Assembly (NCBI GenBank): GCA_013141015.1
Contig: JABFRT010000008.1
Coordinates: 8,637-72,636 of the forward strand
From: Hyphomicrobium sp.
GTDB lineage: Bacteria > Pseudomonadota > Alphaproteobacteria > Rhizobiales > Hyphomicrobiaceae
DNA: 64,000 nt
Direction: 5' to 3'
The notes under the pieces were generated by a model. The model saw only the letters and a list, made by a program, of their open reading frames with translations, did no database searches and was not told the origin of the DNA. This document shows positions 1 to 64,000 of the stretch, in pieces (the stretch's first letter is position 1; every line of letters starts with the position of its first letter). The position numbers and the translations under genes were made by a program.

Positions 1-284
1 TTCAGCATCTCTATGACTTGCTGTTCGGTGGTGAAGTTTTCAAACTCGCGGATATCAGCGCCGACGATGAACGTCCGTTCCTTACCCGACATGATGACCA
101 AGCCACGCACCGTCTTGGCGCGCGCCTCGGCCTCAACCTTCTCGACAATCGCCATCAGCTCTTCAATCGGGCGTTTGCCAAGTGCGTTGGCGCTCTCGCC
201 CTCCCGGTCGAAAATCGCCCAGGCGATGCCCTCGCCATCGACAGAGAAGCGCCAGTCTTTAAGTTGCATGGAGTCTTGCGTCAT
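1..284 (-). CDS. Fatty-acid oxidation multifunctional enzyme (enoyl-CoA hydratase/3-hydroxyacyl-CoA dehydrogenase type), N-terminal fragment running off the left edge
   Basis: Minus-strand ORF from ATG at 284, open to position 1 (absent from the ORF track because no stop lies in the window). My translation MTQDSMQLKDWRFSVDGEGIAWAIFDREGESANALGKRPIEELMAIVEKVEAEARAKTVRGLVIMSGKERTFIVGADIREF looks like a crotonase-fold N-domain. It lies directly downstream of fadE. Confidence 0.65.
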   Translation of the reverse strand, partial: MTQDSMQLKDWRFSVDGEGIAWAIFDREGESANALGKRPIEELMAIVEKVEAEARAKTVRGLVIMSGKERTFIVGADIREFENFTTEQQVIEML

Positions 285-323
285 CTGAACCTCGGTATCG
301 GTCTCAAGCGGAGACGGCTGATG

Positions 324-2822
324 TTACTCAGCAGCCAATGTTTCATTGCCGCGCGCGTTGTGGCCAAGCGCGGCGTAGTTCGGTTTCAATTCTGCCGGGT
401 CAAAGTGATCAACGGCGATGACCTTGGCAACGAGGCGTTCGACTTCGCGCAGCTGGTCGGCTTCAGCGCTCGTCAGCACGTTACGGGCGACCGCATCGGC
501 AAACCAATCGATACCGTGATAGCGGCGCACGATACCATCGCGGATCGCCTTCTCTAGTTTTTTCTCAACTGGCTCGGCGGCAATCACTTTGTCGAGTGTC
601 ACTTCAAGCAATCCTGTCGGATCGTTGACGTCTTTCGAGATGAAGATATCGCGCGTCAGGCGGTCGCGAACGGCGCCCGGCTCCAACACGTGGCGGGCAA
701 CCGTTTTGCCGAGCGCATCGGATGCAGGCTTGAAGCGGCGCCCCAGCGGGAAAACAACCGCGCGCATCAATGGCCGCGCCCAAACTGCCGGGAAGTTGTC
801 GATTGTCCCCGACATCGCTTCCTGGAACCGATAAAGCGCATTCTGCGCAGCCAACTCGACGATGTTGTGATCGCCTTGTGGGCGGCCGTCGTCCTCATAG
901 CGCTTCAGTACTGCCGACAGCATGTAGAGTTCCGACAGCGCGTCTGCCATGCGCCCGGTGATTTTCTGTTTGGTCTTTAACCCTCCGCCGAGCAGCGCGA
1001 CCGTCAGGTCAGCCACGAACGCGAATGACCGGCTGGCTCGCGCCAGCTGGCGATACCAGACCGACATGCGCTGCACGTTGTCGGGTGACGACGCAAGCGC
1101 GCCGCCGGTGACATTGTGGAAGAATGCGCCGGTGGCATTCGACAGCGAAAACGCAATGTGACCACCGAACGCCTTCTCAAAATCGGCGAGGCCACGCGTC
1201 TTGTCCGGGTTCTGTGCCGATTGCACTTCGGCGTAAAGATAAGGGTGCGAGCGCAGCGCCCCTTGCGCGAACGTGATCAGCGTGCGCGTCAGAATATTGG
1301 CGCCTTCGACCGTGATGCCGACCGGGACCATCTGATAGGCCGATTGCAGGTAGTTCGACGGACCATCGCAAATTGCCCTTCCGCCGTGAATGTCCATCGC
1401 ATCGTTGACGGCGCGGCGCATCTTTTCGGTGGTCTGGTATTTCATCAACGCAGAGATGACCGACGGCTTTTCGCCGCGTGATACCATCGACGCAGTCATG
1501 CCGCGCGCTGCTTCATTGACATAGGCCGTCTCGATGATGCGAACCAGCGGCTCTTCGATGCCTTCCATACGCGACACGGGAAGCCCGAACTGCTTTCGTA
1601 TGCGGGCGTAGGCGCTGGTCACGCGCAGCATGGTCTTGGCGCCAGCCGTCGCAGATGAGGGGAGCGAAATCGCGCGCCCTGCCGATAAGCATTCCATCAG
1701 CATCCGCCAACCGGCACCGGCCATCTTCTCGCCACCGATCACCCAATCCATCGGGATGAAAACGTCATTGCCCCAATTCGGACCGTTCGGGAACGCGGCA
1801 CCCGACGGCAAGTGCCGCCGCCCGATGTTGACGCCGGGATGCGCCGCCGGGATCAGCGCCAGCGTGATGCCAACTTCTTCGCCTTTTCCAAGAATGTTGT
1901 CTTTGTCGAACAACTGGAAGGCCAGTCCAACCAGCGTCGCGTTCGGTCCAAGCGTGATGTAGCGCTTGTCCCACGACAAGCGGATGCCGAGCGTCTCGCG
2001 GCCTTCGTGCATACCTTTTTCAACGTAGCCGATGTCGCGCATCGTGGCGGCATCAGAGCCCGACGTCGGACCCGTCAGCGAGAAGCACGGAACTTCAAGG
2101 CCCTTGGCGAGACGCGGCAGATAGTGGTGCTTCTGCTCGTCCGTGCCGTATTTCTCGATCAATTCCCCCGGCCCAAGCGAATTCGGCACCATCACAATGG
2201 TCACCACATCCGGCGAGCGCGAGGCAACTTTTCCGAGAATGAGCGACTGTGCCTGTGCCGAGAAACCAAGTCCGCCATGGTCTTTGGAAATCAACATGCC
2301 AAGGAAGCCATGCGTCTTGGCGAAGTCCCAAACCGCTTCAGGAATCTCGCGGTTTGTATGACGGATCTGCCAATCATTGATAAGCTTACACAGCTCTTCC
2401 GTCGGGCCATCAAGGAAGGCCCGTTCTTCGGCGGTCAACTGAATAGGTGGGATGGCTTGCAGCTTGGCCCAATCCGGCGTGCCAGAAAAGAGTTCCGCAT
2501 CGAAGCCGACCGTGCCGGCGTCCAGCGCCTGCGCTTCGGTGTCGGAGACTTTCGGTAGAATTTTCTGCACCATGGCGAAGGCGGGCGCGACTACGAACTG
2601 ACGGCGCAAAGATGGAACCGCCAACGCGGCAAGCGCGGCGACGGGCAGCCAAGCGACCCAAGACAGCAAACCAGACGACGGCGCATCACCGTGCAACAGT
2701 CCCGATTGCCAAAGGTAAAGCAACGCAGCCGACGCCAGCGCCCAAGCCCACATCGGCGCTCTTCGCATGCCGAGCGTCAAAAAAGCTGCAGCGCAGAGCA
2801 GTAAGAGAACAAAGGTCGCCAT
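324..2822 (-). CDS. fadE: Large membrane-anchored acyl-CoA dehydrogenase (FadE type)
   Basis: 832-aa ORF with N-terminal hydrophobic helices followed by an acyl-CoA dehydrogenase-like core and a long C-terminal extension. Size and layout are typical of FadE. Confidence 0.85.
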   Translation of the reverse strand: MATFVLLLLCAAAFLTLGMRRAPMWAWALASAALLYLWQSGLLHGDAPSSGLLSWVAWLPVAALAALAVPSLRRQFVVAPAFAMVQKILPKVSDTEAQALDAGTVGFDAELFSGTPDWAKLQAIPPIQLTAEERAFLDGPTEELCKLINDWQIRHTNREIPEAVWDFAKTHGFLGMLISKDHGGLGFSAQAQSLILGKVASRSPDVVTIVMVPNSLGPGELIEKYGTDEQKHHYLPRLAKGLEVPCFSLTGPTSGSDAATMRDIGYVEKGMHEGRETLGIRLSWDKRYITLGPNATLVGLAFQLFDKDNILGKGEEVGITLALIPAAHPGVNIGRRHLPSGAAFPNGPNWGNDVFIPMDWVIGGEKMAGAGWRMLMECLSAGRAISLPSSATAGAKTMLRVTSAYARIRKQFGLPVSRMEGIEEPLVRIIETAYVNEAARGMTASMVSRGEKPSVISALMKYQTTEKMRRAVNDAMDIHGGRAICDGPSNYLQSAYQMVPVGITVEGANILTRTLITFAQGALRSHPYLYAEVQSAQNPDKTRGLADFEKAFGGHIAFSLSNATGAFFHNVTGGALASSPDNVQRMSVWYRQLARASRSFAFVADLTVALLGGGLKTKQKITGRMADALSELYMLSAVLKRYEDDGRPQGDHNIVELAAQNALYRFQEAMSGTIDNFPAVWARPLMRAVVFPLGRRFKPASDALGKTVARHVLEPGAVRDRLTRDIFISKDVNDPTGLLEVTLDKVIAAEPVEKKLEKAIRDGIVRRYHGIDWFADAVARNVLTSAEADQLREVERLVAKVIAVDHFDPAELKPNYAALGHNARGNETLAAE

Positions 2823-2924
2823 CGGGCCGTCACTCCTCTTGCGGCGGCGCGGACCAGTGCCACGGCGCCAGTTGGCACCCCGGATACCTCAGGTTGACGT
2901 ATAGGTCAAGCAAGAGACGTGAGC

Positions 2925-2976
2925 GCTGCGCGAAGTAGAGCGCGCAGCAGCCTTGGCCCCGGGGGAGGCCAAGGCT
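2925..2976 (-). terminator. Two adjacent GC-rich hairpins downstream of soxF (possible terminator)
   Basis: Hairpin 1: GCTGCGCG (2925-2932) pairs with CGCGCAGC (2941-2948). Hairpin 2: AGCCTTGGCC (2949-2958) pairs with GGCCAAGGCT (2967-2976). No clear U-tract follows, so function is uncertain. Confidence 0.3.
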
Positions 2977-3063
2977 ACTTAACCACGGTTTCCGGCCCCG
3001 CCGTAACCCTTGAAATGCAGGCCACGCCCCAAGCCGGCAGATGGCCGGTCAGGGCTTGGCGGC

Positions 3064-4419
3064 TCAGGGCTTGGCGGCGCCAGCTGGCGCGGAGGTGTCC
3101 GGCGTGTCAGCCGCCAGGGGTGCCTTGCCAAACATGTCGGTGATGAGCCCGGTGTACCAGCCGGCGCTCTCATTGAAGGTTTCGCGGCGAACGTCCGGCG
3201 TCTCGCCCGCTTTTGAGACAAACGGTTCCTTGACCTCCAGAAAGGCCTTGCCGTCCTTCTTGGCTGGCAGATAGTCGCCGCCGATCTTGGCGCTGTTGTC
3301 GGGTGCCACCATCGACCAGCAGGTGTTGCGGAATTTTCCGGGGGTGCGCTCATTACCGGAGAGATCGGCGAGAATATCGGCCGCGACCACGCCCGCCTGG
3401 CTAACCGCCGTGAATGCCGACTTCGGCATGTCCGCCGCAATCGCCGCATCGCCCAGCACGTAGACATCTTTGGTTTTAGTGGACGTGAAGTTCTCCGGGT
3501 TGACCGGGCACCAGTCACCGTCTGTGAGGCCCGCTGCAAAGGCGATAGCGCCGGCCTTCTGGGGAGCGATGATATTCGCAAGCTCTGCCGTTTCCTTGCG
3601 GCCAGCTTTGGTCACGATCTCGCCGGTCTTGGCATCGACGCGCTGGACTGCAAAATCATCGATTTCATTGGTTAAATTGAGTTCTATGATGTCTTTGTAA
3701 AACTCCATGAACGCCTCCTCGAACACCGGCTGTTTCGAGATCGTCTTCTTGGCGTCCAGAATAATCAATTTCGACCTTGGCTTTCTCGTCTTGAGAAAAT
3801 GCGCGATCATGCAGGCGCGTTCGTAGGGCCCAGGCGGGCAGCGGTAGGGGTTCGGCGGCACTGTCATCACCACCAGCCCGCCAGCGCCCAATGACAGCAG
3901 CTTTTGCTTCAATAGCCACGTCTGCGCGCCGCCCTGCCAAGCGTGCGGCATGATTTCCGCGGCGTCCGCCGAGTACCCTTCGATGCTGTCGAACTTGATG
4001 TCGATACCGGGCGCGACCACGAGGCGGTCATAACTGAGCGGCGTGCCCCCCTTGGCAAGTGTCACCGTTTTCGCGGTCGTATCGACGCCCGTTGCCACAT
4101 CATTGATGATCGTGATGCCGCGCTTTTTCACACCCTCATAATCATGAGTGATTGACTGGAACGAGCGGAACCCGCCGAGATACAAATTTGAATAGAAGCA
4201 GGTTGTGTACTTTTGTTTCGGCTCAACCAGCGTGACGTCCAATGCTGGATTGGCGGCCTTCAAGCGGTTGGCAACCGTCGTCCCGCCCGGGCCGCCACCG
4301 ATGATCACGATTTTTGCCGGCCCCTCGGCCAGCGATACGCGGGCGAGCTGCGGTGCCGCAACGAGCAACCCGGCGCCCGCCGCACTGCGTGCAAATTGAC
4401 GGCGCGTAAACTGAACCAT
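3064..4419 (-). CDS. soxF: Sulfide dehydrogenase flavoprotein (flavocytochrome c FccB / SoxF family), Tat-exported
   Basis: 451 aa. Twin-arginine leader TRRQFARSAAGAG and FAD fold motif KIVIIGGGPGGTT. Divergent from soxYZ. Confidence 0.8.
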   Translation of the reverse strand: MVQFTRRQFARSAAGAGLLVAAPQLARVSLAEGPAKIVIIGGGPGGTTVANRLKAANPALDVTLVEPKQKYTTCFYSNLYLGGFRSFQSITHDYEGVKKRGITIINDVATGVDTTAKTVTLAKGGTPLSYDRLVVAPGIDIKFDSIEGYSADAAEIMPHAWQGGAQTWLLKQKLLSLGAGGLVVMTVPPNPYRCPPGPYERACMIAHFLKTRKPRSKLIILDAKKTISKQPVFEEAFMEFYKDIIELNLTNEIDDFAVQRVDAKTGEIVTKAGRKETAELANIIAPQKAGAIAFAAGLTDGDWCPVNPENFTSTKTKDVYVLGDAAIAADMPKSAFTAVSQAGVVAADILADLSGNERTPGKFRNTCWSMVAPDNSAKIGGDYLPAKKDGKAFLEVKEPFVSKAGETPDVRRETFNESAGWYTGLITDMFGKAPLAADTPDTSAPAGAAKP

Positions 4420-4600
4420 GCCCGGACCTGATGCCTTCCCTGAGAACTTCGTTTATCGAGCCGCGCTACGCATATCGGTCTGCGCCGTGACATCGCGCCA
4501 TCACTCAGCTGATTTTGTCAGGAAATGAATGCCTTGTAACTAGCCCAGAACAAACTTTAGAGGCTAAGCTTAGGGACAAAATTGGAACACGTCCTCCGTT

Positions 4601-5089
4601 ATGACAGAGCTGCCGCACATCCAAATCCTGACTCGCCGGTCGTTCGTTGTGTCGGCCGCAGCTGGTCTGTGCCTATCGTCGCGCCTCGCCCACGCCGAAA
4701 CGCCCTCATCGGGCACGCTGGAACGCAGCACGCTCTTTAATGAAGATTTCAGAGCACTGACCGCTGGCGCGGCCCCGGTTGAAGGCAAAATCGTGCTGGA
4801 ACTTCCAGAGATCGCCGAGAACGGCAACTTCGTGCCGGTCACGATCACAGTTGATAGCCCGATGACGGCGGAGAACCACGTCAAAGCCATCCACCTGCTG
4901 TCCACCAGCAACCCCGTGGCCAAGGTCGCGACGTTCCACTTGTCGCCATTTAACGCCGTGGCGCGTGTGCAAAGCCGGATGCGCCTTTCAAAAACACAGG
5001 ACGTCATCGCGCTTGCGCAAATGTCGGACGGCACACTCGCCATAGCCACCACGCTGGTCAAGGTGACCATCGGCGGTTGTTCAGGCTGA
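4601..5089 (+). CDS. soxY: Thiosulfate oxidation carrier protein SoxY
   Basis: 162 aa. Tat leader LTRRSFVVSAAAG. C-terminal carrier-cysteine tail VTIGGCSG is typical of SoxY. It is followed by soxZ. Confidence 0.85.
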   Translation: MTELPHIQILTRRSFVVSAAAGLCLSSRLAHAETPSSGTLERSTLFNEDFRALTAGAAPVEGKIVLELPEIAENGNFVPVTITVDSPMTAENHVKAIHLLSTSNPVAKVATFHLSPFNAVARVQSRMRLSKTQDVIALAQMSDGTLAIATTLVKVTIGGCSG

Positions 5090-5100
5090 AGGGCATCGAT

Positions 5101-5424
5101 ATGGCAACAAAACCGCGCATCAAGCTACCCGACACGGTCAAAACCGGCGACGTGATCGAGGTCAAGACACTGATCACGCACGTCATGGAAACCGGCAACC
5201 GCAAGGACAGCGCCGGCAAACCGGTCCCGCGCGACATCCTCAACACGTTCGTTGCCAAATACGGCCAAGACGAAGTGTTCCGCGCCGAACTCGGTCCTGG
5301 TATTTCCGCCAACCCTTACATCTCGTTCCAGATGCGGGTTCCAGGCCCCGGCACTTTCGAGTTTTCGTGGACTGACGACCACGGCGTCACCACAGTCGAG
5401 ACGGCGGCGCTCAATGTGGTGTGA
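5101..5424 (+). CDS. soxZ: Thiosulfate oxidation carrier complex protein SoxZ
   Basis: ORF track frame 5077..5424. The likely start is ATG 5101 (MATKPRIKLPDTVKTGDVIEVKTLITHVMETG), preceded by GAAGGG. Size and sequence are SoxZ-like. Confidence 0.8.
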   Translation: MATKPRIKLPDTVKTGDVIEVKTLITHVMETGNRKDSAGKPVPRDILNTFVAKYGQDEVFRAELGPGISANPYISFQMRVPGPGTFEFSWTDDHGVTTVETAALNVV

Positions 5425-6154
5425 CCGCAGGCTATTGCGATCTTGGCTGCGGGCGGCGCTACTGCTATGTGCAGCGTCAGGCGCCACCGCTGCCCCGTGC
5501 ACGCCAGAGACCTTCGAAGAGCAAGCTTTCACGGTCTGCCACGCCGACCCGGCGATCCATGACATCCGCCTGTTTCTCAAGCGGCCCGACGGCACCAATT
5601 TCAGCCAGCTTGAAGCGCTGCCAGCTGACGGGCTGTTGTTTGCCACCAACGCCGGTATGTTCACCCCCGAATACACCCCTGCCGGGCTCTATATCGAGAA
5701 TGCAATTGAACGCAAAAGCCTGAATACGCGTGCCAGCGGCTATGGCAATTTCCACATTCAGCCCAACGGCGTGTTTTGGGTTCAGGACGGCAAGGCGGCC
5801 ATCTCGACGACGGCCGACTATGCGGCGCTCAAGCCCTCCGCAGAGATCGCCACACAATCCGGTCCAATGCTGGTCGTCAATGGCCGGATCAACGGCAAAT
5901 TCGACGGCAACGGACCCTCGCGCAACATCCGCAACGGTATCGGCGTCACGGCGGCCGGCGAGATTGCGGTAGCGATTTCAGATGAGCCGGTGTCATTCGG
6001 CGTGTTCGCGCGGCTATTCCGCGATCACCTCAAAAGCCCGAACGCCCTGTATTTCGATGGCAGCGTGTCGCGACTGCGTGTGACGGGCGAAAAGCGCGAC
6101 CTGTTTGGCCCGCCACTTGGACCACTCCTCGGTGTCTACCAGAAGCAGAATTGA
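5414..6154 (+). CDS. Phosphodiester glycosidase family protein (DUF2233), secreted
   Basis: Track ORF 5252..6154. The likely start is ATG 5414 (MWCDRRLLRSWLRAALLLCAASGATA signal-like), overlapping the soxZ stop (ATGTGGTGTGA). The NAGMF..GLYIENAIE..NFHIQPNGVF..NGIGV pattern resembles DUF2233. Confidence 0.6.
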   Translation: MWCDRRLLRSWLRAALLLCAASGATAAPCTPETFEEQAFTVCHADPAIHDIRLFLKRPDGTNFSQLEALPADGLLFATNAGMFTPEYTPAGLYIENAIERKSLNTRASGYGNFHIQPNGVFWVQDGKAAISTTADYAALKPSAEIATQSGPMLVVNGRINGKFDGNGPSRNIRNGIGVTAAGEIAVAISDEPVSFGVFARLFRDHLKSPNALYFDGSVSRLRVTGEKRDLFGPPLGPLLGVYQKQN

Positions 6155-6181
6155 CGCACAGCCGCCGGAGGCCAGTCCGCA

Positions 6182-7798
6182 TCACACTTGCGCGCCGTCC
6201 TTCAACAGCTTGTAGTTGATGCTGTCGAGCAGCGCTTCAAAACTCGCATCAATGATGTTGGGCGAAACGCCGACCGTCGTCCAGCGGGCGCCTGTCTCCG
6301 TGTCGTGGCTTTCAACAAGCACGCGCGTCACGGCTTCGGTGCCACTCGTCCCCGTTTGCGTCAGAATGCGAACCTTGTAGTCCACCAGCTCCACGTTCTC
6401 GATGTGCTTTTGATAGCGGCCAAGATCGCGGCGCAGGGCGGTATCCAGTGCGTTGACCGGGCCGTTGCCTTCGCCAACCGAAACAAGTGGTTCTTCGCCC
6501 GCAATCGACACTGAGACAACGGCTTGCGATTGCGTGGCGCCGCGCCCCTGCCCGTCTGCCGGACGTTCGACGATGACCCGGAAACTATCGACGGCGAAAT
6601 AGCGCGGCACGTCATCAAGCATGCGGCGGGCCAGCAATTCAAATGACGCTTCAGCCGCTTCATAAGCGTAACCGCCGTCTTCGCGCAGCTTCACTTCATC
6701 CAGCAAAGCCTGCACCTTGGCCGCATCCTTGCCGGCACCCAGTTGAAGCCTGTCGAGCGCCGCCATCATAGACGAGCGTCCACCCTGCTTCGAGACTAGA
6801 ATACGCCGCTCGTTGCCGACGCTCTCGGGCCGCACGTGCTCGTAGGTTTCGGGCTCCTTCAACAAGGCAGAGGCGTGAATGCCAGCCTTCGTCGCGAACG
6901 CGCTTTCGCCGACATAAGGCGCGTGCCGGTCGGGCGCCTCGTTCAAGATTTCGTCCAGCACACGGCTTGCGTGCGTCAGCTTCTGCAGGCGCTCCGGCGT
7001 CACGCTGGTTGAGAAATGATTGGCGAACTCGCTTTTCAGCAGCAGCGTCGGAATGATCGATGTCATGTTGGCGTTGCCGCAGCGCTCGCCAAGCCCGTTG
7101 AGCGTGCCCTGGATCTGGCGGCATCCGGCGCGCACAGCCATCAGCGTGTTGGCGACGGCATTTTCCGTATCGTTGTGCGTATGGATGCCGAGATTGGCGC
7201 CCGGCACGTGACGCGCCACATCGGCAACGATGTCGGCCACTTCATGGGGCAGTGTTCCGCCGTTGGTGTCGCACAGCACTACCCAGCGCGCACCGGCATC
7301 ATAGGCGGTCTTCGCCACGCTCAGCGCGTAGTCGCGATTGCCCTTATAGCCGTCGAAGAAATGTTCACAATCGACCAAGGCTTCGCGCTGCGTCTCAAGA
7401 ATGGCGCGCACCGACTGGCCAACGGATTCAAGGTTTTCTTCGTTCGTAATGCCAAGCGCCACGCGCACATGATAGTCCCACGACTTGGCGACCAGGCAGA
7501 TGCTGTCGGCCTGCGATTGCAGCAAAGCCTGCAGACCCGGATCATTGGACACCGAACGCCCGGCCCGCTTGGTCATGCCGAAGGCTGTAAAGCGCGCCGA
7601 CTTCAACTCCGGCTTGGTTGAAAACAATTCCGAGTCAGTGCTGTTGGCACCTGGGTATCCACCCTCGATGTAATCGAGCCCCATGTCATCGAGCACGCGC
7701 ATGATGCGGCGTTTGTCGGACAGCGAAAAATCAACGCCCGTCGTCTGCGCCCCATCGCGCAAGGTGGTATCATAAAGATAGAGACGTTCTTTGGTCAT
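6182..7798 (-). CDS. cimA: Citramalate synthase (LeuA-related, CimA type)
   Basis: 538 aa. N-terminus LYLYDTTLRDGAQTTGVDFSLSDKRRIMRVLDDMGLDYIEGGYPGAN and length match the citramalate synthase branch of the IPMS family. Confidence 0.8.
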   Translation of the reverse strand: MTKERLYLYDTTLRDGAQTTGVDFSLSDKRRIMRVLDDMGLDYIEGGYPGANSTDSELFSTKPELKSARFTAFGMTKRAGRSVSNDPGLQALLQSQADSICLVAKSWDYHVRVALGITNEENLESVGQSVRAILETQREALVDCEHFFDGYKGNRDYALSVAKTAYDAGARWVVLCDTNGGTLPHEVADIVADVARHVPGANLGIHTHNDTENAVANTLMAVRAGCRQIQGTLNGLGERCGNANMTSIIPTLLLKSEFANHFSTSVTPERLQKLTHASRVLDEILNEAPDRHAPYVGESAFATKAGIHASALLKEPETYEHVRPESVGNERRILVSKQGGRSSMMAALDRLQLGAGKDAAKVQALLDEVKLREDGGYAYEAAEASFELLARRMLDDVPRYFAVDSFRVIVERPADGQGRGATQSQAVVSVSIAGEEPLVSVGEGNGPVNALDTALRRDLGRYQKHIENVELVDYKVRILTQTGTSGTEAVTRVLVESHDTETGARWTTVGVSPNIIDASFEALLDSINYKLLKDGAQV

Positions 7799-7805
7799 AC
7801 CCGGA

Positions 7806-8327
7806 TCACTGCATTGTCTCTGGCGCCGCGCTGCTGCTGGCTGCCGGTTTCAGGCGTTTGATCATCGTCGTGTTCGAGAGCCACAAATCATCACGCGGCA
7901 CGGTATTGCGTTTGAACGCCGCATAGCCGAGCTTCTCGAAAAAGGCCTGCGCCGTGTCACTCGCGTCGGCGCTGATCTGTTCCGCGCCACGGGCGCTTGC
8001 AATCTTCTCCAACGCGGTGGCAAGCGCGGTGCCAACCCCTTCGCCAGCGTAATAGGGGTGGACGAACAGCATGTCGATGACCTTATTGTCCTTGAGCGAC
8101 GCAAAGCCCAAATATTCGCCGTCGATCTGCACCACAAGTGTTAACATTTGCCCGAGGTAGGTGCCGAACTCCGGGGCATCTTCCGCCGCCGCTGCCCATG
8201 CCGCCCGCTGATCCTCGTCATAATCATCTTGCGTCAATTCCTCAATCGATTGGGCGAACAGCTCGCGCAATGCCATCGTGTCGCTGGCCAAAAACGGACG
8301 CAGCGGAAAATCATCGGCAGATGTCAT
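7806..8327 (-). CDS. GNAT family N-acetyltransferase
   Basis: 173 aa. Acetyl-CoA binding-type segment HPYYAGEGVGTALATALE. Its start overlaps the stop of the upstream ORF (ATGA). Confidence 0.75.
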   Translation of the reverse strand: MTSADDFPLRPFLASDTMALRELFAQSIEELTQDDYDEDQRAAWAAAAEDAPEFGTYLGQMLTLVVQIDGEYLGFASLKDNKVIDMLFVHPYYAGEGVGTALATALEKIASARGAEQISADASDTAQAFFEKLGYAAFKRNTVPRDDLWLSNTTMIKRLKPAASSSAAPETMQ

Positions 8328-8716
8328 TGATCCCCCTTGGATGGCGTCGCCGTGCGCACTTCCCAGGTCGTCGTCATTTCCCCGGTCTTGGCGTTTTTGA
8401 AATCCTTGACCGCAACGCCCACACGCAAGAATTCGGCGGTCGTGCGATCAAAGTCCTTTTGGTCCTTGCGGGCCCGCGCGCTGGCGCGTTCGCTGTCGAG
8501 CGCCGACAATTCGTTCCACCGGTCGGCGAGATTCTGCAGATCGCGCACCCGCGTTCCGGCGACGAATTTGCGCAGAAAGCGCACAACTTCGACCGATTCC
8601 GCGCGATGCACTTCCTCGAAATATTGGGCCATTCCATGCACATCGAGATCGCCGTTGGTTTCGACGATCTTCGGCACCATGTCGGTGACGGTCCAAAGTC
8701 CTGCGTTTATCGCCAC
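8324..8716 (-). CDS. Hypothetical protein with a CysRS C-terminal-like tail
   Basis: 130-aa ORF translationally coupled to the GNAT gene. Its last 50 aa align without gaps at 23/50 identities to the last 50 aa of the neighbouring CysS (see findings). Confidence 0.55.
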   Translation of the reverse strand: MAINAGLWTVTDMVPKIVETNGDLDVHGMAQYFEEVHRAESVEVVRFLRKFVAGTRVRDLQNLADRWNELSALDSERASARARKDQKDFDRTTAEFLRVGVAVKDFKNAKTGEMTTTWEVRTATPSKGDQ

Positions 8717-8791
8717 GGCTGTGCCCTCATCAAAGTGCCACGCGCAAAGAATATCGCGCGTGTCGTCGGCCTAAAGCGCGCCAGTTCAGCA

Positions 8792-9139
8792 CTGTCATCC
8801 CATGGGCCCGAAGCGCAGCTTCGAAATGCAGAAAATTCCCTGGGATCCATTGCGCAACAAATTCTGGCGCCGGATGCAAGGAGCACAATGGATCCTGGGC
8901 ACAAGGCCCAGGATGACAGCGGTGGGGTTGCGCGCATCGTGCTCATCGCGCGACCTCCCAGGCAACGCTGTCATCCCAGGGGCCCGAAGCGCAGCTTCGA
9001 ATTGCAGAAAATTCCCTGGGATCCATTGCGCAACAAATTCTGGCGCCGGATGCAAGGAGCACAATGGATCCTGGGCACGAGGCCCAGGATGACAGCAGTG
9101 GGGTTGCGCGCATCGTGCTCATCGCGCGACCTCCCAGGT
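8792..9139. repeat. Tandem duplication (2 x 176 bp) of a hairpin-forming MITE/REP-like element plus the last ~22 nt of cysS
   Basis: Copy 1 is 8792-8962 and copy 2 is 8968-9138, with period 176 bp and only a few mismatches. Each copy has outer inverted repeats CTGTCATCC..GGATGACAG and inner inverted repeats CCCTGGGATCCATTGCGC / GCACAATGGATCCTGGG. GCTCATCGCGCGACCTCCCAGG (the cysS stop region) occurs at 8941 and 9117. Confidence 0.9.
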
Positions 9140-10492
9140 GGTCTCTATTTCACCAGTCTCCTTGTTTTTCGTGTCCTTCAAGGTGATGCCCATGCCAGCC
9201 AGTTCGTCGCGGATGCGGTCGCTTTCCTTGAAGTCCTTGGCTTTGCGCGCCGCGAGGCGGGCGGCGATCAACGGCTCGACGTGAGATGCCACTTCACCCG
9301 CTGCCGCCGCCTGCTTTTCGGCACGGGCGCGCAGCGTCGCGCCCGTGAAGCCGATAAACCGCAAGCTTGCGCCAAGCGCCGCATGGTCTCCTGCATTGCC
9401 TAGTTTATGCAGTTCGGCAATCGCCAGAGGCGTATTGAGGTCGTCGCTCAAAGCCTCAACTACAGATGCGTGAGGGGTTGCTGCACCGCCTGTTGCTATC
9501 GCACTGGCCCACCCGTCCAAAATCCGCGCGCTTTCATCGACGCTCTTTTTAGTCCAATCGATCGGCTGTCGATAATGCGTGCGCAGCATATTGAAGCGCA
9601 AGACCTCGCCGGGCCAATCCGCCAACAGCTCATTGATCGTTATAAAATTACCGAGACTCTTGCTCATCTTCTCGCCTTCGACCTGCAGGAAGCCGTTGTG
9701 CATCCAGGTCTTGGCCATGACGGGCGTGCCGTGCGCGCAGCGCGATTGCGCGATTTCGTTTTCGTGATGCGGGAAGATCAAATCCAAGCCGCCGCCGTGG
9801 ATGTCGAACACCTGCCCCAGATAACGCGCGCTCATTGCCGAGCATTCGATATGCCAGCCCGGACGGCCACGGCCCCAGGGGCTGTCCCAGCCGGGTTCCT
9901 CCGCGCTCGACAATTTCCACAGCACAAAGTCGCCGGGATTTTTCTTGTGCGCGTCGACCTCGATGCGCGCGCCCGCCTGCTGCTCATCGAGATTGCGCTT
10001 TGAGAGTTCGCCGTAGTCCGGCATGGACGCCGTATCGAACAGCACTTCGCCCGACGCCACATACGCGTGCCCGCGCGCAAGCAACGACTGGATGATCCCG
10101 ATCATCTGCGCGATGTTATCTGTGGCGCGCGGCTCAACCGTCGGCTCCAGGCAGCCGAGCGCCTTGACGTCGGCATGGAACTGATCGGCGGTCTTTTCCG
10201 TCACCCGCGCAATCGCGTCGTTCAACGGCAGACCCGGATAGTCGCGCAGGGCACGCGCGTTGATCTTGTCGTCAACGTCGGTGATGTTGCGCGCATACGT
10301 GACGTGGTCCGCCCCATAGACATGGCGCAGTAGGCGGAACAGCACGTCGAACACGATCACCGGCCGGGCATTGCCGATATGCGCAAAGTCGTAGACCGTC
10401 GGCCCGCACACGTACATCCGCACGTTGTTGGCATCGATCGGGCTGAACGGCTCTTTTTTGCGGGTCAGCGTGTTGTAGAGCGTTAACGTCAC
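9119..10492 (-). CDS. cysS: Cysteine--tRNA ligase
   Basis: 457 aa. Class I HIGH-type motif (FAHIGNARP) and KMSKS motif ([10 protein letters not shown]). Confidence 0.95.
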
Positions 10493-10716
10493 TGCGATCC
10501 TCGTTCATTCGTTGTTGCCGCCAGCCTCCGGCGCCATGAGTCGCCAGTATGCCATAGCCCCGATAGGCGGGGATAACTTAGCCCGAAAATCTGCGCATCA
10601 GGCCAATCTATCGCAGCAAAGGTCTGAATAAGCTTGAAAAACCCGTTTCGTCGCAATTGCTCCGCATTGACCGCCTAATCGGTGAGCGGCTAGGGTTACG
10701 TGAGTTGCTAGGGTGA

Positions 10717-11997
10717 ATGGCAAATCAGCGGCACGCGCCGGTTATGCCAGAGTTAAGGTGCCGTGCGTGCGCTCAAGGATTCGGGAATAAAGGTTTGAAG
10801 CTGCTCCGCGTATCGTTCGAGACATTCAGGCTGGCGCGCTTGGCGGCAGTGCTCGGCGTGGTCGCGTGCACCGCCGCGCTGGCAACCGTCAGCCCGGCCT
10901 CGGCCCAAAGCTGGTGGCCGTTTGGCGGCGAGGAGGAGCGCCGCCCCGTGCCGCGCGAACCGATGAACCGGCCACAGCCGCAACAAATTCCAGCGCCCAT
11001 TCCCGGCCAACCGCCGCAAATGGCGCCTCAGGCAGCACCTCAACCGGGAGTATCCCCTGGGGCGCCGGGCGCCACCAATTGGGCGACCAAGAACCCGATC
11101 TGTTTGCAGCTTGAACAGCGGCTCGTGCAGGAAGGCCAGAAGGGCAATCAATCGCAAGCCCGCCTGCCGCAGATCGAAACTGAAATCCGCACCGTTGACC
11201 GCAACTTCAACGTCGGTGCGTCGCAACTCGACAAGACGTGCTACGAGTATTTTCTTTTCACCAAATCGTTCCGCAACACGCCGCAGTGTAAGGAACTGGC
11301 CAAGCAGGTTGACGTCGCCAAGAGGCGGCTGAGCGAGCTGGAGGCCCAGCGCCAGGAAGCGATGGGCTCTGCCGGACGCTCCTATAAAGACGACATCATC
11401 CGCGAGCTGGCGCGCAACAATTGCGGCGCGAACTATGCTGATCAGGCGCGCCGCCGCGATGGTGGTGTTTGGCAAGACGAAGAGACCGTCGGCAACTCCA
11501 CTTGGACACCGCAAGGCACGTCCGGCGTCGCAACCTACCGCACACTGTGCGTGCGCCTGTGCGACGGCTATTATTTCCCGGTCAGCTTCTCGACGCTGCC
11601 GAGCCACTTCCCGCAAGACGCCGAAGTGTGCTCATCAAAGTGCGCCGCCCCGACCGAGTTGTATTACTATCCAAACCCTGGTGGTTCGGTCGATCAATCG
11701 GTCGCGCTGAAAAGCCAGGAAAACTACACCAAGCTCAAGGTGGCGTTCCGATACCGCAAGGAATACGTCAACGGCTGTTCGTGCAAGGAAGCCGAATACG
11801 TGCCAGCCAACGGCGTCGTGCCGGACAAGAAAGCTGAGGGCGGCGCGGCGCCAGCAACACCGAAGACCTCCGCGTTCCCGCCACGCCGCGCCGACGCGGG
11901 CGGGGCCGGCGTGCCGCTGACCACGGGCTCGACCAGTGTTCCAGCAGCGCCTGCCGCGCCGGGCTCAGGCTGGGAAGCAAAAACCGAACAGCAATAA
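10717..11997 (+). CDS. DUF2865 domain-containing secreted protein
   Basis: 426 aa. Pro/Gln-rich N-half, then the Cys-rich block YRTLCVRLCDGYYFPVSFSTLPSHFPQDAEVCSSKCAAPTELYYY typical of DUF2865. The true start may lie downstream of 10717. Confidence 0.65.
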   Translation: MANQRHAPVMPELRCRACAQGFGNKGLKLLRVSFETFRLARLAAVLGVVACTAALATVSPASAQSWWPFGGEEERRPVPREPMNRPQPQQIPAPIPGQPPQMAPQAAPQPGVSPGAPGATNWATKNPICLQLEQRLVQEGQKGNQSQARLPQIETEIRTVDRNFNVGASQLDKTCYEYFLFTKSFRNTPQCKELAKQVDVAKRRLSELEAQRQEAMGSAGRSYKDDIIRELARNNCGANYADQARRRDGGVWQDEETVGNSTWTPQGTSGVATYRTLCVRLCDGYYFPVSFSTLPSHFPQDAEVCSSKCAAPTELYYYPNPGGSVDQSVALKSQENYTKLKVAFRYRKEYVNGCSCKEAEYVPANGVVPDKKAEGGAAPATPKTSAFPPRRADAGGAGVPLTTGSTSVPAAPAAPGSGWEAKTEQQ

Positions 11998-12010
11998 GCT
12001 GACCGGCTTT

Positions 12011-13381
12011 CTATCCTGCCGCGCCGCTTAAACGGGCCGATGCGCGTGCCCGGCCGATTAATGGCAGCAGCAGTTTCAATTCCGGACCGGATTCCTGCCC
12101 CGTCAGCGCCAAGCGCAACGGATGGAATAAGCTCTTGCCCTTGGCACCCGTGGCGGCTTTGACAGCGCCCGTCCACTGCCCCCAGGTCTCCACCGTCCAC
12201 GGCTCGGCCGGCAATAGTGCCAGCGCTTGATCCGTGAATCCGCGATCCTCAATCACCGGCGCAATCGTATCGTTGACCACGCGCCACCACAAATCCGCAT
12301 CGTTGAACACCACGAGGTTGCCGCGCACCGCATTCCAGAATTCAGCGCCACCTGAAATACCGCGTGCGGTCAAACGATCAGCAACGCCGGCGTAGTCCAG
12401 ATTATGCAGCAGCTTGGCGTTCAAGCCCTTCAAGTCTTCAACGTCGAAGCGGCCGGGCGCAGTTGATATCTTGCTAAGATCGAGCAGCGCCGCCAGCTCT
12501 GCAATGTGTGCGTGCGGTTCAATAGCGTCCGATGTGCCAACGAGGGCCGCGTGGCTTAGCACCGCCATCGGCTCCAGGCCATCATCGCGGAAGCTTTGCA
12601 CCGACAGCGCGCCCAGCCGCTTCGACAGCGCGTGGCCGTCGGCGCCAATCAGCAAGCTGTGATGGCCGAACGCTGGGGCGTCCGCGCCCATAGCTTCAAA
12701 GATCGCCAGCTGCACGCCGGTGTTGGTGACGTGATCTTCGCCGCGCACAATATGGGTTATCCGGAAGTCGATATCATCGACAACGCTGGTGAACGTGTAA
12801 AGATACGTCCCGTCTCCGCGAATGAGCACGGGGTCGGACAGCGAGCCCAGATCAACCGTCTGATCGCCGCGGATCAAATCGTTCCAGGAGACGATTGTCG
12901 GTTGCGGCGCAGATCCATGCGTCCCATCGGTATTGGGCAAACGGAAACGCCAGTGCGGCTTGCGGCCCTCAGCGATAAGGCGCGCGATCTCATCCGGGCC
13001 GAGCTTCAAGGCGGCGCGGTCATAAATCGGCGGGCGGTGCATGGAGAGCTGGCGCTTGCGGCGGCGGTCGAGTTCGTCTTGCGTCTCAAAGCACGGATAA
13101 AGCGCGCCCGTCGCTTTCAGCTGGCTGGCTGCTTCATCATAACGTGCGGTCCGGTCCGACTGGCGCGCCTCACTGTCCCACGTGAGTCCGAGCCAAGTCA
13201 GGTCATCGCGGATCGATTGGGCGAATTCTTCGGTCGAACGCTCGCGGTCGGTATCGTCCATGCGTAGCAGAAACGAGCCACCGTGTTTGCGGGCATACAG
13301 CCAATTCAGCGTCGCCGTACGGATATTGCCGATGTGGATACGCCCTGTCGGGCTAGGTGCGAAACGGACGCGCGGGGTCAT
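12011..13381 (-). CDS. gltX: Glutamate--tRNA ligase
   Basis: Track ORF 12011..13468. The likely start is M30 (13381), giving MTPRVRFAPSPTGRIHIGNIRTA (HIGH-type motif). Length is typical of GltX. Confidence 0.9.
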   Translation of the reverse strand: MTPRVRFAPSPTGRIHIGNIRTATLNWLYARKHGGSFLLRMDDTDRERSTEEFAQSIRDDLTWLGLTWDSEARQSDRTARYDEAASQLKATGALYPCFETQDELDRRRKRQLSMHRPPIYDRAALKLGPDEIARLIAEGRKPHWRFRLPNTDGTHGSAPQPTIVSWNDLIRGDQTVDLGSLSDPVLIRGDGTYLYTFTSVVDDIDFRITHIVRGEDHVTNTGVQLAIFEAMGADAPAFGHHSLLIGADGHALSKRLGALSVQSFRDDGLEPMAVLSHAALVGTSDAIEPHAHIAELAALLDLSKISTAPGRFDVEDLKGLNAKLLHNLDYAGVADRLTARGISGGAEFWNAVRGNLVVFNDADLWWRVVNDTIAPVIEDRGFTDQALALLPAEPWTVETWGQWTGAVKAATGAKGKSLFHPLRLALTGQESGPELKLLLPLIGRARASARLSGAAG

Positions 13382-13486
13382 TGAGGGCTCATGGGCAAGG
13401 CGCGGCACGGACGCCGCAGGATGGTAGTCACCGGAATCTGGCGGCACCCTAACCTGCTCACCGGCCAAGGCAAGGGCAGCCTGCAG

Positions 13487-13921
13487 TCACGCCTTCACGC
13501 CCGCGCCGGCAAGCGCCGCCAGCAGAGCTTCAACTTCACGGATATTGGCACTGGCGAATGTCACAAGCCCTTGCGACCCAGTGGCGATTTTGACTTCAAA
13601 AAAGCGCTGCGTGCGGATTTTGGTGGTCTCAAACAGTCCTGCCAGCCCGAGCCCCGACAGGAACACGGTGCCGAGCAGAAAACGGTCGCGCCAGCCGTTC
13701 TCAAACACAATGAAGGCCAAGAACATCGCCACAATCAGAAATATCGCAGCTCCGGCCAGTAACCCCTGCACCGGGCGCTCGCGCACTTCTTCGGCTGTGA
13801 TGGTTTGAATGTCGTCAAGTGCAATGCGCTTAGACCCGATCCACAAAATTCGCTGATCCGGCGCAACCTGCTTCAGGCCCCAGCGCGGCGGCAGATCGCC
13901 ATCAATCATTGCGTTGGCCAT
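13487..13921 (-). CDS. Hypothetical membrane protein
   Basis: 144-aa ORF with two central hydrophobic helices (LLAGAAIFLIVAMFLAFIVF, FLLGTVFLSGLGLAGLF). No family recognised. Confidence 0.5.
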   Translation of the reverse strand: MANAMIDGDLPPRWGLKQVAPDQRILWIGSKRIALDDIQTITAEEVRERPVQGLLAGAAIFLIVAMFLAFIVFENGWRDRFLLGTVFLSGLGLAGLFETTKIRTQRFFEVKIATGSQGLVTFASANIREVEALLAALAGAGVKA

Positions 13922-13987
13922 GTCCGCTCCCGTGGGTCTTCGTCACGAGTTGTGGCACAAACCGGTTTGCAATCCCCTAACGCTGCA

Positions 13988-15745
13988 TTAAATGGCGCCG
14001 TCGCCACCGTCGGAAACGGGCGCGCGGACGTGCTTTTTCTTGTTCCCAGGAGCCGCCTCAGGCACCGCCGCGATATCCTCACGGAATTTATTCGTAATCG
14101 GGTAACGGCGGTCGCGGCCGAAGTTTTTGGCGGAAATCTTGACGCCGGGTGCCGCTTGCCGCCGCTTGTACTCAGCGAGATACAGCAGCCGTTCGATCTT
14201 CTTGACCGTCTCGCCTGCGTGCCCGCGCGCGATGATATCGACGAGCGGCATTTCCTTTTCGACAATGCAGCGCAGAATATCGTCGAGCGCCTCATAGGGC
14301 GGCAAGCTATCCTGGTCGGTCTGATTGGCTTTCAGTTCTGCTGTCGGCGCTTTGGTCAAAATCCGCTTCGGGATTACTTCGCCCTTGGGGCCTAGTCCAT
14401 CCGCGGGGACGTTGCCATTGCGCCAATCGGAAAGCGCATAGACCTCCATCTTGTAGAGATCCTTGATCGGATTAAAGCCGCCATTCATATCGCCATACAG
14501 CGTCGCGTATCCGACCGACATTTCGCTCTTGTTGCCGGTCGTTAAAACCATCGATCCGAATTTGTTGGAGATCGCCATCAGGATCGTACCGCGCACCCGG
14601 CTTTGAAGATTTTCTTCGGTGATGCCGGGTTCAGTGCCCGCAAACATATCCTTGAGGCCCCATGTAATGCCGGCGACAGCGGGTTCAATCGAAACTTTGT
14701 CGTAGCGGATGCCGAGAGCCTTGGCGCAAGCCTGCGCGTCGATCAGGCTTTCGTCCGACGTGAATTTCGACGGCAGCATAACGGCGTGAACTTTTGCAGC
14801 ACCCAGCGCATCGACCGCCATGGCGGCAACCAGAGCTGAATCGATACCACCCGACAGTCCGAGCACAACGCCAGGAAATCCGTTCTTCGTCACATAGTCC
14901 TTGAGACCGAGCACGCATGCGGCATAGGCGGCGGCACTGCCGTCTTCGATTGGTGCGGCGCTCGTCTTGGCGCAGCGCCATCCCCCGTCGCCCTTCGACC
15001 ATTCAGTGATGACGAGTGCTTCGCGCCAGGCGGGGAGTTGCGCGGCCAAACTGCAGTCCGCATTCAAAACAAATGACGCGCCGTCGAATACCAATTCATC
15101 CTGGCCACCAACTTGATTGACGTAAATAAGCGGCAAGCGGCTTTCGGTGACGCGCGCAACCGCGACGTTCATACGCAAATCAGGCTTTGGCCAATCGAAC
15201 GGCGAACCGTTGGGCGAGATCAATATTTCAGCGCCCGTCTCGGCCAGCGTTTCGACAACCTCTTCACCCCAGATGTCTTCGCAAACCGGCACGCCGACGC
15301 GCACGCCGCGAATATTCATTGGCCCCGGCATAGGTCCCGCCGCGAACACCCGCTTTTCGTCGAACACGCCGTAGTTCGGCAGATCGACCTTGAGGCGCAC
15401 GCCAGCGATTTCACCGCCGTCCAACAGCGCGACCGCGTTGTAGAGCAACCCATCCTCACGCCAGATCGTGCCGATCAGGATGGCCGGGCCGTCCTTGCAA
15501 TCAGCGGCAAGCGCTTCCAGGTGCCGACGGGTTGCGTCCTGGAACGCTGGCTTCAACACCAAATCTTCCGGCGGATAGCCATTGAGGAACAGCTCCGGAT
15601 AGACGATCAGATCGGCGCCCTTGGCCTTCGCTTCAGCGTGGGCCGCGCGCGCCTTCTTCGCATTGCCCGCGAGATCGCCGACGACCGGGTTCAATTGCGC
15701 AAGCGCGATGCGAAATAGCGCTGCCGGCTTTGCCGCTTTAGTCAT
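13988..15745 (-). CDS. nadE: Glutamine-dependent NAD+ synthase
   Basis: 585 aa. N-terminal carbon-nitrogen hydrolase domain and C-terminal synthetase domain with the SGGxDS loop (GLSGGIDSALVAAMAV). Confidence 0.9.
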   Translation of the reverse strand: MTKAAKPAALFRIALAQLNPVVGDLAGNAKKARAAHAEAKAKGADLIVYPELFLNGYPPEDLVLKPAFQDATRRHLEALAADCKDGPAILIGTIWREDGLLYNAVALLDGGEIAGVRLKVDLPNYGVFDEKRVFAAGPMPGPMNIRGVRVGVPVCEDIWGEEVVETLAETGAEILISPNGSPFDWPKPDLRMNVAVARVTESRLPLIYVNQVGGQDELVFDGASFVLNADCSLAAQLPAWREALVITEWSKGDGGWRCAKTSAAPIEDGSAAAYAACVLGLKDYVTKNGFPGVVLGLSGGIDSALVAAMAVDALGAAKVHAVMLPSKFTSDESLIDAQACAKALGIRYDKVSIEPAVAGITWGLKDMFAGTEPGITEENLQSRVRGTILMAISNKFGSMVLTTGNKSEMSVGYATLYGDMNGGFNPIKDLYKMEVYALSDWRNGNVPADGLGPKGEVIPKRILTKAPTAELKANQTDQDSLPPYEALDDILRCIVEKEMPLVDIIARGHAGETVKKIERLLYLAEYKRRQAAPGVKISAKNFGRDRRYPITNKFREDIAAVPEAAPGNKKKHVRAPVSDGGDGAI

Positions 15746-15752
15746 TGCGCTC

Positions 15753-16279
15753 TCAATCCAACTGTTTGCCTGACGCCGTGCCGAAAGACTTGAGGGCGTC
15801 GATCACGTCGTCGAAGGATGCATCAAGCCCTGCCACGTTCAGTGGATGGCCCTGAAAGCCAATCGCTGAATTCAGCGGCTTGAAAAACGAGGCCGCGCGG
15901 GTCGTCTTCATGGTCTTTTCGAATGCGGGATCGAGTTGCAGCATCAGAAACTTCTGGCGATGCATTTCCCGGATCTCAATGTCGAGGATCGCTGGCCACG
16001 GAATAACCTTCTCTGACAGCCGGCTATCTGTGATGCCCTCGGCCGAAATCGCGACAACCGGTTGGCGGTTGAACATCTGCCGGACGGCGTAAAGGCTATC
16101 CCGCCAAAGAACACGACGCCGAAGGCCACAACAGCTTGCGTGAAGCTGCCGTGGGCCACCTCACCCGAGGCTATCAGCCAAGCTGAAACCGCTGCAAACG
16201 CAAACCCGCCGAGTGCATAGCCGACGAGTTTACCGCGCGCATACCTCAGCACCAGCGGATCGTGGATCGCGTTGCCCAT
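15753..16279 (-). pseudogene. Membrane-anchored PH-like (STM3941-like) protein split by an apparent frameshift
   Basis: ORF 15944..16279 encodes two TM helices and then goes out of frame. ORF 15753..16076 (MFNRQPVVAISAEGITDSRL...) is open well upstream of its ATG in a second frame. The two frames overlap around 16077-16110. Confidence 0.45.
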
Positions 16280-16303
16280 GCGGGTCCGCCTTCTGTCCGG
16301 CGG

Positions 16304-17722
16304 TTACGCAATCAGCGTCTTCGGTTCGGCCTTGCCGTCCGCGAGCCGCTCTTTCTTCAGCTGCTCGGCCACCAGGAACGCGAGTTCCAAGGCTTGGTCT
16401 GCATTGAGGCGCGGATCGCAGTGCGTGTGATAGCGGTCGGACAAATCCTGATCCGAGATCGCGGTGGCGCCGCCCGTGCATTCGGTCACGTTCTGGCCGG
16501 TCATTTCGATGTGGATGCCGCCCGCGTGCGTGCCTTCCGCCCGGTGAATTTCGAAGAACGACAGCGATTCTTTCAAGATCCGGTCAAAGGGCCGCGTCTT
16601 GTATCCGGTCACAGCCGAGATCGTATTGCCGTGCATCGGATCGCATGACCACAACACGTTGCGCCCGGCTTTCTTCACGGCGCGGATCAGCTTCGGCAGA
16701 TGCTGCTCAACCTTGTCGTAGCCAAAGCGGCAGATCAACGTCATGCGGCCGCCTTCGTCCTTCGGGTTCAGGATATCGAGCAAACGCAGCAGGCCGTCGG
16801 CGTCCATCGACGGGCCGCACTTCATGCCGATTGGATTTCTAATACCCCGGCAGAACTCGACGTGGGCGTGATCGGGCTGGCGGGTCCGGTCGCCGATCCA
16901 GATCATGTGGCCGCTGGTGGCGTAGTATTCGCCGCTGGTGGAATCGCGCCGCGTCAACGCCTGCTCATAGCCAAGCAGCAGCGCTTCGTGGCTGGTGTAG
17001 AAGCTGGTCGTGCGCAGCTGCGGGGTGTTGTCGGAGGTAATTCCGCAGGCGCGCATGAAACCCATTGTCTCTTCAATGCGGGTTGCCAGTTCCTGGTAGC
17101 GGTGGCCCTGCGGTGAATCGGCGACGAAGCCGAGCGTCCACTGATGCACGCGTTCAAGATCAGCGTATCCGCCGGTCGCGAAGGCGCGGATCAGGTTGAG
17201 CGTTGCCGCCGACTGACGATAGGCTTCAAGCTGGCGGTGCGGATCAGGGATGCGCGCTTCGCTGGTGAACTCCGGCCCGTTGATGATGTCGCCGCGATAG
17301 CTCGGCAGTTCGACACCGTCCTTTTTCTCGGTCGGCGACGAGCGCGGCTTGGCGAACTGGCCGGCGATGCGGCCGACCTTGGTGACGGGTTGGCCACCGG
17401 CATAGGTCAGCACGACGGCCATTTGCAGGAAGACGCGGAAGAAGTCGCGGATGTTGTCGGCGCGGTGCTCAAGGAAACTTTCGGCACAGTCGCCGCCCTG
17501 CAGCAGGAAGCCGTTGCCAGCTGCAATGCCAGCCAGCGATTTCTTCAAATCGCGCGCTTCACCAGCAAACACCAGCGGCGGGAAGGTTGCGAGTTTGGTC
17601 TCAACGTCTTTCAGCGCCGCCTGATCAGGGTAGTCCGGCACCTGTAGAATCGGCATTTGCCGCCAGCTGTCGGGCGCCCAAGTGGCAGCGGATGATTTGC
17701 CTGAAGTCTGCGGGGCGGCCAT
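16304..17722 (-). CDS. Class II (plant-like) 3-deoxy-7-phosphoheptulonate (DAHP) synthase
   Basis: Track ORF runs to 17776; the likely start is M19 (17722). [11 protein letters not shown] and the overall ~470-aa layout are typical of class II DAHP synthases. Confidence 0.85.
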
Positions 17723-17877
17723 TTCAACAACTCCATCAAGAAACGCAAAGGACGCGGCGGTGGCCCAAAGGCGCAACGCCCGTCCCGTTAGTTTATCCTA
17801 TTTATGGCCGGGGCTTATAGGGGAAATGACGGGCAGACGCCAGCGTTTCGGCCAATCCCTTGCTGCCAAGCTGCGGC

Positions 17878-18633
17878 CTAAAGCCCAGCCGACATGCCGC
17901 CATCGACGGCGAGTTCGGAGCCCGTGCAGTACAGGCTGTCGTCGGACGCGAAAAACACCGCCGCACCGGTCATTTCCTCGGGCGTGCCGAGGCGCCCCAT
18001 CGGTGTCTTGTCGATGAGTGCCTTGCGGACCGGCGGCAGTTTCAAAAGCCGGTCGGTGATCGCGGTCTCGACGTAGCCGGGCGCGATGGCGTTGACGCGG
18101 ATGTTGAACGGGGCGTACTCGACGGCGAGGCCCTTGGTTAACGCCGTTACCGCCCCCTTGGTCGCCGTGTAGGCAGCCAGCGGGCGCAAGCCGCGGTTGG
18201 CCATAATCGAGGAAATATTGATGATCGACGCGCTCTTCGATTTACGCAGCAGCGGCAAGCAATCGCGCGACAGGCGCAACACGCCATCGATGTTGACTTC
18301 GCGCAGCTTGGTCCAATCCTCGTCCGACAGCGAGCGGACTTCACCGCGGATCAAAATGCCAGCGTTGTTGACAAGAATATCGGCGTAGCTATGCGCACTT
18401 GTGACGTTGCGGACCAGCGCCGTCAGATCCTGGCCCTTCGACACGTCCACGCGCATAGCGGTTGCCTGCCCGCCGCTGGCTTTGATTGCAGCAACTGTTT
18501 CTTCCGCCGTCTCGTTGTTGATGTCGGTGACCCAGACGTGGGCGCCTTCCTTGGCGAAGCGCTTGGCGATGGCCTGGCCAATGCCGATGCCGGCGCCCGT
18601 GACAATCGCGATTTTTCCGCTGAGACGTGGCAT
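17878..18633 (-). CDS. SDR family oxidoreductase
   Basis: Track ORF runs to 18690; the likely start is M20. It gives KIAIVTGAGIGIGQAIA (TGxxxGxG), NNAG, and a catalytic Y..K (YTATK). Confidence 0.8.
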   Translation of the reverse strand: MPRLSGKIAIVTGAGIGIGQAIAKRFAKEGAHVWVTDINNETAEETVAAIKASGGQATAMRVDVSKGQDLTALVRNVTSAHSYADILVNNAGILIRGEVRSLSDEDWTKLREVNIDGVLRLSRDCLPLLRKSKSASIINISSIMANRGLRPLAAYTATKGAVTALTKGLAVEYAPFNIRVNAIAPGYVETAITDRLLKLPPVRKALIDKTPMGRLGTPEEMTGAAVFFASDDSLYCTGSELAVDGGMSAGL

Positions 18634-18708
18634 GTGGGCCCTCGTGAGATTTGAGCCGCCAGACATAGCCGCTGCCGGTAACTCGATCAACGCGACACCC
18701 TCACGTCA

Positions 18709-20082
18709 TCACACCACGGGCGGCACCCATTTGTCGCGGAGCGTAACCAGTTCTTCCGCCGCGCTCGGGTGCAGCGCCATGGTCTGGTCGAAGTCTGCCT
18801 TGGTCGCCTTCAAGCGCAGGGCAATTGCCGCCATCTGCACGATTTCCCCGGCATCGGGTCCCAGAATGTGAACGCCGAGCACCACGCCGCTCTTGGCATC
18901 GACAACCAGCTTCATATGGGTGCGTTCGTCGCGACCGGCCAGGATAACACGCATCGGGCGGAACGCGGTTTTGTAGACGTCGAGGGTGTGACCCTGCGCG
19001 CGGGCTTGCGTTTCGCTCAATCCCACCGTGCCGATTTCCGGCGTTGAGAACACGGCGGTTGGAATGGTCTCGTATCCGGTCGACCACGGCGTGTTGCCAA
19101 ACACGCTATCAGCAAAGGCGTGGCCCTCGCGGATCGCAACCGGGGTCAGGTTCACGCGGTTGGTGACATCGCCGACCGCATAGATACTGGCAACATTCGT
19201 TCGGCTTGCGGCGTCAACGATGATCTCACCGGCCATGCCTGCGGCGACACCGGCATCAGCCAACCCGAGCCCGCTGGTGTTGGGGGAGCGGCCGATCGCG
19301 AACATGATCTGATCGGCCTCTAACACCTCGCCGCTTTTCAGGGAACCGCGCAGGACGCCGCTTTCTTTGTCGATGCTCGCGAACACATCGTTTGTTATGA
19401 TGTGTATGCCGCGCGCCGTCATGGCAGCCGTCAGCCCGTCCCGCAGGTCTTCATCAAAGCCGCGCAGGATTTTTTCACCCCGATAGAGCAGCGTGACCTC
19501 GGAACCGAGCCCGTTGAAGATGGACGCAAACTCGACCGCGATATAACCGCCGCCGGCAATCACGATCCGTGCCGGCAGTTCCTTGAGATCGAACGCCTCG
19601 TTAGAGGTTATGACGTGCTCGATGCCGGGAAGATGAGCGTCGAGATTTGGCCTCGCACCCGTCGCAACCAGGATTTTTGCGGCGGTGACGCTTTTGCCGG
19701 ACGCGGAAAGCCGCACTGCGTTCGGGCCGGTCAGGATTGCACGCTCTCGGAAAATCTCAACACCAGCCCGCGCAAGCGTTCCGCGATAGAGCCCCTCCAG
19801 CCTGGCAATTTCTTTGTCCTTCGCCGCTACCAACGATGGCCAATCGAAATCGGGGTCGTCGAACGACCAGCCGAAGCCGCGCGCATCGTTGAAATCGTCG
19901 GCAAAGCGGCTGGCATAGACCAGCAGTTTTTTCGGCACGCACCCGCGGATCACGCACGTGCCGCCAAAGCGGAATTCTTCGGCAATCGCCACGCGCGCAC
20001 CGTGGGCGGCAGCAATGCGCGCTGCACGCACGCCGCCCGAGCCCGCGCCAATGACAAACAGGTCAAAGTCGAATTGAGACAT
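18709..20082 (-). CDS. gor: Glutathione-disulfide reductase
   Basis: 457 aa. FDLFVIGAGSGG FAD motif and redox-active GGTCVIRGCVPKK. Confidence 0.85.
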   Translation of the reverse strand: MSQFDFDLFVIGAGSGGVRAARIAAAHGARVAIAEEFRFGGTCVIRGCVPKKLLVYASRFADDFNDARGFGWSFDDPDFDWPSLVAAKDKEIARLEGLYRGTLARAGVEIFRERAILTGPNAVRLSASGKSVTAAKILVATGARPNLDAHLPGIEHVITSNEAFDLKELPARIVIAGGGYIAVEFASIFNGLGSEVTLLYRGEKILRGFDEDLRDGLTAAMTARGIHIITNDVFASIDKESGVLRGSLKSGEVLEADQIMFAIGRSPNTSGLGLADAGVAAGMAGEIIVDAASRTNVASIYAVGDVTNRVNLTPVAIREGHAFADSVFGNTPWSTGYETIPTAVFSTPEIGTVGLSETQARAQGHTLDVYKTAFRPMRVILAGRDERTHMKLVVDAKSGVVLGVHILGPDAGEIVQMAAIALRLKATKADFDQTMALHPSAAEELVTLRDKWVPPVV

Positions 20083-20107
20083 CTGATTACCGGATGCTCG
20101 CCACCGT

Positions 20108-20593
20108 TTATGGCTTCGGCGCCGGTTTGGCGGACTTCATATCTTCGATTACCTTCTGGCTGTATTTCATGCCGATCACCGACCCCTTCTGCATCAAGGC
20201 GGGCGTCATGGTGATAAACTTTGCGCCGGTTCCGGAGCGGTAAAAGTCGGCCACGGTCTTCATTTCTTCAGCCGTGAACGTCTCGGCATAAAGGGCTGCG
20301 AAATCCTTGAGCATGTCTTCTTTGTAGCCCATGAATTTTGCCATCGCGCCGTCAAATTCAGCACTGAGCTTCTTGCCGGTTTCGGTCGTGTCGGCATTCG
20401 CGCCCGAAGCGAAGCCCTTTTTCATCACCTCCATCATGCCGTCGAGCTGCTTGGTGACGCCGGTCACGTCCATCAAATCGCGGGCGGCGGCAAGGCGCGC
20501 CGGGTCGCCTGCCGGTTTGGCGTCTTCAGCAAAAGCCGGCATCGCCAACGCAAGTGCTGCGGCCAGTAGAACGTTGCGGATCATCAGTTTCAT
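20108..20593 (-). CDS. DUF2059 domain-containing periplasmic protein
   Basis: 161 aa. Signal peptide [22 protein letters not shown]. The [21 protein letters not shown] pattern is typical of DUF2059. Its start overlaps the rpiA stop (ATGA). Confidence 0.6.
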
Positions 20594-21318
20594 ACAAGCG
20601 TCTCCACGTTGAAATCGGGGTCTTCGTTGGACAGAACTTCAATCCCCATCGGGCCAGCAATAATGGCGAGGTCGGCAATGCCGATGAACAAGCCATTTTC
20701 GACAACGCCGGGGATCAACCGCAACGCATCTTCAAGTGCGTCTGCGTCTTCGATCGATTCGAATGCGCAATCGACGATGTAGTTGCCGTTATCAGTGACA
20801 AACGGTTTGCCACCCGCGCCTTGACGAAGCGTGATTGGCCCCTCGCTGCCGCAATCGGCCGACAGGCTTTCGATCATGTCTTTGGTCGCATTGAGGCCAA
20901 ACGGCACGACTTCAACGGGCAGCGGGAATTTGCCGAGCGTTTCGACACGCTTGGTATGATCGGCAATGATAATCACGCGCTGCGAGGCGACCGCCACGAT
21001 CTTTTCGCGCAGCAGCGCGCCACCGCCACCCTTGATCAGCCGCAGCTCAGCATCGATTTCGTCGGCGCCATCAACCGTCAGATCAAGAAACGGCGTTTCA
21101 TCGAGCGTCGAGAGCGGAATGCCAAGCGCTGCCGCTTGCGCGCGCGTCGCTTCCGATGTCGGCACGCACACGACGTCCAACCCCTCTTTGACCTTGGTGC
21201 CCAGCATTTCGACGAACTTCGCCGCCGTCGAACCTGTGCCAAGGCCAAGCTTCATGCCGGGCTCAACGTGTTGCATAGCCGCTTCCGCCGCCTGCCGCTT
21301 CCAATCGTCCGCGCTCAT
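20590..21318 (-). CDS. rpiA: Ribose-5-phosphate isomerase A
   Basis: 242 aa. [10 protein letters not shown] and [13 protein letters not shown] motifs. Confidence 0.9.
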
Positions 21319-21521
21319 AATATGGGCCCCCTCGCTTCATGTTTCAGCGTAATATCATTCAGCGCACCACAATACGCTTAGTCCGCCGTTCGTAGCGTGC
21401 GCAAGGTCTACGCCGGTGCCCGCCGCGGTTCAACCCAACACGGCGCCTGGCGCTTAACATGGCGCCTCCGTGACAGTCGGGCGCGTGGCGGCTTGCTCAA
21501 ATTCCGGTCATCAGAGGGCTT

Positions 21522-22199
21522 ATGAACACCTGGACCCTGGTTTTTGACCTCGACGGCACGCTGGTCGATACCGCACCCGACTTGGCGGCATCGACCAATC
21601 ACGTGTTACGCAGATTGGGCCTCTCCTCCGTAGCCGAAGGTGATATCCGCCCGTTTGTCGGACATGGCGCGCTGGTGATGGTGGAGCGCGCCGCCGCTGC
21701 TCAAGGCCGCGCTCTTGCGCAACAAGAGCTTTATGACCTGTTTGACGTTTTCATCACCCACTACACCGCCAACATATCGGCGCACAGTAAACCCTATGCC
21801 GATGTCATAAGCGTCTTGAAGCGTTACCAAGATCGGGGCGCGCGGTTGGCTGTGTGCACCAACAAGATCGAGGCCCATGCCCGCGCACTGTTGGAGGCAC
21901 TCGACATGACAAAGTATTTTGCGGCCATCATAGGGCGCGACACTCTTGGCATTTTCAAACCCGATCCCGGCCACCTGACGGGCACGATCACCTTGGCTGG
22001 TGGAGACCGCCGCCGCGCGCTTATGGTCGGCGATAGCGAAACCGATATCCGCACCGCCAAGGCCGCCAACATCGCCGTTGTTGCGGTTGATTTCGGCTAC
22101 AGCGTCGAGCCGGTCGCAAGCTTTAACCCCGACGCAGTCATCAGCCACTATCGTGACTTTGAACGCGCAGCCGCGCGCCTGATGTCACAGTGCGCGTGA
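21522..22199 (+). CDS. gph: HAD-family phosphoglycolate phosphatase
   Basis: 225 aa. HAD motif I FDLDGTLVDT and motif IV MVGDSETD. Confidence 0.75.
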   Translation: MNTWTLVFDLDGTLVDTAPDLAASTNHVLRRLGLSSVAEGDIRPFVGHGALVMVERAAAAQGRALAQQELYDLFDVFITHYTANISAHSKPYADVISVLKRYQDRGARLAVCTNKIEAHARALLEALDMTKYFAAIIGRDTLGIFKPDPGHLTGTITLAGGDRRRALMVGDSETDIRTAKAANIAVVAVDFGYSVEPVASFNPDAVISHYRDFERAAARLMSQCA

Positions 22200-22212
22200 A
22201 CGCTTTGGTCCG

Positions 22213-22590
22213 TCAATACGTCAGCACCTTGCTTTCACCTGTCATAATCTCTTCGATAAAGTGCGCAGCACCCACCACACCCGCGCATTCCGGGATGAGG
22301 TCTTCCTTGTGCATGCCGAACAGATCGAGGCCCGGAGAACAGCAGAAGAATTTGACGCCTGCTCCATGAGCTTCCTTGATGAAGTCATAGACGGTGCGGG
22401 TATCGATCGATTTGACCTTCAAGGTTTCGGCAACGCCTTTTTTTAAAAGCTTGGCTGCCGTTGATGTGCAAATGACTTCAACCTCGTAGCCCATCGCCGC
22501 TGCAACGGAGGCTTGGAAAATCGGCGCGCCGAGTTCCTCGCCGTTGCGCGGATCGGTGTTGGCCATGATGATGATCAGTTTCTTAGACAA
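22213..22590 (-). CDS. DsrE/DsrF-like family protein
   Basis: Track ORF extends to 22725, but that would overlap the MMPL gene. A TTG at 22590 preceded by GGAG gives (M)SKKLIIIMANTDPRNGEELGAPIFQASVAAAMGYEVEVICT..., about 125 aa with a DsrE-like layout. Confidence 0.6.
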   Translation of the reverse strand: MSKKLIIIMANTDPRNGEELGAPIFQASVAAAMGYEVEVICTSTAAKLLKKGVAETLKVKSIDTRTVYDFIKEAHGAGVKFFCCSPGLDLFGMHKEDLIPECAGVVGAAHFIEEIMTGESKVLTY

Positions 22591-22657
22591 GGGCAATTCT
22601 CCGCATAGCTTGAACGCCAAGTTACCGCGCAAGCAGGTCCTGCCGCAATGTTCCTGA

Positions 22658-25033
22658 TCAGTGCTGGCGCGAAATATAGCGGCGATAGACGAGGATAGTC
22701 GCCGGCAGGAACACCAGATCGGCAATCAGCGACGCAAGCAGCGTCACGCCGCAAACCAAGCCGAACGTCCGCAATGACGGAAGATCGGAGAACACAGTTA
22801 CGCCGAGCCCGAACGCCAGCACGATGGTCGTTAGAATGATTGCCGGGCCAACCAGCACGCGTGCGCGGCGAATCGCGGCTTCCGGCGACCCTCCCGCTTG
22901 CTCTTCCAGCCGCAAGCGATTCAAAAAATGAATCAGCGCATCGACGCCAAGACCAAACACGACGAGCAAAGCGACAACGGATGAGAACTCAAGCCCGCCA
23001 TCCTTGAACCACAGCATCGCCCCCGACGTAACCACCGGAAACAGGCCCGGTAGCAGGCTGATGATACCGACGAACACCGACCGGAACGCAATCGCCAGCA
23101 AAATCGCGGCAACCAGCACGCATAGCGGCAGGCTTTCATTCAACTGGCTGATCATGCGGTGGCTGTTGCGCGCCGCCAGCGCCGGAAGACCCGTCACCGA
23201 GATTTCGTATTCCGGATGAATGGCCCGCACTGGATCAAGCGCGTGATCGACCTTTTCGACCAACGGCAAAATCTGACTGGCATCGATATCTGGCAGGCGT
23301 CCAGTAACGAGCACTGCATCTTCTTCAGCGGCAATAAAACGGCGGACCAGATGCTGCGGCAGCAGCGCCACGTACTTCTTGACCGTGTCGATGCTGTCAT
23401 CGCCATTTTCGCGAAGCCAGCGGCGCAGACTTTCCAGCGACCAGACATTGCCAAGACCTGCGGCCTTTTCAAGAGCCAGATGCGTGGCCTCTATCACCGC
23501 CAGAGGTGCCGGGTCGTAGAGCTTGGTGCCGTCTTTCCAGCGGATCATAACGTGGAATGGATTGGCACCCGTCAGCTTCTGATCGATGCGCCCTGACGCA
23601 TCCAGCGCCTGCTCACGGTCCGGCACCTGATCGGCGAGCCGGTAGCGCGGCTCCAGTTGCAGATGCAGAAAAGAGAACAGCGCGAACAACGAAAGCCCGA
23701 GCACCGTATAGGCCACCGGATGGCGAACCACACGATCAACAATTGAACCGACAAACGTGCCGAGTTTGTCCATCATGCCGTCGGCCGGCGTGCGATCCCG
23801 GGCAAGCTTGCCTTCGTTGCGAATGAACAGAATGGCGAGCAGCGGCAGCACTACAATAACGGCCACGAACGAAATACAGGTTGCCATAGCGCCGGCCTGG
23901 CCGAAGGTGCGGATCAGGCCCGATTCAGAGAACAGCAAGGCGAGGAACGAAAGCAACGCCGCCCCGTGGGCCAGCACGCAGGCCGGTCCGACGATTTGCA
24001 CCGCGAATTTCACCGCGTCGAACTTCGTGTCGCCTTCGCGCAGGCGGATGCGGATAGCGGACACCATTTGCATGCTGTCGGCAAAGCCCATCACCATGAT
24101 CAGCGGCGTCATCACATTGAGGAACAAATTTAGCTTGAAATCCATCCAGCCCAGCAGGCCGAGCGACCACGCAACCGCAATCACCGGCGGCAAGGCCGCA
24201 ACCAGCATCAGCGAGACGCGGCGGAAAAAAATCGCCGCTATGATTGCGCCAAACAGCAGGCCCAAGCCATTGTAGAGCAGCTGATCGCGCTCAACGGCGT
24301 TGCGGATTTCAAGTTGCATCACCGGCGCGCCTGCCAGTTTGACACTGAGGCCAGCGGCAGAGAGTTCCTTTTCCGCCGCTTCCTTGATGCCGCTGATCAC
24401 GGTCTTCGCCGACTGTTCCGCGACAGCATTGCGGTCAAGCGACAGCACGATCAGCGCCAGTTCGCCGTCATCCGACAAAAACTTGCCCTTGACGATGTCG
24501 TTGGATTTGATCGCCGCAATCAGGCTCGCGAAGCCCGCGCCATCGGGCAATTCCTCCGGCACAACGGGTGAGGCGTATCCCTTGTCGTCCGGCTTGTTGC
24601 GCGCCGACAACATGGAGACCAGCCCATTGACGCCGTCGGCCAGCTGCAATTCGCTTGTCGCCCCGGCAAATGCGGTCAGCCCTTCGCGCGTCAGAAGTTT
24701 CTTGCCTTCGACCACGACCAGCACATCATATTCGCTCGACGGAAACCGCCTGTCGATTTCCTCGTAGGTGCGAAACTCAGGCGTGTTGGTGCGAAACAGT
24801 TCAGCGAGACTATCGTCAACCTTGAGACGCAGCAGGCCCGCCACCGCCAGCGCCGTGATCAGCGCGACCGCAATCGCCGACAGGACCGGCGCCTTGAGCG
24901 CTGCCAGCCCGAGCCGGTCGACGCCGAACGAAAATGGATGCGAGCCTGACTGCTCCCCGGCCACGAAAATTTGCCTCCCCGGCATCCCCGAAATGTTCCG
25001 GTTCGCGCATTCGCACCCCGGAATCGTCGTCAT
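22658..25033 (-). CDS. MMPL/RND-superfamily transporter (HpnN-like layout)
   Basis: 791 aa, two bundles of about 6 TM helices each preceded by a large soluble loop. The start may be M17 (24985). Confidence 0.7.
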   Translation of the reverse strand: MTTIPGCECANRNISGMPGRQIFVAGEQSGSHPFSFGVDRLGLAALKAPVLSAIAVALITALAVAGLLRLKVDDSLAELFRTNTPEFRTYEEIDRRFPSSEYDVLVVVEGKKLLTREGLTAFAGATSELQLADGVNGLVSMLSARNKPDDKGYASPVVPEELPDGAGFASLIAAIKSNDIVKGKFLSDDGELALIVLSLDRNAVAEQSAKTVISGIKEAAEKELSAAGLSVKLAGAPVMQLEIRNAVERDQLLYNGLGLLFGAIIAAIFFRRVSLMLVAALPPVIAVAWSLGLLGWMDFKLNLFLNVMTPLIMVMGFADSMQMVSAIRIRLREGDTKFDAVKFAVQIVGPACVLAHGAALLSFLALLFSESGLIRTFGQAGAMATCISFVAVIVVLPLLAILFIRNEGKLARDRTPADGMMDKLGTFVGSIVDRVVRHPVAYTVLGLSLFALFSFLHLQLEPRYRLADQVPDREQALDASGRIDQKLTGANPFHVMIRWKDGTKLYDPAPLAVIEATHLALEKAAGLGNVWSLESLRRWLRENGDDSIDTVKKYVALLPQHLVRRFIAAEEDAVLVTGRLPDIDASQILPLVEKVDHALDPVRAIHPEYEISVTGLPALAARNSHRMISQLNESLPLCVLVAAILLAIAFRSVFVGIISLLPGLFPVVTSGAMLWFKDGGLEFSSVVALLVVFGLGVDALIHFLNRLRLEEQAGGSPEAAIRRARVLVGPAIILTTIVLAFGLGVTVFSDLPSLRTFGLVCGVTLLASLIADLVFLPATILVYRRYISRQH

Positions 25034-25170
25034 AAAGCGCGCGACCGTCGCATTCTAGGCCGGACCGCGCAAGTGGTCCGGTCCAGCCGGCCTGAGCCTC
25101 AGACGTAAGGGTTGAGCGGCGGCCGGACTTGCCCTAGAGGGTTGCTGATACCTTTGCTCCTTGAGGACCC

Positions 25171-25410
25171 ATGAGTTTGCCGAAGCCCGACATGACGCTC
25201 GACACCTCGGGGCTGTCCTGCCCAATCCCGATCCTCAAAGCCAAGAAGGCGCTATCTGCGATGGCGCCTGGCGCAACACTGCAGGTTGTTGCCACCGATC
25301 CGGCCGCGCCCAAAGACTTCGTGGCGTTCTGCAAAGCGACCGGCAATGTGCTGATCGAGAGCGTTACGCGTGGCGATACATTCGTGTTCCTCATCCAGCG
25401 CACGGGCTGA
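25171..25410 (+). CDS. TusA/SirA-family sulfurtransferase
   Basis: 79 aa. Conserved LDTSGLSCPIPILKAKKAL (CPxP active-site motif). Confidence 0.85.
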   Translation: MSLPKPDMTLDTSGLSCPIPILKAKKALSAMAPGATLQVVATDPAAPKDFVAFCKATGNVLIESVTRGDTFVFLIQRTG

Positions 25411-25494
25411 TACTTTGCCGGAATTGACGCCCGACTCTCGCCCCGATGTTCAACTATCGCTGGCGGTCAGCGACAACACTTTGAGGGGAATGCG

Positions 25495-26478
25495 ATGACG
25501 CTCAGCTATAAAGCCGTGGCAGCAGTGGCGGCACTGTTTGTGCAAAGCCTCACTGGGATTGCTGTCATGGAGCTCGGAGCAACGGCGGCACTCGCCAAGA
25601 CGTTGCAGGTTCCTTCCACCCGCATCACACTCGATGTCCCCGATGGCTTCGCCCCCTCCAAGCAATTTCCGGGCTTCATAAACGAGAACACGGGAGCCTC
25701 GATCGTCACCGTCGAAATGCCGGCCGCAGCATTCGCCGATTTCAAGAAGGCCGATTTTGCGAGCAAACTTGCCTCCAACGGTTTTGCCAACGTCAAGCCC
25801 GGCCAACTGCAATTGGCAGTCGAGCATATTTATGCCACCGCCGAACAGGCGACGGCGGCCGGCGCCTTCTCCAAGTTTCTGTTGATCTTTGCCGACGAAA
25901 AGACGACCGCGATGTTGACCGTCAATGTTCCCAAATCAGACGTCGCATCGGGCAAAACCAAGACCGCCACGATCGAAGCAATGCTTGCAACCGCACGGTT
26001 GGCCGCAGCGCCGTCAGCCGCACTGCCTCAACCGTTCACACTTGGCTATCTCGGGCCCTTCAAGGCCGCCGGCGTGATGGGCAATGCGGTTCTCTATACA
26101 CTCGACGGGAAAATGGCCCCAGATAAACCGGACCCGGGCCGCGCGGTGTTCGCGCTTGCGCCGTCAATCGATAAAACCGAAATCAAGGACGTGGGGCTGA
26201 CCAGCAAGGCCGCGCTCGCGTCCATGTTCGATGTTGATGCGGGTAAGATCTCGCACCAAGGCACGATTACGGTCGATGGTCTCCAGGGCTATGAAATCGA
26301 AATTGAAGCGCCCCGCAAGCCGTCAGGCCCACCCGCCTCGGCCTATCAGATCATTCTGAAGACGGCGGGCGGTGGCTATGTGCGCATGATCGGCACTGCG
26401 GACACTGGTGAAGGCCGGGCGCTCGTCGCTGAATTCCGCAAGATGGCCGCCAGCATGAAGGCCGCTCCATCTAAATAA
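25495..26478 (+). CDS. Hypothetical secreted protein
   Basis: 327-aa ORF with a signal-like N-terminus. No family recognised. Confidence 0.5.
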   Translation: MTLSYKAVAAVAALFVQSLTGIAVMELGATAALAKTLQVPSTRITLDVPDGFAPSKQFPGFINENTGASIVTVEMPAAAFADFKKADFASKLASNGFANVKPGQLQLAVEHIYATAEQATAAGAFSKFLLIFADEKTTAMLTVNVPKSDVASGKTKTATIEAMLATARLAAAPSAALPQPFTLGYLGPFKAAGVMGNAVLYTLDGKMAPDKPDPGRAVFALAPSIDKTEIKDVGLTSKAALASMFDVDAGKISHQGTITVDGLQGYEIEIEAPRKPSGPPASAYQIILKTAGGGYVRMIGTADTGEGRALVAEFRKMAASMKAAPSK

Positions 26479-26581
26479 TGGGGCTAAATAATGGGGCTAA
26501 ATCATAGGCAATGCGGGCAAGCGGCGGCCGCTTCCGGACTTGGGCGGCACCGCCCCCGTCAGGAAGCCGCAAGTGGCCCGC

Positions 26582-26611
26582 TTGACAGATACATCCCTCG
26601 CCACCCATAAG
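26582..26611 (+). promoter_or_regulatory. Possible sigma70-type promoter of tRNA-Val
   Basis: TTGACA at 26582-26587, an 18-nt spacer, then CATAAG at 26606-26611, about 15 nt upstream of the mature tRNA 5' end. Confidence 0.35.
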
Positions 26612-26626
26612 GTCGCTTCCCAAATC

Positions 26627-26701
26627 GGGCGGTTAGCTCAGCGGTAGAGCACACGCTTCACACGCGTGGGGTCATAGGTTCAATCCCTATACCGCCCACC
26701 A
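26627..26701 (+). tRNA. tRNA-Val (anticodon CAC)
   Basis: Hand-folded cloverleaf. Acceptor GGGCGGT/ACCGCCC, D arm GCTC..GAGC, anticodon stem CACGC/GCGTG with loop TTCACAC, T arm ATAGG TTCAATC CCTAT, encoded CCA. Confidence 0.9.
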
Positions 26702-27192
26702 TTTCAGCAACAAAAAACAATGCGGTACGAAGGTGCGGGATTCGCAGGCGACCTTCGCAAGTCTCGCTGGGAAGCACCAAAACCGCAAATATTCTCGCTA
26801 CCGGCTTGCAACGGCTTTGATTAAAATTTTCCAGCCGAGCGACCGCACCATAGCGCGTCACTGAGAGACCGACGCTGAAATAGCATGGCAAGCGCCGACA
26901 ACGTCACATCCGCCACTATCCGTTCGTGCCTCTTCCTCATAACACGGAGCCCTCTTCGTACTTGAAAAAAGCCGGCCTCCCTAGCAGGGTTCTGCTCCCT
27001 GAGCACCGTTGCCATCGGCGCGACGACGCGATCGGTGGCGCTGCAGGCAGGGTCTTGCTGCATATGAGCGTAAATGCCCGTCGGGTGCTGGTGGCATGGC
27101 GCCAAAGTGCGCCGGTCATTCGTCCGGCGAAAAGACGTGAATGTACCACTTTGCTCGTGTAAGAATTCTCAAGACGTGCAGCGATTGGAGGA

Positions 27193-27519
27193 ATGGTCAT
27201 CAAACGCGGCATATCTGCCAAAGCAACGTATCAAAAGCTGCCGCGGATTGTGCGCTTTCTCGCAGGGCACATGGCCTTCGGCCTCGCGGTTGGGACGGCG
27301 TTTGCGTCCGCACTGGTCATGACCAATGCTGGCGGGCTTAAAGACCTGATCGCGGGCGACGGCCACCCGTATCTTGCGATGTTTGTGTTGCACTTTATGT
27401 TTGCGCTGACCTTCGCCAGTGTGGCGATGGGTGTGGGTGTAATGACCATGCACAAGTCAAAGACACCCGGAACCGGTTCAGACAAGCCCAGCTCTGGCTC
27501 CGATCACTCTGACAAGTGA
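27193..27519 (+). CDS. Hypothetical small membrane protein
   Basis: 108 aa with two hydrophobic helices and a Ser/Gly/Lys-rich tail. No family recognised. Confidence 0.4.
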   Translation: MVIKRGISAKATYQKLPRIVRFLAGHMAFGLAVGTAFASALVMTNAGGLKDLIAGDGHPYLAMFVLHFMFALTFASVAMGVGVMTMHKSKTPGTGSDKPSSGSDHSDK

Positions 27520-27550
27520 AGCAATGATATTTTGCGCGCGCCGGCGCGGC

Positions 27551-27751
27551 TTAGAACGCGCAGCCGGACGGAACCCCAAGCTTCTTCAGGATGACCGCCA
27601 GCGGGCAGAACCCAGTAAACGCCGACTGTAAAAGATTGAGCCCGACAAACGCGGTCAGCCCCAGCCAATAGGGGTGGACGAAGTGGGCGAGCGCCAAGCT
27701 TATGAGAATCATAACCCCGGCAAATGCAAACACGGCGCGATCAATGGTCAT
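27551..27751 (-). CDS. DUF2892 (YgaP-like transmembrane domain) protein
   Basis: 66 aa. [17 protein letters not shown]...[22 protein letters not shown] is typical of DUF2892. It lies downstream of the ArsR-family gene. Confidence 0.75.
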
Positions 27752-27777
27752 TGTTCCGGCTCCAAATTCTTCGATAT

Positions 27778-28080
27778 TTATTTTTCGGGCGCACAGAACT
27801 GGCTGTGCAGCGTGGCCATCAGGCGCCTGACGCGCTTATCGGACAACGCATAATAGATCGTTTGCGCCTCACGGCGCGTGGTCACCACTTCGTGCTCGCG
27901 CAGCTTGGCGAGATGTTGCGACAACGCCGATTGGCTGAGCGGCACAACGGCTTCCAATTCCGACACTGAGCGCTCGCCGCCGTTCAATTCGCACAGAATG
28001 AGCAGCCGGTGGCTGTTCGCCAGAACCTTCAACAGGTCTGCGACTTCTTCACTCCGGCTCGTCAGTTCTTGTATATTCAT
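27778..28080 (-). CDS. ArsR/SmtB-family repressor, BigR/SqrR-like two-cysteine (persulfide-sensing) type
   Basis: 100 aa. wHTH segment [25 protein letters not shown]. It has only two Cys, C30 and C96, 66 residues apart. Confidence 0.7.
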
Positions 28081-28173
28081 GCCAACTAAATTAGATGTTG
28101 CTTATATTCATGTCAAGCCTCACGGCGTGCCACACGTGGCAAGTGGGCTGAAATTATCGTTGGAGATCGGGTC

Positions 28174-29190
28174 ATGCGCTTCGGCCTTGCAGTTGTTTTA
28201 CAGGCGGTTCTCGGGCTTGCCGGCGTTGAGCCAGCCCGCGCCGGTAGCCCCCCCGCAACGCCGGTGTTTTCGGTCGCCGTCGAACAAATCGACGATTTGA
28301 AGTCTGTCTACGCGATGGTGCGCAGCAAGGATTTGATCGAAGCCCGCGTGCGCACGCCGGGCACGGTCGCCAAATTGAACGTCGATGAAGGGACGCCCGT
28401 TGAACCAGGTCAAGTCCTGGCCCTGGTCGCCGATCCCAAGATCGCTCTCAAAATCAAATCTATCGATGCGCAAATTCTGGCCATCAAATCGCGGCTGGAA
28501 ACTGCGAAAACAGAACTGGAACGCTCAGAGACTTTGAAATCGAAAGGCGTGTCGCCTCAAGCGCGCGTTGATCAGGCCCAAACCGCGTTCGATGTGGCAA
28601 CAAATGATCTGAAGGCCACGCAAGCGGAACGCTCGGTTGTGATGACGCAAATCGAAGAGGGCCAAGTGCTCGCACCGGCGGCCGGCCGGGTTTTGAAAGT
28701 GCCTGTCACCGAAGGCAGCGTTGTCTTGCCCGGCGAAAGCATCGCAACCATTGCAGCCAACGTTTATCTATTGCGGCTTGAGCTTCCTGAACGCTTGGCG
28801 CAATTCATGAAATCCGGCGATACCGTGCGGCTCGGGGAACGCGGCATGAGCGCTGGCGCCAAACCGCTCAACACCGGACGCATCGTTCAGGTCTACCCCG
28901 AATTGCAGAATGGCCGGGTAATCGCCGATGCCGAGGTTCCGGGGCTTGGCAGCTATTTCGTCGGCGAGCGCGTGCTGGTCTGGATTTCAGCTGGCAAACG
29001 CGACACCTACATCGTTCCCCGCAGCTATGTGTTCAAACGCTTCGGCTTGGACTACGTGCGCCTTGCCGGACGTGGTGAGGCCCCGGCTTCCGACGCTGTC
29101 GTGCAACTTGGCCGAGCGGTCTCGGCCGACGCCGAAAAGATCGAAATCCTGGCTGGCGTCAAAGCCGGTGACGTTCTGGTGCAGCCATGA
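28174..29190 (+). CDS. Efflux RND transporter periplasmic adaptor (HlyD/MFP family)
   Basis: 338 aa. Signal peptide, lipoyl-like and coiled-coil segments. A 4-nt overlap with the downstream RND permease gene. Confidence 0.85.
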   Translation: MRFGLAVVLQAVLGLAGVEPARAGSPPATPVFSVAVEQIDDLKSVYAMVRSKDLIEARVRTPGTVAKLNVDEGTPVEPGQVLALVADPKIALKIKSIDAQILAIKSRLETAKTELERSETLKSKGVSPQARVDQAQTAFDVATNDLKATQAERSVVMTQIEEGQVLAPAAGRVLKVPVTEGSVVLPGESIATIAANVYLLRLELPERLAQFMKSGDTVRLGERGMSAGAKPLNTGRIVQVYPELQNGRVIADAEVPGLGSYFVGERVLVWISAGKRDTYIVPRSYVFKRFGLDYVRLAGRGEAPASDAVVQLGRAVSADAEKIEILAGVKAGDVLVQP

Positions 29191-32100
29191 GCCACGGTTC
29201 ACGCCTTGGCCTCTCTGGCCATCTGACACGCGCCTTCATCGGCTCGCCCTTGACGCCACTGTTTCTGTTGGCTGGCCTCGCACTCGGATTGATCGCGTTG
29301 TTCGCACTGCCGCGGGAAGAAGAACCGCAGATCTCCGTGCCGATGGTCGATATATTCGTCACTGCCGACGGGTTGAAGGCCGAAGACGCGGTGAAGCTGG
29401 TCACCGAACCTCTGGAGACCATCGTCAAAGCCATCAACGGCGTAGAGCACGTCTATTCCAACACCAGCGATGATCGCACCGTTGTCACCGCCCGCTTTTT
29501 CGTCGGCACGTCGTCGGATGACGCAATCCTGCGCGTGCATGAAAAAATCCGCGCCAATTACAATCGCATTCCAACCGGAATCCCCGAGCCGTTGATCGTC
29601 GGACGCGGCATTGACGACGTAGCCATTGTCACGCTGACGCTGGCGCCGAAGCCCGGGAGCACGCGTTACGAAGACAACGCGCTCTATCACATGGCCGAAG
29701 ACCTGCAGGTCGAACTCGCCAAGCTTGAGAATGTCGGTTTGTCCTATATTGCTGGCGGGCGCCCTGACCAAATCCGGGTCGAGCCCGATCCGGAAAAACT
29801 AGCGCTGTATGGCATTACGCTGGCGCAGCTGGCCGCGAAGGTGCAAGCCGCCAATCGATCGTTTCTAGCCGGCCGCGTCCGCGACAAGAATGAGAGTTTG
29901 GCTGTCGCTGCCGGGCAAACCCTGCACGGCATTCCCGACATCGGACTTTTGATGATGTCGTCGCGCGATGGCCGGCCAGTCTATGTGCGTGATGTGGCGA
30001 ACGTCATCGTCGGCGCCAAGCCGCTTGAGCAACAGGCGTGGCATTTGACGCCCGCCAAAGATGGCTCTCTGACGCGCCAACCCGCGGTTACGCTGGCCAT
30101 AGCCAAGCGTGCCGGCGCCAATGCCGTCGTTATCGGCGAAAGCATCGTGCACCGCCTCACCGCCTTGAAAGGCAATCTGCTGCCCGGCGACATCGATGTT
30201 GCGATTACGCGCAACTACGGAGAGACGGCGAACGACAAGGCCAACGAGTTGCTGTTCCACCTTGGCCTTGCGACCTTGTCGATTGTCATACTCGTCGCTG
30301 TTGCAATCGGCTGGCGTGAGGGCGCTGTGGTGCTGATCGTCATTCCGGCGACAATCCTGCTGACGCTGTTTGCATCCTGGCTGATGGGCTACACCATCAA
30401 TCGTGTCAGCCTGTTCGCGCTGATCTTCTCTATCGGCATTCTGGTCGATGACGCGATTGTGGTGATCGAAAACATCGCCAGACACTGGGGCCTCAATGAT
30501 GGCCGCAGCCGCGCTGATGCAGCGGTTGACGCCGTCGCGGAAGTCGGCAATCCAACCATTGTCGCAACGCTCACCGTGGTCGCGGCCTTGCTGCCGATGC
30601 TGTTCGTCTCCGGCCTAATGGGGCCATATATGAGCCCGATTCCCGCCAACGCGTCGGCGGCGATGGTCTTGTCGTTCTTTGTCGCGATGATCATCACGCC
30701 GTGGCTGATGATGAAGATCGGCAAACCAGACGCCGCGCACGCACATGGCAGCCAACAAGACAGCTGGCTGTCGCGGGCGTATCTCTCGGCAGCGCGTCCG
30801 ATCATCGCCTCAAAAGCGCGGGCGTGGATGTTTCTCGGTCTTGTCGGCCTCGCAACCCTCGCATCCGTCATGCTATTTGCAACCAAAGCCGTCACCGTCA
30901 AACTGCTACCTTTCGACGATAAATCCGAACTGCAAGTTGTCGTTGATCTGCCGGCCGGGTCGTCGCTTGAGGAAACCGGGCGCGTGCTCTCGGCGGCCGC
31001 AGACCGCTTGGCCAGTTTAAAAGAACTCTCATCGATCCAGGCATATGCTGGCACGGCCTCGCCGTTCAACTTCAATGGCCTCGTCCGCCACGCCTATCTG
31101 CGCAGCGAACCGCAGCAAGGCGACCTGCAAATCAACCTCGCGCCGAAGGGCAAGCGCAAACGCACCAGCCACACCATTGCGCTGGACGTGCGTGAACGCT
31201 TGAAGGACCTGCCTGCGCCCGGCGGCACAACCGTCAAAGTTGTCGAAGTTCCGCCCGGCCCGCCCGTCATGGCAACGCTCCTCGCCGAAGTCTACGCCAA
31301 GGATGGCGAGGAACGCCGCGCGGTCGCAGATCAATTGCGCCAGATCTTCCGCAAAGTGCCATTCATTGTCGATGATGATGTCAGCTATCGCGAACGTGCA
31401 CCGCGTGTGCGCCTGACTATCAATCAAGACAATCTCGAGTTCCACAAAGTCGAGGAACGCGACGTCTACGATACCATTCGCGCCTACCTGACTGGATTGC
31501 CTGTCGGCTACTCGCACAAGGGAGGCGGACGCCATCCGGTCGAGATCGCGGTGCAATTGCCGAAATCGGATCTGGCGATCACGCAGAAAACTTTATCGAC
31601 GCCAGTGCCCGCAAACGCCCTCCCAGGCGGCCGGGCCATTGTCGAACTTGGCGACGTTGTAACGGAGACCCGCGAGCGCGCCTCGTTCCCGGTCTTCCGC
31701 CACAATGGGCGCGCCGCAGAGATGGTCATGGCCGAGTTGGCCGGCGCCTATGAGGCGCCCATCTACGGCATGCTTGCGGTTGCCGACCTTGTCGAAAAGC
31801 ACGACTGGGGTACTCTTCCAAAGCCAACGATCTCGTTCCACGGCCAGCCTGATGACGAGGCAAAGCCCGTGCTGCTGTGGGATGGCGAGTGGGAAGTCAC
31901 CTACATCACCTTCCGCGACATGGGCGCGGCGTTTGCTGTCGCCCTGCTGGCGATTTACGTGCTCGTCGTCGCGCAATTCGGTTCCTTCAAATTGCCGCTG
32001 GTGATCTTGACGCCTGTGCCGCTGACGCTGATTGGCATTATGATCGGCCATTGGCTTTTTGGCGCACCGTTCACGGCAACGTCGATGATCGGCTTTATTG

Positions 32101-32426
32101 CGCTTGCCGGCATAATCGTGCGCAACTCGATCCTGCTTGTCGATTTCATTGCCGAACGCAAAAGCGGCGGCGCGCCGTTGCGTCAGGTGCTGCTCGAGGC
32201 CGGCGCCATCCGCTTTAAGCCAATCCTGTTGACGGCGCTGGCCGCGATGATCGGCGCAGCCGTGATATTAACGGATCCGATTTTTCAAGGCCTGGCGATT
32301 TCTTTGCTGTTTGGGTTAGCGTCATCGACACTGCTGACCGTGCTCGTCATTCCGGCGATTTACGTGGTCATGCGCGACGATGGCCGGTCTTGGCCGGACA
32401 GCGCAGTGGCTCCAGCCGAGCACTAA
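29187..32426 (+). CDS. Efflux RND transporter permease (AcrB/AcrD/AcrF family)
   Basis: 1079 aa, 12-TM layout with two large periplasmic loops. Motifs such as FALIFSIGILVDDAIVVIENI. Confidence 0.9.
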   Translation: MSHGSRLGLSGHLTRAFIGSPLTPLFLLAGLALGLIALFALPREEEPQISVPMVDIFVTADGLKAEDAVKLVTEPLETIVKAINGVEHVYSNTSDDRTVVTARFFVGTSSDDAILRVHEKIRANYNRIPTGIPEPLIVGRGIDDVAIVTLTLAPKPGSTRYEDNALYHMAEDLQVELAKLENVGLSYIAGGRPDQIRVEPDPEKLALYGITLAQLAAKVQAANRSFLAGRVRDKNESLAVAAGQTLHGIPDIGLLMMSSRDGRPVYVRDVANVIVGAKPLEQQAWHLTPAKDGSLTRQPAVTLAIAKRAGANAVVIGESIVHRLTALKGNLLPGDIDVAITRNYGETANDKANELLFHLGLATLSIVILVAVAIGWREGAVVLIVIPATILLTLFASWLMGYTINRVSLFALIFSIGILVDDAIVVIENIARHWGLNDGRSRADAAVDAVAEVGNPTIVATLTVVAALLPMLFVSGLMGPYMSPIPANASAAMVLSFFVAMIITPWLMMKIGKPDAAHAHGSQQDSWLSRAYLSAARPIIASKARAWMFLGLVGLATLASVMLFATKAVTVKLLPFDDKSELQVVVDLPAGSSLEETGRVLSAAADRLASLKELSSIQAYAGTASPFNFNGLVRHAYLRSEPQQGDLQINLAPKGKRKRTSHTIALDVRERLKDLPAPGGTTVKVVEVPPGPPVMATLLAEVYAKDGEERRAVADQLRQIFRKVPFIVDDDVSYRERAPRVRLTINQDNLEFHKVEERDVYDTIRAYLTGLPVGYSHKGGGRHPVEIAVQLPKSDLAITQKTLSTPVPANALPGGRAIVELGDVVTETRERASFPVFRHNGRAAEMVMAELAGAYEAPIYGMLAVADLVEKHDWGTLPKPTISFHGQPDDEAKPVLLWDGEWEVTYITFRDMGAAFAVALLAIYVLVVAQFGSFKLPLVILTPVPLTLIGIMIGHWLFGAPFTATSMIGFIALAGIIVRNSILLVDFIAERKSGGAPLRQVLLEAGAIRFKPILLTALAAMIGAAVILTDPIFQGLAISLLFGLASSTLLTVLVIPAIYVVMRDDGRSWPDSAVAPAEH

Positions 32427-32657
32427 TTCGTGATCTCAGCACAAGCGGCCGGAATTTGATCCAACGCAAGTTGCACATCTATCAGGCCGCTACAAATATA
32501 GGGCCTAGCTAAGGCCGGATGGGCGGTATCGATAGACCGCTGAACCGGCCAGCCCGGCGATCATGTTGGCGCGCCGGTAGCGGGTGGCGCGAGGCGGATA
32601 AAACCGCCGGCCTGCAGCCTACCCGGCAAGCGTCTTGAATTGTGGAAAGGCCCATCA

Positions 32658-33050
32658 ATGCAACACTATCACGCCGTCGTTTGGCTCGATCATCGCGAGG
32701 CTCGCGTCTTCTTTTTTGACCGCCATTCCGTCGATGAAGTCGATATCGCGACGCGTAAGCCGAACCATCACCTGCATCACAAGAAGGGCAGCGCTGCCGG
32801 CAAGAAGCAGCCCGAGGATCAGCATTTCTACCATGAGATTGTCGATAGTATGAAGCCCGCCAAAGAGTGGCTGATCATGGGACCAGGATCGGCCAAGCTT
32901 GAGCTAGTCAAGCACGTGCATCATCACGACAAATCGTTGAGTGATCATATCGTTGGTGTCGAAACCTCGGATCATCCAACGGACAAGCAAATCGTGGCGC
33001 ACGCCCGCGAGTACTTCAAGGCCGCCGACGCTATGCGGCCGCAGGTCTAG
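32658..33050 (+). CDS. Conserved hypothetical protein (His-rich; family sometimes annotated 'translational machinery protein')
   Basis: Likely start ATG 32658 (MQHYHAVVWLDHREARVFFF...). The family assignment is from memory of similar alphaproteobacterial proteins and is uncertain. Confidence 0.5.
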   Translation: MQHYHAVVWLDHREARVFFFDRHSVDEVDIATRKPNHHLHHKKGSAAGKKQPEDQHFYHEIVDSMKPAKEWLIMGPGSAKLELVKHVHHHDKSLSDHIVGVETSDHPTDKQIVAHAREYFKAADAMRPQV

Positions 33051-33063
33051 GTGATCGATAATT

Positions 33064-33426
33064 TTGCGGCCGCCGAGGAGGGTGAATTTGAATCTCGCAA
33101 TTGGTTTTTACTTTGCCGTGCTTGCTTCAACATTGCCCTCAGCGGCGGCCACTATCGATTCCTCAACCTTGAATACAGGTGAAGCTCTGCTGCAAACGCA
33201 CTGCAGCCGTTGCCACGCCATCGGCAAAGATGGCGCCAGTTCGCACGAAAAGGCTCCGCCATTCCGGACGGTCATGGAGCGTTACCCCGCGGAGAACCTT
33301 GCCGAGGCCTTGGCAGAGGGCATCGTGTCGGGCCACCCGGATATGCCGGAGTTTGTGTTTAAGACCGGTGAAATCGATGCGATCATCAACTATCTCAATA
33401 GCCTCAAGCCGCCAGCTAAGCCTTGA
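33064..33426 (+). CDS. Class I c-type cytochrome, secreted
   Basis: 120 aa, TTG start. Signal peptide, heme motif CSRCH, distal Met candidate in HPDMPEF. Confidence 0.75.
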   Translation: MRPPRRVNLNLAIGFYFAVLASTLPSAAATIDSSTLNTGEALLQTHCSRCHAIGKDGASSHEKAPPFRTVMERYPAENLAEALAEGIVSGHPDMPEFVFKTGEIDAIINYLNSLKPPAKP

Positions 33427-33525
33427 TACTTGACCGATCATCGGACGCGCAAATCTTGACGGCGGTCAAAGCGGCACTGCTGAATTTCTTAGACAATCAC
33501 TAAATGATTTCAAAGGAGCAGGCCT

Positions 33526-33825
33526 ATGTTCACATCACAAACAAAGTCACGGTTGGCTGGCGTGGCCGTCTGCGCAACGCTTGGCATCGCGGTCAGCGCG
33601 CCATTGCGGGCAGACGAAGCTTGGGAAAAGCTGCTCCGCATTCAGTTGGAAGAAACCCACAAGTGCATATTGTCGGGAACGGTGTTTGTGCGCGAGATGC
33701 CGTCTGGCGAAGGCATCACCTATTCGGGCCGCGCCAAATGTTTTGATGGCCGCGATTTCGATTTTTCACAAAGCAAGCCGCATATGAAATTCGACATCAA
33801 GTCTTGCGATCCGACTGTTTGCTAA
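33526..33825 (+). CDS. Hypothetical small secreted Cys-containing protein
   Basis: 99 aa. Signal peptide ending VSAPLRA, four Cys in the mature part. Confidence 0.45.
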   Translation: MFTSQTKSRLAGVAVCATLGIAVSAPLRADEAWEKLLRIQLEETHKCILSGTVFVREMPSGEGITYSGRAKCFDGRDFDFSQSKPHMKFDIKSCDPTVC

Positions 33826-33892
33826 AACAGCTGGCCTTCGGGCCCAATTGCCTGCCGCGTGCATTTCGATGTGCCGAATGGAGTATTTTTTG

Positions 33893-34744
33893 ATGACCTT
33901 CAAAACAATTCTCGTCAACCTCAACCACGAAGCTCGCGCCGCAGAGCTGATCGCGGCTGCGGCAACGGTTGCTCGAAACAACGAAGCTCATCTGATCGGC
34001 CTCTACGTGATGCCGCCGCTATTCATGCCAAGCGACGTCATTTTGCCGATGGGGTCTGAGTTCTACGAACAGCAGATCAGCGAGCACCGCGCCCAGGCAG
34101 AGCGGATTAAGTCCGTGTTTGACCGCCTGACACGCGGAGAGCCATTTGTTGCCGAATGGCGCGTCTATGGCGAAGCCCGCAGCGCCTATCAATCCATTGC
34201 GGACGGTGTTGTCGCCCAGTCGCGCGCCGCAGAACTCGTCATCGTCAGCCAGGCCAGCGACGGTATCGCGCCACCGATGCTGACAGATATTCCTGAACGC
34301 GTTGCAATCGAGAGCGGACGGCCCGTGCTGGTCATACCTGTTTCGTGGCAGCCGGGCGCATTCGGCGCGAACATTGCGGTTGCCTGGAACGACAGCCGCG
34401 AGGCGGCCCGCGCTACGTTTGACGCGCTGCCATTCTTGCGGCTGGCCAAAACCGTCCGGCTGATTTCGGCGGGCGACGAAAAGGATGCCGATGGCGCAAC
34501 CGCGTTGCTTGGCGCCGATGTGGCCGCGACGCTGGCGCGTCACGGATTGAGCATCGAGGTCGCCAATATCGCCGATACCGCACGCAGCGCCGGGCCCGCA
34601 CTTCTCGCACGCGCCGTTTCTGATGGCTCTGATTTGCTGGTGATGGGCGCTTATGGCCACTCACGCATGCGGGAGTTCATCCTGGGTGGAGCAACGCGCG
34701 ATATTCTGAAAGCCATGACCGTGCCCGTTTTGATGTCCCACTAA
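33893..34744 (+). CDS. Universal stress protein (tandem UspA domains)
   Basis: Likely start M16 of the track ORF (MTFKTILVNLN). The C-terminal LLVMGAYGHSRMREFILGGATRDIL is a Usp ATP-binding-type motif. Confidence 0.8.
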   Translation: MTFKTILVNLNHEARAAELIAAAATVARNNEAHLIGLYVMPPLFMPSDVILPMGSEFYEQQISEHRAQAERIKSVFDRLTRGEPFVAEWRVYGEARSAYQSIADGVVAQSRAAELVIVSQASDGIAPPMLTDIPERVAIESGRPVLVIPVSWQPGAFGANIAVAWNDSREAARATFDALPFLRLAKTVRLISAGDEKDADGATALLGADVAATLARHGLSIEVANIADTARSAGPALLARAVSDGSDLLVMGAYGHSRMREFILGGATRDILKAMTVPVLMSH

Positions 34745-34748
34745 GCTG

Positions 34749-35147
34749 GTGAGAAACCATCCCATGACACCACCACCAAACCTGCAGCGCATCCGCCTTG
34801 AACTTGCCCGCGACCACGACTTTCCTGAAGGGAGCCGCGAGCGCGGATATGAATTCGCAGCTCCCCTCGATGACACAGGACATCTCGATGCAGCGGCGTG
34901 GAAGAAGGTTCGTGAGCGCTGCCGCGTGCGCCGGTTCTGGCCGGGCGAAGCAACCGAAATTTGCCACCTCGTGCATAAGCGCGGCGGTGCCTGGGCGGTC
35001 GACTACGACCCCAATAGCGACGCCGACGACGAAACCGGTTTTAAGCTCAGCAGCCACAAGTTTGTGCCCGGCGAGTACGTGTCGTTCAAAGAGCACGACG
35101 GCGTGATGCGCACGTTCCGCGTCGCCGCGGTTTACGATCTCGACTAG
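34749..35147 (+). CDS. Conserved hypothetical protein
   Basis: 132-aa ORF with GC-rich coding-like composition. No family recognised. Confidence 0.45.
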   Translation: MRNHPMTPPPNLQRIRLELARDHDFPEGSRERGYEFAAPLDDTGHLDAAAWKKVRERCRVRRFWPGEATEICHLVHKRGGAWAVDYDPNSDADDETGFKLSSHKFVPGEYVSFKEHDGVMRTFRVAAVYDLD

Positions 35148-35463
35148 AAGTCTGGCGCGCTTAACGCGTGGCCGGGCGTGTCATGACGCGGGGCGGTCCG
35201 TCGAGCATGACGGCTGCCACGTCGCGGGCAATCGAGCGGAATTCATATTCTGCCGCCCCCAGCCGGGCCTCAATCGAGACCGAAGCTGGATCTTCTATAA
35301 ATGCCACGTCGCGGCCCACGCGCCATGTTCGAAACGATTTGAATATGCCCATCCCGGCCTCCGCATGCAGAAGCCCGAATCGCTAACCTGATTCGCTGTG
35401 GATGATTCGCCCGCCCGCCTCTTATCCGCCGCTGTTTTTAGGGGCCGGCCGGATCGCGGTGCC

Positions 35464-36321
35464 TCAGATGATCGACTTGGCGTAGAGATCCGTCCGCCGG
35501 TCGCGGAAAAAGCCCCAATCGGCGCGGTAACTCTCAATTTCGCCCAAGTCAAAGGTGTGCAAGATCACACCTTCGTCCTTGGCGCCGAGGCTTTCGACCA
35601 ACTCGCCGGTGTGATCTGTGATGAACGAATGACCATAGAACCGCTGCTTACCGCCGACGTCCTCCAGGCCAATGCGATTGGCGGCAATGACCGGCACCGC
35701 ATTCGACACGGCGTGACCCTGCATCGCCCGTTGCCAGCGCTTGTGGGTATCAAGCGCGCCATCATAGGGCTCTGAGCCTATAGCCGTAGGATAGAGCAGT
35801 ATTTCAGCCCCCTGAAGCATCATTGCCCGCGCGCATTCCGGATACCACTGATCCCAGCAGATACCGACGCCGATGGAGCCAAAGCGGGTCTGCCAAGCTT
35901 TGAAACCTGTGTCGCCGGGGCGGAAGTAATACTTCTCTTGATAGCCGGGCCCGTCTGGGATGTGGCTCTTGCGGTAGACGCCGAGACTTTCGCCGTCTGC
36001 GTCCACGATCACCACGCTGTTGTAATAGCGCGGGCCGTCCTTCTCGAAAATCGAAACCGGGATAACGACCTTCAAAGCCTTGGCCAGTTTCTGCATAGCC
36101 GTGACGCACGGATGCGAAGCCGCCGGAAACGCGGTTGCAAACCAGTCCGGGTTTTGCTCGGTGCAGAAGTATAAGCCTTGGAATAGCTCAGACGGCAGGA
36201 TCACCTGCGCGCCCTTTTTGGCGGCTTCGCGGACGAGCTTTTCGGTTTTGGCGATGTTCGCCTTGATGTCGGCCCCATACGAGGTTTGAAGGGCAGCGAC
36301 GCTGATGGTCCGGCGGCTCAT
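35464..36321 (-). CDS. aguB: N-carbamoylputrescine amidase
   Basis: Likely start M10 (36321), forming an ATGA overlap with the aguA stop. CN-hydrolase with YRKSHIPDGPGYQEKYYFRPGD and catalytic Cys context GVGICWDQWYPE. Confidence 0.85.
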   Translation of the reverse strand: MSRRTISVAALQTSYGADIKANIAKTEKLVREAAKKGAQVILPSELFQGLYFCTEQNPDWFATAFPAASHPCVTAMQKLAKALKVVIPVSIFEKDGPRYYNSVVIVDADGESLGVYRKSHIPDGPGYQEKYYFRPGDTGFKAWQTRFGSIGVGICWDQWYPECARAMMLQGAEILLYPTAIGSEPYDGALDTHKRWQRAMQGHAVSNAVPVIAANRIGLEDVGGKQRFYGHSFITDHTGELVESLGAKDEGVILHTFDLGEIESYRADWGFFRDRRTDLYAKSII

Positions 36322-37343
36322 GTGCGCGGCTCCTGCTGCGTAATGCAATGAAATGATCCGCCACCCGCTTCGCCAGCGCCGAGAAGTCCGCGCGATGACA
36401 CGCCGATGACTTTGCGATCAGGGAACACGGCCTGCAGGGCGTTCAAGGCGGCCTCTTGCGTTGGAGTGCCGTAGACCGGCACCACCACCACGCCATTGGC
36501 GATGATGAAATTCATGTGCGACGCCGGCGAAATTTCACCAAGCTTGTTGCGATACAAACCAACGCCTGGAATACGCACAACGTCGAGCGTGCGGCCTGCC
36601 GCATCGGTTGATTGCGCAAGCGTTGCTGCAATGGCATTCAACGTCTCAGCGTTTGGATCATCGGGCCCAGCGGGGGCCTGACAGACAACGCAGCCCGGCG
36701 CGACGAAGCGGGCGATGTTGTCGATGTGGCCGTCGGTATGATCGTTCTTCAAGCCCTCATCAATCCAGATGATTTTGCGGGCGTTGAATGCGTCAACCAG
36801 CGCCGCTTCCGCTTGATCCTTGGTCCAGCCGTTGCGGTTCGGATTGAGCAGCGTCTGCCGCGTCGTCAGGATTGTGCCTTCGCCATCCTGATCAATCGCG
36901 CCGCCTTCAAGCACGAACGGAAAACGCCGGACGGTTGTGCCGGACGCGTGCGCGACATCGTCGCCAACGGTGGCGTCATCGGGCAAATCGTATTTGCCAC
37001 CCCAGCTATTTGTTGCAAAGCGCAGTGCAACTGGCCCGTTGGGACCGGCGGCAAAAATCGGACCAGTGTCGCGCAGCCAGATGTCGCCGTACTTGGCATC
37101 AACCAGTGTCGCGGTTTTCCCAAGAGCGGCCGCCGCCGAAGCGCGCGCGTCAGCATCATGAACGAGCACGCAGACCCGGTTCGACGGCGCGAGCACTGCG
37201 ATCAGATTGACGATATCCTGGCGCGGGCTCTGAAGATCGCCGCCCCATTCGCTCTGGCTATAAGGCCACGCGGTCCAGATTGCCTTCTGCGGTGCCCACT
37301 CAGCGGGCACGCGGACTGCGCCTGCGCGATCCGACTTGACCAT
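36318..37343 (-). CDS. aguA: Agmatine deiminase
   Basis: 341 aa. WLRDTGPIF near the N-half and the C-terminal catalytic Cys motif GGSFHCITQQEP. Confidence 0.85.
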   Translation of the reverse strand: MVKSDRAGAVRVPAEWAPQKAIWTAWPYSQSEWGGDLQSPRQDIVNLIAVLAPSNRVCVLVHDADARASAAAALGKTATLVDAKYGDIWLRDTGPIFAAGPNGPVALRFATNSWGGKYDLPDDATVGDDVAHASGTTVRRFPFVLEGGAIDQDGEGTILTTRQTLLNPNRNGWTKDQAEAALVDAFNARKIIWIDEGLKNDHTDGHIDNIARFVAPGCVVCQAPAGPDDPNAETLNAIAATLAQSTDAAGRTLDVVRIPGVGLYRNKLGEISPASHMNFIIANGVVVVPVYGTPTQEAALNALQAVFPDRKVIGVSSRGLLGAGEAGGGSFHCITQQEPRT

Positions 37344-37395
37344 TCAATTGTTCCTTCCGTGCCACCGTTACAAACCGCAAATCGCGGCCGGGGTT

Positions 37396-38571
37396 CTATG
37401 CCTCGTTGGCGATCGGCAAATCATCTTCTGTGTAGATTGAGTACATCGGCTCATCCTGAAGGATGACTTCCTTGTAGTGGCCATAGCCGTTGAAGCGCGT
37501 CGATAGCGCACGGCCGTATGCACCGATGTTGCCGATTTCAATATAGTCCCCTTCGCGCACCGAGGCTGGCAGCAGGAACGGGCCTTTCATGTGATCGATT
37601 GAGTCGCAGGTCGGTCCCCAGAACTCAAACGGCAACAACGGCTCGTTGGTATCCAGCCCATCGCGGATCAAGCGTACCGGAAATACAAAGCCCAGCTGGG
37701 CGCTGTCGTACAATGCGCCATAGCCGCCATCATTGATGTAGAGTTCATCACCCTTGCGCAGATCGACTTTGACGATCAGGCTTTCGGCTTCTGCGACTAG
37801 CGCGCGGCCAGGTTCGCAAATCAACCGGCAATGCTCGGTCACAGGCATTTTGGCCATCGAGGCTTTTATCACCTCGATGAAGTCCTCAAGCCGCGCCGGA
37901 ACGCTGTCGGTGTAGCGCGACGGAAAACCGCCGCCGACGTCAATTGCATCGACCACGACACCTGCCTTCACGATCAGCTTCTTGACCTCATCAAACGCCA
38001 TGCCATAGGCGTCCGGGGTCGTCGTCTGCGAGCCGACGTGAAAGGTGATGCCGAGTTCGTCGGCAACTTGGCGTGTTTTAACAAGCAAGCGCTGCGCGCG
38101 CTGCCCGACCACGCCAAATTTACGCTCCAGCGGAATACGGCTGTTCTTCGAGGGAACCGCAATGCGCACGAACAATTCGAGATCCTTGGCGCCGCCCGTT
38201 TCCTCAACGATCTTTTGCAATTCGTCTTCGCTATCGAGCGCGAAACATTTGATGTCGTAGTCGAAGTACGCCTTACGGATGGCATGGCGTGATTTGACGG
38301 GGTGCATAAAGTGCAGGCGCACGCCGGGAATGGTGGCGGCATCTTCGAGTTCCACCACGGAGGCAACGTCAAACTGGGTGATGCCCGCGCCATAGAGCGC
38401 GCCGAGCAAAAACACCGAGCTGTTGGCCTTGTAGGCGTAGGCGACTTCGCCGGGAAAATTCTGCGTGAACCAACGCGCGGCACGCCCTGCCGCGTGAGGG
38501 CGGGCGGCAAACACCGGGATGTCCGGCTTCAGCGCGGTCACCATCTCCAATGCTGTGCTGAATTTTTCCAT
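37396..38571 (-). CDS. Type III PLP-dependent (Orn/Lys/Arg) decarboxylase, alanine-racemase fold
   Basis: Likely start M26 (38571), preceded by GGAGG. PLP-Lys context YAYKANS, then IDVGGGFP and GPTCDSID motifs. Confidence 0.8.
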   Translation of the reverse strand: MEKFSTALEMVTALKPDIPVFAARPHAAGRAARWFTQNFPGEVAYAYKANSSVFLLGALYGAGITQFDVASVVELEDAATIPGVRLHFMHPVKSRHAIRKAYFDYDIKCFALDSEDELQKIVEETGGAKDLELFVRIAVPSKNSRIPLERKFGVVGQRAQRLLVKTRQVADELGITFHVGSQTTTPDAYGMAFDEVKKLIVKAGVVVDAIDVGGGFPSRYTDSVPARLEDFIEVIKASMAKMPVTEHCRLICEPGRALVAEAESLIVKVDLRKGDELYINDGGYGALYDSAQLGFVFPVRLIRDGLDTNEPLLPFEFWGPTCDSIDHMKGPFLLPASVREGDYIEIGNIGAYGRALSTRFNGYGHYKEVILQDEPMYSIYTEDDLPIANEA

Positions 38572-38830
38572 TTCGACGGGAGGCCTCCACCTCAAAGTAA
38601 CGGCCGGCGCGGGCGCGAACGCTGCGCACGCAGAAACTCGCTGCATTTAGGGGCCACCACCCCCCCTGTAAAGTGGCATTTGCATGCAATCTCAAACGCG
38701 GTTGCCAAGTCCCTGCGGCGGCGGCCGGCCTTGCTGAGCGTTCCGCGCAAATCGGCGATTGACGGGTGAGGCCGGAGCAGAGAATGCTTATTGGCCCCAA
38801 GACCGGCCACAACACGAAGAAAGGTTGCCC

Positions 38831-39919
38831 ATGCAGGCGCTCAAAGCGCTTATCGCCGTGTCACCCGCAACGGCGTTGGCTGTGGGGGGAGCGATCATCG
38901 GGTTGCTATTTGGCGCAATCGTCAGCCGGACGAATTACTGCACGATGGGCGCCATCACCGACTGGCGGCTAACCGGCGACAAAGGCCGGCTGGGCGCGGT
39001 GGCGCTGGCTGCTGCGACGGCGATGACCGGCGCTCAATGTCTCGACGCATATGGTGTCGTCGAACTGTCAAAATCGATGTATCTCGCGCCGCGCATCAAT
39101 TGGGCTGGCGCGCTCGGCGGCGGACTGCTGTTTGGCTATGGCATGGTCTACGCGGGCGGGTGCCCAAGCCGCACTCTGATCCGCGCCGGCGGCGGCGATG
39201 TCCGCGGTCTCGTCTCTCTCGTCGTCATGGCTATTGCCGCATACGCCACAATCAGCGGCGTGCTGGCGGGAGCGCGCGTGGCACTTGAAAACGCAACGGC
39301 CATTGACGTGAAGGCGTTTGGCGCACCCACGCAGCATCTCGGTGAATTGCTCTATCGAGCGCATGTGACGGCGTCACCGGCATCTTTGATTGCGCTCTTA
39401 GCGGTACTCATTCCGCTCCTTGCTTTTGCCGCCGGCCCAGCGCGCGTGTTCTCGCGTGGCATCAACATAGCAGGTGGGCTGGCGGTTGGCGGACTGGCCA
39501 TTGCCGGTTGGGCGCTAACGGGTCTCGCCAGCGATGAGTTCGCTGCATCTCCCCTCCAGCCCGTGTCGCTCAGCTTTGTGCGCCCCGTTGCCGATACCAT
39601 CGATTGGATTGAGCGCTCCACCGCGCTTGGCATGCCGGGCTTCGGCGTGACTTCCGTTTTGGGCGTGCTTGCGGGCGCAAGTCTTGCGGCGTGGCTCTCG
39701 GGATCGTTCCGCCTGATCGGATATTCCGACCGCCGCGACGCGATCCGCCACGTAGCGGGCGCCGCCGCAATGGGCATTGGCGGCGTGATGGCGCTTGGTT
39801 GCACCATTGGCCAAGGCGTCAGCGGACTATCAACGCTGTCCGTGCAGTCGCTGATCGCCTGCGCGGCAATTGTCGCTGGCGCCGTCATTGGCCTGCAAAG
39901 ACTTGAGAAGAGCCTCTAG
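38831..39919 (+). CDS. YeeE/YedE family (thio)sulfur transporter
   Basis: Likely start M25 of the track ORF (MQALKALIAV...). Polytopic, with conserved Cys motifs RTNYCTMG, GGCPSR and LGCTIGQG. Confidence 0.8.
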   Translation: MQALKALIAVSPATALAVGGAIIGLLFGAIVSRTNYCTMGAITDWRLTGDKGRLGAVALAAATAMTGAQCLDAYGVVELSKSMYLAPRINWAGALGGGLLFGYGMVYAGGCPSRTLIRAGGGDVRGLVSLVVMAIAAYATISGVLAGARVALENATAIDVKAFGAPTQHLGELLYRAHVTASPASLIALLAVLIPLLAFAAGPARVFSRGINIAGGLAVGGLAIAGWALTGLASDEFAASPLQPVSLSFVRPVADTIDWIERSTALGMPGFGVTSVLGVLAGASLAAWLSGSFRLIGYSDRRDAIRHVAGAAAMGIGGVMALGCTIGQGVSGLSTLSVQSLIACAAIVAGAVIGLQRLEKSL

Positions 39920-42462
39920 TCGCGGCCGATGACGACGACCGCGCGGCCATCTCTCAGCGATTGGCCGGGCGACGTGTTGGGCCGCGCTTCCATATTGGGC
40001 GCCCGCGACTGGTTGCGGCGTGCGGCCTGCGCCTTGGCATTGCGGGCGCGTTCGGCTTTCTCCGGCATCCGGCGCAATTCGGCTTCTGTCACCAGCGTAT
40101 CCTGGATGAAGTTCTCCCAGTTGCCGAGCAGCGTGAAGCGCTGCCTTTCGAAGTCGTGCTCGATACCCGTTGGTGCGGCGGATGATGTCGAACAGCGCGC
40201 TATCAAGGTCTCCGTGCCATCGGCCTTGAAGCGCAACTGATACGGCGCGTCTGGTGCCGGAATACTCAGCGTCTTGCCGGCTTGAATGAGATTGTCTTTC
40301 TCGAAATCGTTGGGCATCAGAACCGTCGCCTTGCCTTCGGCGTCGATGCTGACAACCGTGAGAAAGCAATCGGTATCGGCTTGCGCTTTGATGGTCACAA
40401 GATCGCCCGCCGTTGGCACAAGCTTGTCGATCCACACGCTGAGGCCAATTTCGGATTTTACGTCGCGCAAGAAGCCGCCCGAGCCTTGAACGGACTGCGG
40501 CTTGTCGATGCCTTTGAGCAGCGCAAACAGACGGTCGAGATCGGTCCGCGGCAGCACACCTTGCTGCAGGCGGCGGGCAAGAGCCGCAGCCGCGCCTTCC
40601 GTTGTGCTCAGCGTTTTCATAAATGCGTCGCGATCAAGACCGGCTTCAGCAACCGCCGCTTTGACATCGGACCCGCCACGATAGTGCCGGGCGAGTGACG
40701 AGACGATCTCTTCTCCCTTCACAGTCAGATCCGGATCGATCTTGGCTGCGGTGAGAGCCGAGCGGTAGCGGTCATTGTCGCCACTGACCAGAAGGCCAAT
40801 TTCGCTGTCGCTCGGGTACATGGCGAGCGCGCTGTCGGCGAGGTCCTTGGCAAGCGTTGAGGCCCCGCTTGTGGCATAGGGCCTGAAATCATCGCGGAAG
40901 ACTTTGATGCCGTTGGCGTGGCAGGCAAAACAGTTGCTGCCCGCTTTGGTCACCGGCTCAAGTGCATTGCTCTCGGTGCCCGCATAGGCCTTTTCAATGC
41001 CCGGCAAGACGCGATCGACGCGATTTCCGGCGCCGTCAAAAACGGCATAAGCAAAAAAACCATTCGGCAAGGCAAACACGCTGCGGATTTCGTCCGGCTT
41101 GAACGGCGCCTTGATGGATGCCGTCGATTTGGGGCCCAATGGGTGCTCAAACAGATCCTGATCGCCTGTGCTGGTCGCGAAATCGTACATCAACCACATC
41201 GGCCCCCGGCCACCGGCGTGGCGTTCCGCAAGCCTGTTGCCCCGCGTAATCATGCTATTGCGCACGGCGATGCGCCGGGCAGCACCCGTCTTAATGCCTT
41301 GATCGATATCGACGCCATTCATACGTGCCAGTTCCGGCAACTTCGATGGCAACCCAAGCAGCGCATAATAGAGCGGCGGCTCGGTCGCGGCGGCAGCAAA
41401 CCAATCGCCTTTGATCAAAGGCAGCGCTGCCCCCGCTGACGTTTTGATGTCGGCCGGAAACGTGACGTCCGGCAATGCCGGATAGTCCCGCTGGATCAAA
41501 TCCCAATGGCCAGAAACCCAGCCGAAGTCCGAGAGCTTGACGGCAAGCAGTGTGCCGGCCGGATCAAGAGCCGTCAGCCGCTGCGGCTCTGGCGCCCATG
41601 ACAGTGCGTTGAACACTTTGGTCAGCGCCTGGCGGTACGCGTCGATGTTGGCGAGCGGCTCACACGCATTGTAGAGGTGGATGAGCGAAACAAAGCGCAG
41701 GTCTTTCGAACTGTCACGCTCAAGGCGTTGGGCTTCGCGCATCAACGCATCGCGGTCCTCGGGGCGTATTGGCTTGCGATCGGGACAGGCTTGGACTGAT
41801 GGCGGCAAATCGCCAATCCAATCGCGGACAGCCTCAATGTCATCGGGGCGCGGTTCGCTGCCGTCCGTAATGCCGGCATAGACGTCGAGCGGCGCGTGGC
41901 GCGTGACCAGAATATCGTAGACCGGCGATGCGTCCGGCAGGCCTGGGCGGACGGCCAGCGGATCACGCGCCAGTTCGTCGATGGCCAGAATGTTGGCGAT
42001 GCTGCCGGAGGCGAGCGGTTGCTCAGTCCGGCCGGTCTGGTGGCACCGCGCGCAATGGCCATCAAACACCGCATAGGCTTTGGCCGCCCGCGCCTCGTCC
42101 GGCCGTGGCGGCACCGTGAACCCGGGGAACATCGGCGGCGGTGGAGGGGGCGGCGGTGGTGGCGCGGGTGGACCGGAGATGGCGGGGTCGCCGGCAGCGC
42201 CAGGTGTTGGCGGCGCCGTCGCGCCCGGTACAGCGGAGGCCGGCTGTTGCGGATCGGCCGCGGGAGATATCGCGGGTGCCGCAGCAGGTGGGGCCACTTG
42301 CGGCCCGGCGGGCGAAGCGGCTGGCGCTTGCGCCCGGGTGACAGCTGTGCCCCCCAGCATCATCGCGATGCACAGCATGGCCATCCGCGCGTGCAATCGC
42401 GCCGGGCACACTTTCCACATGGCACGGCTGGCACGCAGCCTTGTCATCCTGGCGTCACGCAT
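39916..42462 (-). CDS. Secreted multidomain protein: Pro/Ala-rich linker, two CxxCH heme motifs, C-terminal DUF4384-like domain
   Basis: 848-aa ORF; a start at M27 (42384) gives the signal peptide MAMLCIAMMLGGTAVTRAQA. It has a run of 10 Pro, then CARCH and CFACH. The C-terminal LSVWIDKLVPTAGDLVTIKAQADTDCFLTVVSIDAEGKATVLMPN resembles DUF4384. Confidence 0.6.
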   Translation of the reverse strand: MRDARMTRLRASRAMWKVCPARLHARMAMLCIAMMLGGTAVTRAQAPAASPAGPQVAPPAAAPAISPAADPQQPASAVPGATAPPTPGAAGDPAISGPPAPPPPPPPPPPMFPGFTVPPRPDEARAAKAYAVFDGHCARCHQTGRTEQPLASGSIANILAIDELARDPLAVRPGLPDASPVYDILVTRHAPLDVYAGITDGSEPRPDDIEAVRDWIGDLPPSVQACPDRKPIRPEDRDALMREAQRLERDSSKDLRFVSLIHLYNACEPLANIDAYRQALTKVFNALSWAPEPQRLTALDPAGTLLAVKLSDFGWVSGHWDLIQRDYPALPDVTFPADIKTSAGAALPLIKGDWFAAAATEPPLYYALLGLPSKLPELARMNGVDIDQGIKTGAARRIAVRNSMITRGNRLAERHAGGRGPMWLMYDFATSTGDQDLFEHPLGPKSTASIKAPFKPDEIRSVFALPNGFFAYAVFDGAGNRVDRVLPGIEKAYAGTESNALEPVTKAGSNCFACHANGIKVFRDDFRPYATSGASTLAKDLADSALAMYPSDSEIGLLVSGDNDRYRSALTAAKIDPDLTVKGEEIVSSLARHYRGGSDVKAAVAEAGLDRDAFMKTLSTTEGAAAALARRLQQGVLPRTDLDRLFALLKGIDKPQSVQGSGGFLRDVKSEIGLSVWIDKLVPTAGDLVTIKAQADTDCFLTVVSIDAEGKATVLMPNDFEKDNLIQAGKTLSIPAPDAPYQLRFKADGTETLIARCSTSSAAPTGIEHDFERQRFTLLGNWENFIQDTLVTEAELRRMPEKAERARNAKAQAARRNQSRAPNMEARPNTSPGQSLRDGRAVVVIGRD

Positions 42463-42591
42463 TCCTTAAAACTCCAGCGGCCCGATTGCAGCCCCCTTGA
42501 GGCCGCTGTTTCGTTGGCACAATAATGACCACCCGCCCGCACGCCTAGTCCGTTTCAGCCACACGCATCTGATGCGGGTTGTATCGGCGCA

Positions 42592-44484
42592 CTAGCGCTG
42601 AGCCATAATCTGCAGGGCTTGGCGCGTCTCGGTATTGAAAAACCCGTGGATCGTGCCGCGATAGAGGCCCTGCAACGCCAGCTGCTTTTGGATTTGGCGC
42701 CGCGTCGCGAAGGACAATCCTTGGGCAGCAATGTCGATTCCCCGCCCCTCGGTGCGCCCAGCCTGCACGGCCTTCAAGGCGGTTTCAGCCGCGCGCGCCG
42801 GATTTCGGGCCACACCGCGGCCTCGATCATAGATACGCGCCAGTTCAACGTAGGCTGCTGCATGGCCATACCCCGCCGCCGCCTCAAGCAAGCCCAGGGC
42901 GCTGGCCGTGTTGGGCCGAGCGCCTTCCCCGGCAAGGTCCATCAGCGCCAAATTGTACATGGCGCGCGGATGCTTGTTTTCAGCCGCCAAACGGTAAAGA
43001 CGGCGCGCCTCGGCGCTATTCTTGGCAACGCCTTTGCCTTGACTATAGAGGTAGGCGAGGCTGGTTATGCCAGCAACATCGCCGCCGTCGGCTGCAGCGC
43101 GGTACAAGCGCAACGCCTCGACCAGATTGGGTGCTGCCCCCTCGCCGAACTCGTGCATCGTGCCAAGGGCTGCCATTGCGGCCGGATATCCGGCGTCCGC
43201 TGCCCGCTCATACCAGCGCGCGGCTTCCAGTAAATCCTTAGATACACCGCGGCCTTTGTCATAGGCCCGGCCAACACGGTATAACGCGGCTGGCAATCCT
43301 TCCGCCGCCGCCTCGGTGTAAAGCTTCACGGCCAGCGCGATGTCCGCCGCCGGGGCACCATCCGCATCGAGCATCAAGGCTTTGTCGTGGGTCGCCTGCG
43401 CCGCCATCAGACGTTCGGTCGCGTCAATCCCGCCGGTCATCATCCAAGACCACGGCGTGCGTGTGTGCAAGGCCTCGATTTTTGCAATCCGCACGGACGC
43501 CAGTTCGGCAAACAGTCCGTTGGGATAGCGGGTGATGTGGTTGTGCAGAACTACCACATCCTGGCTGGATTGAATGGCCTCCCAGGCGGTCATCTCTGCA
43601 AGACGCGCGGTCTGCGCTGCCGTTTCGGGTGCAACAGTGTTGGATGCCTGCGGCACAAACGAAAACTGCGTGACGAGTGACGAGTGCTCCCATGGCGTCT
43701 GCCGGTTGGCAGTGCGCTCGATGACGTGGCGGCGGGTGGCGCGGAATACATCTTCGAGTGTTTTGCCGGGTTGCAGCATCTCGCTGGCGAGCGCCGCGGT
43801 GTAGGGGCTATTTGCACCAATGCCGTCGTCGGCCAACTGGCCAGGCCCCGTCGCATAGGCGATTATGGTGCCAGCCGGCGCGACCACCGAGGCAAGCCCC
43901 GTCACCGTTGCAGTCCACACACCCGCCGCAAACGGATTATCCCGGCACGCATCCAGCACAACGATATTCAACCGCGTTGATGAGCGCGCCATCGTCCGCA
44001 TCACACTGTGCAGCGGCACGCCGAATTCGGTCACGTCTTCCGTAGTGGCAATCGTCGCGCCGAGAGGGATCAGATAGTTGTCACCATCCACCTGCACACC
44101 GTGGCCGGCATAGTAGAATAGCGCGACTGCGCCTGGGGTTTGAAGGCGGCTGCCGAAATCGGCAACGGCGCGGCGCATGTCCTCGGCGGTCCCGTCCATG
44201 ACGGTCATGACATCGAAGCCAGCTGCTGCAAGCGTGCGGGCCATCAGGCCGGCATCGTTTCGCGGGTTCTTCAAGCGGCTTGTTGCATAACTGGCGTTAC
44301 CGATGATCAGCGCTATGCGCGGCTCTGCGCCAGCGGCCACTGGCGTTTGCGGCGCGGCGCCCGCGGCCGCTGGTCCGCACGCAAGCATGGCCGCCAGGAG
44401 CGCACAGCCCAATGCCGCCGCCAACCGCTTCCGGACCACGCTCCACGCCCCCCTCGTCAGCCCTTCGGCTGCCATCCAGCCCAT
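42592..44484 (-). CDS. Secreted caspase-family (peptidase C14) protein with Sel1 repeats and a C-terminal peptidoglycan-binding-like domain
   Basis: 630 aa. Signal peptide; His/Cys dyad contexts FYYAGHGVQ and VVLDACRDNPF. It has several Sel1-type repeats (AARWYERAADAGYPAAMAALG etc.). The tail is RQIQKQLALQGLYRGTIHGFFNTETRQAL. Confidence 0.75.
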   Translation of the reverse strand: MGWMAAEGLTRGAWSVVRKRLAAALGCALLAAMLACGPAAAGAAPQTPVAAGAEPRIALIIGNASYATSRLKNPRNDAGLMARTLAAAGFDVMTVMDGTAEDMRRAVADFGSRLQTPGAVALFYYAGHGVQVDGDNYLIPLGATIATTEDVTEFGVPLHSVMRTMARSSTRLNIVVLDACRDNPFAAGVWTATVTGLASVVAPAGTIIAYATGPGQLADDGIGANSPYTAALASEMLQPGKTLEDVFRATRRHVIERTANRQTPWEHSSLVTQFSFVPQASNTVAPETAAQTARLAEMTAWEAIQSSQDVVVLHNHITRYPNGLFAELASVRIAKIEALHTRTPWSWMMTGGIDATERLMAAQATHDKALMLDADGAPAADIALAVKLYTEAAAEGLPAALYRVGRAYDKGRGVSKDLLEAARWYERAADAGYPAAMAALGTMHEFGEGAAPNLVEALRLYRAAADGGDVAGITSLAYLYSQGKGVAKNSAEARRLYRLAAENKHPRAMYNLALMDLAGEGARPNTASALGLLEAAAGYGHAAAYVELARIYDRGRGVARNPARAAETALKAVQAGRTEGRGIDIAAQGLSFATRRQIQKQLALQGLYRGTIHGFFNTETRQALQIMAQR

Positions 44485-44693
44485 CTCCTGCCAAAAACGA
44501 ATCCTGCTGGAAAAATAGCCCTCTACGGCTCTGGCGCCAGCCCTGACGGGCGCTGATCCCCGCCTTTCGGCGGATTGCCCCCAACTCCCTTGACCCGGCC
44601 ACTAACCGATTGCAGCGATTGTCCTTCTATGCAGGCCCCATCCCCACTTAGACTGGCTCAGGTGTACGTTCCGCGAGCCGCGTCCGGCTCCAT

Positions 44694-46379
44694 TTGAGAC
44701 ACGCGATCCACATGCCAAGCGGCGGAGAAGTCCTGATTGATATTTTGGCGGCGGAAGGCGTCCGGCATGTCTTCACTGTGCCCGGCGAGAGCTTTATCGC
44801 CGCCCTCGACGCCATGCACAGCGACGTGCGCGTGCGGCCCGTCACGTGCCGCAGCGAGACCGGCGCGGCGATGATGGCGGAAGCCACTGGCAAGCTCACC
44901 GGACGTCCTGGTGTTGCACTGGTGGCGCGCGGGCCTGGGTCCGCCAACGCGGCGGCCGGCGTCTACATCGCACACCAAGACGCGACACCCATGATCCTGC
45001 TGGTGGGTTTGCCGCCGCGAAGTATGGAAGGCCGTCCGGCGTTCCAAGCCATCGATCTGTCCGCGCTGTACGGTGGCATCGCCAAATGGGTATCGACCGT
45101 CAGCAGCGCCCAGCGCCTTCAGAGCACACTCGCACGCGCATTCCGCACGGCCATGAGCGGCCGGGCTGGGCCGGTTGTGATTGGGCTGCCTGAAGACGTG
45201 CTGCTCGAAAGCAGTCCTGCTGTTACTCACGTGAGAACCGTGGCCGCGTCCTTGCCACCTGCCAGTGAGGCGCTCGAACACATCAAGAATGCCCTGGCGG
45301 TTGCAGAACGCCCCCTGCTCATAACAGGGGGATCGCAATGGACTGAAGAGGCCGCGCAAAACCTCGCCGTCTTTGCCGAGCGTTTCGATTTGCCAGTCAT
45401 TGCCTCCTTCCGCCGTCAGGATCATATCGACAACCGGCACCGCTGCTATGCCGGCCATGCCGGATTTTCGCCGGAACCGCTGCTGATTGCCGGAATCAAA
45501 GCGAGCGATCTGATCATCGCGCTCGGCACACGCCTCGGCGATGTCACGACCCAGGGCTTCACGCTTCTCAACGGCGCCATGCCGGAACAGAAGATCATTC
45601 ATATTGCGCCAGACGCGGGCGATCCCGATTGCGCGGTACAAGCGTCATATTCCGTTCATGCCTCGGCAACGGCCGCAGCGGAAGCGCTCGCCGGGCTTGC
45701 ATTGCCCGGCAAACGCCCACCCTGGGGTATCTGGCGGCGCGACCTGCGCGCGGCCTATGAAGCCTCGCTCAAGCCGCAGCCGACACCCGGCAATGTCCAG
45801 CTGGAGCAAGTCATCGCGACCCTGTCGCAGATGCTGCCGGCGGATGCCATCGTGACCAATGGCGCCGGCAACTACGCAGCCTTCCTGCAGCGCTACTATG
45901 CTTACAAAGCCTACCCCGCGCAGCTTGCCCCGGTCTCCGGCTCAATGGGTTATGGCCTGCCCGCCGCGATCGCCGCCAAACTCGCCAACCCTGATCGCGT
46001 AGTCGTGGCATTGGCGGGCGACGGCTGCTTGCAAATGACCAGCACCGAGGTGATGACCGCCGTGCAGTTCGGATTGGGGTTGATCATCATCGTCGCCAAC
46101 AACGGAACGCTCGGCACAATCCGCATGCATCAAGAGCGCCGCTATCCAGGCCGCGTCGTTGCCACGAGTTTGATGAACCCGGATTTCGTAGCGTGGGCCA
46201 AAAGCTGCGGCGCTGACGCTGTGCGCATCGACGAGACTGCTGCATTTGCGCCAGCCCTGGACCGCGCGCTGGCCAGTCAACGCTTGACCGTGATCGAACT
46301 CGCACTCGACAGTGAAGCGATTTCGCCGCGCGAGACGATCAGCTCAATCCGGTCGGCTGCACCAAAACGGAACGCTTGA
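44694..46379 (+). CDS. Thiamine pyrophosphate-dependent enzyme (acetolactate synthase large subunit-like)
   Basis: 561 aa, three-domain TPP enzyme layout. TPP-binding GDGCLQM...NNGTLG motif. Confidence 0.8.
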   Translation: MRHAIHMPSGGEVLIDILAAEGVRHVFTVPGESFIAALDAMHSDVRVRPVTCRSETGAAMMAEATGKLTGRPGVALVARGPGSANAAAGVYIAHQDATPMILLVGLPPRSMEGRPAFQAIDLSALYGGIAKWVSTVSSAQRLQSTLARAFRTAMSGRAGPVVIGLPEDVLLESSPAVTHVRTVAASLPPASEALEHIKNALAVAERPLLITGGSQWTEEAAQNLAVFAERFDLPVIASFRRQDHIDNRHRCYAGHAGFSPEPLLIAGIKASDLIIALGTRLGDVTTQGFTLLNGAMPEQKIIHIAPDAGDPDCAVQASYSVHASATAAAEALAGLALPGKRPPWGIWRRDLRAAYEASLKPQPTPGNVQLEQVIATLSQMLPADAIVTNGAGNYAAFLQRYYAYKAYPAQLAPVSGSMGYGLPAAIAAKLANPDRVVVALAGDGCLQMTSTEVMTAVQFGLGLIIIVANNGTLGTIRMHQERRYPGRVVATSLMNPDFVAWAKSCGADAVRIDETAAFAPALDRALASQRLTVIELALDSEAISPRETISSIRSAAPKRNA

Positions 46380-46518
46380 TAACGCGCCGTTAAAACCTAT
46401 TGAAAATCGATTAAATTCACACTTCGGCCATTAGCCATGAAGTTCGGTTCACATCGACTAACAAGACCTTATCGGTTACAAACTCCTTACTGGAACCGAA
46501 CAAGATCCGAGAGACCAA

Positions 46519-46695
46519 ATGGACCTCAAGGCCGCAAACTTAGCAGATGAAAAGGTATGGCGCTGGACCCGCGTCAGCATGATCGCCTGCTTCGTCGTTG
46601 CCAGTGTGATGCTGATCACATCGCTGGCACAGGCCAAGAATACAGAGTTGTCTTTCAATCAACACGTAACACTCTCCTCCTCCTCGACCCACTGA
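46519..46695 (+). CDS. Possible small single-TM protein (58 aa)
   Basis: Found by hand in an AT-richer gap between convergent genes. ATG 46519 is preceded by GAGAG. It translates to MDLKAANLADEKVWRWTRVSMIACFVVASVMLITSLAQAKNTELSFNQHVTLSSSSTH. It is below the ORF-track size cutoff and has no homology support. Confidence 0.25.
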   Translation: MDLKAANLADEKVWRWTRVSMIACFVVASVMLITSLAQAKNTELSFNQHVTLSSSSTH

Positions 46696-46780
46696 CCAAC
46701 TGCTGCACCGCCGTCACTCTTCCAAGGGCTTCACGCTTTCCCAGCGTGGGGCCCTTATCCGTTGCAACGCGGCTTGTCTG

Positions 46781-48046
46781 TTAGCGCGGGCCGTTGCCCG
46801 AGCCTTTATGGACGACGGTGTATCCAGCCTCCCTCAAGGCTGCGACGACGCCATCGAGATGCAGCGCATCGCGCGTTTCGATGACAAGGTGCAACTCGGT
46901 GCCTTTGGCCGGCACATCGGTAAAGACGCGTTGATGATAGACTTCGACCACGTTGGCGCCCGCGCCGCCAATCACGCCGGCAACTTTAGCCAGCTGGCCG
47001 GGGCGGTCCGGGATATCGATGGCAAGCCGCGAGAGGCGGCCTTCGCGCGCCAGTTCGCGGGTCAGCACACTGGCCAGCAGCCGCGTATCGATGTTGCCGC
47101 CACACAGGATCAACCCGACCTTGTGGCCGTGGTAGCGGCGCGGGTCCATGATCAGCGCCGCAAGCCCGGCAGCGCCCGCGCCCTCGACCACCGTCTTTTC
47201 AATGGTAATCAGCAACGTCACGGCGCGCTCAAGGTCAGCTTCCGAGACAAGCACAATGTCGTCGACCAGCGCTTCGATAATGGGCCGGGTGATTTTGCCG
47301 GGCGTCGTCACCGCGATGCCCTCAGCAAGTGTATCCCCGCCAACCGGCAGCTTTGAACCTTTGATCGCGTTCAGCATTGACGGATAAAGTTGCGCTTCAA
47401 CGCCAATGATCCGGATTTTGGGATTGATCGCCTTGGCGGCAATAGCCACGCCCGAAATCAGCCCGCCGCCGCCGATCGGCACTACCAGCGTGTCGAGCGA
47501 CGGCACGGCGGCCAGCATTTCAAGGGCAACCGTTCCTTGTCCGGCGATGACCGCGGCATCATCAAACGGATGGATAAACGTCAATCGGTGTCCGGCGCCA
47601 TAGGTGAGCGCAAATGCCGACGCGTCTTCGAAGGACGCACCTTCGAGTATGACTTTGGCGCCGAGCTTGCGCGTGTTTTCCACTTTCACGGTTGGCGTTG
47701 CCGACGGCATCACGATGGTTGCTGGAATGCCAAGCCGGCGCGCATGATAAGCCACGCCTTGCGCGTGATTGCCCGCCGACATGGCAATCACACCACATGC
47801 GCGCTCTTTTCCGGTCAACGAGGCGAGCTTGTTCAGTGCGCCGCGCTCTTTGTAAGCTGCTGTGAATTGCAGGTTCTCGAATTTCAGCCAGACCTCGGCT
47901 TCGAACATTTCGCCGAGCGTGCGGCTCATATCGAAATCAGTGTTGATGACCGCACCTTTGAGCGTTTCCGCCGCCCGCTTTATATCGGCAAATGTCACAG
48001 GCAGGTCTGGTGTGCCGGGCTTGTGGCTGGCTGACTTCATCTGCAT
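46781..48046 (-). CDS. ilvA: Threonine ammonia-lyase (threonine dehydratase)
   Basis: 421 aa. PLP-Lys context FENLQFTAAYKERGA, glycine loop SAGNHAQG, C-terminal ACT-like domain. Confidence 0.85.
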   Translation of the reverse strand: MQMKSASHKPGTPDLPVTFADIKRAAETLKGAVINTDFDMSRTLGEMFEAEVWLKFENLQFTAAYKERGALNKLASLTGKERACGVIAMSAGNHAQGVAYHARRLGIPATIVMPSATPTVKVENTRKLGAKVILEGASFEDASAFALTYGAGHRLTFIHPFDDAAVIAGQGTVALEMLAAVPSLDTLVVPIGGGGLISGVAIAAKAINPKIRIIGVEAQLYPSMLNAIKGSKLPVGGDTLAEGIAVTTPGKITRPIIEALVDDIVLVSEADLERAVTLLITIEKTVVEGAGAAGLAALIMDPRRYHGHKVGLILCGGNIDTRLLASVLTRELAREGRLSRLAIDIPDRPGQLAKVAGVIGGAGANVVEVYHQRVFTDVPAKGTELHLVIETRDALHLDGVVAALREAGYTVVHKGSGNGPR

Positions 48047-48235
48047 TCCTTAGGGTTTGCCGCGCACGCAGCGGACCGGCCGAATCTGTTGATCCCAGCA
48101 TACGGGCAAACGCAACGCTTCGCCCGGTCCTGATGAGGACGCGCCGGGCGGCGCGCAACGGCCATTTGGCGGCACGGCCAGGATGCATTAGAACGGCCCG
48201 GCAAACGAGCGGAACGTGCAAGGGAAATATCGTCA

Positions 48236-49126
48236 ATGGCAAAAGTTGCTTGGCTCGGTCTGGGTGTGATGGGCATGCCGATGGCCGGCCACCTTGCCAA
48301 ACGCGGTGGCCATGACGTCACCGTCTACAACCGCACACCGGCAAAGGCCGCGGCCTGGATTGAAAACTATCAGACCGGCCGCTCAGCCGCGACGCCCGCG
48401 GACGCCGTCCGCGGCGCTGATTTCGTATTCGCCTGCGTCGGCAACGACGACGATCTGAGATCCGTTACCACAGCTCCCAATGGCGCGTTTGCAGCGATGA
48501 AGCCGGGCAGCATTTTCGTCGATCACACCACGGCGTCTGCAACAGTCGCGCGCGAACTGGCCGCGGCCGCAGCCAACGCAGGCCTGACATTTCTGGACTG
48601 CCCCGTTTCCGGTGGCCAAGCTGGTGCCGAAGGTGGCACGCTGACCGTCATGTGCGGTGGTGATGAGGCGGCCTACTCCAAAGCAGAGCCGCTCATGTCG
48701 TGCTTTGCCCGCAGCGTGCGCCGCATCGGCCCGTCTGGTGCCGGTCAACTGACCAAGATGGTCAACCAGATTGCAGTTGCAGGCGTCATCCAGGGCTTGG
48801 CAGAAGCCATTCACTTCGCCGAACAGGCAGGGCTCGATCTGGACGCCGTCATGGCAACAATCTCAAAAGGTGCCGCGCAATCCTGGCAAATGGAAAACCG
48901 CTGGAAAACCATGCACGAGCGCAAATTCGATTTTGGTTTCGCGGTTGATTGGATCCGCAAGGATCTCGGCATCTGCCTTGATGAAGCCCGCAACAACGGC
49001 GCCGGGCTGCCGGTGATGCAGCTGCTGGAGACATACTACGCAGAGATCCAAGCCAAGGGCGGCGGCCGTTGGGATTCGTCCAGCCTGATCACCCGCCTCG
49101 GCGCGCAGAAGCGAAAGCCGTCATAG
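48236..49126 (+). CDS. NAD(P)-dependent oxidoreductase (3-hydroxyisobutyrate dehydrogenase family)
   Basis: 296 aa. N-terminal Rossmann motif VAWLGLGVMGMPMAGHL. Confidence 0.8.
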   Translation: MAKVAWLGLGVMGMPMAGHLAKRGGHDVTVYNRTPAKAAAWIENYQTGRSAATPADAVRGADFVFACVGNDDDLRSVTTAPNGAFAAMKPGSIFVDHTTASATVARELAAAAANAGLTFLDCPVSGGQAGAEGGTLTVMCGGDEAAYSKAEPLMSCFARSVRRIGPSGAGQLTKMVNQIAVAGVIQGLAEAIHFAEQAGLDLDAVMATISKGAAQSWQMENRWKTMHERKFDFGFAVDWIRKDLGICLDEARNNGAGLPVMQLLETYYAEIQAKGGGRWDSSSLITRLGAQKRKPS

Positions 49127-49141
49127 CCGATCGCCAGGGGT

Positions 49142-49639
49142 TTATTCCGCGCGCTCGGTTTTGGCTGGCGTCGACGAGGCCGCAAATTGCAGCGGCAAAG
49201 CGGTTGTATATTTCATCTGCTCCATGGCGAACGCCGACGAAACTTTGGCGATCTGAATGCGCGAGATAAGTTTTTTGTAAAACGCATCAAAGGCCGCAAT
49301 ATCGGGAACAGCCACGCGCAACAGATAATCGACATCGCCCGACATGCGATAAAATTCGACGACTTCCGGAAAGTCATCGACGGCCGCGTGGAACTTTTCC
49401 AGCCACTGGTGCGAGTGCTGATCGGTTTTGATGGAGACGAACACGGTCACGCCGGCGTTGACCTGGTTGGGGTCGAGCAGCGCAACGCGCCGGCGGATGA
49501 TACCCGCCTCTTCGAGTTTCTGAACCCGCCGCCAGCACGGTGTCGTCGAAAGCCCAACCTCTTTTCCGATCTCAGCAACCGGCCGGGTGCAATCTTCCTG
49601 CAGGATACGCAAGATCTTAATGTCCATATCGTCGAGCAT
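49142..49639 (-). CDS. Lrp/AsnC family transcriptional regulator
   Basis: 165 aa. N-terminal HTH LDDMDIKILRILQEDCTRPVAEIGKEVGLSTTPCWRRVQKLEEAGII. Confidence 0.9.
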   Translation of the reverse strand: MLDDMDIKILRILQEDCTRPVAEIGKEVGLSTTPCWRRVQKLEEAGIIRRRVALLDPNQVNAGVTVFVSIKTDQHSHQWLEKFHAAVDDFPEVVEFYRMSGDVDYLLRVAVPDIAAFDAFYKKLISRIQIAKVSSAFAMEQMKYTTALPLQFAASSTPAKTERAE

Positions 49640-49832
49640 GGGTGCCCACTCCGGAGGAATGTATTTTTCTACATTTCAGCCATTTCTGGATAATCATTTT
49701 GCCCCAAACGGAAGTCAAGCCGAATTTTGGTATTTTTTTGCGCGAAAGCAGGCTTGGCCCTTGCCGCCCGCGGCGCAAAAACTTACCTTTAAGGCCTCAT
49801 CCCCGCCCCCGACCAACCCTAGCGTTGCCATC

Positions 49833-50330
49833 ATGAAAAACCTCAAGACCATCACGCCCGACTACGCCGTTGCCGGCGCACTCGCGTTTGACGATTTCGC
49901 GGAGGCCGCAGCATTGGGCTTTGCGTCGATCATCAACTTCAGACCCGACCGCGAAGTGGCCGGCCAACTCAGCGCCGGCGAGGGCCAGCGTTTTGCCGGT
50001 TCATCGGGTCTGGCGTACGTCCACCTTCCGGTCAGCAAGTTTGATATGTTCGCCGATCAGAATGTCGCCGAGACTGCGCACCTTCTGGCGACCCTGCCGC
50101 GGCCCGTGCTTGCCCATTGTGCGTCTGGACAACGGGCGGCAATTCTGTGGGCGGCTGCGAACGCACGCACAACACCCGTCGACGACGTCATGGCCACCCT
50201 GCGCATCGCCGGATTTGAACTCGATTTCCTGCGTGACGACCTCGACGCGCAAGCGAACCGCGCAAGCTGGGCGGCCGCCTCAGACGGCCAACCAAGCGAT
50301 GAAAAGCTTGCTGAGCGCGCCGCCGCCTAA
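49833..50330 (+). CDS. TIGR01244 (DUF442) family phosphatase-fold / sulfur-transferase-like protein
   Basis: Likely start ATG 49833 (MKNLKTITPDYAVAGAL...). Active-site-like HCASGQRA. Confidence 0.7.
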   Translation: MKNLKTITPDYAVAGALAFDDFAEAAALGFASIINFRPDREVAGQLSAGEGQRFAGSSGLAYVHLPVSKFDMFADQNVAETAHLLATLPRPVLAHCASGQRAAILWAAANARTTPVDDVMATLRIAGFELDFLRDDLDAQANRASWAAASDGQPSDEKLAERAAA

Positions 50331-50341
50331 ACCAAGAGACA

Positions 50342-50953
50342 TTAAGCCGCCGCGCTTGGACGCTGCGAGACGTCTGCGTACCAGCGCATCAGATTTGACG
50401 CATCGGCTGGCATTGAGATCTTCGCCGGTTTGAGAAAATCAATAGCCACAAGTGCGGTGATGTCAGCGATCGAATAGCGCTCACCGGCGATGAACGGGCT
50501 GGTCGCCAAGTGAGCGTCCAGTGAAACCATTGCCGCTTCCGCTTTCGGCTTGTTGGCCTCGCCCCAGGCGGCCACCTGCGGCACTTCCAAATGAGCCATT
50601 TTCGGGTTCAAATGACGCAACGCCTGGGCCACAAAATTAAATAGGCCGAGTTCAACACGGCGCTGCCACATCTCCACGGTCGCGCGATCGAACGCATCCG
50701 TGCCAAACAGCGGCGGCGCCGGCTGTAACTCTTCGAAATAGCGGCAGATCGCAACGGTTTCTGAGATCACGCGGCCATCGTCGAGCACCAGAACCGGCAC
50801 CCTCTGCCAAGGATTAAGCCGGGTGAATTCGGCCGACTTCAGGTCACCCACCATCATGTCGCGTTGTTCGTAGGGAACGGTAATCCCTTTTTCTGCCAGG
50901 AACACGCGGACGCGGCGCGGATTTGGCGCTCTCGGAGTTTCAATGATGCGCAT
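50342..50953 (-). CDS. Glutathione S-transferase
   Basis: 203 aa. N-terminal thioredoxin-like GST domain (RVPVLVLDDGRVISETVAICRYFEE). Confidence 0.85.
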   Translation of the reverse strand: MRIIETPRAPNPRRVRVFLAEKGITVPYEQRDMMVGDLKSAEFTRLNPWQRVPVLVLDDGRVISETVAICRYFEELQPAPPLFGTDAFDRATVEMWQRRVELGLFNFVAQALRHLNPKMAHLEVPQVAAWGEANKPKAEAAMVSLDAHLATSPFIAGERYSIADITALVAIDFLKPAKISMPADASNLMRWYADVSQRPSAAA

Positions 50954-50968
50954 CGCGAGCCCCTCCCC

Positions 50969-51523
50969 CTACATGCCAATGCCGCGTTCGTGGCGCCACT
51001 CGCGCGGCTGCTGGAATTCCGAACCCCACAGGCCACGCCGCTTGGCCTTGGCGTCGCCCTGCTCGCGCAGATATCCGCCATACGCAACCGCCATGCCGGA
51101 CGCGACCATTCCGGCGTTGAGATCGCGGCCGCCCGCCGAACACGTCGATAAGGACCGGCCGTGCTTGTCGCGCTCCAGTACCTTGCACACGACCACGTCT
51201 TTGCCGATCAACCGGCGAAGTTCATCGCGAGCCGCGTTACCGCAATCCCATGATTGACCATTGCGGGTGCAGGTCTGCTTGCCTTCCGGCGCATCGATGC
51301 CCTTCATGCGCACTTCATCCCGGCCGACGAAAAGGCTGTCGCCATCGATCGCTCGCGCTGCCCCGGAGATCTGGCCAGACGCCGGCCCTGAACCTGGATT
51401 GGAGGTCCGCTGCCCACCCCCCGGAAAGTGGCCCTGACCGAACAACGCCCCCAGTGCAGCTACAATCAATGCCGCAATCCACTTCGTCAGCTGTTTTTTT
51501 GCGTCGCGGCTGATGCCTTGCAT
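50969..51523 (-). CDS. Thermonuclease (SNase-like) family protein, membrane-anchored
   Basis: 184 aa. TM anchor, then IDGDSLFVGRDEVRMKGIDAPE and later RGLWGSEFQQPREWR. Confidence 0.75.
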   Translation of the reverse strand: MQGISRDAKKQLTKWIAALIVAALGALFGQGHFPGGGQRTSNPGSGPASGQISGAARAIDGDSLFVGRDEVRMKGIDAPEGKQTCTRNGQSWDCGNAARDELRRLIGKDVVVCKVLERDKHGRSLSTCSAGGRDLNAGMVASGMAVAYGGYLREQGDAKAKRRGLWGSEFQQPREWRHERGIGM

Positions 51524-51644
51524 GCCTAAGCCTCATTTTGGAAACGGCGCGTTAAAGGTTAATTTATTGATTTCTAGCCATTTTAGTAGCGAGTGTCATG
51601 CCCGCGGGGCGTGACGGACGTCGATTGGGATAACGGCTCACGCG

Positions 51645-53282
51645 ATGCACGACAACGGCGACATCGTCGAGAGACAGGAGCGGCTGGCCGCCCGGCGTTC
51701 CCGCGCCAAAAAGCCGGAAGACGATCTGAAGGCGTATCGCGACCGCTTGACCCACGGCACGGACAGCAAGCCGGAGTTCGAGTACGAGCTTCTGACAATG
51801 TTCGCGCGCAACGAGATCAGCGCGCCCTACGCCATGCCGGCGCTGTGCTTCATATTTTTCCTCGCCTCCTCCAAGTTCTGGGCGTCGGTGCTTGAAGCGA
51901 CGATCTGGATCGCATTCGTCATCATCGCCAAAGTGTTCATGCTCGACCAGTGCCGGCGGTTGCTGGCAATGCCGCGCGCCGATGTCAACGTTGGTGAATG
52001 GCGGCGCTATTTCGTCCGCATTGAATTGGTCAATGGCATTGCGCTCGCGGGCTTTGCGCTGATCGGAATTTCCAAAGGCTCGTCATTCACCTCGGCGGAG
52101 AACTTTTCGTCCCACGTTTTCATTTTCGCAACGCTGATGGTGGTCTTGGCGCTACGCATGACGTTCGCGTCAACGCTGACCCGCGTGTTCCTCGCTGGAA
52201 CCGTACCGATGACCGTTGCGGTTGCGGGCCGGCTATTTCTGCTGGCGGATCCATTCTACATCGCACTCGGTTCGATGGCTGTCGGCATTCACGTATTCTT
52301 CCTCTATCTGACCCAAGGGCTGCATTCGACGGCGCTTGCGATGGTCGAATACCGTGCTGAGAAAGACAGCCTGATTGCCGAACTTGAAGAGGCATCGGCT
52401 ATTTCCGACGAGGCGCGTTTGCGGGCCGAAGCGGCCAACAAAGCCAAATCGCGCTTCCTCGCGACCATGAGCCACGAGTTGAGAACACCGCTCAACGCGA
52501 TCATGGGCTTCTCCGAAGTCATGGAAAAGGAATTGCTCGGTCCAATCGGCAACGAGACCTACCGCGAATATGCGGGCAACGTTTACACGAGCGGCAACCA
52601 CCTGCTGCAGCTGATCAACGAAATTCTCGACCTCTCCCGCATCGAGGCTGGCCGTTACGACCTGCACGAAGAGACGATCCGGCTGACGGACATTGCCGAA
52701 GACTGCGAGCGCCTGATCAAGATCCGCGCTGACGCCAAGGGCCTGCACATCATAGAAGACTTCGCACCTGACTTGCCGCAAGTCTGGGCCGATCCGCGCG
52801 CATTGCGCCAGATCTGCTTAAACCTGCTGTCGAATGCCTTGAAATTCACGCCCAAAGGCGGCCGCATCACGCTGACGGTCACGCATGCGCACGATGGCGG
52901 ACAGATCTTGTCCGTGCGTGACACGGGCCCTGGTATTCCAAAGGATGAGATCCCGCGCGTGCTGCAGGCCTTCGGTCAAGGCTCGCTGGCCCATGAATCG
53001 GCTGAAGGTGGCACAGGCCTCGGCTTGCCGATTGTGCAAAACCTCATTCAGCTGCATGGCGGCACATTCGATCTGCAATCGGAGCTAAGAAAAGGCACCG
53101 AAGTCACGGTCACCCTGCCGCGCCAGCGCGTTCTGCATGCTGTCGCACCGCTGCAGCCACTCGGCTATGAGCGCCATCGCGATCCCGCACCTCAACCCCG
53201 CGCACCACGCCAGCCGCGGCTGAAGGCGGCATCCCCCTATGGATCGAACGTGCCCTATCGCACCGGTGGCTCGGCGAGATAA
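51645..53282 (+). CDS. Membrane sensor histidine kinase
   Basis: 545 aa with multiple N-terminal TM helices. H-box MSHELRTPLNAI, N-box LLSNALKFT, G-boxes RDTGPGI and GTGLGLPIV. Confidence 0.9.
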   Translation: MHDNGDIVERQERLAARRSRAKKPEDDLKAYRDRLTHGTDSKPEFEYELLTMFARNEISAPYAMPALCFIFFLASSKFWASVLEATIWIAFVIIAKVFMLDQCRRLLAMPRADVNVGEWRRYFVRIELVNGIALAGFALIGISKGSSFTSAENFSSHVFIFATLMVVLALRMTFASTLTRVFLAGTVPMTVAVAGRLFLLADPFYIALGSMAVGIHVFFLYLTQGLHSTALAMVEYRAEKDSLIAELEEASAISDEARLRAEAANKAKSRFLATMSHELRTPLNAIMGFSEVMEKELLGPIGNETYREYAGNVYTSGNHLLQLINEILDLSRIEAGRYDLHEETIRLTDIAEDCERLIKIRADAKGLHIIEDFAPDLPQVWADPRALRQICLNLLSNALKFTPKGGRITLTVTHAHDGGQILSVRDTGPGIPKDEIPRVLQAFGQGSLAHESAEGGTGLGLPIVQNLIQLHGGTFDLQSELRKGTEVTVTLPRQRVLHAVAPLQPLGYERHRDPAPQPRAPRQPRLKAASPYGSNVPYRTGGSAR

Positions 53283-53326
53283 TCTATCGCGTTGTATATC
53301 GCGGCACGCCGGGCTAGGACGAAGCC

Positions 53327-53530
53327 ATGCCGACAGCCAACTCCCGTTTGACCTCTGAGCCTGCAATGGAAAGCCCTTGCGTTAAAATCTGCGTCATCGA
53401 CGACGCAACCGGATTGTGCACCGGGTGCCTGCGCACCCGCGGAGAAATTGCCGTCTGGTCGTCGATCACCAGCGCTGAGCGCCGCCGGATTATGTCCGAG
53501 CTTCCGCTGCGCCCAAAGCCCAGGGTTTGA
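53327..53530 (+). CDS. DUF1289 domain-containing protein
   Basis: 67 aa. [26 protein letters not shown] Cys motif. Confidence 0.8.
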
Positions 53531-53537
53531 GGGCGGC

Positions 53538-54242
53538 ATGCTCGTCTGGCTGGCGTTGATCGTAGCGGCACTGAGCGGGTTGTTTGTGCTGGTGCAGAAT
53601 TCAGGCGCTGAACATTCGGCTATGTCCGCTGGCCTGACCGGCATTGGCGTGGTGGTATTCTTGATCGTCCTTTACGCCACCACCCACAAAGGCCGCTGGG
53701 GCGGACATTCGAGCGATAGCCGCTCACCCAAGGCGTTAGCGGCCCTGCTGTTTGCAGCAGCAGCCGTTGCCTTAGGTGTCTGGTCATTGGCCACCGGTCA
53801 CTTACTGGGGACCACATTCACAAAATCTGATGCAACAGCCCCTGACCGGTTGGCAAGCGGAGCGCGCGGCGCGGTTTCCGTTCTGATCCGGCGCAATAGC
53901 CAGGGGCAGTTTGTAGCGCAAGGGCAAATCAACGGCGTTTCAAGCCAACTGATGGTCGATACCGGCGCAACGGCTGTCATGCTGAAACACAGCGATGCAG
54001 AAAAAGCCGGAATTGATACGGCCTCTTTGGCGTTCACAACTCCGGTGCAGACTGCAAATGGCACGGTCTACGCCGCGCCCGTGCGGGTCCGGTCGATTGC
54101 CATTGGCCTGTTAAGATTCGACGATATCGAAGCCCTCATCGCCCGCCCCGGAAGTCTTAACGAAAACTTGCTTGGTATCAGTTTTTTAAGACGTTTGGCT
54201 TCATATGATCTGAATGGGGAATTTCTAACCCTGCGCCAGTAA
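53538..54242 (+). CDS. TIGR02281-type clan AA (retropepsin-like) aspartic protease, membrane-anchored
   Basis: Likely start M31 of the track ORF (MLVWLALIVAALSG...). Active-site MVDTGATAVML. Confidence 0.75.
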   Translation: MLVWLALIVAALSGLFVLVQNSGAEHSAMSAGLTGIGVVVFLIVLYATTHKGRWGGHSSDSRSPKALAALLFAAAAVALGVWSLATGHLLGTTFTKSDATAPDRLASGARGAVSVLIRRNSQGQFVAQGQINGVSSQLMVDTGATAVMLKHSDAEKAGIDTASLAFTTPVQTANGTVYAAPVRVRSIAIGLLRFDDIEALIARPGSLNENLLGISFLRRLASYDLNGEFLTLRQ

Positions 54243-54286
54243 GCCGGCCCCGAGATGCGGCCGCTTGCGATGACCTTGCCGAGGCT

Positions 54287-54865
54287 ATGTTGATGTCGAT
54301 TTCGTCCGGAACAGTTAGTCTTTTCGCATCTGCCGCCTTCTTCATTGCCGCTGCTGCCGGAGCCGCCTACGGCATCAAGCACAAGGACGAGGTCAAGCGC
54401 ACGATCACTGAACTGACAGGCAAAACGTTCTCTAAATCACCGCCGGCGTCAGCGGAAAGCGCCGAAGCCGAAAGCACTGACGCAAGCGAGGCACCAGGTG
54501 ACGTTACGCTGCGGGCAACACTTGGCGGCCACTTTGAAACCTCCGCCGAGATCAACGGCCGCGACGTCGATGTGATGGTCGATACCGGAGCGACCCTGGT
54601 GGCGATGACCTACGAAGACGCCGAGCGGGCCGGCATCTATCTCAAGCCCGCCGAATTCACCAACACCGTATCCACCGCCAATGGCACGGCCAAAGTGGCC
54701 CCCATCCAGATCGAATCAATCAGCATCGGCGATATCACCGTGCGCAACGTCCGCGGCGCGGTGGCTGAACGCGGCAAACTGCATCGCACCCTGCTCGGCA
54801 TGACTTTCCTCGGCCGGTTGTCCCGCGTCGAAATGCGCAAGAATGCCCTGGTGCTTCACGAGTAG
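54287..54865 (+). CDS. TIGR02281-type clan AA (retropepsin-like) aspartic protease, paralog
   Basis: 192 aa. TM anchor, active-site MVDTGATLVAM, and the same C-terminal LLGMTFLGRL pattern as the upstream paralog (LLGISFLRRL). Confidence 0.75.
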   Translation: MLMSISSGTVSLFASAAFFIAAAAGAAYGIKHKDEVKRTITELTGKTFSKSPPASAESAEAESTDASEAPGDVTLRATLGGHFETSAEINGRDVDVMVDTGATLVAMTYEDAERAGIYLKPAEFTNTVSTANGTAKVAPIQIESISIGDITVRNVRGAVAERGKLHRTLLGMTFLGRLSRVEMRKNALVLHE

Positions 54866-54979
54866 GCATCACCGCCTTGCCATTATTCTCCTGTTGACAG
54901 ACAACCCAAACCGTCATCACCAGATCACGGCGCTGTCCCGTCTGTGGATCAGCGTTTCGACTTGACCCGAGGGGGCCCC

Positions 54980-56485
54980 ATGTTGCCGAAGCCACGCGCC
55001 GATTTGAAACCGAACACCGCTGATTTTGAGCGCTTCCCGCTCGTCAAGCCAACCGGCTTCCGCGAATACGACGCCCGCTGGCTGTTCCCGGAAGAAATCA
55101 ACCTGATGGGGCTCAACGCCGTCGGCATGGGCCTGGCGACGCTGTTCCAGCGCCGTGGCGTGCCCAAGCGCATCGTCGTTGGCCACGACTACCGCTCGTA
55201 TTCGGGGCAAGTGAAACAGGCGCTGATCACTGGCCTTCTGGCTGGTGGCGCAGAGGTCCACGACATTGGTCTCGCGCTGTCGCCGATGGCCTACTACGCC
55301 CAGTTCGCACTCGACGTCGAAGGCGTGGCGATGGTGACGGCCAGCCACAACGACAACGGCTGGACCGGCATCAAAATGGGCCTGTCGCGCCCGTTGACGT
55401 TTGGCCCTGACGATATGTTGCAGCTCAAAGAGATCGTTCTCAATGGCGATTTCGAAACCAAGGCTGGCGGACGCTACATCTTCGTTGCGGACATGGCCGA
55501 GCGCTATATCAAGTCGCTGACCGACCGCCCGAAGCTGAAGCGCAAATTGAAAGTCGTCGCCGCCTGCGGCAACGGCACAGCTGGCGCGTTCGCAACCCAA
55601 GTATTGGAAGCTGCCGGCTGCGAAGTCGTGCCGCTGCACACCGACCTCGATTATAATTTCCCGCATCATAACCCCAACCCCGAAGACATGGCGATGTTGC
55701 GCGCCGTCTCCGCCAAGGTTCTCGAAACCCGCGCCGACGTCGGCCTGGCGTTCGACGGCGACGGCGACCGTTGCGGTGTCGTGGCCAACGATGGCCATGA
55801 GATTTTCGCCGACAAGGTTGGCGTGATGCTGGCGCGGGACATTTCGGCGATCCATAAAAACGCGACCTTCGTTGTTGATGTCAAATCGACCGGCCTGTTC
55901 ACGACCGACCCGGTGCTCAACGCCAACGGCGCCAAAACCACATACTGGAAGACCGGCCACAGCTACATCAAGCGCTTCAACTTCGAGAACAAGACGCTGG
56001 TTGGCTTCGAAAAGTCCGGCCACTTCTTCTTCAATGCACCCCTTGGGCGCGGCTACGACGACGGCCTCGTCGCGGCGCTTGCCGTTTGCGACATGCTGGA
56101 CCGTGCGCCCGGCAAGACGATGGTCGATCTTCGCGATGCATTGCCCAAGACCTGGGGCTCGCCAACCATGTCGCCGCACTGCGATGACGAAAAGAAGTAC
56201 GGCATCGTCGATAAAGTCATCGAGCACTACAAGCGCCAACACGAGCTTGGCGCACGTGTCGCCGGACAACGGATACGTGAATTGATCACCGTTAACGGTG
56301 TGCGCGTCGTGCTGGAAGACGGCACTTGGGGCTTGATCCGCGCCTCATCGAACAAGCCGGAACTCGTGGTCGTCGTCGAAAGCCCGACGGCCGAAGCCAA
56401 CATGAAGGCGATTTTCAAGGATCTCGATCAGACGCTGTCGCGCTTTCCTGAAGTCGGCGAATACAATCAGAAGATCGCGGTGTAA
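54980..56485 (+). CDS. Phosphomannomutase/phosphoglucomutase (alpha-D-phosphohexomutase)
   Basis: Track ORF starts at 54944; M13 (54980) is an alternative start. Active-site Ser loop VTASHNDNGWTG and metal loop FDGDGDRCG. Confidence 0.85.
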   Translation: MLPKPRADLKPNTADFERFPLVKPTGFREYDARWLFPEEINLMGLNAVGMGLATLFQRRGVPKRIVVGHDYRSYSGQVKQALITGLLAGGAEVHDIGLALSPMAYYAQFALDVEGVAMVTASHNDNGWTGIKMGLSRPLTFGPDDMLQLKEIVLNGDFETKAGGRYIFVADMAERYIKSLTDRPKLKRKLKVVAACGNGTAGAFATQVLEAAGCEVVPLHTDLDYNFPHHNPNPEDMAMLRAVSAKVLETRADVGLAFDGDGDRCGVVANDGHEIFADKVGVMLARDISAIHKNATFVVDVKSTGLFTTDPVLNANGAKTTYWKTGHSYIKRFNFENKTLVGFEKSGHFFFNAPLGRGYDDGLVAALAVCDMLDRAPGKTMVDLRDALPKTWGSPTMSPHCDDEKKYGIVDKVIEHYKRQHELGARVAGQRIRELITVNGVRVVLEDGTWGLIRASSNKPELVVVVESPTAEANMKAIFKDLDQTLSRFPEVGEYNQKIAV

Positions 56486-56517
56486 CCTGCACCCGGCGTT
56501 GAGCCCTGGAAACACAA

Positions 56518-56546
56518 ACGCCGGTTCGCTTATCACGAACCGGCGT
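56518..56546 (-). terminator. Intrinsic terminator-like hairpin between convergent genes
   Basis: ACGCCGGTTCG (56518-56528) pairs with CGAACCGGCGT (56536-56546), 7-nt loop. On the minus strand it is followed by TTTGTGTTT, so it fits termination of the dusA-tauE transcript. Confidence 0.5.
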
Positions 56547-56654
56547 CTCAGACACTGGGGACCATTTTATAAAAATACCACGTTGCAGCGTCACGCTCCA
56601 GGCCAATCGCACAGTGCGCGATAACAATCAGCGTTAACATCAGGCACTTGGCTG

Positions 56655-57482
56655 CTAGAGCAGAGTCCACAAGAACCGCGCCACAACTGTCGCAATGAAA
56701 ATCGCAAACGCAATTTCAAGTTTGCGCTTCGATATGCCGTGTGCCACGCGAACACCAAATGGTGCCGCAAAAATGCTGAGCGGCATTATCAAAAGCGCGC
56801 CGCAACTCACATAGCCAAGCGAATATGCAGGCAGCCCCGGTGCACCCCACCCGGTCAGCACATAGCCGAGAATACCTGGAATCGCGATGATCGGACCGAT
56901 GCCCGTCGCGGTCGCAACCGACTGCAGCAGCGGTTTGCCATGCAGCGTCAGCAACGGCACCGTGAACGTCGCGCCGCCGATACCCATTAGCGTCGAAATT
57001 ACACCGATGCCAAACGCGGCGATCTCGAGTCGCGGCGGCTTGGGCAGCGTATCGGCAATCCGCCAATCATCGCGGCCTATCGCCATTTTCAGCGCGAGCA
57101 GCGTGCCGAAGATCACCCACACCCACCGCAGCGCTTCGCTGCTGGCGCCCTTGGCAATAACGATCCCCAGCGCAACGCCAACAAAAATCCACGGCCCCAT
57201 GCGTTTGACAACCGTCATATCAACCGCGCCGCGTGCTTTGTGCGCCGCCAGCGATCTGAGCACGGTCGGCGCAATCACCGCGAGCGTGGTGCCGAGCGTT
57301 AAATGCATGCGAATGTCTTCAGCTACGCCCGCCACCCCAAACGCCTCATAGAGCACCGGCACGAGCACGCCACCGCCACCGATGCCAAGCAGGCCTGATA
57401 AGAAGCCGGCAACCAGTCCTGCCACCACAAGCATGGCAACCAGAAATCCAAGCCCCTCGCCGGTCATCGCCAGATGCATCAT
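56655..57482 (-). CDS. TauE/SafE family sulfite exporter
   Basis: 275 aa, polytopic, with internal duplication and Gly-rich helices (LLGIGGGGVLVP, LMGIGGATFTVP). Confidence 0.8.
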   Translation of the reverse strand: MMHLAMTGEGLGFLVAMLVVAGLVAGFLSGLLGIGGGGVLVPVLYEAFGVAGVAEDIRMHLTLGTTLAVIAPTVLRSLAAHKARGAVDMTVVKRMGPWIFVGVALGIVIAKGASSEALRWVWVIFGTLLALKMAIGRDDWRIADTLPKPPRLEIAAFGIGVISTLMGIGGATFTVPLLTLHGKPLLQSVATATGIGPIIAIPGILGYVLTGWGAPGLPAYSLGYVSCGALLIMPLSIFAAPFGVRVAHGISKRKLEIAFAIFIATVVARFLWTLL

Positions 57483-57487
57483 GTTGC

Positions 57488-58492
57488 CTATGCCGCGCTG
57501 CCGTGGGTGTCCGCGTCAAGCACGGTCTCAACCAAACGCATGGCCTCTGCAATGACGCCAGCATTCGCATCGCGACCTGTTGCATGCTCACTCAAATAGC
57601 GGCGGAACATGCGGCCGCGCGGCTGGCCATGATAGAGACCCAAAACATGTCGCGTGATGTTGGATAGGCGTCCACCGCCCGCAATGTGCTGTTGCGCGTA
57701 AGGGATCAGTGCGAGCAGCGCTTCCCGGCGCGAACGGAGCGGCGCGGCACAATCAAAAAACCGGCGGTCAACATCGCCAAGAAGTGCCGGATCATGATAG
57801 GCGGCGCGCCCCAGCATCACACCATCGACATGGGCCAAGTGCTCCGCGCAAGCATCCAGCGTTTCGATTCCACCGTTGATCACGAGTCTCAAATCCGGCC
57901 GCGCCTGCTTCAAACGGTAGACGCGCGCATAGTTCAGCGGCGGCACCTCGCGGTTCTCTTTTGGTGACAGCCCCTTGAGCCATGCCTTGCGCGCATGCAC
58001 GATAAACGTCACGCACCCGGCATCAGAGACGTGCTCAACAAAGCGCTGCAAATCAACATCGTCGTCTTGCTCATCAATGCCGATGCGGCATTTGACGGTG
58101 ACGGGAAGTGCCACGCGCTTTTGCATCGCCGCGACGCAGTCTGCTACAAGCTGCGGCTCTGCCATCAGGCACGCACCAAAGCGTCCCTCCTGCACGCGGT
58201 CCGACGGGCAACCGGCATTGAGATTGATCTCATCATAGCCAAACTCAGCGCCGGCCTCTGCGGCAGCGGCCAGTTTCGAAGGATCTGAACCGCCGAGTTG
58301 TAAGGCTATTGGATGTTCTTCCCCGCTATAGCCAAGTAGTCTGTCGCGGTTTCCCCGCAGCACCGCATCCGCAGTTACCATCTCGGTGTACAACAGCGCA
58401 TGGCGCGTCAGCTGACGGTGGAAGTACCGGCAGTGCCGGTCACTCCAATCCATCATAGGCGCCACGCAAAATCTATGTGCTTGGATTTGCAC
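57488..58492 (-). CDS. dusA: tRNA-dihydrouridine(20/20a) synthase
   Basis: 334 aa, GTG start. RFCVAPMMDWSDRHCRYFHRQLTRHALLYTEMVT is a typical DusA N-terminus. Confidence 0.9.
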   Translation of the reverse strand: MQIQAHRFCVAPMMDWSDRHCRYFHRQLTRHALLYTEMVTADAVLRGNRDRLLGYSGEEHPIALQLGGSDPSKLAAAAEAGAEFGYDEINLNAGCPSDRVQEGRFGACLMAEPQLVADCVAAMQKRVALPVTVKCRIGIDEQDDDVDLQRFVEHVSDAGCVTFIVHARKAWLKGLSPKENREVPPLNYARVYRLKQARPDLRLVINGGIETLDACAEHLAHVDGVMLGRAAYHDPALLGDVDRRFFDCAAPLRSRREALLALIPYAQQHIAGGGRLSNITRHVLGLYHGQPRGRMFRRYLSEHATGRDANAGVIAEAMRLVETVLDADTHGSAA

Positions 58493-58640
58493 GTATTTTC
58501 CAGTATTATCAGCGGACTAGAACGTGAACGTGAGTAATTTTGTTCGCAGCTGTTCTCACGTTTTTGCACACGTTTGCAGGTTCATTACTCACGAATTGCT
58601 CACGTGAGCACGGCGTGAGCAAACCAGAGGATACCTGGGT

Positions 58641-59711
58641 ATGGCGTCAATCACCAAGCTTCCATCTGGTCGCTGGCGTGCCCAGCTCCGCCGGAGACAA
58701 AAAAGCGTATCAAAGACGTTCCGCTTAAGAGCCGACGCAGAACGCTGGGCCACGGAACAGCAAGACCGCCTGAGCCGTGGGGAAGGCATCAACAAGCGCC
58801 TGCCCGACAGCGTCGGAACCCTTGGCGACATGATCGACCTCCATCTGACCGACATGGCCGAGGTGGGAAAAGAAGCCCGCCGCAGCAAAGAAGCGACCCT
58901 TCTCAGGCTCAAAGACACGATCGGCACCATCCGCCTCCCCAACCTCACCCGCGAGCGGATTATTGAATTTGGACGGGATCGCGCCAAAGAGGGTGCAGGT
59001 CCAGCGACCCTTGCCATTGACCTGAGCTTCATCAACACGGTTTTGAAGCATGCTTCTGCCATTTACGGATATTCGGTTCCTACAGAGCAAGTTCGGCTTG
59101 GCCGTAACGCCCTTGTCATCCTCGGGCTCGTAGGAAAATCCACGGAACGTGACCGCCGACCAACCGAAAAGGAACTTTCACGCATCCTGGCCTTCTTCCG
59201 CACCAACCGGGCCGTGCTCATTCCCATGGAACGGGTGATCAAATTTGCCGTTGCGACAGCGATGCGCCAGGACGAAATTACCCGGATCTTATGTGATGAT
59301 TTCGATCTCCAAGGCCCTTCGGTGCTCATTCGGCAACGCAAGCATCCGCGTGAGAAAAAAACGAACAACCAAATCATCCCTTTGGTTGCAGATACGGGTT
59401 TCAACGCGGTTGCCCTCATCAAAGAGCAGTTGGGCATCGTTTCAAAGAAGGGGACCATCTTCCCCTATAACCCGCGTTCGATCGGAACCGCTTTCCGGAG
59501 AGCCTGCATTGAATTGCAGATCGATGACCTCCACTTCCACGATCTTAGACATGAAGGCATTTCGCGCCTGTTCGAGGCCGACTGGGATATTCCCCAGGTT
59601 GCGGCCGTGTCGGGGCATAAGGACTGGAAGATGCTTCAACGCTACACGCATCTGCGACCAAGCTTCATTGCCAGCCGTGCCGGCCGAGTGGTTGTCCCCC
59701 GTGTTGCCTAG
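58641..59711 (+). CDS. Tyrosine-type site-specific integrase (dusA-associated)
   Basis: 356 aa. Catalytic residues in context: ATAMRQDE (R), HFHDLRHE (HxxR), VSGH (H), LQRYTH (Y). Its start lies 148 bp from the dusA start codon. Confidence 0.9.
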   Translation: MASITKLPSGRWRAQLRRRQKSVSKTFRLRADAERWATEQQDRLSRGEGINKRLPDSVGTLGDMIDLHLTDMAEVGKEARRSKEATLLRLKDTIGTIRLPNLTRERIIEFGRDRAKEGAGPATLAIDLSFINTVLKHASAIYGYSVPTEQVRLGRNALVILGLVGKSTERDRRPTEKELSRILAFFRTNRAVLIPMERVIKFAVATAMRQDEITRILCDDFDLQGPSVLIRQRKHPREKKTNNQIIPLVADTGFNAVALIKEQLGIVSKKGTIFPYNPRSIGTAFRRACIELQIDDLHFHDLRHEGISRLFEADWDIPQVAAVSGHKDWKMLQRYTHLRPSFIASRAGRVVVPRVA

Positions 59712-59713
59712 GC

Positions 59714-60694
59714 TCACGCACTCTTCTGATCGAGGAGTGGCAGTTCGGGTTGTTCATTGAGGGCGTGATCGTAGCTGTAGCGATGGGTTTTCTTCCGCCC
59801 ATCGCCGCGCACATCCACCTTCCACGAACGCAAGCCCCCTGCCCTCACCATGTCTTCAAAGGCTTTGCGGCATTTGCTGCGAAAATCACGCCTGGTGTTG
59901 GCATTTTCTGTTTCGTTCCAGAGGTCCCGCCCCACCAACTCTGCAAGCCGGTCTTCATCGACCCAGTTATGACGATGGAGGCTATCGATATATGGCCAGA
60001 ACGATTTGGCGTAATCCGACGACAACGCAAACTGCACATCGGCATTCAAACTGACCAGTTTGGCTGACATCACCATCGTGGCCGTCCAATCGCCATAGTA
60101 CACCCGCACGCAGTCATCCAAACCAAGCCCGTCCCACTCGACATCGTTAAGTAGGTTACCCATTTTGCCCTTAGTTTTGGGCAGCTTCCCCTGCCGATAC
60201 TGTTCGAGTAGGCGCGTCTCGTCGCCCTCGTAAACCGTGACCACGACTTTCTTGATATCTTCAAACGTGAAGTGAAGAGCGGCGATGTTATTCACGTGCT
60301 GGGTAAGCCCCATCACCTTCAGAAGCTCCCGCCACGTGGTATCGACTTTCAGGTGTCGGGTGTACCCAACGGGGCTTTCATCGTCTTTCCGCGTTTCACT
60401 TTCGTGACCCAACCGAAACACCGCATAGAGTGCATCACGGTGCTGAGATCCCAGTTCCCTTCCCGCTACACGGACGACCGAATGTCCCCTTACGACGTAA
60501 AGCCGCTCAAACGCTGAATCTGTAATGAGGCCGCGCCGTTTGGGAGCAAAGGCGCTCGTTCGCACCAACCGAGCCGGAACCTTCGAAGGTCGATTGCGGC
60601 CACGGCGTCCGCCAACCCGCTCAAGGCGCTTTTTCTCAGCATCCGATAACTCGCGTACCAAAAGCGTCTCTTTCTTCCGTACACATACTTTCAC
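59714..60694 (-). CDS. Plasmid replication initiator-like protein (TrfA-like pattern)
   Basis: 326 aa, GTG start. A basic N-terminus is followed by GHSVVRVAGRELGSQHRDALYAVFRL and TWRELLKVMGLTQHVNNIAALHFTFEDIKK. This resembles the TrfA-type initiator pattern from memory. Five iterons begin 8 bp upstream of its start. Confidence 0.55.
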   Translation of the reverse strand: MKVCVRKKETLLVRELSDAEKKRLERVGGRRGRNRPSKVPARLVRTSAFAPKRRGLITDSAFERLYVVRGHSVVRVAGRELGSQHRDALYAVFRLGHESETRKDDESPVGYTRHLKVDTTWRELLKVMGLTQHVNNIAALHFTFEDIKKVVVTVYEGDETRLLEQYRQGKLPKTKGKMGNLLNDVEWDGLGLDDCVRVYYGDWTATMVMSAKLVSLNADVQFALSSDYAKSFWPYIDSLHRHNWVDEDRLAELVGRDLWNETENANTRRDFRSKCRKAFEDMVRAGGLRSWKVDVRGDGRKKTHRYSYDHALNEQPELPLLDQKSA

Positions 60695-60701
60695 TCAAAA
60701 C

Positions 60702-60831
60702 GGGAACAGCGGCAACACTTTTGGGAACAGTCGCCACAATTTTAAGCATCCCTCTGTGCACTCCACGTCACAGGGAACAACCGCCACAAAATTAGGAACA
60801 GCCGCCACGAATTCGGGAACAGACGACACAG
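60702..60831 (+). repeat. Iteron family 1: five 17-bp direct repeats (consensus GGGAACAGCCGCCACAA)
   Basis: Copies at 60702, 60723, 60773, 60794 and 60815 (GGGAACAGCGGCAACAC, GGGAACAGTCGCCACAA, GGGAACAACCGCCACAA, AGGAACAGCCGCCACGA, GGGAACAGACGACACAG). Spacing is 21 bp within the two blocks. Confidence 0.85.
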
Positions 60832-61052
60832 AACACGCGGTGCACATTGTCTAACTCATTGTAATTTCGTCCCGCACGCGAATGCTGATCACCCTCCCCC
60901 AAACATCCCGCTGCAGCATTCATCGACGCAATCGAAAGCACACGTTCTTCTAGTTCATTGTTTTATTTCACATTGCGTTTGCAATCTGTGGCGGCCCTTC
61001 CCTATCTCCGGGCCTCGATCACCGACTAACGAACGAATCTCACTCTTCAAAC

Positions 61053-61268
61053 GGAAGCGAGACCACACATTTGCGTATGTCATTGATAGATTTGGAATGT
61101 CACCAACATGTTGTGACATCGCTTCCCAAACTTAACCCTCAACGGGACAAGCCCTGGGGATATTTCCAAACCTCGGTCGAGTTTCATGGAAAGGCCGTCA
61201 CACTTTCTGGAAGCGAGACCACATAAACAGGAAATGACGTCACCGAATTGGGAAGCCACGTCACACAC
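61053..61268. repeat. Iteron family 2: about seven 15-17-bp repeats (consensus GGAAGCGACGTCACACA)
   Basis: Direct copies at 61053 (GGAAGCGAGACCACACA), 61094 (GGAATGTCACCAACA, shorter), 61188 (GGAAAGGCCGTCACACT), 61209 (GGAAGCGAGACCACATA), 61230 (GGAAATGACGTCACCGA) and 61252 (GGAAGCCACGTCACACA). An inverted copy lies at 61112-61127. The last four are spaced 21-22 bp. Confidence 0.8.
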
Positions 61269-61310
61269 ACAGGCAAATAGATTTTTTCTTTCAATGCTTT
61301 CCAGTACGCT

Positions 61311-61350
61311 AGAGACTTAAGAGACTTTAAGAGACCACTTAGAGACCGTT
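61311..61350 (+). repeat. Four tandem ~10-bp repeats with AGAGAC core
   Basis: AGAGACTTA AGAGACTTTA AGAGACCACTT AGAGACCGTT, with spacing of 9, 10 and 11 bp, immediately before the DnaA box. Confidence 0.8.
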
Positions 61351-61355
61351 GCCTC

Positions 61356-61364
61356 TGTGGATAA
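61356..61364 (-). promoter_or_regulatory. Perfect consensus DnaA box (TTATCCACA on the minus strand)
   Basis: The plus strand reads TGTGGATAA at 61356-61364, inside the repeat-rich non-coding region between rep and parA. Confidence 0.6.
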
Positions 61365-61668
61365 GTTCTTCTCATAACCAAGACCGCAAGAAAGAATGCT
61401 GGAGAATGGTCAGGGGAGTTCGAATTTCCGAATAAGAATCTCGGACAGGTAACCATCAAGTCGCTCCTGATATAGCTTAAGCATCACCCATCAAGAGGCC
61501 TACGGCCAGTTTTTTTATATGAAAAGGGGAAACCCGTTTTTCTCGTTGTCCGAGGTTCTGCAACCTACCGAATTATCGGGAAAACTGTGGCGGCTGTTCC
61601 AACTTTTCCATACCAGCGCTTACAATAATTTCCAACATTTCATCGCACGCAATTTGATTGGTTCGTTC

Positions 61669-61920
61669 TGTGCATTTGGCCAAGTGACTACTTGGGCAAT
61701 TATGCAAGTGTCCATTTGTCCACCGCATCCACGGTTGAAATAGCTGCCCTGCACATTTGTGCACTTGCACACTTGTCCATCAAAAAACATACGAGAAAAC
61801 CAAGATTGGCACATTTGGACACTTGAACATTTGGTCAAGATTCAAATGCCTCACAGCGATATGTCGATTCATGACCATTTGCACATTTGGCCAAGTGTCC
61901 ACGTGTCCATTTGGACACGA
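61669..61920. repeat. Dense array of CAYTTG/CAARTG hexamers upstream of parA (candidate centromere/operator)
   Basis: I count about 15 hexamers in about 250 bp. Examples are GCATTTGGCCAAGTGAC (61672), CAAGTGTCCATTTGTCCAC (61705), GCACATTTGTGCACTTGCACACTTGTCCA (61751) and GCACATTTGGACACTTGAACATTTGGTCAAG (61809). Another is CATTTGCACATTTGGCCAAGTGTCCACGTGTCCATTTGGACACG (61876). Confidence 0.75.
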
Positions 61921-61981
61921 TGGGTGCCTCTTGATGATGCGCTTTCGTTGACCAGGACGAGGGGGCCTCTCAAAGTGAGGC

Positions 61982-62694
61982 ATGGACACATACACTCCCA
62001 TCTCCCAATCCAGCGCGATCATCGTCGCATTTGCGTCAAGCAAAGGCGGTGTGGGTAAGTCGACCAGTTGCGCAGCGCTCGCCGGCGCCTTGTGCCGTCG
62101 CGGTGCACCCGTGCACATCATAGATTTAGACCAGACGCGGACACTTCATCGTTGGTACAGCCGATTTCATCCCAACATGCCGAATTTCCATGTAGAAGCA
62201 GTCGAAGAGGCCAATTTCATGGGCCATATCCGCAACATTTATCAAACGCACAAGGGCTTCATCTTGGTCGACGTCGCTGGTTCATTTGCAAAGGCAATGA
62301 TCAAGCAAGCACAATTGCACATTTGACCATTAGCCCTGCGAAGCTCTCAGAACCGGATATTGTTGAGGCCGTCAAGCTCAGCAGGGAACTAGCTGACCTA
62401 TCGAACGCTATTGGCAAACCAATACCTCACCGGCTTTTAATCAACGAAGTGTCGCCGCTGTTCCCAACTTACCAGCGTGCCGCGATTGCAGATATCGCCA
62501 GGTCTGGAATGCAGCGCTTCGACACAATGCTGACAGAACGAGCGGCATATGCCGAAATCTTTATGTCAGGGAATCCGCCTCACTACGCGGACCAATCTCG
62601 CGATCCTGTTCGAAAGGCTGTTGTTGAACTGGATATGTTGGCCCGTGAGGTTTGCGATCTTCTTTTCCCCGCTCAACACAAGGAGGCTGCGTAA
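61982..62694 (+). pseudogene. parA: ParA-family partition ATPase (small, type Ib-like), interrupted by a frameshift near 62300-62326
   Basis: The N-part (61982..62326) carries Walker A AFASSKGGVGKSTS and ends at TGA 62324. The C-part continues in the -1 frame (..IAHLTISPAKLSEPDIVEAVKL...RAAYAEIFMSG...) to TAA 62694. The RBS-like AGTGAGG precedes the ATG. Confidence 0.7.
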
Positions 62695-63048
62695 ATGTCG
62701 AAGTCCTCCATCAACATCCAACCGATTGATTTTGACGCGGCAACTCGTGCGGTCGAACGTTTCAGCAAAGACCGGCACATTCCATCTATGACCTACCCTG
62801 GGGAAGGGGAGGGGCCCACCGTCGAAACACCCAAAGCCACAGAAGTCACAACTCTTCCGGTCCTACAGACCCGCCGCTCGATCAAGCGCATACCCGTCGA
62901 GCTACCTGACTATGTTGTTGAAGACGTGAAGCGCCGGGCCCTCGATGGTAACTGCTCAGCCCGCCACATCATCATGCGAGCGCTACGCGCTTATGGAGTG
63001 CATATCGCAGATGAAGATATGCCGGAAGATGGCCGACGAAACCGTTAG
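62695..63048 (+). CDS. Ribbon-helix-helix (ParG/CopG-like) partition/centromere-binding protein candidate
   Basis: 117 aa. The ATG immediately follows the parA stop (TAAATG). The C-terminal KRIPVELPDYVVEDVKRRALDGNCSARHIIMRALRAYG has a beta-strand/helix/helix RHH pattern. Confidence 0.55.
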   Translation: MSKSSINIQPIDFDAATRAVERFSKDRHIPSMTYPGEGEGPTVETPKATEVTTLPVLQTRRSIKRIPVELPDYVVEDVKRRALDGNCSARHIIMRALRAYGVHIADEDMPEDGRRNR

Positions 63049-63093
63049 ATGTCCATTTGCACATTTGGACATTTGTTCAGTTGGCCAAATAGA
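63049..63093. repeat. Second cluster of CAYTTG-type motifs immediately downstream of the par operon
   Basis: GATGTCCATTTGCACATTTGGACATTTGTTCAGTTGGCCAAAT shares TGTCCATTTG, GCACATTTGGAC and TTGGCCAA with the upstream array. Confidence 0.7.
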
Positions 63094-63131
63094 CAGAGCG
63101 ACATCCTGATCGCGATTTACTCACATGCATA

Positions 63132-63353
63132 TTGACGTATGCTGATGGTTCTGGGCACTATGTTGGAATGAACCCAAAACTGACAACGCCAATGCCATAT
63201 TCAACAAGCTCTGAGGCGTTTGCGGCTCAAGCTATTCCGAGTGCCAACACGGAAGCGAGTTCGATTTCTGAGGAGATCAAATGTATTCGCGAACGACTCG
63301 ACGAAATGCTTTCCGGTGTGCTTGATTTTCTCGATAAACACCCGGCCCGATGA
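63132..63353 (+). CDS. Hypothetical small protein (island)
   Basis: 73-aa ORF (TTG start; an ATG alternative lies at 63168). Its stop overlaps the start of the next ORF (ATGA). No family recognised. Confidence 0.35.
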   Translation: MTYADGSGHYVGMNPKLTTPMPYSTSSEAFAAQAIPSANTEASSISEEIKCIRERLDEMLSGVLDFLDKHPAR

Positions 63354-63601
63354 ATTCAGACAACCTAACAATATCTGAGCAGGAACTGAGGGCTTTAGGT
63401 GACCAGGAAGTCCAACTCGAAAATGCATTACAAGTACTGCGCATACGATGCCGACAAGAGGGTCTTTCTGGTCAACATCATGTCGCTGAACAGGCGTGGG
63501 AGCTCTTTGAAAAATATCGTAGTGAACTTGCAGACCTACAAACCAGAATCAGGAAGCTAGAAGCACGCTTTTATTCATCCCAGCCACGCCTGCGGAAATA
63601 A
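63350..63601 (+). CDS. Hypothetical small coiled-coil protein (island)
   Basis: 83-aa ORF translationally coupled to the previous one. Heptad-like charged sequence (ELRALGDQEVQLENALQVLRIRCRQ...ELADLQTRIRKLEARF). Confidence 0.4.
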   Translation: MNSDNLTISEQELRALGDQEVQLENALQVLRIRCRQEGLSGQHHVAEQAWELFEKYRSELADLQTRIRKLEARFYSSQPRLRK

Positions 63602-63752
63602 TTCCAGCCTAACCGATGTTCCACTGTTTCACGGTTCGCATAATGAATCTTATGTTAAATACAACCACAAATAACCCAAATTTGCACTTCGTCACTATAC
63701 GACCTATATTATCTTTATGTGTGCATTGTCGATTGATCTTTCCGTGGATGAA

Positions 63753-64000
63753 ATGGCTATTGAACCAGAACTTCGTCGTATGGGTTATGGTCAGATTTTT
63801 GATTTTTGGGTGCGCACCGTAAAATATGATCGTGACACTTTGGGGGACATGTGGTGCTTGCTTCTCAGGGCTGTGCATGCCGAGACACGTGGCGACCTCG
63901 GAAGGATCACTCCAGAAATGATGCGGCGCATTGTTGCCGGAGTAGAGGCTGAGACTAGGCCTAGTCTTAAGCCCCGCCAACCACTTTCCAGCGACACTCC
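63753..64000 (+). CDS. Hypothetical protein, N-terminal fragment running off the right edge
   Basis: Hand-translated from ATG 63753 (an in-frame GTG lies at 63744). It reads MAIEPELRRMGYGQIFDFWVRTVKYDRDTLGDMWCLLLRAVHAETRGDLGRITPEMMRRIVAGVEAETRPSLKPRQPLSSDT and is open to the window end. It competes with minus-strand ORFs 63609..63980 and 63791..63997. Confidence 0.35.
   Translation, partial: MAIEPELRRMGYGQIFDFWVRTVKYDRDTLGDMWCLLLRAVHAETRGDLGRITPEMMRRIVAGVEAETRPSLKPRQPLSSDT

Follow-up and report, generated by a model that had tools for sequence, protein, structure and literature searches.

The window, that is the whole 64,000-nt stretch of DNA that was analysed, appears to contain, at dusA in a Hyphomicrobium-like chromosome, the left end of an integrated mobile element that carries an iteron replicon and a type-Ib-like partition locus and would pass through a cycle of excision and replication (probability of this best explanation as a whole, about 0.7). 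The left 58 kb of the window encode housekeeping genes, and the gene order on the chromosomal, left side of dusA is also found in Hyphomicrobium MAGs, which differ from the window in the cargo on the right. The GC content falls from 0.60 at positions 1-57487 to 0.52 in the element and is lower still, at 0.47, in the origin region, which agrees with the AT-richer DNA reported from about 60.7 kb in a preliminary description. The element continues beyond position 64000, where its far end and attR would lie, and 5.5 kb of it are readable in the window. A dusA-specific tyrosine integrase would have inserted the element into codons 13-16 of dusA, with the element giving the gene a replacement 5' end and promoter, like other elements of this class. 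Directly behind the integrase would lie an iteron-type theta replicon, with an initiator, two iteron arrays, an AGAGAC tract and one DnaA box, as well as a type-Ib-like partition cassette composed of ParA and a small centromere-binding protein of the ribbon-helix-helix (RHH) type, flanked on either side by 8-bp arrays. The integrase and a directionality factor may excise the element as a circle, after which Rep would bind the iterons and, with host DnaA, open the AT-rich tract. The circle would then replicate and be segregated by ParA/RHH, and the excised form would thus be kept from loss until re-integration or transfer. Several points count against this reading. parA is frameshifted, profile searches of the visible 5.5 kb gave no recombination directionality factor (PrtN/RdfN or HTH_17), and among the whole-contig loci the close Rep clade was not found in circular or episomal form. 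Rep also lacks a sequence link to characterised initiators, and the rep-par module is missing near the integrases most closely related to that of the window, as described below.

The junction between chromosome and element incorporates the following features:

57488-58492, minus strand: full-length dusA, the gene for tRNA-dihydrouridine synthase A (match to the NCBIfam DusA equivalog over residues 3-323, E 1.4e-154)
58444-58456, unstranded: predicted attL crossover core TCCAATCCATCAT, with the same core repeated downstream in relatives
58521-58622, unstranded: six CTCACG/CGTGAG(CA) repeat copies in ~100 nt between dusA and the integrase gene
58641-59711, plus strand: dusA-associated tyrosine integrase, 356 aa (PF00589, E 5.9e-24; PHROG_1 integrase, E 5e-47)

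The target gene is dusA, the first ~12 codons and promoter of which come from the element. This 5' end and the sequence upstream of it recur in conserved form at other dusA loci that are occupied by an integrase. The attL core TCCAATCCATCAT, which reads ATGATGGATTGGA on the opposite strand and there specifies the DusA residues M-M-D-W, agrees with the 21-bp semi-conserved att of dusA islands (Farrugia 2015, PMC4482086). Its position in the window is predicted from the relatives L024 and L031, where the same core occurs again 7-10 kb downstream, adjoining a displaced dusA 5' remnant, so that both attL and attR are present. The positions of the CTCACG/CGTGAG(CA) cluster, which may represent integrase arm sites or regulator operators, are occupied by clade-specific repeat variants in relatives. 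The integrase and dusA are divergent, with their start codons exactly 148 nt apart. A dedicated dusA integrase had been proposed in the preliminary description and is borne out by its relatives (39-73% identity), of which 14/16 adjoin dusA in divergent orientation and two retain both att sites. The arrangement is that of the dusA islands and prophages of Farrugia (PMC4482086), which share the divergent tyrosine integrase, the insertion at the conserved 5' end, an att around ATGATGGAYTGG and a new dusA 5' end supplied by the element, and the highly variable cargo of which reportedly extends to DNA replication and conjugative transfer. The window element differs in that its integrase is only ~40% identical to the integrases of temperate phages that were found, among them one with the annotation 'shufflon-type recombinase', in that no PrtN-type gene is visible in the left end read here, and in that its cargo is a full plasmid maintenance module and not a prophage.

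Behind the integrase, a candidate initiator gene and its putative origin could be distinguished:

59714-60694, minus strand: candidate replication initiator (Rep), 326 aa, on the basis of predicted fold, gene context and plasmid homologues
60703-60830, plus strand: iteron array A, next to the rep start and made up of five 15-mers GGAACAnnnGnnACA in direct orientation, phased at 21 bp
60987-61127, unstranded: iteron-like copies at scattered positions, two of them inverted (60988 and 61113) and one direct (61053)
61188-61265, plus strand: iteron array B, four 15-mers GGAAnnnnnGnCAC(A/C) with exact 21-bp spacing
61275-61346, plus strand: AT-rich tract (32% GC) with four helically phased AGAGAC copies, a candidate DNA-unwinding element
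61356-61364, minus strand: perfect DnaA box TTATCCACA, the sole perfect copy in the 64-kb window
61586-61600, minus strand: inverted iteron copy GGAACAGCCGCCACA, conserved in L001 and L034

The Rep candidate starts with GTG and has no match in Pfam, NCBIfam, PHROG or among PDB sequences. The label 'TrfA-like', which had been attached to it in the preliminary description, fails at the sequence level, with no match to the TrfA, Rep_3 or IncFII_repA Pfam families. The profile search proposed there returned no sequence family, but an initiator fold was recovered with an AF2 model of moderate confidence (pLDDT 74). In a Foldseek search of this model against the PDB the top 16 matches were all RctB, Pi or RepE initiators (TM about 0.5; E down to 1e-6), with generic winged-helix regulators absent from these 16. 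The model therefore supports a two-winged-helix iteron-initiator fold for Rep, which may be a member of an undescribed initiator family. Given that there is no sequence link to characterised initiators, the case for its function is built on fold, gene context and occurrence on plasmids. The predicted tandem winged-helix fold is shared with RepE (F), Pi (R6K) and RctB (Vibrio chromosome 2), the genes of which likewise lie beside a DnaA box, an AT-rich tract and direct repeats. These initiators are only 9-13% identical to the window Rep, with no profile match. An invariant peptide in the N-terminal region of Rep, predicted to be disordered, is not known from these three initiators.

Homologues of Rep (47-55% identity) are encoded beside ParA and RHH genes, as in the window, on pAU20f from Aureimonas and p2META1/p2METDI from Methylorubrum. 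These are autonomous plasmids that differ from the window element in having no annotated tyrosine integrase and other iteron sequences. On pAU20f and p2META1 no other Rep is annotated, which leaves the homologue as the sole Rep candidate. The complete plasmids with such a homologue span 35-38 kb, with pAU20f at 35 kb, and p2META1 has a copy number of 2-3 per genome (PMC2680597).

The repeats of array A start at 60703, 60724, 60774, 60795 and 60816, the first lying 8 nt from the rep GTG, and the array is conserved in L001, L017, L034, L036 and L011. It probably serves as both autoregulatory operator and origin iterons. Array B, with repeat starts at 61188, 61209, 61230 and 61251, had been described as a second iteron family. 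While the array exists, it follows the same degenerate consensus with the same 21-bp phasing and is more aptly regarded as a second array than as a separate family. The pattern GGAANNNNNGNCAC has 14 matches in the 64 kb against 2.5 expected, a number reached in 0/100 shuffles, and 10/14 of these matches fall within 60724-61600. The AGAGAC copies at 61311, 61320, 61330 and 61341 (spacing 9, 10 and 11 nt) lie in the 60 bp with the lowest GC content (32%) anywhere in the intergenic region. A DnaA box with at most one mismatch is found at the equivalent position in relatives. The order of iterons, AT-rich AGAGAC tract and DnaA box is kept from close relatives to plasmid pAU20f, the origin region of which includes AGAGAC x4 followed by a DnaA-like box. 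Thus the iterons, phased AGAGAC copies and perfect DnaA box of the preliminary description could all be located, with the iterons strongly enriched, and all other sequence features listed there are likewise present at the positions given, well above chance. It is highly improbable that the 326-aa protein is a winged-helix transcription factor or nucleoid protein, with the repeats as its operators, and not an initiator. Such a role would accord with the lack of sequence similarity to any characterised Rep and with the moderate quality of the model, but is opposed by the initiator identity of all 16 best structural matches, by the 21-bp-phased array, AT-rich tract and DnaA box flanking the gene, and by the status of this protein family as sole candidate initiator on complete plasmids.

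The replicon is followed by a putative partition locus:

61666-61918, unstranded: upstream centromere-like arrays of 8-bp units with CAyTTG or its complement
61982-62694, plus strand: parA, Walker-type partition ATPase (NCBIfam ParA_partition; Pfam CbiA/VirC1/MipZ)
62695-63048, plus strand: ParA partner, 117 aa, with a C-terminal ribbon-helix-helix, a candidate centromere-binding protein
63049-63090, unstranded: three or four 8-bp units with CATTTG, forming a centromere-like array downstream

The CAyTTG units cluster at 61754-61833 and 61876-61915 upstream of parA and at 63054-63077 just 3' of the RHH gene, with 11/43 window-wide matches of the 8-bp units falling in one 500-bp bin. A profile of seven orthologues of the 117-aa partner matches only RHH proteins in the PDB, with the same C-terminal segment throughout (best match the CopG-family protein 9kkd, E 0.003), and its p2META1 counterpart is annotated as RHH. 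On this sequence evidence the ParA, RHH protein and flanking 8-bp arrays support a type-Ib-like partition locus, as had been suggested for a par operon bracketed by repeat arrays.

In the window parA is indeed frameshifted, as previously noted, being split into 61982-62326 and 62068-62694 by a 1-nt deletion (CC to C, about 62302) relative to contig L003. This frameshift is one of the arguments for a plasmid captured by, or cointegrated into, a dusA island and now persisting as an inert, decaying remnant that is replicated passively with the chromosome, an alternative that was already raised in the preliminary description and that we consider unlikely. The rep-par module is absent within 10 kb in all of the integrase relatives (0/16) and could therefore be a recent acquisition. 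Furthermore, int and rep lie tail to tail with 2 nt separating their stop codons, and homology breakpoints inside the last codons of both suggest a recombination joint. The lack of circular close-clade copies noted above would also fit a remnant. Decay is, however, weakened by the intact Rep, which judged by sequence comparison is under strong purifying selection (dN/dS about 0.02-0.10 against relatives; for L034, 96% amino-acid and 83% nucleotide identity with a dN/dS of 0.02), and by the intact and conserved iterons, AGAGAC tract and DnaA box. The single-base frameshift is, in the contigs compared, private to this assembly, with an intact 237-aa ParA encoded in both L003 (99.97% identical) and L002, which are independent near-identical metagenomic assemblies. 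Close-clade Rep genes (at least 66% identity) were also found near a tyrosine integrase in six metagenomic loci and in L011, L017 and L034. With the window included, this clade is linked with at least four different integrase types, in one case inside a 3-Mb contig beside housekeeping genes, which argues for a stable design and not an accident.

The rest of the readable element comprises:

63132-63601, plus strand: two small ORFs (73 or 53 aa; 83 aa), conserved in sister element L001
63717-64000, plus strand: start of a 101-aa ORF, continuing past the window end

The two small ORFs have no family match in Pfam, NCBIfam, PADLOC or PHROG. The 101-aa ORF is followed by a 466/479-aa gene on the minus strand, seen only in L002 and L004, and neither has a Pfam, PADLOC or PHROG match. 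No phage or defence signal was detected in the readable part, in keeping with the earlier impression that the visible cargo is not phage-like. Sister elements carry putative transfer or mobilisation genes: L001 and L017 have Rep_1 and FtsK-like genes, and L036 and L046 have genes for MobA and a coupling protein.

These genes would suit a further, tentative alternative, in which the element is an SGI1-like transient and conditional replicon, with Rep switched on after excision, for example with a helper conjugative element, and never a stable plasmid; replication would save the circle from loss during mobilisation. SGI1 has an iteron oriV and a rep gene, and both SGI1 and a dusA-specific Vibrio element become multicopy when a helper plasmid induces excision (Durand 2021, PMC8409611). 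Transient replication is common in integrative elements according to reviews (PMC5704250), and the lack of circular close-clade contigs points in the same direction. Against this, transient replication would need less than a complete active-partition cassette flanked by centromere arrays, more distant relatives within the Rep family sustain true plasmids, and no helper-responsive regulatory element was identified.

An integrative element with a replicon and partition locus at dusA is not a new concept, and the preliminary description overstated how unusual such an island is. DNA replication functions are among the cargo of dusA islands (Farrugia 2015, PMC4482086), dusA-specific elements with putative repA replicons rise in copy number upon helper-induced excision (Durand 2021, PMC8409611), and theta replicons and partition systems in integrative elements, with SGI1 and SXT/R391 as documented cases, have been reviewed (Guedon 2017, PMC5704250). 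The SGI1-related Vibrio elements (PMC8409611) are likewise islands at the dusA 5' end that provide the dusA promoter, some with putative plasmid-type replicons. They differ in their IncFII_repA-domain replicon proteins, the window Rep being of a different, undescribed family, in the partition locus, which is unmentioned there, and in a backbone of SGI1-like mobilisation genes driven by IncC plasmids, none of which was seen in the window. SGI1 (iteron oriV and rep), TnGBS and the SXT/R391 ICEs with active partition (PMC5704250, PMC8409611) have similarly kept a theta replicon and/or plasmid-type partition that stabilises the excised circle. Homology at the sequence level was, however, found neither with their Rep (Rep_3) nor with their partition proteins, and the window belongs to another host group (Hyphomicrobiaceae) with another integration site.

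Actinomycete ICEs of the pSAM2 type share the alternation of integrated and replicating states that is proposed for the window element, but the latter has a proteobacterial host and a theta/iteron replicon as opposed to a rolling-circle one. In the pKLC102/PAPI-1-type islands of Pseudomonas, which exist in integrated and plasmid forms, an integrase is found together with a repeat-containing oriV and a homologue of ParA/Soj. These islands are much larger, conjugative, target tRNA-Lys and carry genes unrelated to those of the window element. The HTH_17, Rep_1 and FtsK/SpoIIIE-like genes of sister elements L001, L017 and L020, a module not seen in the window, are reminiscent of Xis, RepSA and TraSA of the pSAM2 type.

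The left 58 kb of the window encode housekeeping functions, including a FadE-type acyl-CoA dehydrogenase, citramalate synthase, NAD synthase, a DivJ/PdhS-like kinase and phosphomannomutase, and are chromosomal. The GC content of 0.60 over the first 57.5 kb falls to 0.52 in the element inserted at the 5' end of dusA and to 0.47 in a non-coding stretch of 1.29 kb upstream of rep, between rep and parA, in line with the AT-richer DNA remarked on in the preliminary description. An Rfam scan found no RNA families inside the element, and the counts from a promoter and terminator scan lay under the shuffle expectation. The features of dusA and the element are as follows.

Features of dusA and the element, by position in the window
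57488-58492 (-): dusA, full length, DusA equivalog match
58641-59711 (+): tyrosine recombinase, 356 aa; PF00589 (E 5.9e-24, residues 175-339), PHROG_1 integrase
59714-60694 (-): Rep candidate, 326 aa, converging on the integrase gene with 2 nt between the stop codons
60703, 60724, 60774, 60795, 60816 (starts): iteron array A, five direct 15-mers GGAACAnnnGnnACA, the first 8 nt from the rep GTG
60988, 61053, 61113, 61587: isolated or inverted iteron copies
61188, 61209, 61230, 61251: iteron array B, four copies at exact 21-bp spacing, with the same degenerate consensus as array A
61275-61334: lowest-GC 60-bp stretch of the region (32 % GC), directly after array B and overlapping the AGAGAC repeats
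61311-61346: four AGAGAC copies, spaced 9, 10 and 11 nt
10 nt past the AGAGAC tract: perfect DnaA box TTATCCACA, the only perfect copy in 64 kb
61982-62326 and 62068-62694: parA-like gene, split in two frames
62695-63048: ParA partner, 117 aa, followed by small ORFs

The integrase gene carries a PF00589 domain and, as had been described, is divergent from dusA, the start codons lying exactly 148 nt apart. A scan with one genome per species gave sixteen relatives of the integrase at 39-73 % identity, mostly from Hyphomicrobium, other Hyphomicrobiaceae and further alphaproteobacterial MAGs, and in fourteen of these dusA is likewise divergent from the integrase gene, 114-199 nt away. The 5' ends of dusA at occupied loci share a coding core (GCNCCNATGATGGAYTGGAC) and an upstream leader of the element type; the dusA gene of the window keeps its full length, and its 5' end and upstream sequence are similar to those of the other occupied loci. 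A strict 26-nt core search of the relatives found no second att site, and a subsequent short-word search gave attR in two loci with islands short enough to show their other end (L024 and L031). In L024, ATGATGGACTGG recurs 9.7 kb downstream, after codons for ...HRLSVAPMMDW, while the second core copy of L031 lies 7.3 kb downstream, after codons for ...HRLCVAPMMDW. Both represent displaced original 5' ends of dusA. This arrangement is exactly the behaviour described for dusA-associated integrases, which have a 21-bp semi-conserved att (Farrugia et al. 2015, PMC4482086). For the window, it can be inferred that the attL core lies at 58444-58456, and the core predicted at the far end is CCNATGATGGAYTGG, in dusA orientation after a DusA N-terminus such as ...HR(F/L)(S/C)VAPMMDW. 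No directionality factor of the PrtN/RdfN type, which occurs in approximately 64 % of dusA islands, is present among the visible ORFs of the element, which is cut at position 64000. The window shares synteny with Hyphomicrobium MAGs on the left side of dusA, whereas the cargo on the right side is different, and no rep or parA homologue occurs within 10 kb in any of the sixteen integrase relatives. The integrase-rep-parA block is therefore not core synteny beside dusA, an arrangement which the preliminary description had named as counting against an integrated replicon.

Between dusA and the integrase gene, 58521-58622 is packed with a short repeat (CTCACG/CGTGAGCA), as is the gap in the integrase-relative loci L018-L020; other relatives have GTGCACA (L021-L023 and L030) or GTACG/TTCGCA (L026) at the same position. 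Repeat type and integrase clade seem to vary together, as would fit arm-type or regulator sites. A further integrase relative (52 % identity; positions 1-520 of the 8.5-kb contig L028) has the element-type leader upstream, while dusA is absent and the contig has no terminal overlap; it may represent the attP (excised) form or an insertion elsewhere.

A profile search of the 326-aa Rep candidate, proposed in the preliminary description as a check, gave no family match in Pfam or NCBIfam at E ≤ 0.01, and PHROGs, PADLOC and PDB sequences were likewise without a match. The family to which it belongs is a small one, with 102 clusters at 50 % identity in a set of 1.84 billion proteins. Neither Rep nor the integrase had an identical protein on record. 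Its structure was modelled with AlphaFold2 from 25 homologues (pLDDT 74, pTM 0.68), and the best sixteen Foldseek matches of the model in the PDB are iteron-binding initiators only (E 1e-6 to 1.4e-3, probability 1.00), namely RctB domains 2-3 (E 1e-6), Pi on iteron DNA (E 3.7e-5), RepE54 complexes and a Rep-DUE complex; homing endonucleases follow at low probability. The predicted model has the tandem winged-helix fold of iteron-type theta initiators. Given these fold matches in the absence of a sequence match, Rep can be regarded as RepE/Pi/TrfA-like in architecture and as lying outside those sequence families. The earlier label 'TrfA-like' thus holds loosely, for the predicted architecture, but does not extend to sequence membership in Pfam TrfA, Rep_3 or IncFII_repA. 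Residues ~30-60 (RGRxxPxKVPARLxRTSAFAPKRRGL) are near-invariant in the 25 homologues, yet predicted to be disordered (pLDDT below 50), and this N-terminal segment may be a docking peptide for a host replication factor.

Comparison of Rep against plasmids by tblastn gave nineteen records at 42-55 % identity, from Aureimonas, Methylorubrum, Methylobacterium, Roseomonas and Skermanella. In the complete plasmids pAU20f of Aureimonas (35 kb) and p2META1 of Methylorubrum (38 kb), the latter present at two to three copies per genome (PMC2680597), the Rep homologue has parA and an RHH gene as neighbours, and the annotation shows no further replication gene. The homologues are thus the sole Rep candidates on these autonomous plasmids, which indirectly points to iteron binding and autonomous replication as putative functions of Rep. 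Megablast of the whole region against plasmids, as well as a search of viral contigs with the Rep profile, found nothing. Rep is intact and under strong purifying selection: it shares 96 % amino acid but only 83 % nucleotide identity with its counterpart in the close-clade locus L034 (dN/dS 0.02), and dN/dS against other relatives is 0.07-0.10. One 10.7-kb metagenomic contig (L061) carries two Rep homologues in inverted orientation, at 88-1062 and 5853-6827.

The iterons 8 bp upstream of the Rep gene, the AGAGAC repeats and the perfect DnaA box were all found as first described, while the supposed second iteron family exists as an array (starts 61188-61251) but is not distinct from array A in consensus. 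The pattern GGAANNNNNGNCAC occurs fourteen times in the window, against 2.5 expected and with none of 100 shuffles reaching this count, and ten of the fourteen occurrences fall within 0.9 kb. Iterons are followed by the AT-rich repeat tract and then by the DnaA box, the classical layout of iteron-plasmid origins (RK2, F, R6K); with phased iterons by the gene, an AT-rich tract and a DnaA box, the stretch has the features of an iteron-theta origin. In close relatives, the iteron array with its 21-bp spacing likewise adjoins the start of rep, and one to four copies of AGAGAC are retained, as is a DnaA box that has no more than one mismatch. The order seen in the window, with the box after the AGAGAC tract, recurs in L001 (the sister element), L034 and pAU20f, where the origin has four AGAGAC copies and then TTATCCCCA. 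The origin module of p2META1 is rearranged compared with those of the window and pAU20f: its AGAGAC repeats and DnaA boxes (L008, ~21400-21600) are located downstream of rep and not between rep and parA. A reading of the AGAGAC tract as CtrA sites was rejected because its TTAA-N6-TTAA spacing differs from the N7 spacing of the CtrA box.

The parA break results from a 1-base deletion near 62302 (CC to C) when compared with contig L003, which otherwise has 99.97 % identity to the window over 2.9 kb and whose ParA of 237 aa is intact; parA is likewise intact in L002, from another MAG. Contigs nearly identical to the window occur in the samples SRR29156675, SRR11487820, SRR11487827 and SRR11487819 and in the assembly GCA_040080695.1. 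The frameshift reported earlier is thus present in the window but not in these relatives, and, as the source is a metagenome-assembled genome, it is possibly an assembly error. The intact protein has a KGGVGKS motif and an NCBIfam ParA_partition match, and is a small Walker-type ParA without an N-terminal DNA-binding domain. Its 117-aa partner alone had no match in Pfam; a profile of seven orthologues gave nine weak matches in the PDB, all of them ribbon-helix-helix (RHH) proteins matched through the same C-terminal segment, the best being a CopG-family RHH protein (E 0.003). With modest confidence, the partner is a small RHH protein and a candidate centromere-binding protein. Arrays of 8-bp units containing CAyTTG, located ahead of parA and immediately behind the 117-aa gene, form a candidate centromere/operator, with 11 of the 43 matches in the window inside one 500-bp bin. 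The proposed type-Ib-like par operon with flanking repeat arrays is borne out by this combination, which is similar to that of type Ib systems such as ParF/ParG.

Past the end of the window, L002 adds 2.05 kb and L004, a further contig, 1.17 kb, where the gene of a 466-aa protein is reached; searches with the ParB-like and the 83-aa proteins of the element led to short contigs only. Searches for a 479-aa protein in a metagenome scan and in viral contigs found nothing, the cargo ORFs had no matches in PADLOC, and in the general family scans the visible ORFs gave no matches suggestive of the mpsAB mobilisation genes, traG/H/N or AcaCD-responsive promoters of SGI1-like dusA elements.

Homology to the integrase relatives stops at ~59687 and homology to the rep relatives begins at 59739, which places the joint between the two modules within the last codons of both genes; the C-terminal tail of the window Rep is shorter than those of its relatives. 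Six metagenomic loci as well as L011, L017 and L034 belong to the close Rep clade (at least 66 % identity), and a tyrosine integrase lies near rep in each of these, with differing types.

Integrase types near rep in the close Rep clade
dusA-type: window
437 aa: L011, L040
388 aa: L017, L041, L043, L045
P4-like: L034, L042, L046

L011 lies within a 3.03-Mb contig, beside methylene-tetrahydrofolate genes, and no tRNA gene was found beside the alternative integrases. Distant members of the Rep family (<60 % identity) occur on plasmids, the circular 13.3-kb contig L047 being one example, and the integrase types used as queries were not detected in their vicinity; among the whole-contig loci, the close clade had no circular contig. 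That one Rep clade is associated with four or more integrase types is an illustration of how modules are exchanged between plasmids and islands. A captured plasmid now in decay, as the preliminary description had also considered, would account for the frameshifted parA of the window, but agrees less well with an intact Rep under purifying selection, with the several integrase types and with the lack of the frameshift in L003. The variety of integrases together with the conservation of Rep fits better with modular exchange of a working replicon than with one-off capture and decay. The replicon could support a stable plasmid state or, by analogy with SGI1, only transient replication after excision. 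In L038, where the Rep locus is 83 % identical, a tRNA-Pro gene (10238-10315) lies 228 nt past the rep stop and may be the integration site of another variant.

Sister elements carry a conserved module of HTH_17, Rep_1 (rolling-circle), AAA ATPase and FtsK-SpoIIIE-like genes, namely L001 (3222-10387), L017 (14026-19084) and L020 (18657-21047). Over 60495-63660 of the window, L001 shows 95 % identity, and it additionally encodes CcdAB; L020 is a dusA island that lacks the theta replicon. The module may be of the AICE type, may represent a non-canonical relaxase together with its coupling protein, or may be inovirus-like. AICEs combine Int, Xis, a rolling-circle Rep and an FtsK/TraB translocase in an actinomycete host, whereas the window derives from an alphaproteobacterium and has no such genes; among the loci compared here, AICE-related genes occur only in these three sister loci. 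On the broadest reading, Rep would represent an undescribed replicon class with a Hyphomicrobiaceae branch habitually coupled to interchangeable integrases, yielding true 'integrative plasmids' that are stable in two forms, the low-copy partitioned plasmid and the chromosomal island, with a backbone that in L001, L017 and L020 is joined to a module which could provide AICE-like single-translocase transfer in a Gram-negative host. This reading as a whole is improbable, at roughly one chance in eight.

The features listed in the preliminary description were confirmed and its interpretation is largely right, although it was incomplete and overstated the novelty of a replicon-bearing dusA island. 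The cargo of dusA islands already includes DNA replication and conjugative transfer functions (Farrugia et al. 2015, PMC4482086). Vibrio dusA-specific elements encode IncFII_repA-type initiators, reach ~3 copies per cell on helper-plasmid-induced excision and supply the dusA promoter, and independent replication is probably important in their life cycle (Durand et al. 2021, PMC8409611). Integrative elements with theta replicons (SGI1, TnGBS) and with partition systems (SXT/R391) have also been reviewed (Guedon et al. 2017). Given these descriptions, replication and partition of excised integrative elements is an established principle, and no new question is opened by the element. New aspects are limited to an initiator family that had not been annotated before and has a distinctive origin, to the complete partition cassette carried by an element at dusA, and to the alphaproteobacterial (Hyphomicrobium) setting. 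The element adds an example from this class to the known genomic islands that keep plasmid replication and partition functions. The initiator family, now labelled 'hypothetical protein', appears to drive a set of Hyphomicrobiales plasmids. Together with its compact origin signature of 21-bp-phased iterons, an AT tract of AGAGAC repeats and a DnaA box, it is of use in the typing of plasmids and in designing vectors for methylotrophs.

In the chromosomal part, the sole Rfam match of the window is a tRNA gene (26627-26698; 68.7 bits). At 39916-44484, a 630-aa protein with a caspase-like domain (NCBIfam 'caspase, EACC1-associated type', E 4e-16) adjoins an 848-aa protein without a family match, and this pair may constitute a conflict or defence locus.
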